Translations under genes and position numbers: made by a program
In this document: positions 1 to 14,592 of the stretch, one piece after another
How positions within the stretch are numbered: position 1 is the stretch's first letter
Layout of the letters: each line of letters opens with the position of its first letter
Assembly: GCA_903889735.1 (NCBI GenBank)
Contig: CAISYQ010000263.1
Span: 1 to 14,592, forward strand
Length of the DNA stretch: 14,592 bases
DNA from: an uncultured Methylibium sp.
GTDB taxonomy: Bacteria; Pseudomonadota; Gammaproteobacteria; Burkholderiales; Burkholderiaceae_C
Direction of reading: 5' to 3'
Notes under the pieces: model-generated
Told to the model about the DNA's origin: nothing
What the model saw: the letters and a program-made list of their open reading frames with translations, nothing else
Database searches by the model: none

Positions 1-1779
1 GCGTTGCTCGACGCTCAACACCTCCGAGAAGCCCGGCATCCCGCCCTCGGGCCGACCATGGCTCAGCCACCAAAAGATGTCGCCGGCCGTGTGCAGGGCG
101 GTGTGGGGTTCGGTCAGGTTGGCGGCCTTGCGGGGCAGGCCTGTGGCGGCCGGGCCGTCGCCTCGGCCACCCTCGCCGTGGCAGCGGGTGCAATGCTGCT
201 GGAAGAGCGCGGCGCCCTGGGCCACCGACACCGCGGTGTAGCCGGTGTCGGTGCGCCGGTAGGTGTCGGGGTAGGCCTCGCCGCTGACCATGGCCAGTCC
301 GGTGACCAGACCCGTCACCGCGACCAGACCCGCCAAGACCATGCGCCGCCGCAGGCCGCTCTCCAGGGCGGGGCTTGGAGCACCCGCCTGCCCCACGGGC
401 GGAGCCGCTTCATACGGCCGCCGCGAGAGGCGCCACAAGGCGTGCAGCAGCACGGCGGTCGCCCCCAGGGCGATCAGCGCGGCCAGCCCGACAGTGACAG
501 CGACCCCTGGCAACTCCCAGCTCGCCGCGAGCGACCACCGAAAGGGCAGCGGCCAGACCCACTGGTCGTGGGCGGCGGGCAGGGTCTCGGTCAAGCGCGC
601 CGCGAGCAGCAGGATGAGCAGCACGAGGCCAAGCTCCACGCCGAGCCAGCGGGTCATCGACCGCCAGGGGCCGGCCTCGGCGGCCGCGGGTGACACGGCA
701 GCCGGCGAGGCCGGCGAAGCGGCGGCCGGCCAGACCGCCGCAGCGGTGAGCAACGGCGTACCGTGAGACTCTGCAGATGAGGGTCTCGCCAGTTCGGCGA
801 CCGCCGAGGCCGTGCCAGCGCCTGGGCCCATGCGCGGCATCCAGACCCAGCGCGCTCGGGCGGCGATCAGGAGCACCGGGATCAAGAGCAGGACCTTGGC
901 CAGCACCAGCTGGCCGTAGTCGCTGCCCAGCAGGGGCGCCACGCTGCGCTCCAGCAGCGTGGTCAGGCCGCCGAGCAGGTCATCGGCCCGGGTGGGCCAG
1001 TCGCGGGGCGCACCCGACTGCAGGTAGGCGGTCACCGTCCCGGTCAGCACCAGCAAGACCACCGATGCGGCGGCCAAGGCCGAGAAGCGGCGCAGCAGGA
1101 CAGCGAGACTTTGGCGGAAGGCCCGCTGCAACGCGAGCGACTCCCCTGGAACGGGATGCCGGGCCAGCCACAGCGCGTACAGCAAGGCCGGCAGGCCGCC
1201 CGCCCAGAACCCCGCGGCCAGGGTGTGCAGCAACTGGCTGAGCCCCGTCAACCACAGCGGCTCGGTCGCCGCGGCATGACCAGCCAGCACGCCGGCGGCG
1301 TTGAAGGTCAGCGCCAGGGCCAGGAGCGGCGCGAGGAGACCGTCATGCCACCCGGAGCCCGGGGGTCGTGGTGGCTGTGCTCCGGTACCCGGTGGTTCTG
1401 ATCCCCGCCGGGCGCCAGGCGGTTTCCGCCCGGTCCTGCCGGCGCCAAGAAGCATCAGCAGCATCGCCAGGGCCAGCGCCTGCCGGCATTGCCAGACCAG
1501 GCCGTAGCGGGTGTCCGCCAGCAGGCGCTCCCACTCGCCCCACTGCAGCAGGGCCTCGGCGCGACCCGTGACCGACACGAGCTGCCAGCCCAGCAGGGCC
1601 GTGTGGGCCAGCAGCACCGCGCCGGTGAGCCAGGGCGCGGCCGCCATCAGCCCGCGCCGCCAGCGGGCCAGGCCCTGCGTTCGCTCGCCACCCGCGAGCG
1701 ACATCAGGGCCAGGCCGCCCAGCAAGACCAGGCCACCGGTCCCCAGCAGCCAACGCAGCGCGGTCGCGAACGCCTCCAT
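1..1779 (-). CDS. copD: CopD-family copper membrane protein fused to a C-terminal class-I cytochrome c domain (3' end beyond left edge of window)
   Basis: Not in the ORF track because there is no stop in the window. Hand translation of the minus strand from ATG 1779..1777 gives 593 stop-free codons down to nt 1. The product reads MEAFATALRWLLGTGGLVLLGGLALMSL...AGVLAGHAAATEPLWLTGLSQLLHTLAAGFWAGGLPALLYALW (CopD-like GHA / HxLAAxxWxGG helices). Further hydrophobic helices follow, then ...YTAVSVAQGAALFQQHCTRCHGEGGRGDGPAATGLPRKAANLTEPH...FWWLSHGRPEGGMPGFSEVLSVEQR. The CxxCH heme motif lies at nt 192..178 and GGMPGF supplies a candidate axial Met. The ATG abuts the copC stop (TGAATG, 1782..1777). 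Confidence 0.8.
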   Translation of the reverse strand, partial: MEAFATALRWLLGTGGLVLLGGLALMSLAGGERTQGLARWRRGLMAAAPWLTGAVLLAHTALLGWQLVSVTGRAEALLQWGEWERLLADTRYGLVWQCRQALALAMLLMLLGAGRTGRKPPGARRGSEPPGTGAQPPRPPGSGWHDGLLAPLLALALTFNAAGVLAGHAAATEPLWLTGLSQLLHTLAAGFWAGGLPALLYALWLARHPVPGESLALQRAFRQSLAVLLRRFSALAAASVVLLVLTGTVTAYLQSGAPRDWPTRADDLLGGLTTLLERSVAPLLGSDYGQLVLAKVLLLIPVLLIAARARWVWMPRMGPGAGTASAVAELARPSSAESHGTPLLTAAAVWPAAASPASPAAVSPAAAEAGPWRSMTRWLGVELGLVLLILLLAARLTETLPAAHDQWVWPLPFRWSLAASWELPGVAVTVGLAALIALGATAVLLHALWRLSRRPYEAAPPVGQAGAPSPALESGLRRRMVLAGLVAVTGLVTGLAMVSGEAYPDTYRRTDTGYTAVSVAQGAALFQQHCTRCHGEGGRGDGPAATGLPRKAANLTEPHTALHTAGDIFWWLSHGRPEGGMPGFSEVLSVEQR

Positions 1780-2298
1780 TCAGGGGCTGGGCGCGGACGC
1801 CTTCAGCGTGAAGCTGTAGCCATGGTCGACGGTGTGCCCATCGACCGACAGCACGCGGTACTTCACCATGTAGACCCCCGGCTCCAGGGCGGGGAGTTCG
1901 AGGACGAGCAGCTTGGGATCCGCCGCGTCCACCTTTGCCGCGCCGATGGCGACCGCCCCCTGGCCCTCGCGGGACAGGCTCACGGAGGCATAGGCCGGCT
2001 CCAGCTTTTCGTTGAACCAGAGCCGCAGGCGCTGCGGCGGCTTGGAGAGCGTGGCGCGCCGTGCCGGCTCGGCCTTGACCAGCGCCGCATGGGCCAGGGC
2101 TGTGCCATGGGCGGACAGCGCCAGGAGGATGGCGAAGCCGGAGGTGATCAGGGTTGAGCGGAGGCCCAAGGGGACAACCAGGCGGGCGCAACAGCGGACA
2201 CCCCAGCGGGCCGCATCGCGGAGGGTCCAGCGGACGGTCCGTTCGGCGATCCAGGGGACCGTCCAGGAGGGGCTCGATCGTGGGGTGAAGGGTGTCAT
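1780..2298 (-). CDS. copC: CopC-domain periplasmic copper-binding protein
   Basis: This is the in-frame part of track ORF 1780..2553. The mature part reads HAALVKAEPARRATLSKPPQRLRLWFNEKLEPAYASVSLSREG...GVYMVKYRVLSVDGHTVDHGYSFTLKA. That matches the CopC signature: N-terminal His after ALA|HA cleavage, LxFxExxE, Y.V.Y.V.S.DGH..G.F.F. ATG 2298..2296 overlaps the esterase stop (ATGA). It would give an unusually long 65-aa presequence. An alternative TTG at 2170..2168 would give a canonical signal peptide, MGLRSTLITSGFAILLALSAHGTALA. Confidence 0.85.
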   Translation of the reverse strand: MTPFTPRSSPSWTVPWIAERTVRWTLRDAARWGVRCCARLVVPLGLRSTLITSGFAILLALSAHGTALAHAALVKAEPARRATLSKPPQRLRLWFNEKLEPAYASVSLSREGQGAVAIGAAKVDAADPKLLVLELPALEPGVYMVKYRVLSVDGHTVDHGYSFTLKASAPSP

Positions 2299-3254
2299 GG
2301 GTCTTTCTGGGGAGATGCCGGAACGTTGGGCGGCGCGATCGGATGCGCGGTACCAGGCCGGTGCCCGGTCAGCAGGAAATCGAGCATCCGCCCCTGCAGG
2401 CCCGGCCATTCGTTGTGGCTGCGACGCCCTTCGCAGTAGAGCACCGGCGCGCCGGGCCGGCAGCCTGCGAAGGCCCTGCAACCGTCGGGGTCGGGGGTGG
2501 CTTCGGTGGCCGTCTGGGGGATCGGCTCGGTGCAGCCGTTGCAGGCCGCCCACCAGTTGGCGGCCTCACGGCCCCAGCCGGGGAAAAGCTGGTCCTGGCT
2601 GCCGTGCATGACCATCACCGGCAGGGGCGCTCGGCAGCCCATTTCCCGCAGGTCCTGGGCGTTGAAGCCGGCGGCGCTGACGGCGATCCCGGCGACGCGC
2701 TCGCGGCTCTCGGGCAGCAGGGCCAGGGCGGTGGAGACCGTGGCGCCATCGGAATGCCCGGTGAAGTAGACCTGCTGGGGGTCGATGCACCAGCGCTCGG
2801 CCACGCTCTGCGCCACGGCGCCCAGGGCAACCACGCTGCGGCGCGACATGGGCCGGTGATCGACATAGGCGACGATGAAACCGCGCCCGGTGGCCTCGGC
2901 CGTGAGTTGGGTGAAGCGCTCGCTGCGCTCGGCGCTGGCGGTGGCAGCGGCATAGACCACCAGCAGCGGATGGGCGACATCGGGGTCGAAATTCGCGGGT
3001 GTGCGCACCTGGTAGGAGAAGCGCGGATCGGTGACCGAGGCCGCGATGCCAGCCGGCGGGATCAGCGCCTGGTCGCAGGCCACTTGGCGCGGCTCGGGAT
3101 ACGCGAAGGTCCTGGCCGGTTCCACCGCGTCCGGGGGGCTGCAGGCGCCCAAAGTGGCAACCGAGAGCAGCATCGGCAGCCGGGAGCGCCACCACCCTCC
3201 CTGGCCCTGCAAGGGCCGATCAGCGCCTGGCTTTTTCCGCAGCGCGGCGGGCAC
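2295..3254 (-). CDS. Secreted lipoprotein esterase, PHB-depolymerase/LpqC-type alpha/beta hydrolase family
   Basis: Lipobox LSVATLGAC is present. The nucleophile elbow is FTGHSDGA (GxSxG). MVMHGSQDQ is a candidate acid block. The C-terminal SHNEWPG matches the GHxWPG His block of this family. Cys pairs (AACNGC, GCRAFAGC) are typical of it. The start is uncertain: GVG 3254 is not meant here, the candidates are GTG 3254 (overlaps the upstream gene by 35 nt), TTG 3212 (gives MQGQGGWWRSRLPMLLSVATLGAC, the best-looking signal peptide) or ATG 3173. Confidence 0.8.
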   Translation of the reverse strand: MPAALRKKPGADRPLQGQGGWWRSRLPMLLSVATLGACSPPDAVEPARTFAYPEPRQVACDQALIPPAGIAASVTDPRFSYQVRTPANFDPDVAHPLLVVYAAATASAERSERFTQLTAEATGRGFIVAYVDHRPMSRRSVVALGAVAQSVAERWCIDPQQVYFTGHSDGATVSTALALLPESRERVAGIAVSAAGFNAQDLREMGCRAPLPVMVMHGSQDQLFPGWGREAANWWAACNGCTEPIPQTATEATPDPDGCRAFAGCRPGAPVLYCEGRRSHNEWPGLQGRMLDFLLTGHRPGTAHPIAPPNVPASPQKDP

Positions 3255-3921
3255 GGCCCGAGGCCCCGTAGAGCAGGAAGCCGGCCACCGGCACCAGGAG
3301 CATCAGCAGGTAGCTGCCATAGGGCGTGCGGGGCTCCCCGACGCTGAACGGGAAGCGCGAAACGTACTGCTGCTTCTCGCCCGCGGACACCAGCCCGACA
3401 TAGCGGCCAGGCTGCAGGAAGTTGTGCTCGAGCGGCACGCTGCCCGCCGGGTAGAGCCTGGGCGGCAGGTGGAGCAAGGTGATGGCGTCGAGCGGTCCGG
3501 CCTCGCCGTCTCCCTTGCCAACCTCATTCCCACCGCCTGATCCGGTATCCCGGATGATCCTGACCTCGACCGGCATGGCGCGCAGCGCCTCATCGACCAT
3601 GTCCATCACCACGACGGTGGGTCCGACCTGGGGAATGTCTTCGCAGAATTCCCGGTTGCCGTTGGCCAGAGGCTGGTAGCCCGCGAAATGCATCGAGTAC
3701 GGGCCAACGGTCAGCTTGCACTGGTCTTCGTCCATGCTGAGACCGCCATGGGCGGCAGCCCCCAGGGGCAGCGCCAAGGCGGCGGTCTGCAGCACCACCC
3801 TGAGAAAGCCAGCGGCTGCGCTGCAGATCCGGTCGCCCAGGCGGTGCCGCGCCGCCTTTCGCACGAGGCTTTCGACCCGCCCTGCCCGGACCCCGCTAGG
3901 CACCGTCGTCATGCGGCTCAA
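3220..3921 (-). CDS. Secreted protein with C-terminal TM anchor, PmoD/AmoD-like by position and architecture (putative copper protein)
   Basis: Signal peptide ...LQTAALALPLGAAA|HGGLSMDEDQCKLTVGPYSMHFAGYQPLANGNREFCEDIP. A ~150-aa soluble domain follows, then one C-terminal TM helix (YGSYLLMLLVPVAGFLLYGA) and a basic tail (RARRAAEKARR). The mature N-terminus is His. Two Cys lie 25 residues apart with Met/His between them. The gene sits immediately after pmoB. The start is TTG 3921 (TTGA overlap with the pmoB stop) or ATG 3912. CDS existence ~0.8; the functional call is much weaker. Confidence 0.45.
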   Translation of the reverse strand: MSRMTTVPSGVRAGRVESLVRKAARHRLGDRICSAAAGFLRVVLQTAALALPLGAAAHGGLSMDEDQCKLTVGPYSMHFAGYQPLANGNREFCEDIPQVGPTVVVMDMVDEALRAMPVEVRIIRDTGSGGGNEVGKGDGEAGPLDAITLLHLPPRLYPAGSVPLEHNFLQPGRYVGLVSAGEKQQYVSRFPFSVGEPRTPYGSYLLMLLVPVAGFLLYGASGRARRAAEKARR

Positions 3922-5183
3922 ACGCCCGGCCCTGTCTTGAAGACCGGCACGATCGGCCCGTAGACCTCGGCGACCTGGCGCTTGCCCTCGGGATCGTAGA
4001 AGAAGATCAGTCCGCCGGTGCGGCTGTCCACGTTCGACAGGAAGCTCACCAGCCGCTCCAGCTCCCAGGCGGCGTCGGTGGCGTCGAGCTTGACGATCCG
4101 TGTCTCGCCCGGCTGCAGCGGCGCGTCAGAGCTCAGCACCAAGCCGCTGGCAGGGACCAGCTCCTTGGGGAAGGTGGGTGATACGGCCGCCATCGCGGCA
4201 TCGACCTTGCGGTTCACGAAGCGCAGGCCGGCGGTCGTGAACTCACCGATCTGCAGCGGTTGGCTCGAACGGTTGGTGAACTCCGCGGTGATCCGCATGC
4301 TGCGGCCCGGTACGTCGTACTCGGCACGCTTGAGCTGGATGTCGACCAGCTTGGGCGACTCGGGCAGCGGTGGCGTGTAGACCGAGCCGGCCTGCAGCGG
4401 CACCAACTGCGGGAAGGCCTGGACGGTCTGGCTGTAGCCGTAGATGACGATGCCCAACACCAACACGAACAGGCCTGCCGCGACCTTGTCGTCGGTGGAC
4501 GTGACCAGCAGGTCCTCGCGCCCCTTCTGCAGGGCAACCCAGCGGGGAATGATCAGCGGCCGCCGCAGCCACCACAGAAGCCAAGCCACGCCGATCAGCC
4601 CATAGCCGAATTGCCATAGCTGCACCCGGGCGACGTTGTAGGTCTGGAGATCGTCGATCACGGTGCCGTGCAGGGTGGTGACCGGTGCCTTGAAGTCGGC
4701 CTCGTCGCCGGCGACCTCGATCCAGCTGCCGGGACCGACGATGGCGCCAGCACCTTGCACGTTGAGCACCGGGTGAAGGTGCCAGCGGCCTGGCATGCGG
4801 CCCTTCATCACGATCTTGAAGTCGTAGTCGCGACCGAGCTCGAGGTCGCGGGCCGATTGCTGGGCCGGCATGTCGTTGATGTAGGACTCCACCCGGGTCA
4901 GCACCGCACCCGGCGAGCCGTTGGACAGGAACACCAGCTTGGGCTTGCTGACGGCATCCGGCCAGTCGCTGAGCAGCCGTAATTTCCCTTTCATGGTGAC
5001 CGTCTGGTTGACGTCGAGCTTGTCGGTCGACCAGCTCATGTCATACCAGTGGACGGTGCGGGTACGGATGTAGGGCTCGGTCGCCCGCTCACCATGGGCC
5101 AGTGCAGGCTCGGGCAGCACGGTGAGCAGCAGCGTCAGGAGGGCCAGCGCCCCCAGCAGGGCTTGGCGGAGGAGGCGGCTCAT
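3918..5183 (-). CDS. pmoB: Copper membrane monooxygenase subunit B (PmoB/AmoB family)
   Basis: Internal start of track ORF 3918..5702 at ATG 5183..5181, in an ATGA overlap with the pmoA stop. The product is MSRLLRQALLGALALLTLLLTVLPEPALA|HGERATEPYIRTRTVHWYDMSW...GRWHLHPVLNVQGAGAIVGPGSWIEVAG. Two central TM helices and a C-terminal cupredoxin-like half follow (EFTTAGLRF...GETRIVKLDATDAAWE...GGLIFFYDPEGKRQV). It aligns collinearly with M. capsulatus PmoB as I recall it. The 173 codons upstream in the track ORF are an out-of-frame overlap with pmoA. Confidence 0.95.
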   Translation of the reverse strand: MSRLLRQALLGALALLTLLLTVLPEPALAHGERATEPYIRTRTVHWYDMSWSTDKLDVNQTVTMKGKLRLLSDWPDAVSKPKLVFLSNGSPGAVLTRVESYINDMPAQQSARDLELGRDYDFKIVMKGRMPGRWHLHPVLNVQGAGAIVGPGSWIEVAGDEADFKAPVTTLHGTVIDDLQTYNVARVQLWQFGYGLIGVAWLLWWLRRPLIIPRWVALQKGREDLLVTSTDDKVAAGLFVLVLGIVIYGYSQTVQAFPQLVPLQAGSVYTPPLPESPKLVDIQLKRAEYDVPGRSMRITAEFTNRSSQPLQIGEFTTAGLRFVNRKVDAAMAAVSPTFPKELVPASGLVLSSDAPLQPGETRIVKLDATDAAWELERLVSFLSNVDSRTGGLIFFYDPEGKRQVAEVYGPIVPVFKTGPGV

Positions 5184-6013
5184 GGGGCCACCTCGGCCTT
5201 CGCGCTGGCTGGGGCATCGGCCTTGGCGCTGCTGCCCCCGAAGATCGCTTTGTAGCGGGCCCCGGCCGGAATGAAGCGGGTGCCGCAGGCCGCGATCGCC
5301 ATCCACCAGAACGCGATGTACACGAAGATGCAGATGAAGGCCGAGAAGAAGGCCGAGACCCAGTTGGCGGAGTCTTGGAAGGTCCGGAGCGTTCCGCGCT
5401 CGATGATGCGGATGTACTCGGGCGTGCCCGAGCGCGGGAAGGTGTAGCCGATCAGGTCGGCCAGCGAGGTCATTTGCCCCATGTGTTCGACCGGCTGGAA
5501 ATAGGGTGCGAGGTAGATCCAGTTGCTGGGAAAGAACATCAGACCGTAGACCACACCCCCGAACACCCCCGTCAGCACCCAGCTGCGGGTGAGACACAGG
5601 ATGGCGTCCAGCGCCAGCGCGCCCATCAGGCAGGTGGAGGGCAGGACCAGGCTGATCGGGAAATGCGCCATGCCCTGCCAGCTGTGGTACCGGACGATCC
5701 ACACACCGACCAGGAACAGCAGCAGGCTGGCGGTGGCGCCGATCGGCAGGCGGAACAGGTGCCAGAACAGCCCCTGGAAGGCTGCCGCCATCATCATGGT
5801 CACGATGGGCGTGATCAACACCCAGTACTGGCGGTCCTTCCAGTCGATGAAGAAGTCCCAGTCACCCGCGAACAGCAGGAAACTGATGTGGGTCACGGCC
5901 CAGACCAGGAAGGCCGCGATCACGATGATCATCAGGTCGAAGGTTCTCGACCACTTCGCCACCTGCGGGGACATCCCGGCAACGTCTAGCACCTTCTGGG
6001 AACTGGAAATCAT
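5180..6013 (-). CDS. pmoA: Copper membrane monooxygenase subunit A (PmoA/AmoA family)
   Basis: AGDWDFFIDWKDRQYWVLITPIV and RSGTPEYIRIIERGTLRTF...VSAFFSAF are hallmark PmoA/AmoA blocks. The protein has about 7 hydrophobic helices. It is 277 aa with an Ala/Lys-rich C-terminal tail (GGSSAKADAPASAKAEVAP). There is no obvious SD before ATG 6013. Confidence 0.95.
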   Translation of the reverse strand: MISSSQKVLDVAGMSPQVAKWSRTFDLMIIVIAAFLVWAVTHISFLLFAGDWDFFIDWKDRQYWVLITPIVTMMMAAAFQGLFWHLFRLPIGATASLLLFLVGVWIVRYHSWQGMAHFPISLVLPSTCLMGALALDAILCLTRSWVLTGVFGGVVYGLMFFPSNWIYLAPYFQPVEHMGQMTSLADLIGYTFPRSGTPEYIRIIERGTLRTFQDSANWVSAFFSAFICIFVYIAFWWMAIAACGTRFIPAGARYKAIFGGSSAKADAPASAKAEVAP

Positions 6014-6046
6014 CGGATGCGCTTCAAAGGATTCTTGTGAAGGGGA

Positions 6047-6838
6047 TCACTCAGCGGCGGCTGGCATGGCGGCATCGACCTGTTTGAACAGCTCGGCCAT
6101 GCGCATCAGCACTTGCAGCAACACGCCGCCCAGCGCCAGACCGGTCCAGCCCAGGATGGGGAAGCCCCAGTGCAGCGGGTGGCTGAAGATCTCCTCGGTC
6201 AACCAGAAGGCGTGGCCCCACTCGTTGTAGCCGAGGTTGGGCAGGATCAGCCCTGGGCCGAGCACGGCCATGATCAGCGGCACCGAGAAGGAGTCGGCAA
6301 AGCGCGGGATGCGCGTCATCGCGTAGAGCATGGTGCTGACCCCGAGCACGATGTAGAGCGGCACGCAGGCATAGAACAGCACGATGTGGCTGGGCGTCAG
6401 TGCCGTGTCGCGGATCACCGTCTGGTGCCAGGTGGCATCACCCTCACCGTAGAAGCTGGCCACCCACAGGAAGGAGAAGGTGTAGACGATGAACCAGGCG
6501 ACCAGGTTGAAGTGCCGACGCAGCTCGGTCTCGGGCGACAGGCGGTCCATGTGCTTGTCCCGGCTCATCCACAGGTAGAGCCACATCACGATGCCGGTGC
6601 CGAAGATCAGCGGCACCTCCAGCTTGAAGAGCGTCACCCAGTGGGTCGCGAATTCCGGCGTGGTGGAGTCCAGGCCGTACTTGAAGGCGAAGGCCTGCTG
6701 GTAGAAGCGCAGCCCCACATAGATGGCCATCAGCACGCCCCAACCGATCGCCACCGGGGCGACGTTGAACATCTTGCGTTCCTTGGGGGCGACCGCTGCG
6801 CGGGGCAGCAGGTTTGGGGAAGCCGCTTGGGTCAGCAT
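6047..6838 (-). CDS. pmoC: Copper membrane monooxygenase subunit C (PmoC/AmoC family)
   Basis: FYGEGDATWHQTVIRDTALTPSHIVLFY and LPNLGYNEWGHAFWLTEEIFSHPLHWGF are hallmark PmoC blocks. I chose ATG 6838..6836 (M29 of track ORF 6047..6922). It is preceded by the SD AGGAGA (revcomp of 6845..6850) at 6-nt spacing. The upstream 28 codons look non-coding. Confidence 0.95.
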   Translation of the reverse strand: MLTQAASPNLLPRAAVAPKERKMFNVAPVAIGWGVLMAIYVGLRFYQQAFAFKYGLDSTTPEFATHWVTLFKLEVPLIFGTGIVMWLYLWMSRDKHMDRLSPETELRRHFNLVAWFIVYTFSFLWVASFYGEGDATWHQTVIRDTALTPSHIVLFYACVPLYIVLGVSTMLYAMTRIPRFADSFSVPLIMAVLGPGLILPNLGYNEWGHAFWLTEEIFSHPLHWGFPILGWTGLALGGVLLQVLMRMAELFKQVDAAMPAAAE

Positions 6839-7100
6839 GGTCGTTCTCCTGAGTGACGATGAGGAACAGATCGGGGTCGTGGGGGGATCGTCAGCACAGG
6901 CGATGACGACTCCCAAAACCAATGCCCTTCAACAACGACCGCCAACAAGGGCGAGGCGTTGCCAAGGCGATCCACAGTGTTGCACAGCAACCGCACCCGG
7001 AGAACGGGTATTCACCCCCATAGATGCCGACCGAGGGTGGGCACCCTCCCCTACCCGCCGCCTGAAGACGGGGTTCCGCACACCCGCTGTCAGGCGGGTG
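6839..7100 (-). promoter_or_regulatory. pmoC promoter plus structured 5' leader (exact promoter not identified)
   Basis: 262-nt non-coding gap, less GC-rich than the flanks, ending in a strong SD. Several short inverted repeats are present. TGACGAT (6854..6860), ATCGTCA (6887..6893) and TGACGA (6904..6909) could form alternative hairpins. Others are GTTGC-ACA-GCAAC (6979..6991), ACCCG-GAGAA-CGGGT (6995..7009) and GAGGGT-GGGC-ACCCTC (7033..7048). I found no convincing -35/-10 pair by eye. Confidence 0.4.
7081..7100 (-). terminator. Stem-loop directly after the thioesterase-GNAT stop; weak candidate terminator or insulator
   Basis: CACCCGC-tgtcag-GCGGGTG forms a 7-bp GC-rich stem with a 6-nt loop. 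It abuts the stop codon at 7103..7101. No U-tract follows on the minus strand (…GCGGGUG UGCGGAACCCC), so it is not a canonical intrinsic terminator. Confidence 0.25.
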
Positions 7101-7964
7101 TCAAAGCGTCTGCGCCATGGCCTGGTGCGGCAGACCGGCCTCCTGGAACGCCGCCCCGATCGCTGCAAAGCCGTGCCGGGCGTAGAAGCCCACGGCCGAG
7201 GCCTGGGCGTGGAGCACCACCTCGCGGTCCTCACGAGCGCGGGCGGCGGTCAGCAAGGCGTCGAGCACCGCCCTGCCCGCCCCGGCGCCACGCAGCAGGG
7301 AGCAGGTCGCCATGCGGCCGACCTTGGAGACCCCAGACCTGACCGCCACCAGCCTCCCGCAGGCCAGAGGCAGGCCCAGGCGGTTGAAGGCCACGGCATG
7401 CACCGCTCCGGCGTCGGCATCGTCCGTGAGCAGGTCGGCGGCGATGCCCTGCTCCACCACGAACACCTCCTGCCGGATCGCAGTCGATGCGCCGGCCCAC
7501 TCGGACCAAGCCCCGACGCTCACCTCGAGCATGGGCTCGCCCGCCTCGAAGCCCAGGAGCAGTGCGCGCAGCCCGGCAGGCACAGGCTGGGGCGTCTGGG
7601 CCGTGGCGTCGGCGAATACGTAGACCAACTCGCCACTGACCAGCAGACGCTCCTGCCGGAAGACGGCGCCGCGCAGGAGGATGGAGCTGTTGCCGATCCG
7701 CTCGCAGCGCACGCCGATCTCCAACGTCTCGTCGAAGCGCGCCGAGGCGTGGTACTCGAGCGTGGCCTTGCGCACGAAGAGGTCGCCGCCGAAATGCTGC
7801 AGCGTGGCCTCATAGGGCAGCGCCATCGCCCGCCACCAGCCCGCCACGGCGGTGTCCAGGTACATCAGGTAATGACCGTTGAAGACGATGCGCTGCAGGT
7901 CAACCTCGGCCCAGCGCACACGCAGCCTCTCGAGGTGGCGGAAATGGCCTCGCTCCAGATCCAT
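7101..7964 (-). CDS. Fusion protein: N-terminal YbgC/4HBT-type hotdog acyl-CoA thioesterase plus C-terminal GNAT N-acetyltransferase
   Basis: ATG 7964..7962 is preceded by AAGGAGG (revcomp of 7972..7978) at 7-nt spacing. The track ORF extends to 8078 but that part looks non-coding. The N-terminal half reads LRVRWAEVDLQRIVFNGHYLMYLDTAVAGWW...IGNSSILL (4HBT/YbgC pattern with the Asp). The C-terminal half reads IRQEVFVVEQG...AVHAVAF...GRLV...KVGRMATCSLLRGAGAGRAVLDALL...LHAQASAVGFYARHGF (GNAT motif A, R/Q-x-x-G-x-G/A). Confidence 0.85.
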   Translation of the reverse strand: MDLERGHFRHLERLRVRWAEVDLQRIVFNGHYLMYLDTAVAGWWRAMALPYEATLQHFGGDLFVRKATLEYHASARFDETLEIGVRCERIGNSSILLRGAVFRQERLLVSGELVYVFADATAQTPQPVPAGLRALLLGFEAGEPMLEVSVGAWSEWAGASTAIRQEVFVVEQGIAADLLTDDADAGAVHAVAFNRLGLPLACGRLVAVRSGVSKVGRMATCSLLRGAGAGRAVLDALLTAARAREDREVVLHAQASAVGFYARHGFAAIGAAFQEAGLPHQAMAQTL

Positions 7965-8076
7965 GGCTCGCCCTCCTTTGGCAGCTTGGGGTGGCGCCGG
8001 CAACGTGGCGCGCCGGCTGGGGGCAAGCATACTGGCGCTCCATCCCTCCGCAACCTGCCTCCGAAGCCCGCCCACC
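7965..8076. promoter_or_regulatory. Divergent intergenic region between the thioesterase-GNAT gene and the alcohol dehydrogenase gene
   Basis: 112-nt gap between divergently oriented starts. It contains a near-direct repeat, GTGGCGCCGGC (7991..8001) and GTGGCGCGCCGGC (8006..8018), and a CATACT -10-like hexamer (8028..8033). No clear -35 element and no SD precede ATG 8077. Confidence 0.25.
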
Positions 8077-9213
8077 ATGCCGCAGATTTTCTACATTACC
8101 CAGATCCAGTTCGATTTCGGCGCGGTCCGCGAGCTGGCGGCCGAGTGCGCGCGCGTCGGCATCCACCGCCCGCTTGTCATCACCGACGCCGGCGTGCGGG
8201 CCGCGGGCGTGCTGCAGCCGGCGCTCAAAGCCCTGCGCGAACTGCCGGTGGCGGTGTTTGACGGTACGCCCTCCAACCCCACCGAGGCGGCCGTGCGCGC
8301 TGCCCGGGCGGTCTGGGACGCCCACCGCGCCGACGGCCTGGTGGCGGTGGGTGGCGGCTCCAGCATCGATCTCGCCAAGGCCCTGGCGATCCATGCCACC
8401 CACCCCGGGCCGCTCAAGACCTACGCCACCATCGAGGGCGGCTCCACCCTCATCACCGCGGCGGTCGCCCCGCTGATCGCCGTGCCCACCACCGCCGGGA
8501 CCGGCAGCGAGGTGGCGCGCGGCGCCATCCTCATCGTCGATGACGGCCGCAAGCTGGGATTCCACAGCTGGCACCTGGTGCCGCGCGCGGCCATCTGCGA
8601 TCCAGAACTCACGCTCGGCCTGCCCGCCGGCCTGACGGCGGCCACTGGCATGGATGCGGTGGCCCACTGCATGGAGACCTTTCTCTCGGCCGCCTTCAAC
8701 CCGCCCGCCGACGGCATCGCACTCGATGGCCTGGCCCGAGCCTGGACACACATCGAGCGCGCCACCCGCGACGGCAGCGACCGCGAGGCGCGTCGCCAGA
8801 TGATGAGCGCCTCCATGCAGGGCGCGATGGCCTTCCAGAAAGGCCTGGGCTGCGTGCACAGCCTCAGCCACAGCCTGGGCGGCGTGAACCCGCGCCTGCA
8901 CCACGGCACGCTCAACGCGATGTTCCTGCCGGCGGTGCTGCGTTTCAACGCGCAGGCCGAGAGCGTGCGGGCCGAGAAACGCCTGGAACGCATGGCGCAG
9001 GCCATGGGCCTGGCCTCGGCCGGCGATGTGGCCGTCGCGGTGGCCGACATGAACGCACGCCTGGGCCTGCCCACGGGCTTGGCCGCCCTGGGGGTGGCAC
9101 AGAACGCTTTCGACCACATCGTCGCAGGCGCACTGGCCGATCACTGCCACAAGACCAATCCGCGTGTCGCGGGTGCCGACGACTACCGACAGATGCTGAC
9201 CGAGGCGCTATGA
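8077..9213 (+). CDS. Iron-containing (family III) NAD(P)-dependent alcohol dehydrogenase, 4-hydroxybutyrate-dehydrogenase-like
   Basis: M67 of track ORF 7879..9213. The product starts MPQIFYITQIQFDFGAVRELAAEC. Other blocks are FDGTPSNPTE, VAVGGGSSIDLAKA (GGGSxxDxAK), PLIAVPTTAGTGSEV, and the metal His blocks MDAVAHCMETF and CVHSLSHSLGG...LHHG. The whole length resembles the Cupriavidus Gbd-type enzyme as I recall it. Confidence 0.9.
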   Translation: MPQIFYITQIQFDFGAVRELAAECARVGIHRPLVITDAGVRAAGVLQPALKALRELPVAVFDGTPSNPTEAAVRAARAVWDAHRADGLVAVGGGSSIDLAKALAIHATHPGPLKTYATIEGGSTLITAAVAPLIAVPTTAGTGSEVARGAILIVDDGRKLGFHSWHLVPRAAICDPELTLGLPAGLTAATGMDAVAHCMETFLSAAFNPPADGIALDGLARAWTHIERATRDGSDREARRQMMSASMQGAMAFQKGLGCVHSLSHSLGGVNPRLHHGTLNAMFLPAVLRFNAQAESVRAEKRLERMAQAMGLASAGDVAVAVADMNARLGLPTGLAALGVAQNAFDHIVAGALADHCHKTNPRVAGADDYRQMLTEAL

Positions 9214-9260
9214 GCCCCCGATGCGCCCGGTCCGCCTTCCATCCATGGACGGCATATCCC

Positions 9261-9266
9261 TAGAAT
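9261..9266 (+). promoter_or_regulatory. Possible -10 hexamer (TAGAAT) for the SBP/kinase operon
   Basis: TAGAAT lies 32 nt upstream of ATG 9298 in the 84-nt gap after the ADH stop. Only poor -35 candidates exist (TTCCAT/TCCATC). An 8-bp palindrome TCCATGGA lies at 9242..9249. Confidence 0.2.
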
Positions 9267-9297
9267 CGAAGGGTTTTCACCAAGCAAGGATGCTGCC

Positions 9298-10092
9298 ATG
9301 GCCTTCACTCATCTCGCATCCAGATCGGTCCGGACCGCGCTTGTGGCGCTTGCCGGCCTCCTGTCGGTTGCGGCGGCCTCGGCCCAGGAAAACAGCCTGC
9401 TGATCTACTGCGGCATCACCATGGTGAGGCCGATCACCGAGCTGGCGCGCAGTTTCGAGCAGCAGGAAAAGATCAAGATCGACATCTCCCAGGGGGGCTC
9501 CGAAGACCTCTACCGGAGCGTGCGCAAGAGCCGCACGGGCGACCTCTACCTCCCCGGGGAGCCCTCCTACCGCAGCAAGTACCTTGCCGAGGGCCTGCTG
9601 GGCGACGTCAAGGTGGTCGGCTACAACCAGATGGCGATCTTCGTGCCCAAGGGCAACCCGAAGAAGGTGCAGCCCGACCTGAAGGAACTGCTGCGCAAGG
9701 ACCTGGTCCTGACGATCGGCAATGCCGAGAGCGGCAGCGTTGGCCAGGAATCCAAGGCCATACTCGACCGCGCCAACCTGTATCCCAAGGTCGTCTCGCA
9801 GGCCGCCTTCCTGATGCCCGATTCGAGGGCCATCAACCTCGCCCTCAAGCGCGGCGATGCGGATGCGGCGTTGAACTGGCGCGCCACCGCCTTTTTCCCT
9901 GACAACGCCCCCCAGATCGATGTGGTGGATCTCGATCCCCGCATCGCCAAGCCGCAGGCGCTGCTGCTCAACCTGCTCACTTTCTCTCGCAACCCCACAC
10001 TGGCCGCCAAGTTCATGGCCTATGCCGCCTCCGGCGAGGGCCAGGCGGTGTTCCGCAAGTACGGCTTCCTGGACAACAGCCAGGTCCGCTGA
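9298..10092 (+). CDS. Periplasmic type-II substrate-binding protein, ModA/oxyanion-binding-like fold (probable sensor co-receptor)
   Basis: SD AAGGA (9286..9290). Signal peptide MAFTHLASRSVRTALVALAGLLSVAAASA|QE. The pattern LLIYCGITMVRPITELARSFEQQEKIKIDISQGGSEDLYRSV...GDLYLPG resembles ModA-type binding proteins (ModA has AAASL...SFGSSG...DVFISA). However, the canonical anion-binding Ser positions are changed. No ABC permease or ATPase gene follows; a sensor kinase does. Confidence 0.8.
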   Translation: MAFTHLASRSVRTALVALAGLLSVAAASAQENSLLIYCGITMVRPITELARSFEQQEKIKIDISQGGSEDLYRSVRKSRTGDLYLPGEPSYRSKYLAEGLLGDVKVVGYNQMAIFVPKGNPKKVQPDLKELLRKDLVLTIGNAESGSVGQESKAILDRANLYPKVVSQAAFLMPDSRAINLALKRGDADAALNWRATAFFPDNAPQIDVVDLDPRIAKPQALLLNLLTFSRNPTLAAKFMAYAASGEGQAVFRKYGFLDNSQVR

Positions 10093-10107
10093 CCCGCGGT
10101 CGACGCC

Positions 10108-12420
10108 GTGCACCGCCCGATCGAGACCGCGACCGCCTCGGGCAAGGCCGGACTGGCCCTGCTCGGCCTGTTCCTGGCGGGTTTCTCGGCCATCGTCGGT
10201 GTCAGCGTGGTGATCTCCAGCCTGATCGCGGACCTGGACCGCCAGAGCGCCAACGAGCGCGCGCGGCTGGTCGTCGGTGAGGAGATCGTGACCACGGTGC
10301 ACCAGATCGAACGGCTGTTCTACCAGCTGCCTCAGCTCACGAGCGAGGCCAGCCGAGCGCGACCGCTCAAGCAGATCGCCGAGGCCACGCAACACATCGA
10401 CGATGCCCTGGCCGTGCTCCAGCGCGGAGGCCGGCTGCAGCGGCGGGTGGCGCTCAATGTCTATGGCCTCGACGAGATGGTCAGCGAGGTGATCTACCGA
10501 CCCTCGGGCGACGCGGAGAAGGTCGTGCTGGAGGTCATCGAGATCGCGCCGCATGCGGACCAGATCAGGGAGCGCATGGTGGTGCTGCAAGACCTGCTCC
10601 AGGCCCGCGATGCCTGCGCCGACGCCGATCTGGCCTGCCGGCAGTCGGTGGGCGAGCGCCTGAGTGTCTACTTCAAGGTCACGCCGGCATTCTTCTTTCG
10701 CCTCGGCGAAAACGCCAACCGCCTGCTGTTCGAGAGCAACAAGCTGCTGACCGATCTGGAGCAGCGGCTGGCCGAGCAGCAACGCAACCTGCGCCGCACC
10801 CAGCTCGGCGTGGTGATCCTGGTGGTGTTCTCGGTCATGGGGCTGAGCGGCTTTTTCCTGCGCCGCATCAACGCCGCACATGGCCAGATGCAGAGGGCCA
10901 TGGAACAGGCCGAGGCAGCCAACCGGGCGAAGTCAGAGTTCCTCGCCAACATGAGCCATGAGATCCGCACGCCGATGAACGCCATCCTGGGCTTCGCGCA
11001 GCTCATGCAGGAATCCGAGCTCCCCAAGCGCCAGCGCGCCCATCTTGACAGCGTGCAGAGAGCGGCTCGCGCGTTGCTGCGCATCCTCAACGACATCCTT
11101 GACTACTCCAAGATCGAGGCCGGCCGCCTGGATCTGGAGGTGGCGCCCTTCGACCTGCCCGAGCTGCTGGCCGGCGTGGAGGACCTGTTCTCCTTCCAGG
11201 TCTCGGACAAGGGGTTGCGGCTCGAGGTCCGCATCGATCCCACGCTGCCAAGTGCCCTGCTCGGCGACGCCACGCGCCTGCGGCAGGTGCTCGTCAATTT
11301 GGTGGGCAATGCGCTGAAGTTCACCGAATCCGGCGGCATCCGGGTCGACATCGAGCGCGGCCCGCAGGAGGGTGCCGACCTGGCGCTGGCGGTGGCCGTG
11401 CAGGACACCGGCATCGGCATGAGCGCCGAGCAGCTGGCCCGCATCTTCTCGGCCTTCTCCCAGGCCGACACCTCGATCACGCGGCGCTTTGGCGGCACCG
11501 GGCTGGGGCTCTCGATCTCCAGCCAGTTGGTTGCCCTGATGGGGGGCCAGCTCTCGGCGGACAGCCAGCCGGGCCGGGGGTCGACCTTCCGCTTCACGGT
11601 CCGGGTGGGCATCGCACCCCACGGCGGACAGGCCGCGCCGGCATCGGCGACGCCCGCCCAGGACGGCAGCGCCTGCCTGGCGCAGGCAGCGCGCCTGAAG
11701 GGCGCCAAGGCCTTGCTGGTGGAGGACATGGAGGCCAACCGCATGCTCCTGACGGCCCTGCTCGAGGGACTGGGCATGGCGGTCACCTCCGCGGTCAACG
11801 GCCGCGAGGCGGTGGAGCGCTGCGCCAGCGAGCGCTTCGACGTCATCCTGATGGATCTGCAGATGCCCGAGATGGACGGCTTTGAGGCCACCCGCCGCAT
11901 CCGGGCCGATCACCCGCAGGACGCGCCACCGGTGATCGCGGTATCGGCCTCGGCCCTGCTGCGCGACCGCCAGGCCTGCCTGGCCGCGGGGATGGTCGAC
12001 CATGTGGCCAAACCCATCGAGCGGGATCGCTTGCTTGCCTCCTTGCTGCAGTGGATTCCGGTGACCGCGGTGGCTGTCGATCCAGGTCCCGCGGCAGAGG
12101 ATGGTGCGCAGGGGGGGGCATCCGCTGACGCAGGCTCCCCGGCCTCACAGCTCGGGGGCCGGGCGCCGATACCGCCGGCGGGACGCGGTACCGACAAGCC
12201 GCTCGACCGGGCCGCGCTCGATCCGCTCCTGGCCGAGCTCGGACCGCTGTTGCAGAACAACCTCATGACGGCCCGACGGGTCGTCGAATCCATCGAGACC
12301 CTGGTCGAGGACACTGCGGTGTCTGGCGCCTTCCAGCCGGTGTCCGACGCCACGGGCAAGCTGCGGTTCAAGGACGCCCTGGCTGCCCTGGCCAGGTTCC
12401 GGGCCGACATGGCCCTCTGA
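10108..12420 (+). CDS. Membrane hybrid sensor histidine kinase (TM - ~190-aa periplasmic helical domain - TM - HisKA - HATPase_c - REC - His-less C-terminal helical tail)
   Basis: GTG start lies 15 nt after the SBP stop. TM1 is GLALLGLFLAGFSAIVGVSVVISSLI. TM2 is LGVVILVVFSVMGLSGFFL. H-box is [15 protein letters not shown] (H284, nt 10957..10959). N/G boxes are VNLVGNALKFT, DTGIGM, GGTGLGLSIS. The REC acceptor is ILMDLQMPEMDG (D583, nt 11854..11856), with KPI present. The last ~80 aa contain no His, so this is not a functional Hpt. Confidence 0.9.
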   Translation: MHRPIETATASGKAGLALLGLFLAGFSAIVGVSVVISSLIADLDRQSANERARLVVGEEIVTTVHQIERLFYQLPQLTSEASRARPLKQIAEATQHIDDALAVLQRGGRLQRRVALNVYGLDEMVSEVIYRPSGDAEKVVLEVIEIAPHADQIRERMVVLQDLLQARDACADADLACRQSVGERLSVYFKVTPAFFFRLGENANRLLFESNKLLTDLEQRLAEQQRNLRRTQLGVVILVVFSVMGLSGFFLRRINAAHGQMQRAMEQAEAANRAKSEFLANMSHEIRTPMNAILGFAQLMQESELPKRQRAHLDSVQRAARALLRILNDILDYSKIEAGRLDLEVAPFDLPELLAGVEDLFSFQVSDKGLRLEVRIDPTLPSALLGDATRLRQVLVNLVGNALKFTESGGIRVDIERGPQEGADLALAVAVQDTGIGMSAEQLARIFSAFSQADTSITRRFGGTGLGLSISSQLVALMGGQLSADSQPGRGSTFRFTVRVGIAPHGGQAAPASATPAQDGSACLAQAARLKGAKALLVEDMEANRMLLTALLEGLGMAVTSAVNGREAVERCASERFDVILMDLQMPEMDGFEATRRIRADHPQDAPPVIAVSASALLRDRQACLAAGMVDHVAKPIERDRLLASLLQWIPVTAVAVDPGPAAEDGAQGGASADAGSPASQLGGRAPIPPAGRGTDKPLDRAALDPLLAELGPLLQNNLMTARRVVESIETLVEDTAVSGAFQPVSDATGKLRFKDALAALARFRADMAL

Positions 12421-12432
12421 AGCCTCACCCCC

Positions 12433-14592
12433 ATGCGAAGCCCACCCCTCGTCTTCATCGTCGACGATGTGCCCGACAACATCGCCGTGCTCGGCGAGAC
12501 CCTCGCACCAACCTGCGACGTGCAGTTCGCCACCTCCGGTGCCGAGGGCCTGGCGCTGATCGCCACCAGCCTGCCCGACCTGATCCTGCTCGACGTCATG
12601 ATGCCGGTGATGGACGGCTACCAGGTCTGTGCCGCGCTCAAGAGCAATCCGCTCACCCGGTCGATCCCGGTGATCTTCGTCACCGCCAAGAGCGACCCGG
12701 AGAGCGAGTCAGAGGCGCTGGCCGCGGGCGCCGTCGATTTCGTCCACAAGCCCATCAACCAGCAGGTCGTCAGGGCGCGCGTTCGAATGCAGCTGGATCT
12801 GCAGCAGCAGGCGGCCGATCTGCGCGGTCTCAACGCCGCGCTGGAGCAGAAGGTCGCGCAGCGCACCCAGGCCCTGAGCGAGGCCCTGCAGCATGCCGAG
12901 GACGCTTCGCGGGCCAAATCGGAGTTCCTCGCCAACGTCTCCCACGAGATCCGCACGCCAATGAACGCCATCATCGGCCTGGCCCACCTCACCCTCCAGA
13001 CCGACCTGAACCCGCGGCAGCGCGACTACCTGGGCCGGATCCAGGATTCCGGCCACCACCTGTTGGGCATCATCAACGACATCCTCGACCTCTCCAAGAT
13101 GCAGGCCGGCAAGATGCAGGTGGAGAGCGTGACCTTCCGGCTGGCGCAGGTGCTGGACAACGTCGTGGCCCAGGTGGCTGCGACGGCCGCGCACAAAGGC
13201 CTCGAGCTGCTGCTGAGCCTCGCCCCCGACCTGCCCTCCCAGCTGATGGGCGACCCACTCCGTCTCGGCCAGATCCTGATCAACCTGGCCAACAACGCGG
13301 TCAAGTTCACCGACCACGGCGAGGTGACGCTGCGGGTGGCCCGCGTCACCACCCCTGCCGACGATGAGGCCACCGGCACCGCGGGCAGCGGCAGCCTGCG
13401 GCTGGCGTTCTCGGTCAGCGACACGGGCATCGGGCTGACGCCAGAGCAATGCGGTCGGCTCTTCCGTGATTTCGAGCAGGCCGACACCTCCACCACCCGG
13501 CGCTATGGTGGCACCGGCCTGGGCCTTGCGATCACCGCCCGACTCGCGGCGCTGATGGGTGGTGAGGTCGGGGTGCAGAGCGAACCGGGCGTCGGCTCGA
13601 CCTTCTCGTTCTCGGCCTGGTTCGGTGCCCAGCCCATGGCAAGCGCCGCCGCCCCGGCCTTGCCGCCGGAATTGGCGGGCCGGCGCCTGCTGGTGACCGA
13701 CGACCACGCCGGCGCGCGCGCCGCCGCGGTGGAGATGCTGAACTCGCTGGGCTTCGCCGCTGCGGGGGTGTCCAGCGGGGCCGAGGCGCTGGCCGAGATC
13801 GCGCAGGCCGCTGTCGAGGGCCGACCCTATGCGGCTGTGGTCATCGACAGCCTGATGCCCGGCATGGACGGCATCACCACGGCCAGGGAACTGCGCCGCC
13901 TGCCGCTGGTGCAGCCCCCCGTCCTGCTGACCACCCTCTATGACGAGGAGGCCTTGGGCGACCCGGTGTTGTCCGCGACCATTGACGCGGTCCTGGCCAA
14001 GCCGCTCACCCCGGATGCGCTGGCCCGGGCTCTGCGCCGCCTGTTTCAGGCGGGCGATCGCGAAGCCCCTGCCAGGAACCCGCGCCCGCTCCAGGGGGAG
14101 GGGCTGCCGAGCCGCTTGAAAGGCGCACGCCTGCTGCTGGTCGAGGACAACGAGGTCAACCAGATGGTGGCCGCGGGCATGCTGCGCCTGGAGGGTTTCG
14201 TGGTCGATGTCGTCGGCAACGGCGCCGAGGCGCTCGAGCAGGTCGTGCAGAACGACTATGACGCGGTCCTGATGGACGTGCAGATGCCGGTGATGGACGG
14301 CCTGGAGGCCACCCGGGCGATCCGGCGGCTCTCCAAGGGCCTGCGGCTGCCCATCATCGCGCTCACGGCCAACGCCATGCTAGAAGACCGGCAGGTCTGT
14401 CTGGACGCCGGCATGAATGACTATGTGAGCAAGCCCATCGCACCCGATGCGCTGGCGCAGGTCCTGGGGCGTTGGCTCGAACCGCGGCCTGGAACGACGG
14501 TCAACGGCAGCGCAGTGTCCGCCTGCCTGCGGGAGATCGAGACCCTGCTCTCGGGCGGAGACATCCGCGTGCTCGACGTGATCGACGCCAAC
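12433..14592 (+). CDS. Soluble hybrid histidine kinase: REC - coiled coil - HisKA - HATPase_c - REC - REC - (3' end beyond right edge)
   Basis: Not in the ORF track because it has no stop. ATG 12433 opens 720 stop-free codons to the window end. The product starts [22 protein letters not shown]...[13 protein letters not shown] (D54). The coiled coil is [30 protein letters not shown]-box is [15 protein letters not shown] (H171). ATP-binding boxes are [30 protein letters not shown]2 is [12 protein letters not shown] (D472). REC3 is [12 protein letters not shown] (D615). No TM segment is present. Confidence 0.9.

Follow-up and report, generated by a model that had tools for sequence, protein, structure and literature searches.

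A seven-gene cluster probably encoding a hydrocarbon copper monooxygenase, its copper supply and a periplasmic esterase

A single metagenome contig from an uncultured proteobacterium of about 70% GC carries a real and intact gene cluster that codes for a membrane copper monooxygenase (CuMMO), copper-handling proteins and a conserved periplasmic esterase. The window analysed here is that whole contig (14,592 bp), and seven closely packed genes, all on the minus strand, run from position 6838 to position 1 in the order xmoC, xmoA, xmoB, an AmoD-type PmoD homolog, a lipoprotein serine esterase, CopC and a CopD-cytochrome c protein. The pmo/amoCAB-D-copCD layout is already known, and the cluster is a variant of it, not a new kind of system. 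Judged from sequence, the enzyme is related to methane and ammonia monooxygenases and probably acts on small hydrocarbons. The best joint explanation, held at a probability of roughly 0.7, would combine one transcription unit, a hydrocarbon CuMMO, a copper relay and a competent esterase.

All seven genes are intact up to the contig edge, where the last is cut after its first 593 codons because the window is the entire contig; each of the seven frames has a GC3 of 0.84-0.91, compared with 0.67 for the spacer upstream of the cluster. XmoC (263 aa, 6047..6838; Pfam AmoC, E = 3e-85) conserves the ligand positions of CuC (D..H..H) and CuD (N..H..H) when aligned to PmoC of PDB 4PHZ. XmoA (277 aa, 5180..6013; Pfam AMO, E = 1e-77) has its nearest relatives in a metagenome (92% identity) and a Burkholderiaceae MAG (82%). 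XmoB (421 aa, 3918..5183; Pfam Monooxygenase_B, E = 1e-137) has a signal peptide, and the N-terminal His that follows it (ALA|HGE) aligns, together with WHxH, with the CuB ligands His33, His137 and His139 of M. capsulatus PmoB. The AmoD/PmoD homolog (3220..3921; 230-233 aa from a start at TTG 3921 or ATG 3912; phmmer against PmoD of PDB 6CPD, E = 7e-19) shows a signal peptide, the motif HGGLSMDEDQC-x8-MH...EFC and a C-terminal TM helix, with a GC3 of 0.87 in its N-terminal stretch. The motif is the AmoD-type Cx8MH...C, and several relatives have L, I or V where its Met stands.

In nature XmoCAB would act on a small hydrocarbon and not on ammonia or methane; a C2-C4 alkane or related compound is the likeliest substrate. 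Clusters of relatives carry genes for an aldehyde dehydrogenase, an AMP-binding acyl-CoA synthetase, an acetyl-CoA hydrolase/transferase and a MimR-like regulator, and the first three kinds suggest short-chain hydrocarbon oxidation rather than nitrification. The window itself has an iron alcohol dehydrogenase gene 1.2 kb upstream of the cluster. The CuMMOs of Rhodoferax, Polaromonas, Solimonas and Bradyrhizobium are listed as non-methane, non-ammonia or unknown (PMC8630023, PMC6215863). Could this nevertheless be a true ammonia monooxygenase, belonging to an unrecognised nitrifier or a heterotrophic nitrifier? XmoB and XmoC do exceed the NCBIfam "equivalog" cut-offs (AmoB_BACT, 537 bits against 336; AmoC_BACT, 328 against 319), the D protein has its AmoD-type motif and the genes follow the order of amoCAB(E)D-copCD. 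However, XmoA falls below the AmoA_BACT cut-off (273.7 bits against 290), and XmoA and XmoB score nearly equally against solved pMMO and AMO chains. The neighbouring genes are those of alcohol and aldehyde dehydrogenases, acyl-CoA synthetase and CoA-transferase, not of hydroxylamine oxidation, and the relatives belong to heterotrophic genera whose CuMMOs are listed as non-ammonia or unknown. An ammonia monooxygenase thus has a very slim chance of being the right answer, and a hydrocarbon enzyme is preferred.

Transcription of all seven genes as a single unit would begin in the non-coding leader of 262 nt that precedes xmoC (6839..7100, minus strand), a presumed promoter region between the xmoC ATG at 6838 and the stop, at 7101, of an upstream thioesterase-GNAT gene. 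GC in the leader is flat by codon position (0.61/0.62/0.67). Neither a sigma-70-like nor a sigma-54-like site was found in it, and no promoter can be predicted there; an AGGAG lies 7 nt ahead of the xmoC ATG. Inside the cluster, no terminator-like site was found at any gene junction. The junction coordinates of the earlier note are all present in the sequence: a 33-nt gap between the xmoC stop (6049..6047) and the xmoA ATG (6013), an ATGA overlap of xmoA and xmoB (5183..5180), an xmoB stop that overlaps a TTG (TTGA, 3921..3918) with an in-frame ATG 5 nt past the stop (3912..3910), and TGAATG between copC and copD (1782..1777). In relatives, too, gene callers have xmoA/xmoB, D/esterase and copC/copD overlapping or abutting. 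Co-transcription and translational coupling of the seven genes are predictions.

The six tight junctions are correctly placed, but two of those described as coupled are uncertain because the esterase and CopC starts are ambiguous. Candidate esterase starts are GTG 3254, TTG 3212 and ATG 3173; gene callers took the last, and TTG 3212 is favoured because relatives have about 20-24 residues ahead of the lipobox Cys. CopC could begin at ATG 2298 (172 aa) or TTG 2169 (129 aa). Gene callers disagree and the CopC proteins of relatives measure 121-149 aa, so the ATGA overlap of esterase and copC, present in the letters at 2298..2295, may not be a genuine coupling site, and the two genes may stand some 125 nt apart. 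The genes inserted in relatives sit exactly at the position of this possible spacer. The GGCCCT-nnn-AGGGCC inverted repeat that had been singled out as a structured hairpin does lie at 3203..3217, but its folding does not stand out from that of shuffled sequence (z = -0.06; 86 of 200 shuffles do as well or better). It has no T-run, overlaps the candidate start TTG 3212 and may fall inside the esterase coding region; as a hairpin it is no meaningful feature.

Gene neighbourhoods were compared across 25 genome loci, nearly all with xmoCAB-D. An esterase gene lies within 4.5 kb of xmoB in 16 of the 16 independent alpha- and betaproteobacterial relatives with enough sequence (L001, 2, 4, 5, 6, 8, 9, 13, 15, 18, 26, 27, 28, 37, 38 and 39). 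Both copC and the CopD-cytochrome c gene are present in L002, 13, 15, 18, 31, 37 and 38, and the L039 contig breaks off just after copC, within the first codons of the gene that follows. A Rhodoferax ferrireducens contig (L002), whose XmoA is 71% identical to that of the window, reads CAB-D-esterase-ALDH-CoA transferase-small ORF-copC-CopD::cyt::Trx. Rugosibacter (L031/32) keeps the same accessory set, as CAB-D-est-EthD-copC-CopD::cyt::Trx, despite an XmoA only 42% identical. The gene set, its order variable and sometimes broken by insertions, is preserved alongside related CuMMO genes in genomes of Burkholderiales, Sterolibacterium/Rugosibacter and Bradyrhizobium type. Had the esterase and copC/CopD-cytochrome c genes not been conserved next to related alpha- and betaproteobacterial CuMMO operons, the operon proposal would have been contradicted; they are conserved.

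These neighbourhoods support a functional link among the cluster genes. It could be countered that the operon is xmoCAB-D and that esterase, copC and copD are merely neighbours, independent and with no functional tie: gene order varies in relatives, esterase and copC can lie as much as about 6.7 kb apart with other genes between them, the choice of CopC start may open the spacer mentioned above, and CopCD genes are common in bacteria at large. Against this, the genes are found together again and again in Burkholderiales, Rhodocyclales-like MAGs and Bradyrhizobium, even where they have been rearranged, all lie on one strand, the D/esterase and copC/copD junctions of 0-4 nt are conserved among relatives, and the junctions within the cluster lack terminator-like sites. 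Mere adjacency is accordingly judged very unlikely, and the linked set is retained. The accessory set is not universal: xmoCAB-D stands alone in eight gammaproteobacterial (Nevskiales) loci and in one MAG of the Burkholderiales. The Nevskiales relatives (XmoA 63-70% identical) have no esterase and mostly no copCD nearby, and so these genes are not obligatory for this enzyme lineage.

The esterase (2295..3212, 292-319 aa by start) is an alpha/beta hydrolase. Its NCBIfam and Pfam matches, to the PHB-depolymerase/esterase family, are weak and all under cut-off (NF050058, 47.5 against 150; TIGR01840, 23 against 107.85). Every homolog retains the lipobox Cys, G-H-S-D-G, D207, H266 and eight Cys are invariant among them, and the AF2 model (pLDDT 85) best matches feruloyl esterase 8JH8, acetyl-xylan esterase and PHB depolymerase. 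The protein is predicted to be catalytically competent, disulfide-rich and anchored at the periplasmic side, and the preferred guess for its substrate would be an ester arising as an intermediate or by-product of a periplasmic oxidation pathway. It might alternatively be a CuMMO-specific accessory outside carbon metabolism, acting for example on a lipid or another ester that the membrane enzyme needs to be assembled, kept stable or repaired. As a membrane-anchored lipoprotein it lies in the periplasm, where the soluble domains of the CuMMO are; it stays with D, copC and copD where the interval from xmoB to CopD-cytochrome c holds no carbon-metabolism genes (the window, L031 and L039), and it accompanies two CuMMO lineages with only 42% XmoA identity. 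Yet it is missing from the eight Nevskiales loci, it stands directly upstream of aldehyde dehydrogenase and acyl-CoA synthetase genes in many others, and its homologs in Nitrospira (45-50% identity) lie among lipid-synthesis genes, not amo genes. No link between an esterase and a CuMMO was found in the literature searched. The accessory role is therefore unlikely, if still worth keeping in mind, and an esterase serving the oxidation pathway is favoured.

CopC (1780..2298; Pfam CopC, E = 3e-20) has a mature N-terminal His (ALA|HAAL) and a D-G-H motif, a site of the Cu(II) type, with one Met only in the mature protein. CopC is a Cu(II) binder and CopD a putative importer (PMC8689200). The seventh gene (1..1779) matches Pfam CopD and Cytochrom_C, with CTRCH as its CxxCH. 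The fusion of a cytochrome c to CopD is thus present, but incomplete in the window: on a contig 97.8% identical (L040) the protein runs on to 826 aa, ends in ...PPPDDHVH and adds a third domain, a cysteine-free thioredoxin fold resembling ResA/TlpA/AhpE in the AF2 model. The three domains are likewise combined in homologs of 640-704 aa. In the proposed relay, CopC would capture Cu(II) in the periplasm for reduction by the c-type haem domain that is joined to CopD, CopD would move Cu(I) across or along the membrane, and the AmoD-type cupredoxin and the thioredoxin-fold domain would pass copper, perhaps electrons, to the enzyme.

Could the haem domain be an electron source instead? By analogy with cytochrome c and CuA in cytochrome oxidase, the cytochrome c domain and the cupredoxin might form the physiological donor chain to the CuMMO. 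A membrane-tethered c-type haem domain (CxxCH) resembling soluble cytochrome c552 does share an operon with a PmoD-family cupredoxin, and delivery of reducing equivalents is among the possible PmoD roles (Fisher 2018, PMC6189053). However, the D protein has Cx8MH and not Cx7MxH, the only motif demonstrated to form CuA, and its Met is swapped in several relatives. The CopD-cytochrome c-thioredoxin family also occurs at loci that have no CuMMO, beside CusF/rhodanese or CopC/DUF2946, so the role of the haem domain would be intrinsic to the CopD protein. The Nevskiales and Bradyrhizobium loci with xmoCAB-D showed no CopD-cytochrome gene over roughly 8.7 kb downstream; the exception is L012, whose contig stops after copC and a weak partial CopD match. 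A donor chain is thus rather improbable. The earlier note had suggested a copper supply and possibly an electron supply for the enzyme; the occurrence of the family away from CuMMO genes favours the former and weakens the latter.

The resemblance to amoCAB-orf4/orf5-copCD holds against known operons, amoCAB-amoE-amoD-copC-copD of beta-AOB and pmoCAB-pmoD-copC-copD-PCuAC of the alpha-methanotrophs Methylosinus and Methylocystis (Fisher et al. 2018, PMC6189053). All place C-A-B, a PmoD-family cupredoxin, then CopC and CopD on one strand, and the D protein likewise has the AmoD-type motif, signal peptide and C-terminal TM helix. The window differs in having a single D gene instead of the amoE and amoD pair, no PCuAC gene, a lipoprotein esterase between D and copC, and a host lineage that is neither methanotroph nor known nitrifier. 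Its CopD is longer by two TM helices, a cysteine-free thioredoxin fold and a c-type cytochrome, the last being a putative difference from the CopD of AOB and MOB. Closer in host are the xmoCABD clusters reportedly found in alkane-associated Rhodoferax and Polaromonas, which likewise combine a CuMMO with a D gene in non-nitrifying, non-methanotrophic Betaproteobacteria; relative to Rhodoferax L002, the window is a compact form that lacks the aldehyde dehydrogenase and CoA-transferase insert. The esterase shares with PHB-depolymerase-family and CE1 esterases (8JH8, acetyl-xylan esterase 9J07, PHB depolymerase 8DAJ) the alpha/beta-hydrolase fold, G-x-S-x-G nucleophile elbow, Ser-Asp-His triad and extracytoplasmic, disulfide-rich build, but differs in its identity of only 14-23%, its lipid anchor and its place in CuMMO clusters. 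Known CopC/CopD copper uptake systems are YobA-YebZ of E. coli (PMC8689200) and the YcnJ fusion of B. subtilis. In common with these, the cluster has a CopC with an N-terminal His and D-x-H Cu(II) site and, directly after it, a CopD membrane protein, and the two window proteins pass the Pfam cut-offs for CopC and CopD. Canonical CopD measures about 300 aa (the NCBIfam model has 295 positions), whereas the CopD of the window, 826 aa in full, adds haem c and thioredoxin-like domains.

The seven co-oriented genes of the copper membrane monooxygenase (CuMMO) cluster run along the minus strand from 6838 to 1, as the earlier note had described, and all the junction coordinates quoted there agree with the sequence. 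The window spans the full length of a public metagenome contig (14,592 bp), and its G+C content is about 70%. GC3 is 0.84-0.91 across all seven frames versus 0.67 in the 262-nt spacer 5' of xmoC, and these are therefore genuine genes rather than the shadow ORFs common in such DNA. xmoC begins at ATG 6838, with AGGAG in front, and xmoA at ATG 6013 after a 33-nt gap. Besides this gap, the junctions are 4-nt overlaps or gaps of 0-7 nt: xmoA and xmoB overlap in an ATGA (5183..5180), the D gene abuts xmoB in a TTGA (3921..3918, with an alternative in-frame ATG at 3912), esterase and copC share an ATGA (2298..2295), and copC passes to copD through TGAATG (1782..1777). Junctions of 0-4 nt are seen again in the gene calls of relatives at xmoA/xmoB, D/esterase and copC/copD. 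The overlaps cited for tight coupling are all present; two of the six junctions hinge on ambiguous starts. The esterase could begin at GTG 3254, TTG 3212 or ATG 3173. Gene callers picked the last, which leaves only 10 residues ahead of the lipobox Cys; TTG 3212 is favoured because relatives have about 20-24 residues there and because their esterase genes are called from a start at or over the D stop. CopC could begin at ATG 2298 (172 aa, placing 69 residues ahead of the signal cleavage site) or at TTG 2169 (129 aa); callers differ, and the CopCs of related loci are 121-149 aa long. A start at TTG 2169 would leave a spacer of about 125 nt behind the esterase, at the same spot where relatives hold extra genes.

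Gene spacing and its conservation make co-transcription of the seven genes plausible. Scans for sigma-70 promoters and terminators matched neither the gene junctions nor the xmoC leader; the sigma-54 pattern occurred 29 times (28.5 expected), never within the leader; and an Rfam search of the window found no RNA family. A structured hairpin had been proposed in the interior of the cluster; its 6-bp inverted repeat exists (3203..3217), but its stability does not exceed that of shuffled sequence (z = -0.06; 86 of 200 shuffles fold as well or better). The repeat is without a T-run, may be coding, and was rejected as a regulatory element. A stem-loop behind the stop of the upstream gene is likewise not significant (z = -0.8).

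The three enzyme subunits, in minus-strand order C-A-B, match the Pfam families AmoC (E = 3e-85), AMO (1e-77) and Monooxygenase_B (1e-137), all well over gathering scores, which places the enzyme among the CuMMOs. Copper ligands are kept: the N-terminal His and HxH of XmoB (CuB) on alignment to 3RGB PmoB, and the Asp/His/His (CuC) and Asn/His/His (CuD) of XmoC on alignment to 4PHZ PmoC. Could this be an ammonia monooxygenase (AMO)? Solved chains of AMO and of the methane enzyme (pMMO) match the subunits with about equal scores. Against the NCBIfam equivalogs AmoA/B/C_BACT, AmoB (537, cut-off 336) and AmoC (328, cut-off 319) pass and AmoA fails (273.7, cut-off 290), so the set falls short of the bacterial AMO equivalogs, for which all three subunits should exceed their cut-offs. 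The 14.6-kb contig has no genes for hydroxylamine dehydrogenase or cytochromes c554 and cM552. An iron-containing alcohol dehydrogenase gene lies shortly upstream of the cluster (8077-9213, plus strand), and the clusters of relatives hold genes for aldehyde dehydrogenase, acyl-CoA synthetase, CoA-transferase and a MimR-like regulator. This gene context argues for a role in carbon metabolism or hydrocarbon oxidation, and against nitrification. In 2020, Rochman and colleagues reportedly tied the xmoCABD clusters of Rhodoferax and Polaromonas to ethane and propane use. The CuMMOs of Rhodoferax, Polaromonas, Solimonas and Bradyrhizobium are listed as having unknown or non-methane, non-ammonia function (PMC8630023, PMC6215863). 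Automated annotation would probably call the XmoB and XmoC of the window (3918-5183 and 6047-6838, minus strand), both over the equivalog cut-offs, AMO subunits, and genes of this kind can end up wrongly counted as markers of nitrification in metagenomes.

Divergent from the alcohol dehydrogenase gene, and upstream of xmoC, is a gene that fuses a 4HBT thioesterase to a GNAT acetyltransferase (7101-8078, minus strand; likely start ATG 7964). The same fusion stands ahead of xmoC in a contig with a 92%-identical XmoA; more distant relatives have a divergent MimR-like regulator instead. Beyond the dehydrogenase, the plus strand encodes a molybdate-type periplasmic binding protein (SBP_bac_11; 9298-10092) and two hybrid sensor histidine kinases (10108-12420, and 12421-14592, which runs off the contig). 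These four divergent plus-strand genes might serve the cluster as a sensing system.

Relatives of XmoA with 63-82% identity are numerous in MAGs and genomes, with hosts in Burkholderiaceae, Sterolibacterium, Rhodoferax, Acidovorax, Vitreoscilla, Extensimonas soli, Bradyrhizobium and Nevskiales, including Solimonas aquatica. A survey by tblastn over 25 genome loci, together with loci fetched through exact protein look-up, found the esterase and copCD conserved beside related CuMMO operons; the missing synteny that the earlier note had named as a refutation was thus not seen. The D gene follows xmoB almost everywhere, and every one of the 16 alpha- and betaproteobacterial loci with enough sequence has the esterase no farther than 4.5 kb from xmoB, in variable position (CAB-D-est, CAB-est-D or CAB-D-copC-copD-...-est). 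Several of the esterase-bearing loci also have copC and a three-domain CopD gene. In the window and its strain variants these sit directly beside the esterase; one small gene intervenes in loci L031 and L039, and in L037 and L038 a block some 6.7 kb long that encodes an aldehyde dehydrogenase, an acyl-CoA synthetase, a methyltransferase and an acetyl-CoA hydrolase/transferase; the Rhodoferax ferrireducens locus (L002) has a shorter block of that kind, with aldehyde dehydrogenase and acetyl-CoA hydrolase/transferase genes. In Rugosibacter L031, whose XmoA is 42% identical to that of the window, the order is CAB-D-est-EthD-copC-CopD::cyt::Trx, and the accessory set is therefore not confined to a single enzyme lineage. 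In eight Nevskiales loci and in one Burkholderiales MAG, xmoCAB-D stands alone.

The related loci hold further genes. In L031, two additional PmoD-family paralogs lie 5' of xmoC (4680-5922), and the gene between esterase and copC is small and EthD-like (10945-11268). Six relatives have, immediately 5' of copC, a conserved ORF (161-169 aa) whose product carries a signal peptide and a His-rich N-terminus (e.g. ADHSHHESGHADM) and has no Pfam match (L002 9836-10321; L008 13758-14267; L018 13799-14305; L037 16953-17438; L038 16988-17470; L039 11165-11656); it is absent from the window. Another small protein with a signal peptide, a His-rich tail (KGHHEHH in L015) and no Pfam match is encoded after the CopD-cytochrome gene in L015 (8932-9444), L031 (13755-14294) and the second Rugosibacter locus, L032 (5825-6295). 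In a Hyphomicrobiales MAG (L024 5761-6723), two fragments that resemble the cupredoxin parts of XmoB, N-terminal and C-terminal, lie some 2.8 kb downstream of xmoCAB-D; they may represent a membrane-less PmoB-like paralog, or else a pseudogene.

The D protein has no match in Pfam. Against the solved PmoD 6CPD it scores E = 7e-19, and it has the features of the PmoD/AmoD cupredoxin family: a signal peptide, two Cys in C-x8-MH...EFC, a C-terminal hydrophobic helix (YLLMLLVPVAGFLLYG) and xmoCAB as neighbour. Its Cx8MH motif is of the AmoD type, which is set apart from the CuA-forming Cx7MxHxnC of PmoD (Fisher et al. 2018, PMC6189053), and D does not match the latter. In several relatives, the Met of the motif is replaced by L, I or V. 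The predicted mature N-terminus of D is a His (A|HGGLS[MI]D; window 3735-3760, minus strand), kept in nearly all relatives. By analogy with the mature N-terminal His of XmoB and CopC, this suggests that D may also have an amino-terminal copper site.

The esterase is most likely active, disulfide-bonded and membrane-tethered on the periplasmic side. This prediction follows from the lipobox Cys, kept in every homolog examined, from a G-H-S-D-G elbow, one Asp, one His and eight further Cys that are invariant in 45 sequences, and from an AlphaFold model (pLDDT 85) with an alpha/beta hydrolase fold, whose nearest structures are feruloyl esterase, acetyl-xylan esterase and PHB depolymerase. The protein misses the PHB depolymerase family cut-offs (TIGR01840, 23 against 107.85; NF050058, 47.5 against 150); its fold and catalytic triad are nonetheless of that superfamily. 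Nitrospira homologs (45-50% identity) sit within lipid-synthesis genes, and the wider family is therefore not CuMMO-specific. One such lipoprotein esterase, encoded in Nitrospira MAGs (L029/L030 10001-10873, 49% identical), is flanked by CDP-alcohol phosphatidyltransferase and PlsY-like genes, away from amo genes; a link to comammox amo clusters was ruled out for the single locus inspected, given its lipid-synthesis neighbours. A metagenome scan with the esterase as query returned one locus, L036, which was uninformative, having only 164 nt upstream.

CopC has the expected domain (PF04234, 73.6 bits against 23.3; NCBIfam copper_CopC equivalog 79.5, under the cut-off of 95), and its mature N-terminus HAAL, its D-G-H motif (SVDGH) and its single Met mark it as the Cu(II)-site type. 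CopD matches PF05425 (44 bits against 32.1; NCBIfam equivalog 66.6, far under the cut-off of 195), and is a polytopic membrane protein encoded beside copC. The fusion of CopD to a cytochrome c is correct in that both domains, the latter with CxxCH, are present, but the gene is incomplete, cut by the contig end at codon 593. A near-identical contig, L040 (1-5930), matches window 1..4979 at 97.8% over 4,979 nt without gaps, runs 950 nt further and completes the ORF at 826 aa. The third domain, which lies beyond the contig end, is found there and in homologs of 640-704 aa, which comprise CopD, two further transmembrane helices, a domain like cytochrome c552 and, at the C-terminus, a thioredoxin fold that resembles ResA/TlpA/AhpE, lacks cysteines and has a conserved DDHVH ending. 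Three His of the thioredoxin-like domain, H646, H700 and H702 (P0251 numbering), hardly vary. Databases name this family 'c-type cytochrome' or 'CopD family protein'. The approximately 250 nt beyond the L040 stop have no obvious extra same-strand gene, so that seven is probably the full gene count.

What does the haem domain serve? The three-domain family is also encoded where no CuMMO is near: its neighbours are CusF and rhodanese genes in two Methylomirabilota-type contigs, and CopC and DUF2946 in a third contig. The role of the haem domain is therefore probably part of what CopD itself does. With CopC as the binder of Cu(II) and CopD as a putative importer (PMC8689200), the haem domain would most simply be a built-in cupric reductase step. 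The electron supply that the earlier note thought possible would reach the monooxygenase via the D cupredoxin; this is less likely than the CopD-intrinsic role, because the D motif differs from the type known to form CuA and its Met varies among relatives.

The compact, conserved accessory set of this cluster and its relatives bears on how CuMMOs (pMMO, AMO and their hydrocarbon-oxidising relatives) acquire copper and electrons, and on their active expression, which is difficult. In a bolder model, D, esterase, CopC and CopD::cytochrome c::thioredoxin-like would form a portable 'activation cassette' that moves between CuMMO lineages (down to 42% XmoA identity) and supplies all that the three core subunits are without: reduced copper, possibly electrons by a haem-to-cupredoxin route, and an enzyme-specific hydrolase step. 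We consider this unlikely, with a probability of roughly 15%; if true, co-expression of the cassette could be the missing ingredient for active heterologous CuMMO expression. Searches of the available library found no paper connecting a CuMMO with an esterase and nothing relevant on xmoCAB/xmoD with copC/copD. Neither the periplasmic lipoprotein esterase nor the fusion of CopD with a c-type cytochrome and a thioredoxin fold free of cysteines is discussed in that literature, and both conserved proteins are uncharacterised components of interest. The initial interpretation of the cluster was largely right, once amended on three points: the last gene has three domains and is cut, two junctions are uncertain, and the case for electron supply is weaker. 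The likeness it drew to the amoCAB-...-copCD order holds: the layout is a variation on an extended operon already described, pmo/amoCAB-D-copCD, and the CuMMO lineage that carries it is itself already known.

What the first reader, a model, noticed from the sequence alone, without database searches (positions are those of the whole stretch)
2295..3254. Lipoprotein esterase (PHB-depolymerase/LpqC family) embedded in a monooxygenase/copper operon
The protein has a lipobox (LGAC), a GHSDG nucleophile elbow and an SHNEWPG His block. These identify an exported serine hydrolase. I do not know of esterases as standard members of pmo/amo/copCD clusters. Here its stop overlaps the copC start (ATGA), so it is very likely co-expressed. 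One hypothesis is hydrolysis of an ester formed downstream of hydrocarbon oxidation. Another is processing of a periplasmic or outer-leaflet compound linked to copper acquisition. A third is a maturation or repair role for the membrane enzyme.
Basis: partly seen in the sequence, partly recalled or inferred. Interest (0 to 1): 0.6.

Follow-up and report, generated by a model that had tools for sequence, protein, structure and literature searches.

The report
Esterase that travels with copper monooxygenases
The gene is a real, exported serine esterase from a small uncharacterised family found almost only in bacteria that carry a copper membrane monooxygenase (methane, ammonia or alkane oxidisers), usually next to the copper protein PmoD, so it is probably an overlooked helper of these enzymes rather than the storage-polymer depolymerase it is annotated as.

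Summary
Window 2295-3254 (-) encodes a 319-aa protein at most, with a lipobox (LGAC), GHSDG, Asp221 and His280, and eight Cys that are invariant in 82 relatives. It lies between a PmoD homologue (PDB 6CPD, E 7e-19) and copC, in a pmoCAB-pmoD-esterase-copC-copD::cyt c operon.

It is not a lineage-specific insertion. The family has no Pfam model and about 144 clusters at 50% identity. It tracks CuMMO genes:
- In 151 Nitrospiraceae genomes, 23 of 24 with the esterase also have AmoB, and 125 have neither.
- In 401 Burkholderiales genomes, an intact esterase occurs only in the 5 PmoB-positive genomes that are not AOB-like.
- Of the 80 best loci in species genomes, 21 carry pmoCAB within 10 kb. Of 50 others tested, 43 carry PmoB elsewhere.
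- PmoD lies within 100 nt of the esterase in 32 of 83 loci, in either order.

It was not found in sampled alpha-methanotroph-like or beta-AOB-like genomes, and was found in only 45 of 101 Methylococcales. Comammox papers call it phaZ, of unknown role.

It is most likely a periplasmic carboxylesterase serving CuMMO assembly, copper supply or maintenance together with PmoD. The substrate is unknown. A first-reader note on another genome (e1-2641065) reported the same arrangement.

The parts
2295..3254 (-). Esterase gene (maximal ORF, 319 aa). Alternative starts are TTG 3212 and ATG 3173.
3141..3152 (-). Lipobox L-G-A-C (residues 35-38). Cys38 would be the lipidated first residue of the mature protein.
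   Evidence: A lipobox-like motif is present in 21 of 23 pmoCAB-linked relatives and 28 of 32 Nitrospira relatives.
2745..2759 (-). Nucleophile elbow G-H-S-D-G (Ser168).
   Evidence: Invariant in 82 of 82 relatives.
2592..2594 (-). Catalytic Asp221 (HGSQD).
   Evidence: Invariant in 82 of 82.
2415..2417 (-). Catalytic His280 (SHNEWPG).
   Evidence: 81 of 82, with one gap.
3220..3921 (-). PmoD/AmoD homologue with a Cx8MH...C motif and a C-terminal TM helix. It is the most frequent neighbour of the esterase family.
   Evidence: PDB 6CPD, E 7e-19; alignment A2; adjacency table.
3918..5183 (-). pmoB-like gene.
   Evidence: PF04744, E 3e-137.
5180..6013 (-). pmoA-like gene.
   Evidence: PF02461, E 1e-77.
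6047..6922 (-). pmoC-like gene (maximal ORF; the true start is probably further in).
   Evidence: PF04896, E 4e-85.
1780..2298 (-). copC. The start is either ATG 2298, overlapping the esterase stop, or TTG 2169.
   Evidence: PF04234, E 5e-20; sequence read.
1..1779 (-). copD fused to a c-type cytochrome domain. It runs off the window.
   Evidence: PF05425, PF00034.

Best explanation
The gene encodes a periplasm-facing carboxylesterase. It is probably lipid-anchored (lipobox), is stabilised by four disulfides, and has a Ser168-Asp221-His280 triad. It is transcribed with pmoCAB, pmoD and copCD.

It belongs to a small, Pfam-less family within the feruloyl-esterase / acetyl-xylan-esterase / PHB-depolymerase branch of the alpha/beta-hydrolases. 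That family's distribution follows copper membrane monooxygenases across Nitrospirota (comammox), Methylococcales, Cycloclasticus-type alkane oxidisers, Binatia, and the substrate-unknown CuMMO clades of Burkholderiales, Rhodocyclales and Alphaproteobacteria.

Shown here: the fold, the catalytic residues, export signals, synteny, genome-level co-occurrence, and presence in RNA libraries.

Inferred: it is an accessory enzyme of the CuMMO system that works in the same periplasmic step as PmoD (copper supply, assembly or upkeep of the membrane enzyme). It would do so by hydrolysing an ester bond in a small ligand, lipid or acylated protein. It does not process a product of the monooxygenase. Its absence from several CuMMO lineages means the role is auxiliary or replaceable.
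For: Fold and chemistry:
- Model pLDDT is 81.7.
- Foldseek top hits are 8jh8 feruloyl esterase (E 8e-13), 9j07 acetyl-xylan esterase and 8daj PHB depolymerase.
- The triad and eight Cys are invariant in 82 relatives.

Synteny:
- The esterase is linked to pmoCAB in at least four different gene orders: CABD-Est-copCD, Est-CABDD-copCD, CABD-copCD-Est and Est-copCD-CABD.
- PmoD is within 100 nt on the same strand in 32 of 83 loci, in both orders.
- From the PmoB side, all four close metagenome loci have CAB-PmoD-esterase.

Co-occurrence:
- Relatives: 3 of 41 genomes have PmoB, and the same 3 have the esterase.
- Burkholderiales: of 401 genomes, an intact esterase occurs only in the 5 PmoB-positive genomes outside the AOB-like genus, and in 0 of 390 PmoB-negative genomes.
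- Nitrospiraceae: of 151 genomes, 23 have both, 1 has the esterase only, 2 have AmoB only and 125 have neither. The esterase-only genome has a PmoD-like gene 4 kb away.
- 43 of 50 genomes whose esterase locus lacks pmoCAB have PmoB elsewhere.
- A PmoB-less genome keeps only a C-terminal esterase fragment, in front of copCD.

Co-evolution: esterase and PmoB distances correlate (Mantel r 0.55, 0 of 5000 permutations reached it).

Expression:
- Contigs from four freshwater metatranscriptomes cover 2405-2943 at 98-100% identity.
- In the deepest run, depth falls steadily from pmoC to copD, as expected for one operon.

Substrate-independence: the same family accompanies ammonia, methane and alkane oxidisers.
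Against: - No biochemical datum exists, and the substrate is unknown.
- The esterase was not found in 7 PmoB-positive Beijerinckiaceae (alpha-methanotroph-like) genomes or in the six AOB-like Burkholderiales genomes. It is in only 40 of 85 PmoB-positive Methylococcales. CuMMOs therefore work without it.
- In most comammox genomes it is not next to any amo or copper gene.
- Structure prediction gave no support for a direct esterase-PmoD complex (ipSAE 0.00). The tool states this is no evidence against binding.
- No RNA contig bridges a gene junction, and DNA carry-over in the RNA libraries cannot be excluded.
- Related genomes are not independent observations.
Confidence: 0.6

Rival explanations
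1. It is a catabolic esterase. It would hydrolyse an ester that arises downstream of hydrocarbon oxidation by this particular CuMMO, for example an acetate ester.
For: - In the closest clade (Rhodoferax locus L019 and L008), the esterase is followed by an aldehyde dehydrogenase and an acetyl-CoA hydrolase/transferase before copCD.
- The window has an iron alcohol dehydrogenase upstream.
- The nearest solved relatives cleave small acyl esters.
Against: - The same family, with identical catalytic and Cys residues, accompanies comammox ammonia monooxygenase and gammaproteobacterial methane monooxygenase. Neither of these yields an ester.
- The protein is exported, while the dehydrogenases and CoA enzymes beside it are cytoplasmic.
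- No Baeyer-Villiger-type enzyme that could make an ester is in the window.
Confidence: 0.1
2. It is a PHB/PHA depolymerase (phaZ), as public annotations and the comammox literature name it. It would be used to mobilise or scavenge polyhydroxyalkanoate.
For: - JGI and NCBI name relatives 'polyhydroxybutyrate depolymerase'.
- There is a remote match to the catalytic domain of extracellular short-chain PHA depolymerases (NF050058, E 2e-12).
- A single-domain PHB depolymerase (8daj) is among the top fold matches.
- Palomo et al. and Yang et al. call it phaZ.
Against: - Scores are far below the curated cut-offs: 47 against 150 bits, and 23 against 108. There is no Pfam Esterase_PHB hit.
- No substrate-binding domain follows the catalytic domain.
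- A periplasmic lipoprotein or TM anchor is the wrong place both for cytoplasmic granules and for external polymer.
- It is present in genomes without PhaC_N: comammox G045 and G064, and gamma-methanotroph G074. Both papers note missing PHA synthesis genes.
- It was not found in the sampled alpha-methanotroph-like genomes. By general knowledge, those are the PHB-accumulating methanotrophs.
Confidence: 0.07
3. It is a passenger gene. It was caught once on a mobile CuMMO/copper island and co-inherited, with no functional tie to the monooxygenase.
For: - CuMMO operons move horizontally.
- Gamma-methanotroph copies are flanked by IS66 and IS4-type transposases.
- The gene is dispensable in many CuMMO lineages.
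- Co-evolution with PmoB is only partial (r 0.55).
Against: - Every catalytic and disulfide residue is kept across four phyla.
- Linkage has been re-created in at least four gene orders.
- In comammox the gene lies at an unlinked locus yet still co-occurs almost perfectly with amoB.
- Only truncated relics were seen in the two PmoB-less Burkholderiales genomes that hold a fragment.
Confidence: 0.12

Closest known systems
Fungal and bacterial CE1-type feruloyl and acetyl-xylan esterases (PDB 8jh8, 9j07, 8iyb) and the LC-Est1 C-terminal esterase domain (3wyd)
   Same: - Alpha/beta-hydrolase fold with the Ser-Asp-His order (8jh8: TM 0.75 on the target, 21% identity; phmmer E 7e-8).
- Secreted and disulfide-bonded.
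- Shared NGC-type Cys motif after the acid residue.
   Different: - Those enzymes are free secreted enzymes acting on plant cell-wall esters.
- This protein is a membrane-anchored periplasmic protein of chemolithotrophs and hydrocarbon oxidisers, with eight invariant Cys and an invariant GHSDG.
- It has no carbohydrate context and has a fixed genomic partner (PmoD/CuMMO).
PHB-depolymerase-family esterases (TIGR01840 / NF050058 / Pfam Esterase_PHB; LpqC-type COG3509; PDB 8daj)
   Same: Remote sequence homology to the catalytic domain (NF050058, E 2e-12). It shares the same clan, and the lipoprotein form resembles LpqC-type proteins.
   Different: It falls below all curated thresholds. It has no substrate-binding domain. 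Its occurrence does not follow PHA synthesis genes.
The comammox Nitrospira 'phaZ' noted by Palomo et al. (bioRxiv 10.1101/138586) and Yang et al. 2020 (PMC7078480)
   Same: It is the same protein family. The Nitrospira sp. LK70 copy is locus L065 of my set. Both papers report it as comammox-specific, similar to Methylococcaceae genes, transcribed, and of unknown role.
   Different: Those papers read it as a storage-polymer enzyme or a relic. They did not connect it with PmoD, CuMMO operons or other phyla. Here it sits inside the operon.
Known CuMMO accessory genes: pmoD/amoD/amoE, copC, copD, PCuAC (Fisher et al. 2018, PMC6189053)
   Same: It has the same kind of evidence as those genes: restricted to CuMMO-encoding genomes, periplasmic, and encoded in extended pmo/amo operons.
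   Different: It is a hydrolase, not a copper-binding protein. It was not reported by that paper's Pfam/TIGRFAM-based neighbourhood analysis. My inference is that it was missed because the family has no Pfam model. It was not found in the alpha-methanotroph-like and beta-AOB-like genomes sampled here; by that paper, those groups are where pmoD/amoD lies in the operon.

Membership tests
Alpha/beta-hydrolase serine esterases | Alpha/beta-hydrolase fold with the nucleophile elbow GxSxG, then the acid, then His, in that order | tested here: met
   Model pLDDT 81.7 with a beta-alpha-beta core. There are 1049 PDB fold matches at E<=0.001, all hydrolases of this fold among those listed. GHSDG, D221 and H280 are invariant.
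PHB depolymerase family esterase (TIGR01840) / extracellular scl-PHA depolymerase type 1 catalytic domain (NF050058) / Pfam Esterase_PHB PF10503 | Score at or above the curated model cut-off | tested here: not met
   NF050058 scores 47.1 bits against 150. TIGR01840 scores 22.9 against 107.85. PF10503 is not among the Pfam hits at E<=0.01.
Extracellular PHB depolymerases | Catalytic domain followed by a linker and a C-terminal substrate-binding domain, secreted free | tested here: not met
   The protein ends about 35 residues after His280 in a non-conserved Pro-rich tail. The N-terminus is a lipobox or TM anchor.
Bacterial lipoproteins | Signal peptide ending in a lipobox [LVI][ASTVI][GAS]C | tested here: inconclusive
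   LGAC is present and all three candidate starts keep it. Gly at position -2 is unusual. A lipobox-like motif occurs in 49 of 55 relatives of the pmoCAB-linked and main Nitrospira clades, but in none of the gamma-methanotroph clade. No dedicated predictor or experiment was available.
LpqC-type esterases (COG3509) | Assignment to COG3509, or homology to M. tuberculosis LpqC | not tested
   Only indirect: the JGI name 'polyhydroxybutyrate depolymerase' on relatives. No COG library or LpqC sequence was at hand.
CuMMO accessory genes (operational class, like pmoD/copCD) | Restricted to genomes that encode a CuMMO | tested here: met
   Nitrospiraceae: 23 both, 1 esterase only, 2 AmoB only, 125 neither. 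Burkholderiales: 5 of 5 intact copies are in PmoB-positive genomes and 0 of 390 in the others. 64 of 71 top-hit genomes are PmoB-positive.
CuMMO accessory genes (operational class, like pmoD/copCD) | Recurrent operonic linkage with pmo/amo or copper genes in unrelated lineages | tested here: met
   Among the 83 loci examined (the 80 best loci plus the window, L008 and L018), 24 have pmoCAB within 10 kb, and 32 have PmoD within 100 nt. At least four gene orders occur.
CuMMO accessory genes (operational class, like pmoD/copCD) | A phenotype or physical association with the enzyme | not testable with these tools
   Complex prediction with PmoD gave no support (ipSAE 0.00). No genetics or biochemistry exists for this family in the papers searched.

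The most novel reading that the evidence does not exclude
This family is a dedicated, so far unrecognised enzymatic component of the CuMMO support machinery. It would be a periplasmic esterase acting with PmoD to load copper or to assemble or repair the membrane enzyme. Comammox AMO and the hydrocarbon-type CuMMOs would need it for full activity. That would make it a candidate missing factor for reconstituting or heterologously expressing these enzymes.
Probability: 0.3. Interest if true: 0.8.

Novelty: new variant of a known kind. Interest (0 to 1): 0.62.

Why it matters
Copper membrane monooxygenases drive aerobic methane oxidation and bacterial nitrification. They lose most of their activity when isolated and resist heterologous expression, so the field is looking for missing partners.

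A hydrolase with a phylogenetic profile as CuMMO-specific as PmoD's, and usually encoded beside PmoD, is a concrete and testable candidate. Earlier neighbourhood analyses probably missed it because the family has no Pfam model (my inference).

It also gives an alternative reading of the puzzling comammox-specific 'phaZ'. It provides a marker that separates comammox from nitrite-only Nitrospira about as well as amoB in the 151 genomes sampled. It warns against counting this gene as PHB or plastic-degrading potential in metagenome surveys.

Tried and rejected
- **Complex prediction.** Esterase (residues 38-300) with the PmoD periplasmic domain (57-200), using my own alignments, gave ipSAE 0.00. 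The controls were not run. This is no support and no evidence against (a first job was lost).
- **Co-transcription proof.** Metatranscriptome contigs are 110-600 nt and none bridges the pmoD/esterase or esterase/copC junction. Only presence and a 5'-to-3' depth gradient can be reported.
- **Rhizobiales sample.** The 301 genomes held no other CuMMO genome, so alpha-methanotrophs were reached through the Beijerinckiaceae family instead.
- **Literature.** Searches for pmoD + esterase, CuMMO + depolymerase, pmoD + copD + hydrolase, and Methylomicrobium + depolymerase + pmoCAB + copper found nothing relevant. Khadka et al. 2018 and a 2026 AMO review do not mention an esterase.
- **pxmABC idea.** The idea that the esterase follows pxmABC in Methylococcales was rejected as too loose. 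By my hand count, 10 of 14 genomes with a pxm-like PmoB have the esterase.
- **Distant family members.** P0201 (E 3e-58) has no CuMMO gene within 8 kb, and P0233 is on a 2-kb contig. The association is therefore claimed only for the core family, above roughly 240 bits.
- **Untested lineages.** Actinobacterial, verrucomicrobial, NC10, Nitrosococcus and archaeal CuMMO lineages were not tested.
Full report
**1. What is in the window**

The minus strand carries seven co-oriented genes:
- a pmoC-like gene (6047-6922);
- a pmoA-like gene (5180-6013);
- a pmoB-like gene (3918-5183);
- a 233-aa ORF (3220-3921);
- the esterase (2295-3254);
- copC (1780-2298);
- a copD::cytochrome c fusion that runs off the window (1-1779).

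The 233-aa ORF has no Pfam or NCBIfam hit. It matches the solved PmoD of Methylocystis (6CPD) at E 7e-19 over its periplasmic domain. It has a Cx8MH...C motif and a C-terminal TM helix. The esterase therefore lies between PmoD and CopC. No promoter-like site, and no terminator-like site above the shuffled expectation, lies inside the operon.

**2. The observation**

The esterase ORF translates without a stop to 319 aa. It has:
- LGAC at residues 35-38;
- GHSDG at 166-170;
- HGSQD, with Asp221;
- SHNEWPG, with His280.

Three in-frame starts are possible:
- GTG 3254 overlaps pmoD by 35 nt.
- TTG 3212 gives a 23-residue signal with an Arg-Ser-Arg n-region.
- ATG 3173 leaves only 10 residues before the Cys. 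Gene callers used it for the 99%-identical database protein P0002.

Each start keeps the lipobox.

The ATGA overlap with copC is real. However, a TTG at 2169 gives a normal Sec signal ending just before the mature His of CopC. Translational coupling is therefore possible, not shown.

**3. Fold and family**

Pfam gives only sub-threshold alpha/beta-hydrolase hits. NCBIfam gives a remote match to the catalytic domain of extracellular short-chain PHA depolymerases (E 2e-12; 47 bits against a cut-off of 150) and to TIGR01840 (23 against 108).

By sequence, the nearest solved proteins are:
- a fungal feruloyl esterase (8jh8, E 7e-8);
- a protein listed as a feruloyl esterase in the sequence search and as acetyl-xylan esterase B in the fold search (9j07);
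- LC-Est1C (3wyd).

An AlphaFold model built on alignment A1 is confident (pLDDT 81.7, pTM 0.79). Its best fold matches are the same proteins plus the single-domain PHB depolymerase 8daj.

In the ESM Atlas, the nearest clusters, which are likely the protein's own, carry no Pfam family. A profile search of 1.84 billion cluster representatives finds only 144 clusters at E<=1e-30. This is a small, well-delimited family.

In 82 members taken from genomes of four phyla, the following are invariant or nearly so (81 of 82):
- GHSDG, Asp221 and His280;
- Trp283, Tyr52 and His95;
- eight Cys (60, 156, 207, 238, 241, 259, 265, 274).

The eight Cys, together with a lipobox (49 of 55 in two large clades) or an N-terminal hydrophobic anchor (gamma-methanotroph clade), place the protein outside the cytoplasm.

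**4. Is the esterase conserved at CuMMO loci?**

Yes.
- Among 41 relatives of the window's genome, only three have PmoB (G000, G006, G010). The same three have a strong esterase hit.
- The gene orders differ. The window has CABD-Est-copCD, G010 has Est-CAB-D-D-copCD, and G006 has CABD-copCD-x-Est.
- A metagenome contig with a 57%-identical esterase has C-A-B-D-Est followed by an aldehyde dehydrogenase.
- A scan of species-representative genomes found 406 relatives. The best 80 come from Rhodoferax, Acidovorax, Methylibium, Sterolibacterium, Vitreoscilla, Extensimonas, Bradyrhizobium, Xanthobacteraceae, Hyphomicrobium, Rhodocyclales, Cycloclasticus symbionts, Binatia, many Nitrospira and many Methylococcaceae.
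- Of those 80 loci, 21 carry pmoCAB within 10 kb and three more carry a lone amoC next to the esterase.
- Across all 83 loci examined, a PmoD homologue lies within 100 nt on the same strand in 32.
- Searching from the PmoB side in metagenomes, all four close loci show CAB-PmoD-esterase. Two of them duplicate earlier loci.

**5. Genome-level co-occurrence**

- Of 50 genomes whose esterase locus shows no pmoCAB, 43 have PmoB/AmoB elsewhere. This includes 26 of 29 Nitrospira-type genomes, which are therefore comammox-type.
- In an even sample of 151 Nitrospiraceae, 24 have the esterase and 25 have AmoB. 23 have both and 125 have neither. The one esterase-only genome has a PmoD-like gene 4 kb from the esterase, so it is probably an incomplete comammox bin.
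- In 401 Burkholderiales, 11 have PmoB. Six of these belong to one genus and five of the six carry 2-3 copies. The tool does not name them; I read them as AOB-like. They lack the esterase. The other five have an intact esterase 0.6-4.5 kb from pmoB.
- None of the 390 PmoB-negative Burkholderiales has an intact copy. Two have C-terminal fragments, and one fragment sits directly in front of copC-copD.
- The link is not universal. Seven PmoB-positive Beijerinckiaceae and three complete AOB-like genomes give nothing at E<=1e-5.
- In 101 Methylococcales, 45 have the esterase, 85 have PmoB and 40 have both. By my hand count from those two tables, genomes whose PmoB is of the divergent, Cycloclasticus-like kind almost always have the esterase (17 of 18). 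Many complete genomes with two identical canonical pmoB copies do not.

**6. Evolution**

On a quick maximum-likelihood tree of 83 esterases, the window falls in a starred clade of nine Burkholderiales, Rhodocyclales and Neisseriaceae sequences, all pmoCAB-linked. Context labels need only 10 changes, against a mean of 42 for shuffled labels.

Nitrospira sequences form two separate clades. One is sister to the gamma-methanotroph clade and lies next to amoC. This agrees with Palomo et al.'s remark on similarity to Methylococcaceae.

Esterase and PmoB distances correlate (Mantel r 0.55; 0 of 5000 permutations reached it). The two genes therefore travel together partly, not strictly.

**7. Expression**

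Four freshwater metatranscriptome runs from different studies hold contigs that are 98-100% identical to 2405-2943 of the esterase and to the other operon genes. In the deepest run, the summed depth falls as follows:

| Gene | Depth |
|---|---|
| pmoC | about 54 |
| pmoA | 21-42 |
| pmoB | 10-18 |
| pmoD | 12 |
| esterase | about 5 |
| copC | about 3 |

This pattern fits a polar operon better than DNA carry-over. Assembler depths are crude, however, and no contig bridges a junction.

Yang et al. report transcription of the comammox homologue in a genome without a PHA synthase.

**8. What it most likely does**

Shown: it is an exported Ser-Asp-His hydrolase whose nearest characterised relatives cleave carboxylic esters. 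It is encoded with PmoD, CopC, CopD and the CuMMO, and its family is restricted to CuMMO genomes.

Inferred: because the same family accompanies enzymes that oxidise ammonia, methane and short alkanes, its substrate should be common to the enzyme system, not to the carbon pathway.

Two kinds of neighbour recur:
- copper-handling proteins (PmoD above all, then CopCD);
- in one Nitrospira-type clade, a singleton amoC with an SPFH protein, and FtsH nearby.

Both point to supply, assembly or upkeep of the membrane enzyme in the periplasm. Which ester is cut cannot be said from sequence. Candidates are a copper ligand, a phospho- or lysolipid at the enzyme, or an acyl adduct on a protein.

The direct-complex test with PmoD was uninformative.

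**9. Rivals**

- **Catabolic esterase.** The aldehyde dehydrogenase and acetyl-CoA hydrolase/transferase that follow the esterase in Rhodoferax-type loci favour this. The comammox and methanotroph members and the periplasmic location contradict it.
- **PHB depolymerase.** This rests on names and remote homology. It is contradicted by the sub-threshold scores and the missing binding domain. It is also contradicted by the anchor, and by carriers without PhaC_N. The alpha-methanotroph-like genomes sampled lack the esterase too.
- **Passenger gene.** This fits the patchy distribution and the IS elements around methanotroph copies. It does not fit the invariant active site, the repeated re-linkage, the unlinked but still co-occurring comammox copies, or the truncated relics in CuMMO-less genomes.

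**10. Novelty**

The enzyme class is ordinary. What is new is the family-level association.
- Two comammox papers noted a comammox-specific 'phaZ' of unknown role.
- The PmoD paper's neighbourhood analysis was based on Pfam and TIGRFAM. I infer that this is why it did not pick the esterase up, since the family has no Pfam model.
- No paper found in the searched library links an esterase to PmoD or to CuMMO operons.
- Within this scan, a first-reader note on another genome described the same arrangement, an esterase between a PmoD-like gene and copC.

I rate it a new variant of a known kind, with moderate to high interest.

Noticed in passing
L058:7356-10810 (Methylotuvimicrobium), with the same layout in 14-18 other Methylococcaceae loci; also L030:10840-11205 and L051:10590-11186: Gamma-methanotrophs share a module: a divergent LysR regulator, then a 108-aa EthD-domain protein, (a variable gene), a PmoD-like gene and the esterase. 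The module is often flanked by IS66/IS4 transposases. The same EthD-like gene sits right after the esterase in two betaproteobacterial pmoCAB loci. EthD may be a third recurrent partner.
   Followed up: partly
L019:6705-9688 and L008:10979-12409: In the Rhodoferax-type loci closest to the window, an aldehyde dehydrogenase and an acetyl-CoA hydrolase/transferase are inserted between the esterase and copCD. This hints at a C2-type substrate for this CuMMO clade.
   Followed up: partly
L090:1013-13512: In a Nitrospira-type clade, a singleton amoC is directly followed by the esterase, a small ORF, an SPFH/Band-7 protein and a Zn-ADH. A sigma-54 activator, FtsH and a PmoD-like gene lie upstream. 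This looks like a membrane-protein quality-control setting.
   Followed up: no
L106:9795-11856 (G318, a Burkholderiales genome without PmoB): A C-terminal esterase fragment (residues ~214-294) lies directly upstream of intact copC and copD::cyt c. It looks like a relic of the esterase-copCD module after loss of the monooxygenase.
   Followed up: partly
L023 vs L024; L079 and L089 vs L077/L081: Identical or near-identical contigs are filed under very different MAG taxonomies: Bradyrhizobium versus Ca. Sulfotelmatobacter, and Beijerinckiaceae and Burkholderiaceae MAGs versus Methylomonas isolates. These are probably binning errors, and they inflate apparent host range.
   Followed up: no
window 1780-2298: CopC has a long, poorly supported N-terminal extension if it starts at the ATG that overlaps the esterase stop. 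A TTG at 2169 gives a canonical signal peptide ending before the mature N-terminal His.
   Followed up: partly
window 7101-8078 (-) and 7879-9213 (+): A thioesterase(4HBT)-GNAT fusion protein and an iron-type alcohol dehydrogenase lie just upstream of pmoC. Their maximal ORFs overlap on opposite strands, so the starts need checking.
   Followed up: no
window 9298-14592 (+): A ModA-like periplasmic binding protein is followed by two hybrid histidine kinases, not by ABC transporter genes.
   Followed up: no
window 1800-5200: Near-identical DNA is present in at least 20 freshwater, lake, wetland, estuary and shale-gas metagenome runs from many studies. This organism and locus are widespread in fresh water.
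   Followed up: no

Follow-up and report, generated by a model that had tools for sequence, protein, structure and literature searches.

An AmoD-type member of the PmoD/AmoD family encoded directly behind amoB in the CuMMO operon of an uncultured Methylibium sp.

The gene that follows amoB in a CuMMO operon of an uncultured Methylibium sp. encodes, as judged from its sequence and structural model, a PmoD/AmoD family member of the AmoD subtype (orf5-type, motif class Cx8MHxnC), and the product is very probably a membrane-tethered, copper-dependent accessory factor of the co-encoded CuMMO. The window, that is, the whole stretch of DNA analysed, comprises 14,592 nucleotides, and the features of interest are listed in Table 1. 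In public records the protein is labelled hypothetical protein, and its database version is the 230-aa form that starts at ATG 3912 (P0122). GTG 3864 is another possible start, and a Shine-Dalgarno-like sequence at the gene brings no decision among 3921, 3912, and 3864. By its coding properties, the reading frame is a genuine gene and no chance ORF, because its GC3 reaches 85% (window GC 69%), because homologues are numerous (1112 at E<=1e-3, the best at 1e-139, with 618 family clusters at 50% identity), and because in a near-identical environmental variant nine of the ten listed coding differences in the mature domain affect third codon positions. The remaining one is in a variable Gly-rich loop.

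The PmoD structure 6CPD was matched by the window protein in a phmmer search against the PDB (E=7.4e-19, 71.6 bits, residues 67-195). The AlphaFold2 model (pLDDT 90.5, falling below 50 at mature residues 72-75 in the Gly-rich loop) has the same fold as 6CPD, its best Foldseek match (E 9e-13, TM 0.87, rmsd 2.1 Å, 36% identity), and the first unrelated matches appear only at E>=4e-4. A first-pass annotation made from the letters alone had called the protein PmoD/AmoD-like and had suggested comparing a model with the PmoD cupredoxin-like fold. The model does superpose on 6CPD, and the likeness extends to the phylogeny and to a gene slot shared with relatives and nitrifiers. Neither Pfam nor NCBIfam scans of the protein returned a family model, and 132 family members scanned with Pfam gave none. 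This blank is a database gap and not a sign of novelty, since no curated PmoD/AmoD model exists, as has been remarked before (Fisher et al., 2018; PMC6189053). The same annotation had also allowed for a new family sitting in the PmoD operon slot. An unrelated family of this kind would fit the missing models and the public label; however, the sequence and fold homology to 6CPD, the identity to AmoD, and the tree placement leave it a negligible probability, and it was rejected.

The general plan of the protein is the one first read from the letters, with a signal peptide, a periplasmic domain, one C-terminal transmembrane helix, and a basic tail, all of which were recovered by hydropathy and AlphaFold2. 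The hydrophobic core of the presequence covers residues 37-57 (>1.5, Kyte-Doolittle, window 15), no twin-arginine motif was seen in this region, and the export signal is, by its sequence, of the Sec type. Cleavage is predicted between AAA and HGG, with His58 right behind the A-x-A site. A mature N-terminal His had already been proposed, and in fact the junction of A-x-A with H-G is invariant in all 128 close homologues. Signal peptides of PmoDs were reported as not detected by proteomics (Fisher et al., 2018; PMC6189053). After export through Sec and removal of the presequence, the cupredoxin-like beta-sandwich would be held by the one C-terminal helix on the periplasmic side of the inner membrane; residues 201-232 form a single long helix in the AlphaFold2 model.

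Table 1. Features of the amoD gene, its product, and the neighbouring genes in the window.
Feature	Positions	Strand	Description or basis
amoD/pmoD-family gene	3220..3921	minus	233 aa from TTG 3921; stop 3220-3222
Presequence, residues 1-57	3751..3921	minus	Hydrophobic core behind a long basic n-region; A-A-A cleavage motif
Periplasmic cupredoxin-like beta-sandwich domain, His58 to about Pro200 (~143 aa)	3322..3750	minus	AlphaFold2, Foldseek
N-terminal candidate metal-ligand cluster, His58 (H1), Cys68 (C1), Met77, His78 (H2)	3688..3750	minus	Alignment to PmoD, conservation
Cys93 (C2, in EFCEDIP), second invariant cysteine	3643..3645	minus	Alignment, conservation
Variable Gly-rich surface loop, residues 128-142	3496..3540	minus	Low-confidence model; length varies between homologues
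C-terminal transmembrane helix, residues 201-222	3256..3321	minus	Hydropathy and AlphaFold2 helix
Cytoplasmic basic tail RARRAAEKARR	3223..3255	minus	Translated sequence
amoB/pmoB-type CuMMO subunit B	3918..5183	minus	Pfam PF04744 1e-137; NCBIfam AmoB_BACT 537 bits
AmoB C-terminal cupredoxin domain with patch predicted to contact AmoD	about 3921-4334	minus	Predicted interface, conservation
CuMMO subunit A	5180..6013	minus	Pfam/NCBIfam scans
CuMMO subunit C	6047..6838	minus	Pfam/NCBIfam scans
Exported alpha/beta-hydrolase (PHB-depolymerase-like esterase), between amoD and copC	2295..3254	minus	
copC	1780..2298	minus	PF04234 5e-20
copD fused to cytochrome c domain	1..1779	minus	Runs past contig end

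The two cysteines pointed out in the first-pass annotation, 25 residues apart and flanking YSMHF, are Cys68 (in QCKLTV) and Cys93 (in EFCEDIP), with Met77-His78 between them. The motif reads C68-x8-M77-H78-x14-C93, which places Ser76 at C1+8, Met at C1+9, and His at C1+10, and at the sequence level it is that of the Cx8MHxnC class, equated with amoD by Fisher et al. (2018; PMC6189053), and not that of Cx7MxHxnC. Cys68, Cys93, and His78 are invariant in the 128 close homologues; in a set formed by the query and 150 representatives, Cys68 is kept in 141 of the 151 sequences and Cys93 in 148. In the 6CPD crystal, C2 is disulfide-bonded to C1 (Fisher et al., 2018; PMC6189053). The window protein is 55% identical to orf5/AmoD of Nitrosospira briensis versus 30% to orf4/AmoE, and in the ML tree, where AmoE and AmoD are separated by a deep split (SH-aLRT 100), it lies inside the AmoD clade with a Sterolibacterium MAG protein as its sister (support 92). 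The predicted N-terminal His is found family-wide. The idea that this residue had been overlooked in, or cut from, the 6CPD construct was rejected, since it is tracked as ‘H1’ in Supplementary Data 2 of Fisher et al. and the crystallised PmoD has Glu at this position; the constructs described there carry an extra Ser-Met before H1, and the searched main-text passages of that paper do not discuss this residue (PMC6189053).

Direct coupling of the gene to pmoB had been proposed as well, and the junction agrees with it: the amoB stop codon (3918-3920) overlaps TTG 3921 or, alternatively, stands 5 nt before ATG 3912, and no terminator-like site lies between the two genes. The operon was also searched for a sigma-70-like promoter and an internal terminator, and neither was found. 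The order CAB-D(-esterase)-copC-copD is common to relatives and nitrifiers. The start of the esterase is probably further inside its ORF, at an MLLSVATLGAC lipoprotein signal, and the esterase slot is likewise filled in the comparison loci L004, L005, L009, L017, L018, and L077. Another shared trait is the copD::cytochrome c fusion downstream of amoD, which also occurs in Nitrosospira and relatives. The operon is apparently transcribed in situ in freshwater, where metatranscriptome contigs (assembled from an RNA library, without strand-resolved reads) that are 95-99% identical span the genes from amoC through amoA, amoB, and amoD to the esterase at decreasing depth; copD is not covered. The genome contains one PmoD homologue and one CuMMO operon, and its host lacks HAO and is no canonical nitrifier. 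A search of the MAG for 16S rRNA gave no hit.

Copper binding by the window AmoD may be expected because all five family members tested so far bind Cu, and a requirement for CuMMO activity is suggested by Methylosinus, in which deletion of pmoD causes a copper-dependent growth defect (Fisher et al., 2018; PMC6189053). By homology, Cu would be bound via a surface cluster near the N-terminus made up of Cys68, His78, and probably Met77, and the free N-terminal His58 and Cys93 might be further ligands. In this position the protein would serve the co-encoded CuMMO alongside CopC and CopD::cytochrome c, which are encoded downstream. Any view on whether copper or electrons are passed on is speculative; for the AmoD subclass, we slightly favour copper handling or site maintenance over electron transfer of the CuA type. 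A 2026 AMO review describes AmoD as little worked on.

The first-pass annotation had noted that PmoD builds a CuA-like centre from a Cys/Met-containing site. This is correct for the Cx7MxHxnC class of PmoD; on the other hand, the window protein belongs to Cx8MHxnC, for which CuA is not supported. Homology to a CuA-forming PmoD, whose CuA ligands Cys41 and His51 correspond in the alignment to Cys68 and His78, a Met adjoining the His, and a downstream CopD whose cytochrome c domain hints at a redox link would all suit an interfacial CuA in a copper-induced homodimer, like that of Met49242_1452, which would make the protein an electron-transfer partner of the monooxygenase. Nevertheless, this is unlikely. 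CuA has been shown solely for the Cx7MxHxnC class, three other tested classes bind Cu without CuA features, and Cx8MHxnC has no member among the five constructs reported in that study (Fisher et al., 2018; PMC6189053). The equivalent of PmoD Met49 at C1+8 is missing in the window AmoD, which has Ser76 there and its Met at C1+9, and neighbouring strand residues would be expected to face opposite sides. In addition, one of the three CuA ligands is not retained in NeAmoD (Musiani et al., PMC7584546). A homodimer prediction for the apo soluble domain gave an ipSAE of 0.00, a value that says little either way, dimerisation being copper-dependent.

A different possibility, whose prospects we judge to be about even, is that AmoD acts in the periplasm as a copper relay or assembly factor, by which copper from CopC/CopD would be used to load or repair the CuMMO copper sites through docking on AmoB. 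In favour of this role are the order amoD-copC-copD, kept in the clade of the window, in beta-AOB, and in comammox Nitrospira; the existence of natural fusions of the PmoD domain with CopC, YtkA-like, and multicopper-oxidase domains; and the family-wide N-terminal His, which is reminiscent of the His-brace termini seen in CopC and PmoB. The docking itself has been modelled with ESMFold2. When AmoB, CopC, and the AmoD soluble domain were predicted together, the AmoB-AmoD pair scored ipSAE values of 0.69, 0.69, and 0.70, versus 0.01 for the best control. Of 80 solved complexes, 55 attain the mark set for this score, as do 3 of 110 mismatched pairs; the run itself used single sequences, and with its three chains it departs from the calibration of the tool. 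The predicted AmoD contact is the C-terminal cupredoxin domain of AmoB. Two points weigh on the other side, namely that AmoA and AmoC were absent from this prediction and that it showed no CopC contact, although the latter is no evidence against such a contact. The contacted AmoB patch (a VPGR turn, a D-A-x-x-E helix, and the C-terminal strand; its residues include D376, A377, E380, L388, P419, and F421 in the numbering of the minus-strand ORF 3918-5201) shares 68% identity with AOB-like AmoB (12 beta-AOB and 2 gammaproteobacterial-type loci), against 40% for the remainder of the domain, but this conservation could reflect intramolecular or AmoA/C contacts and so lure a partner artificially. 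On the AmoD side, the interface shows no enrichment of invariant positions (7/20 residues vs 34% overall). The AmoB-AmoD docking is best taken as a speculative model, and it provides a specific in silico prediction of a contact with subunit B that bears on what PmoD/AmoD does for CuMMOs.

A bolder and rather improbable proposal is that members of the AmoD class are not CuA carriers at all; the sheet face that bears His78 would dock on the AmoB patch, and a distinct Cu site, possibly involving the free N-terminal His58, would load or service the CuMMO. If true, AmoB docking would extend, as a conserved interaction, from nitrifiers to HAO-less carriers of alkane-type CuMMOs, and AmoD would for this reason have been kept at 55-60% identity while AmoA and AmoB drifted to about 40%. 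The AmoD subclass is common to nitrifiers, comammox Nitrospira, and HAO-less freshwater CuMMO carriers, and between these groups it is better conserved than the catalytic subunits. At a more practical level, a family of more than 600 clusters is still without a Pfam or NCBIfam model, and routine annotation would gain by replacing “hypothetical protein” with AmoD/PmoD-family copper protein, Cx8MHxnC class.

Among the known systems, the closest in kind is the AmoD/orf5 of Nitrosospira briensis (L002 6001-6582, P0113), a member of the same clade that shares with the window protein the mature N-terminus HGGLS behind the Ala of the cleavage site, the C-x8-M-H...EFCEDIP pattern, the domain end RFPFSVG, and the C-terminal transmembrane helix; copC and copD::cytochrome c follow amoD there as well. 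In contrast to the beta-AOB systems, the window host lacks HAO, no AmoE paralogue is encoded upstream, an inserted esterase gene separates amoD from copC, and the protein itself has a longer presequence and an inserted Gly-rich loop. Compared with AOB, AmoA and AmoB of the window are merely 40-41% identical, whereas AmoD reaches 55-60%.

Genes of this kind in such operons were already catalogued by Fisher et al., whose Supplementary Data 2 includes in-operon homologues from CuMMO carriers that are neither methanotrophs nor nitrifiers. For example, those of Solimonas aquatica and Bradyrhizobium sp. ERR11 are assigned there to class Cx8MHxnC and to the operon types ‘cabd’/‘cabdcd’ (PMC6189053). 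They have the motif class and the slot after subunit B in common with the window, and Solimonas likewise has His at H1; the relatives from Nevskiaceae and Bradyrhizobium fall in the same operon clade. The window lineage is uncultured and different from both, its nearest operon being that of the Sterolibacterium MAG (CAB 79%, AmoD 67%), and CopC is a separate gene in the window, whereas the ERR11 homologue is listed as fused to CopC (PMC6189053, Supplementary Data). PmoD Met49242_1452 of Methylocystis sp. Rockwell, the protein in 6CPD, has the same fold as the window AmoD and the same plan of signal peptide, soluble domain, and transmembrane helix within an extended CuMMO operon, with C1, H2, and C2 kept. 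It differs in its Cx7MxHxnC motif, with Met at C1+8 and not at C1+9, in Met42 and Met44, Cu ligands in the crystal that are replaced by Lys and Thr in the window AmoD, and in having Glu in place of His at H1; CuA formation has been demonstrated for Met49242_1452, whereas the window AmoD is known from sequence and model. Finally, AmoE (orf4) of beta-AOB and comammox Nitrospira is a paralogue that shares the architecture and the mature N-terminus (A followed by HG), but it has the Cx7MxH motif and stands across the deepest split of the tree from the window AmoD.

The gene that follows amoB encodes an AmoD-type protein of the PmoD family in an operon type that has already been catalogued, and both the protein and its genomic setting are of a known kind. 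Starting at TTG 3921, a codon that overlaps the stop of amoB and from which residues are numbered here, the product has 233 amino acids; ATG 3912 (giving the 230-aa database form, P0122) and GTG 3864 are alternative starts, and Shine-Dalgarno-like context does not choose among the three. The first-pass annotation had described a secreted, C-terminally anchored protein of PmoD/AmoD-like architecture, and its elements are all present: a presequence ending in AAA↓HGG, Cys68 and Cys93, 25 residues apart and flanking YSMHF, and a C-terminal hydrophobic helix (residues 201-222) followed by a basic tail. The kinship it proposed has been borne out by both sequence and fold. In a phmmer search of PDB sequences, residues 67-195 match the soluble domain of the Methylocystis sp. 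Rockwell PmoD (6CPD) with E=7.4e-19. For the mature protein, an AlphaFold2 model with 132 homologues as input reaches a pLDDT of 90.5 and is uncertain only in the Gly-rich loop 128-137; with this model Foldseek ranks 6CPD first (E 9e-13; TM 0.87 on the target, rmsd 2.1 Å, 36% identity), the next unrelated matches having E of at least 4e-4. Pfam and NCBIfam scans of the target gave no match. The family comprises 1112 homologues at 90% clustering (618 clusters at 50%), and a Pfam scan of 132 members yielded sporadic weak matches only; no Pfam model covers the PmoD/AmoD family, which explains the "hypothetical protein" labels, and the lack of a family model was already remarked by Fisher et al. 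(2018; PMC6189053).

The window spans an entire 14.6-kb contig (GC 69%; target GC3 85%) of a 3.37-Mb MAG (95% complete, 544 contigs), and its operon consists of seven genes arranged head to tail, with no terminator-like sites found between them. Against NCBIfam, the AmoB and AmoC cut-offs are exceeded and that of AmoA is not reached.

Operon genes and flanking genes in the window, with word depth of RNA-library contigs
Feature	Coordinates	Strand	Word depth	Remark
CuMMO subunit C (amoC)	6047-6838	-	mostly ~55	two of four bins 5 and 12
CuMMO subunit A (amoA)	5180-6013	-	21-46	
CuMMO subunit B (amoB)	3918-5183	-	8-13	
Target (amoD type)	3220-3921	-	7-12	one contig across 3314-3896
Exported alpha/beta-hydrolase (PHB-depolymerase-like esterase)	2295-3254	-	0-6	
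CopC	1780-2298	-		
CopD::cytochrome c fusion	1-1779	-	0	continues past contig end
Region upstream of operon			~1-3	
Thioesterase-GNAT fusion	7101-8078	-		upstream of amoC
Iron alcohol dehydrogenase	7879-9213	+		divergent, upstream of amoC
Periplasmic solute-binding protein, two hybrid histidine kinases	9298-14592	+		after the dehydrogenase

Near-identical sequence (95-99%) is present in numerous freshwater, lake and aquatic metagenomes as well as one freshwater metatranscriptome, whose contigs cover window positions 1977-6916. The falling depth along the operon resembles the profile of operon mRNA and not that of carried-over DNA, although it is supportive only, because the contigs placed on the window are assembled. 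In a near-identical environmental sequence, nine of the ten listed differences in mature-domain codons fall at third positions, the tenth being Asp138 to Gly in the variable loop; in the presequence, differences affect first, second and third positions alike. Many metagenomes from lakes, fresh water, wetlands, aquaculture and shale gas contain the organism or strains close to it.

When the operon proteins were compared by tblastn with 88 fetched loci, three arrangements were distinguished. Beta-proteobacterial ammonia oxidisers have CAB-E-D-copC-copD and comammox Nitrospira E-D1-D2-copC-copD, whereas the clade of the window's CuMMO (Sterolibacterium, the Nevskiaceae Nevskia, Panacagrimonas and Polycyclovorans, Bradyrhizobium, Acidovorax and Burkholderiales MAGs; CAB 62-83% identical) has CAB with a single AmoD, to which several loci add the esterase and copC-copD::cyt c. 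Operons of this kind ('cabd'/'cabdcd') with Cx8MHxnC genes are listed for Solimonas aquatica and Bradyrhizobium sp. ERR11, the latter as a PmoD-CopC fusion, among the "other" organisms in Supplementary Data 2 of Fisher et al. (PMC6189053). Beside amoD, an esterase homologue (50-64% identical) follows directly in Sterolibacterium, Bradyrhizobium, Acidovorax and another same-clade operon (loci L004 8598-9443, L005 8603-9469, L009, L017, L018 and L077), and in two gammaproteobacterial-type loci (L035, L051) a homologue of 44-45% identity neighbours copC, encoded on the opposite strand. The CopD::cytochrome c fusion recurs downstream of amoD in Nitrosospira (L002 7186-9273), the Sterolibacterium MAG (L004 10308-12401) and another relative (L006 9064-11073), with an extra AhpC/TSA (thioredoxin-like) domain in the first two. 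A gene of ~160 aa with no Pfam match recurs beside copC/copD in relatives and Nitrosospira (L004 9445-9924, L005 9767-10258, L006 11116-11598, L003 9373-9855) and is absent between esterase and copC in the window.

The target is 50-60% identical to nitrifier AmoD, but AmoA and AmoB only ~40%; for the clade against beta-AOB (L002, L024 and others) the values are 55-60% for AmoD, ~40% for AmoA/AmoB and ~49% for AmoC. Inside the clade the order is the opposite, CAB being 65-83% and AmoD 54-67% identical. The operon of Nitrosospira briensis reads amoCAB-orf4-orf5-copC-copD::cyt c; its orf5/AmoD shares 55% identity with the target, its orf4/AmoE only 30%. A maximum-likelihood tree of 64 homologues from the loci splits deeply (SH-aLRT 100) into an AmoE clade and an AmoD clade, the latter comprising AmoD of beta-AOB, comammox AmoD1/D2, the lone copies encoded in CuMMO operons of non-nitrifiers, and the target, whose sister is the Sterolibacterium MAG (support 92). 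In the host genome there is a single CuMMO operon, and likewise a single PmoD homologue. A search for the HAO-type multihaem protein (PF13447) found none in this genome, the Sterolibacterium MAG or Bradyrhizobium, and recovered it in Nitrosospira multiformis as positive control. Among 15 genomes of the same genus, only two have PmoD homologues (48-53% identity; G009 at L090 and G013 at L091-L093), one with three matches inside 7 kb; the distribution of the operon in the genus is thus patchy and the operon probably mobile, and this patchiness, together with a nearest relative in another named lineage, suggests horizontal transfer.

Natural fusions among the family representatives all point to periplasmic copper handling: the PmoD-like domain is joined to CopC (P0147), to YtkA-like domains (P0204, P0235, P0242, P0256) and to a multicopper oxidase (P0225). 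In ESMFold2 predictions, an apo homodimer of residues 58-198, modelled without copper, scored 0.00, a value that speaks neither for nor against dimerisation. Mature AmoB, mature CopC and AmoD 58-198 together gave ipSAE values of 0.69, 0.69 and 0.70 (controls 0.00, 0.00 and 0.01); in the tool's calibration, which a three-chain job does not resemble, its mark was attained for 55 of 80 solved complexes, as against 3 of 110 mismatched pairs. CopC made no confident contact. The confidently predicted AmoD contacts (78, 80, 82, 84, 88-90, 103-114, 158-165) form one sheet face that includes His78, and those of AmoB (297-300, VPGR; 346-352, 375-381, 388-389, 419, 421) all lie in its C-terminal cupredoxin domain. 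Identity to AOB-like AmoB is 68% within this AmoB patch and 40% over the remainder of the domain; inside the clade the figures are 78% and 60%. Since AmoA and AmoC were absent from the prediction, however, a conserved patch normally packed on them could attract AmoD; moreover, the predicted AmoD interface is not enriched in invariant positions, and according to the literature no PmoD-pMMO association has been observed. The AmoD-AmoB contact is thus regarded as a lead, not a finding, with roughly even odds of being real.

Another feature is the mature N-terminus. All 128 close homologues share the A-x-A↓H-G junction. It is also found in each of the 188 AmoD/AmoE homologues taken from the loci, in the window protein, in Nitrosospira AmoE and, across motif classes, in 121 of the 135 sequences with a residue at that column (query plus 150 representatives). 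Judging from the strand order of the model, His58 would be remote from Cys68/His78 in a monomer. This histidine is tracked as 'H1' by Fisher et al.; in the crystallised PmoD the position is Glu, and the constructs carry an additional Ser-Met, so that none of them presents a free N-terminal His (PMC6189053). The interest of the target, low to modest, rests on this family-wide His, the predicted subunit B contact and the copper site of AmoD.

As to that site, the same study (Fisher et al., 2018; PMC6189053) classifies PmoDs by the motif that follows their first Cys. To Cx7MxHxnC belong AmoE of AOB and the PmoD that alpha-methanotrophs encode in the operon, and a homodimeric CuA site (ligands Cys41, Met49 and His51) was demonstrated for this class only; Cx8MHxnC is AmoD of AOB, and Cx9H, Cx8M and plain CxnC are the remaining classes. 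The target, with C68-KLTVGPYS-M77-H78...C93, is Cx8MHxnC and falls outside the CuA-forming subclass on its Met position. AmoD has been little worked on (2026 review; PMC13058606). None of the five constructs examined by Fisher et al. is Cx8MHxnC, and NeAmoD keeps just two of the three CuA ligands (Musiani et al., PMC7584546); therefore the CuA centre mentioned in the first-pass annotation, although right for the type member of the family, cannot simply be transferred to the target. For this protein, a role in copper relay or site maintenance is considered somewhat more probable than electron transfer through a CuA-type centre.

What the first reader, a model, noticed from the sequence alone, without database searches (positions are those of the whole stretch)
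3918..6838. Orphan-clade copper membrane monooxygenase (pmoCAB-type) with intact copper sites, in a context resembling neither a methanotroph nor a nitrifier
Three adjacent minus-strand genes are clear PmoC/PmoA/PmoB homologues in C-A-B order. In PmoB, the N-terminal His exposed by signal cleavage (ALA|HGE, H30) and the WHLH pair (H135/H137) are present. In PmoC, D134/H138/H151 and N205/H209/H223 are present. These six sit at a constant offset of 22 from the CuC (D156/H160/H173) and CuD (N227/H231/H245) ligands of Methylococcus capsulatus PmoC as I remember them. The enzyme therefore looks catalytically competent. Blocks that are near-invariant in pMMO and AMO are nevertheless altered. PmoA has FPISLV and FPSNWI where I recall YPINFV and YPGNWP, and GVW where I recall GEW. 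PmoA also carries an extra Ala/Lys-rich C-terminal tail. No methanol-dehydrogenase or hydroxylamine-oxidoreductase gene is in the window. The nearest redox gene is a cytoplasmic Fe-type alcohol dehydrogenase. CuMMOs outside methanotrophs and nitrifiers have been reported: actinobacterial hydrocarbon monooxygenases, some gammaproteobacterial ethane/ethylene oxidisers, and some alkane-utilising Betaproteobacteria. Substrates are established for very few of them. The substrate here is unknown.
Basis: partly seen in the sequence, partly recalled or inferred. Interest (0 to 1): 0.85.

Follow-up and report, generated by a model that had tools for sequence, protein, structure and literature searches.

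The report
Uncharacterised-clade copper membrane monooxygenase operon
This is an intact copper membrane monooxygenase operon (relatives of methane and ammonia monooxygenase) from a widespread but functionally untested proteobacterial clade that most likely oxidises small hydrocarbons, so it is a new member of a recognised group, not a new kind of enzyme.

Summary
Three minus-strand genes (6838-3918) encode XmoC, XmoA and XmoB with Pfam E-values of 1e-77 to 1e-137. The operon is longer than reported: it continues with a PmoD homologue, a lipoprotein esterase, CopC and a CopD-cytochrome c fusion.

The enzyme lies outside the pMMO, AMO, Pxm and Hmo references I had (PmoA 36-47% identical). Emo-type sequences could not be included. 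It sits with 99-100% bootstrap in a clade of 25 genome species, including Solimonas aquatica, Extensimonas soli, Bradyrhizobium, a Rhodoferax-labelled genome and Nevskiaceae MAGs. So it is not an orphan. The literature already lists CuMMOs of Solimonas and Rhodoferax as "unknown function".

The neighbouring Fe-alcohol dehydrogenase is a 4-hydroxybutyrate dehydrogenase. It is next to the cluster in no fetched relative.

In clade relatives the cluster sits beside genes for:
- aldehyde dehydrogenase;
- acyl-CoA ligase, CoA-transferase and beta-oxidation-type enzymes;
- MimR/AcoR-like regulators;
- TodX/FadL channels.

This favours hydrocarbon hydroxylation feeding an alcohol-aldehyde-acyl-CoA route. 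The substrate remains unproven.

Verdict: a new member of a known, uncharacterised kind, of moderate interest.

The parts
6047..6838 (-). xmoC (263 aa), the CuMMO C subunit that carries the CuC site (D134, H138, H151) and the CuD site (N205, H209, H223)
   Evidence: Pfam AmoC E 3e-85. NCBIfam AmoC_BACT 328 bits against a cut-off of 319. Ungapped alignment to PDB PmoC/AmoC chains. Ligands invariant in 77 sequences, and the clade-specific residues T214 and H220 lie in the CuD loop. AGGAG ribosome-binding site before the ATG at 6838.
5180..6013 (-). xmoA (277 aa), the CuMMO A subunit
   Evidence: Pfam AMO E 1.2e-77. NCBIfam AmoA_BACT 273.7 bits, below the 290 cut-off. Best database relative is 92% identical and best genome relative 78%. 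Identity to pMMO, AMO, Pxm and Hmo references is 36-47%.
3918..5183 (-). xmoB (421 aa), the CuMMO B subunit, with a signal peptide cleaved at ALA|HGE and CuB ligands H30, H135 and H137
   Evidence: Pfam Monooxygenase_B E 1e-137. Alignment to mature PDB PmoB and AmoB chains. Ligand conservation across the clade.
3220..3912 (-). xmoD, a PmoD/AmoD-family periplasmic cupredoxin-like protein with a signal peptide and a C-terminal membrane helix. The alternative TTG start at 3921 overlaps the xmoB stop codon.
   Evidence: phmmer E 7e-19 to PmoD of Methylocystis sp. Rockwell, PDB 6CPD. No Pfam or NCBIfam model matches. Both conserved Cys (C65, C90) and the His (H75) are present, with Met at C+9 instead of C+8. 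A homologue follows xmoB in 20 of 20 clade loci that have at least 3 kb downstream.
2295..3176 (-). Probable lipoprotein alpha/beta-hydrolase (carboxylesterase of the PHB-depolymerase / feruloyl-esterase type) with a GHSDG nucleophile elbow
   Evidence: Weak Pfam and NCBIfam esterase hits. AlphaFold2 model with mean pLDDT 87.8. Best PDB fold matches are a feruloyl esterase, an acetyl xylan esterase and a PHB depolymerase. G140, S142, G144, D195 and H254 are invariant, and a Cys follows the signal sequence in at least 90% of homologues. A homologue lies next to xmoCAB in 13 of 20 clade loci and 30 of 41 loci of other uncharacterised lineages, and in Azoarcus sp. DD4.
1780..2298 (-). copC, a periplasmic copper-binding protein. 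The mature N-terminus is His after ALA|HAALV. The start codon is uncertain (2298 or further downstream).
   Evidence: Pfam CopC E 2.8e-20. NCBIfam copper_CopC at 78 bits, below its cut-off. Translation.
1..1779 (-). copD fused to a C-terminal cytochrome c domain (CTRCH haem motif). The 3' end runs off the window.
   Evidence: Pfam CopD E 3e-11 and Cytochrom_C E 5.5e-9. Translation. The same CopD-cytochrome c fusion follows the cluster in Azoarcus sp. DD4 and in 38 of 41 loci of other lineages.
6839..7100 (-). 262-bp region upstream of xmoC, presumed to hold the promoter or operator
   Evidence: Sequence read. No sigma-70 consensus match and no convincing sigma-54 match. The function is inferred from position only.
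7101..7964 (-). YbgC/FadM-type acyl-CoA thioesterase fused to a GNAT acetyltransferase, upstream on the same strand. Linkage to the operon is uncertain.
   Evidence: Pfam 4HBT and Acetyltransf_10, NCBIfam TIGR00051 at 79 bits against a 68.7 cut-off. The same fusion lies upstream of xmoC on the contig of the 92%-identical relative. It is absent from all 28 other clade loci. A 30%-identical thioesterase lies upstream of xmoC in L052 and L058.

Best explanation
The window carries a complete, apparently functional operon: xmoC-xmoA-xmoB-xmoD-esterase-copC-copD/cytochrome c. It encodes a copper membrane monooxygenase of the proteobacterial clade typified by Solimonas aquatica, a Rhodoferax-labelled genome, Bradyrhizobium SZCCT strains and Nevskiaceae MAGs.

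Shown here: all three subunits are intact, the CuB ligands in XmoB and the CuC/CuD ligands in XmoC are conserved, and a copper-handling set (PmoD homologue, CopC, CopD-cytochrome c) is encoded in the same direction.

Inferred, by analogy with pMMO, AMO and Hmo: the XmoCAB complex sits in the inner membrane, CopCD and XmoD supply or service its copper, and it uses O2 plus quinol-derived electrons to hydroxylate a small hydrophobic substrate at the CuC/CuD site of XmoC.

Inferred from gene neighbourhoods of clade relatives: the physiological substrate is a hydrocarbon, most likely a short-chain alkane, possibly a somewhat larger alkyl or cyclic compound. Its alcohol product would be carried through aldehyde and acid to an acyl-CoA. 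Methane or ammonia is unlikely to be the growth substrate.

The host is a roughly 70% G+C bacterium, probably a Methylibium-like member of Burkholderiales.
For: Identity and integrity:
- Pfam, NCBIfam and PDB matches to all three subunits.
- GC3 coding signal in these frames.
- Copper ligands present and invariant across relatives.

Clade placement:
- Neighbour-joining (NJ) trees with 100 bootstraps put the window in a 24-member XmoB clade (99%) and a 26-member XmoA clade (100%). Neither contains a pMMO, AMO, Pxm or Hmo reference.

Extended operon:
- PmoD homology, E 7e-19.
- CopC and CopD-cytochrome c.
- The layout is conserved across 81 related loci.

Hydrocarbon or acyl-CoA context in clade relatives:
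- aldehyde dehydrogenase in 8 loci;
- AMP-forming acyl-CoA ligase in 9;
- family III CoA-transferase in 10;
- acyl-CoA dehydrogenase, enoyl-CoA hydratase and MmgE/PrpD in 6;
- acetyl-CoA hydrolase/transferase in 4;
- a divergent GAF/HTH_8 activator in 4, with a MimR_N domain in L083 and a sigma-54 interaction domain in Solimonas.
- A TodX/FadL hydrophobic-compound channel lies directly upstream of xmoC in L002 and L008, and in Azoarcus sp. DD4, a propanotroph (PMC6696649).

Absence of nitrifier markers nearby:
- No ORF with three or more CxxCH motifs occurs within 10 kb of any of the first 82 fetched loci (L001-L082; 80 CuMMO loci from the genome scan plus the Pxm and Hmo reference loci), so no hao or cycAB is adjacent.

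Host:
- The flanking gbd gene is 84-86% identical to Methylibium MAG proteins.

From my own knowledge, since the paper is not held: Rochman et al. 2020 (ISME J 14:714) linked Rhodoferax and Polaromonas xmoCABD clusters to growth on ethane and propane and to propane-induced xmoA transcription.
Against: - No member of this exact clade has a demonstrated substrate.
- I could not confirm that the sequences of Rochman et al. belong to this clade and not to one of the two sister betaproteobacterial lineages.
- The window itself has none of the aldehyde dehydrogenase or acyl-CoA genes seen in relatives. Its flanks are a thioesterase-GNAT fusion, gbd, a solute-binding protein and two hybrid histidine kinases.
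- No alcohol dehydrogenase is conserved next to the cluster.
- The NCBIfam AMO models for the C and B subunits pass their cut-offs.
- The best NCBIfam matches of the linked catabolic genes in L083 (StyD-like, cyclohexanecarboxylate-CoA-ligase-like) are below cut-off. They hint at bulkier substrates than C2-C4 alkanes.
- The role of the conserved periplasmic esterase is unexplained by a simple alkane pathway.
- The trees are NJ trees, not ML trees, and they lack Emo-type references.
Confidence: 0.6

Rival explanations
1. The enzyme acts on an oxygenated or larger substrate instead of a gaseous alkane. Candidates are acetone or another small ketone (as shown for verrucomicrobial PMO3), a cyclic ether or ester whose lactone or ester intermediate the conserved periplasmic esterase opens, or an aryl- or cycloalkyl compound.
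For: - A carboxylesterase gene is retained next to xmoCAB at varying positions in 13 of 20 clade loci and 30 of 41 loci of other lineages. Its fold matches feruloyl esterases, acetyl xylan esterases and PHB depolymerases.
- A MimR_N/GAF/HTH_8 regulator lies divergently upstream in L083, L084 and L085.
- In this window a 4-hydroxybutyrate dehydrogenase gene lies 1.2 kb upstream. It would fit a lactone to 4-hydroxybutyrate route.
- L083 carries StyD-like, cyclohexanecarboxylate-CoA-ligase-like and butyryl-CoA:acetate CoA-transferase-like genes.
- TodX/FadL channels lie upstream of xmoC.
- PMO3 oxidises acetone (PMC8630023).
Against: - gbd is next to the cluster in none of the 81 related loci.
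- Esterase homologues also occur in Nitrospira MAGs between phospholipid-synthesis genes, far from any amo genes. The esterase may therefore have a general role unrelated to the substrate.
- All NCBIfam assignments of the linked catabolic genes are below cut-off.
- There is no direct biochemical evidence.
Confidence: 0.2
2. It is an ammonia monooxygenase used for heterotrophic or cryptic nitrification.
For: - NCBIfam AmoC_BACT (328 bits, cut-off 319) and AmoB_BACT (537 bits, cut-off 336) pass their cut-offs.
- XmoA has a C-terminal extension that partly aligns with betaproteobacterial AmoA.
- The amoCAB(E)D-copCD layout of ammonia oxidisers (PMC6189053) resembles the layout here.
- CuMMOs are promiscuous and usually co-oxidise ammonia.
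Against: - AmoA_BACT is below its cut-off (273.7 bits against 290).
- The same NCBIfam names are applied to the Pxm genes of a methanotroph plasmid, so these models are not specific.
- XmoA is only 39% identical to N. briensis AmoA, and the AMO reference falls outside the clade.
- No multi-haem ORF lies near any of the first 82 fetched loci (L001-L082).
- The clade hosts are heterotrophs (Bradyrhizobium, Solimonas, Extensimonas), from my own knowledge.
Confidence: 0.08
3. It is a divergent particulate methane monooxygenase supporting methanotrophy, for example on trace methane.
For: - All pMMO copper ligands are conserved.
- The best single PDB hits for XmoB and XmoA are pMMO chains.
Against: - XmoA is 45-47% identical to pMMO PmoA, and the references fall outside the clade.
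- TIGR03078 and TIGR03080 are below cut-off.
- PmoA E100 ('GEW') and PmoC M236 are replaced throughout the clade.
- The linked genes point to C2-and-longer acyl-CoA metabolism.
- From my own knowledge, Rochman et al. 2020 found no methane assimilation by carriers of related betaproteobacterial clusters.
Confidence: 0.05
4. The operon is a horizontally acquired relic that is not expressed or is no longer functional in this host.
For: - G+C content of the xmo region (63-66%) is below that of the flanks (70-74%).
- The clade is scattered over Alpha-, Beta- and Gammaproteobacteria.
- A transposase ends the cluster in L083.
- No promoter was recognised upstream of xmoC.
Against: - All seven genes are intact, with a strong GC3 signal.
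- The ligands are invariant.
- The cluster architecture is maintained across 81 loci.
Confidence: 0.04

Closest known systems
xmoCAB(D) clusters of unknown function in Solimonas aquatica DSM 25927, and the betaproteobacterial (Rhodoferax, Polaromonas) CuMMOs (Khadka et al. 2018, PMC6215863; Rochman et al. 2020, ISME J 14:714; listed in PMC8630023)
   Same: - Same clade as Solimonas aquatica and a Rhodoferax-labelled genome (NJ bootstrap 99-100%).
- Same C-A-B-D gene order and same PmoA length class of about 270 aa.
- Same PmoA and PmoC signature residues.
- Non-methanotroph, non-nitrifier hosts.
   Different: - Only 64% (Solimonas) and 71% (Rhodoferax OTU1) XmoA identity.
- A different host, probably Methylibium-like.
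- This contig lacks the aldehyde dehydrogenase and acyl-CoA genes found beside many clade members.
- Whether the ethane/propane-linked sequences of Rochman et al. are in this clade or a sister lineage could not be checked.
Particulate methane monooxygenase (pMMO) of Methylococcus capsulatus Bath, Methylotuvimicrobium alcaliphilum 20Z, Methylocystis and Methylosinus (PDB 3RGB, 7S4H, 6CXH, 4PHZ, 3CHX)
   Same: - Three-subunit architecture.
- CuB, CuC and CuD ligands, and R143 (Bath R165).
- A PmoD gene after the operon.
   Different: - 45-47% PmoA identity, and outside the pMMO clade.
- PmoA E100 is replaced by Val.
- PmoC M236 is replaced by Thr and A242 by His.
- PmoA is 30 residues longer.
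Bacterial ammonia monooxygenase (Nitrosomonas europaea 9CL6, Nitrosospira briensis 9PXF)
   Same: - amoCAB followed by D-type and copCD genes.
- Long AmoA C-terminus.
- 'AFW' and 'FS' residues in the CuD loop.
- The NCBIfam AmoB and AmoC models pass their cut-offs.
   Different: - 39% AmoA identity, and the AMO reference lies outside the clade.
- AmoA_BACT is below its cut-off.
- No hao or cycAB lies nearby.
- The esterase gene is not a described part of amo clusters (my own knowledge).
Actinobacterial hydrocarbon/butane monooxygenase HmoCAB (Mycolicibacterium chubuense NBB4 plasmid pMYCCH.01)
   Same: - A CuMMO in a non-methanotroph, oxidising C2-C4 alkanes.
- An AMP-binding ligase gene lies downstream.
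   Different: - Only 31-36% identical, and used as the outgroup.
- No PmoD, esterase or copCD beside it.
CuMMO cluster of Azoarcus sp. DD4, a propanotroph (CP022958; PMC6696649)
   Same: The accessory layout is the same: xmoCAB, PmoD-like gene, esterase, copC, copD-cytochrome c.
   Different: - It belongs to a different CuMMO lineage. DD4 XmoA is 80% identical to the XmoA of L067, which is itself 42% identical to the window's XmoA.
- It has a TodX/FadL gene upstream.
- Its role in DD4 is untested.

Membership tests
Copper membrane monooxygenase (CuMMO; AMO/pMMO superfamily) | Three subunits matching Pfam AmoC (PF04896), AMO (PF02461) and Monooxygenase_B (PF04744), encoded together | tested here: met
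   E-values of 3e-85, 1.2e-77 and 1e-137, with full-length matches and adjacent genes in C-A-B order.
Copper membrane monooxygenase (CuMMO; AMO/pMMO superfamily) | Copper ligands: CuB (N-terminal His plus HxH in the B subunit), CuC (D, H, H) and CuD (N, H, H) in the C subunit | tested here: met
   XmoB H30, H135 and H137. XmoC D134, H138, H151, N205, H209 and H223. All align to the PDB ligands and are invariant in the relatives.
Copper membrane monooxygenase (CuMMO; AMO/pMMO superfamily) | Copper-dependent monooxygenase activity | not testable with these tools
   This needs expression or whole-cell assays with acetylene or allylthiourea inhibition.
Solimonas/Rhodoferax/Bradyrhizobium/Nevskiaceae xmoCABD clade (uncharacterised proteobacterial CuMMO) | Monophyly with these sequences for XmoA and XmoB | tested here: met
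   NJ trees with 100 bootstraps give 100% for XmoA (26 sequences) and 99% for XmoB (24 sequences). XmoA identity within the clade is 54-78%, against 36-51% to everything else.
Solimonas/Rhodoferax/Bradyrhizobium/Nevskiaceae xmoCABD clade (uncharacterised proteobacterial CuMMO) | A PmoD-family gene directly after xmoB | tested here: met
   Window 3220-3912. A homologue is present in 20 of 20 clade loci with enough downstream sequence.
Particulate methane monooxygenase (methanotroph pMMO) | Nesting inside a pMMO clade, or passing the TIGR03078 and TIGR03080 equivalog cut-offs | tested here: not met
   The pMMO references fall outside the clade. TIGR03078 scores 270 against 280.6, and TIGR03080 scores 249 against 318. 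Only the B-subunit model TIGR03079 passes, at 441 against 395.
Particulate methane monooxygenase (methanotroph pMMO) | Host genome with methanol dehydrogenase and C1 assimilation | not testable with these tools
   Only a 14.6-kb contig exists for this organism, and it contains none of these genes.
Bacterial ammonia monooxygenase | NCBIfam equivalog models AmoA_BACT, AmoB_BACT and AmoC_BACT all above cut-off | tested here: inconclusive
   AmoC scores 328 against 319 (pass), AmoB 537 against 336 (pass) and AmoA 273.7 against 290 (fail). The same product names are given to the Pxm genes of Methylomagnum, so the models are not function-specific.
Bacterial ammonia monooxygenase | Nesting with AOB or comammox AMO, and hao-cycAB in the genome | tested here: not met
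   The AMO references (9LEG, 9PXF) fall outside the clade, and XmoA identity is 39%. No multi-haem ORF lies within 10 kb of any of the first 82 fetched loci (L001-L082). Genome-wide absence could not be tested.
Pxm (pxmABC) | A-B-C gene order and grouping with Pxm | tested here: not met
   The gene order here is C-A-B. XmoA identity to Methylomagnum PxmA is 43.5%, and Pxm lies outside the clade.
Actinobacterial Hmo/Bmo | Grouping with the M. chubuense NBB4 HmoCAB | tested here: not met
   31-36% identity, and Hmo is the most distant reference, used as the outgroup.
Emo-type gammaproteobacterial ethane/ethylene CuMMO (Haliea, Cycloclasticus symbionts) | Grouping with Emo reference sequences | not tested
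   No Emo reference sequence could be obtained with the available tools.
PmoD/AmoD family (CuA-forming subgroup) | Signal peptide, periplasmic domain with two invariant Cys, C-terminal membrane helix, and homology to PmoD | tested here: met
   E 7e-19 to 6CPD. C65 and C90 align with C41 and C65 of PmoD. A hydrophobic C-terminal segment is present (features as defined in PMC6189053).
PmoD/AmoD family (CuA-forming subgroup) | Cx7MxHxnC motif, which is required for the CuA site (PMC6189053) | tested here: not met
   The window has C65-x8-M74-H75: Ser at position C+8, Met at C+9 and His at C+10. Several clade homologues have Met at both C+8 and C+9 and so do fit the motif.

The most novel reading that the evidence does not exclude
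The esterase-linked xmoCABD clusters may be CuMMOs specialised for a substrate class not yet known for this enzyme family. Candidates are cyclic ethers, esters, lactone-forming compounds or bulkier alkyl or cycloalkyl hydrocarbons. In this reading the conserved periplasmic carboxylesterase is an obligatory second step, and the clade-invariant extra His in the CuD loop (XmoC H220, 'SHPLH') together with T214 reshapes the active site. In this window the adjacent 4-hydroxybutyrate dehydrogenase would then complete a lactone to 4-hydroxybutyrate to succinate route.
Probability: 0.12. Interest if true: 0.75.

Novelty: new member of a known kind. Interest (0 to 1): 0.4.

Why it matters
CuMMOs drive methane and ammonia oxidation, and substrates are known for only a few of their lineages. 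This window adds a well-preserved member of a large lineage whose function has never been tested. That lineage occurs in Burkholderiales, Nevskiales and Bradyrhizobium.

The comparative analysis yields three points that experiments could use:
- The conserved unit is xmoCABD plus a secreted esterase plus copCD-cytochrome c. It is not xmoCAB alone.
- Clade-specific substitutions sit in the CuD loop, which current structural work implicates in substrate selection.
- In relatives the cluster is wired to aldehyde and acyl-CoA metabolism and to hydrophobic-compound uptake.

If the substrate were established, pmoA/amoA-based surveys that now label these genes "methane/ammonia monooxygenase" could be re-read. 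Cultured clade members (Solimonas aquatica, Extensimonas soli, Bradyrhizobium SZCCT strains) offer an immediate experimental route.

Tried and rejected
1. Exact look-up of the window's XmoA, XmoB and gbd products to recover the source sample returned nothing. Only cluster membership showed that the window is a whole 14,592-bp contig.
2. Rochman et al. 2020 is not held under either its PMC id or its DOI. The alkane link rests on my memory of that paper and on how others cite it.
3. Promoter search upstream of xmoC found no sigma-70 consensus. It also found no convincing or conserved sigma-54 -24/-12 element in the window or in 30 relatives.
4. I considered the Fe-ADH as the alcohol-oxidising partner and rejected it. 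It scores as the 4-hydroxybutyrate dehydrogenase equivalog and is never syntenic with the cluster.
5. I considered the solute-binding protein plus two hybrid histidine kinases as regulators of xmo and rejected them. They are not conserved beside any related cluster.
6. I tested whether the esterase is a universal CuMMO accessory by checking its Nitrospira homologues. Those sit among phospholipid-synthesis genes, not amo genes, so the idea is neither supported nor excluded.
7. The plasmid collection gave only Pxm and actinobacterial Hmo references. No AOB or Emo sequences could be added beyond the PDB chains.
8. ML phylogeny was not possible because no ML program is installed. I used neighbour-joining with a Kimura correction and 100 bootstraps instead.

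Full report
**Observation.** The window is about 70% G+C and shows a strong third-codon-position GC (GC3) signal that fixes the coding frames. Three contiguous minus-strand genes encode the CuMMO subunits:
- xmoC, 6047-6838, 263 aa, with an AGGAG ribosome-binding site;
- xmoA, 5180-6013, 277 aa;
- xmoB, 3918-5183, 421 aa, overlapping xmoA by ATGA.

They match Pfam AmoC (3e-85), AMO (1.2e-77) and Monooxygenase_B (1e-137) end to end.

XmoB H30 is residue 1 of the mature chain, and H135/H137 align with the HxH pair of CuB. XmoC residues 31-248 align without gaps to residues 53-270 of M. capsulatus PmoC, an offset of 22. D134/H138/H151 and N205/H209/H223 are invariant in 77 aligned sequences. The divergent XmoA blocks (FPISLV, FPSNWI, GVW) are real.

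The operon continues downstream on the same strand.
- *ORF 3220-3912.* It has no Pfam or NCBIfam match, but it hits PmoD of Methylocystis sp. Rockwell (PDB 6CPD) at E 7e-19. It has the PmoD architecture of signal peptide, periplasmic domain with two conserved Cys, and C-terminal helix (PMC6189053). Its motif is C-x8-M-H, not the CuA-forming C-x7-M-x-H.
- *ORF 2295-3176.* This is a probable lipoprotein alpha/beta-hydrolase with a GHSDG nucleophile elbow. Its AlphaFold2 model has mean pLDDT 87.8. The best PDB fold matches are a feruloyl esterase, an acetyl xylan esterase and a PHB depolymerase.
- *CopC, 1780-2298,* followed by *a CopD-cytochrome c fusion* that runs off the window at position 1.

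**Relatives and phylogeny.** XmoA has about 65 database clusters at 56-92% identity, then a drop to about 50%. A scan of one genome per species found 25 loci at 54-78% XmoA identity. They are labelled as follows:
- a Sterolibacterium MAG;
- 'Rhodoferax ferrireducens OTU1';
- Acidovorax and Vitreoscilla MAGs;
- Extensimonas soli H3M7-6;
- Bradyrhizobium SZCCT0138 and SZCCT0118;
- Nevskia, Panacagrimonas and Polycyclovorans MAGs;
- Solimonas aquatica DSM 25927.

I built neighbour-joining (NJ) trees with 100 bootstraps. The references were pMMO (Bath, 20Z), AMO (PDB 9LEG, and 9PXF from N. briensis), Methylomagnum Pxm and M. chubuense Hmo. The window falls in a clade with 99% (XmoB) and 100% (XmoA) support that holds no characterised enzyme. 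XmoA identity to the references is 47% (20Z), 45% (Bath), 39% (AMO), 44% (Pxm) and 36% (Hmo).

NCBIfam is ambiguous. AmoC_BACT and AmoB_BACT pass their cut-offs and AmoA_BACT fails. The same names are attached to the Pxm genes of a methanotroph plasmid.

The clade is known. Khadka et al. 2018 and Awala et al. 2021 list Solimonas aquatica, Rhodoferax and Polaromonas CuMMOs as of unknown function. A 2026 survey found more than 100 groundwater MAGs with pmoCAB operons, including in Burkholderiales and Nevskiales.

**Conserved context.** Searching the window's proteins against all fetched loci with tblastn shows how far the layout xmoCAB, xmoD, (esterase), copC, copD extends. It holds within the clade and also in several other uncharacterised lineages.

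| Gene next to xmoCAB | Clade loci with at least 3 kb downstream | Other uncharacterised lineages |
|---|---|---|
| xmoD | 20/20 | 39/41 |
| esterase | 13/20 | 30/41 |
| copC | 8/20 | 35/41 |
| copD | 8/20 | 38/41 |
| Fe-ADH | 0 | 0 |
| solute-binding protein | 0 | 0 |

Cultured Azoarcus sp. DD4, a propanotroph, has the same accessory layout.

The Fe-ADH, the solute-binding protein and the histidine kinases are never syntenic with the cluster. The Fe-ADH is a 4-hydroxybutyrate dehydrogenase (656 bits against a 500 cut-off). Its closest named relatives are Methylibium MAG proteins at 84-86% identity. This suggests a Methylibium-like Burkholderiales host. Only the 92%-identical relative shares the upstream thioesterase-GNAT gene.

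**Functional inference.** Clustering of the neighbouring ORFs in clade loci, followed by Pfam and NCBIfam scans, gave these recurrent families:
- aldehyde dehydrogenase, 8 loci;
- AMP-forming acyl-CoA ligase, 9 loci;
- family III CoA-transferase, 10 loci;
- acyl-CoA dehydrogenase, enoyl-CoA hydratase and MmgE/PrpD, 6 loci, all Nevskiaceae;
- acetyl-CoA hydrolase/transferase, 4 loci;
- TetR regulators, 7 loci;
- divergent GAF/HTH_8 activators, 4 loci, with a MimR_N domain in L083 and a sigma-54 interaction domain in Solimonas.

TodX/FadL channels lie immediately upstream of xmoC in L002, L008 and Azoarcus sp. DD4. No ORF with three or more haem motifs lies near any of the first 82 fetched loci, L001-L082.

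These associations favour hydroxylation of a hydrophobic hydrocarbon, with the product processed as alcohol, aldehyde, acid and then acyl-CoA. They agree with what I recall of Rochman et al. 2020, namely ethane and propane use and propane-induced xmoA in Rhodoferax and Polaromonas. That paper could not be read here, and I could not place its sequences in my trees.

The window itself carries none of these catabolic genes, so for this organism the inference is by homology only.

**Active-site features.** The ligands are unchanged, but the clade carries fixed substitutions around the sites.
- In XmoC: T214 (Bath M236) and H220 (Bath A242, giving 'SHPLH') in all 23 clade sequences; L147 (Bath F169) in 18 of 23; position 213 (Bath F235) variable, as M, L or F.
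- In XmoA: V or T at the Glu of 'GEW', S121 and L122 in place of N and F, and S163 in place of G.

A recent review points to the loop between the CuD histidines as a likely determinant of substrate specificity (PMC13058606). Whether H220 contacts copper cannot be decided without model coordinates.

**Unexplained.** The periplasmic esterase is retained next to xmoCAB at varying positions, which argues for functional linkage. A simple n-alkane pathway does not need it. Its Nitrospira homologues sit between CDP-alcohol phosphatidyltransferase and PlsY genes. That hints at a lipid-directed role. An ester or lactone step in the pathway is the alternative.

**Verdict.** The window holds a real, intact CuMMO operon. 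It is a new member of a recognised but biochemically untested clade. The 'orphan' label, the weight placed on the Fe-ADH and the interest score need correction.

Noticed in passing
window 2295-3176 (-); also L001-L079 and L089:10001-10951: A secreted carboxylesterase, probably a lipoprotein, of the PHB-depolymerase / feruloyl-esterase fold is kept next to xmoCAB at varying positions. It lies between xmoB and xmoD, after xmoD, after copD, or upstream. It occurs in 13 of 20 clade loci and 30 of 41 loci of other uncharacterised CuMMO lineages, and in Azoarcus sp. DD4. In Nitrospira MAGs its homologue lies between phospholipid-synthesis genes instead.
   Followed up: partly
window 6047-6838 (-), XmoC residues 214 and 220: The CuD loop has clade-invariant substitutions: T214 (Met in pMMO and AMO) and an extra His, H220, three residues before the ligand H223 ('SHPLH'). 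H220 is also present in 31 of 50 sequences from other uncharacterised lineages. It is absent from the pMMO, AMO, Pxm and Hmo references.
   Followed up: partly
window 3220-3912 (-): The PmoD homologue has C-x8-M-H in place of the CuA-forming C-x7-M-x-H motif. Across about 70 homologues next to uncharacterised CuMMOs, the block D-x-C-[KV]-L-x(2)-G-x(3)-M-H-F-x-G-Y-Q...E-F-C-E-D-I-P is almost invariant. No Pfam or NCBIfam model recognises this protein.
   Followed up: partly
window 1-1779 (-): CopD is fused to a C-terminal c-type cytochrome domain (CTRCH). The same fusion follows CuMMO clusters in most related loci. In Azoarcus sp. DD4 it carries an additional weak AhpC-TSA hit.
   Followed up: partly
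window 7101-7964 (-) and 8077-9213 (+): A YbgC/FadM thioesterase-GNAT fusion lies upstream of xmoC. It is diverged from a 4-hydroxybutyrate dehydrogenase gene (gbd) with essentially no spacer if the longest ORFs are used. The thioesterase-GNAT gene is also upstream of xmoC in the 92%-identical relative. A 30%-identical thioesterase precedes xmoC in L052 and L058, which belong to another lineage.
   Followed up: partly
window 9298-14592 (+): A ModA-like periplasmic binding protein (SBP_bac_11) is followed by two tandem hybrid histidine kinase/response-regulator genes (10108-12420, and 12433 to beyond the window end). The second has three receiver domains. They are not syntenic with any related CuMMO cluster.
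   Followed up: no
window 3500-7000 compared with the flanks: The xmo region has lower G+C (63-66%) than the flanks (70-74%). The clade mixes Alpha-, Beta- and Gammaproteobacteria, with Bradyrhizobium SZCCT sequences nested among betaproteobacterial ones. L083 ends with a DDE transposase. All this is consistent with horizontal transfer of the cluster.
   Followed up: partly
L002:~520-1970, L008:~2590-3950, L089:4712-6175: A TodX/FadL-family outer-membrane channel for hydrophobic compounds is encoded directly upstream of xmoC in two clade members and in Azoarcus sp. DD4. None is present in the window.
   Followed up: partly
L023:15035-15700 and homologues in L002, L008, L018, L024, L025: A small secreted protein with a His-rich stretch (HEHHHHHD), and no Pfam match, recurs after copCD in six clade loci. 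It may be a further copper-binding accessory protein.
   Followed up: no
record titles of L003, L009, L013, L036, L052, L065, L073: Several CuMMO-bearing MAG contigs carry implausible organism labels: Bifidobacteriaceae, Bordetella parapertussis, Buchnera, Klebsiella pneumoniae. These look like mis-assigned names in the public records, so taxon labels of MAG loci should be treated with caution.
   Followed up: no
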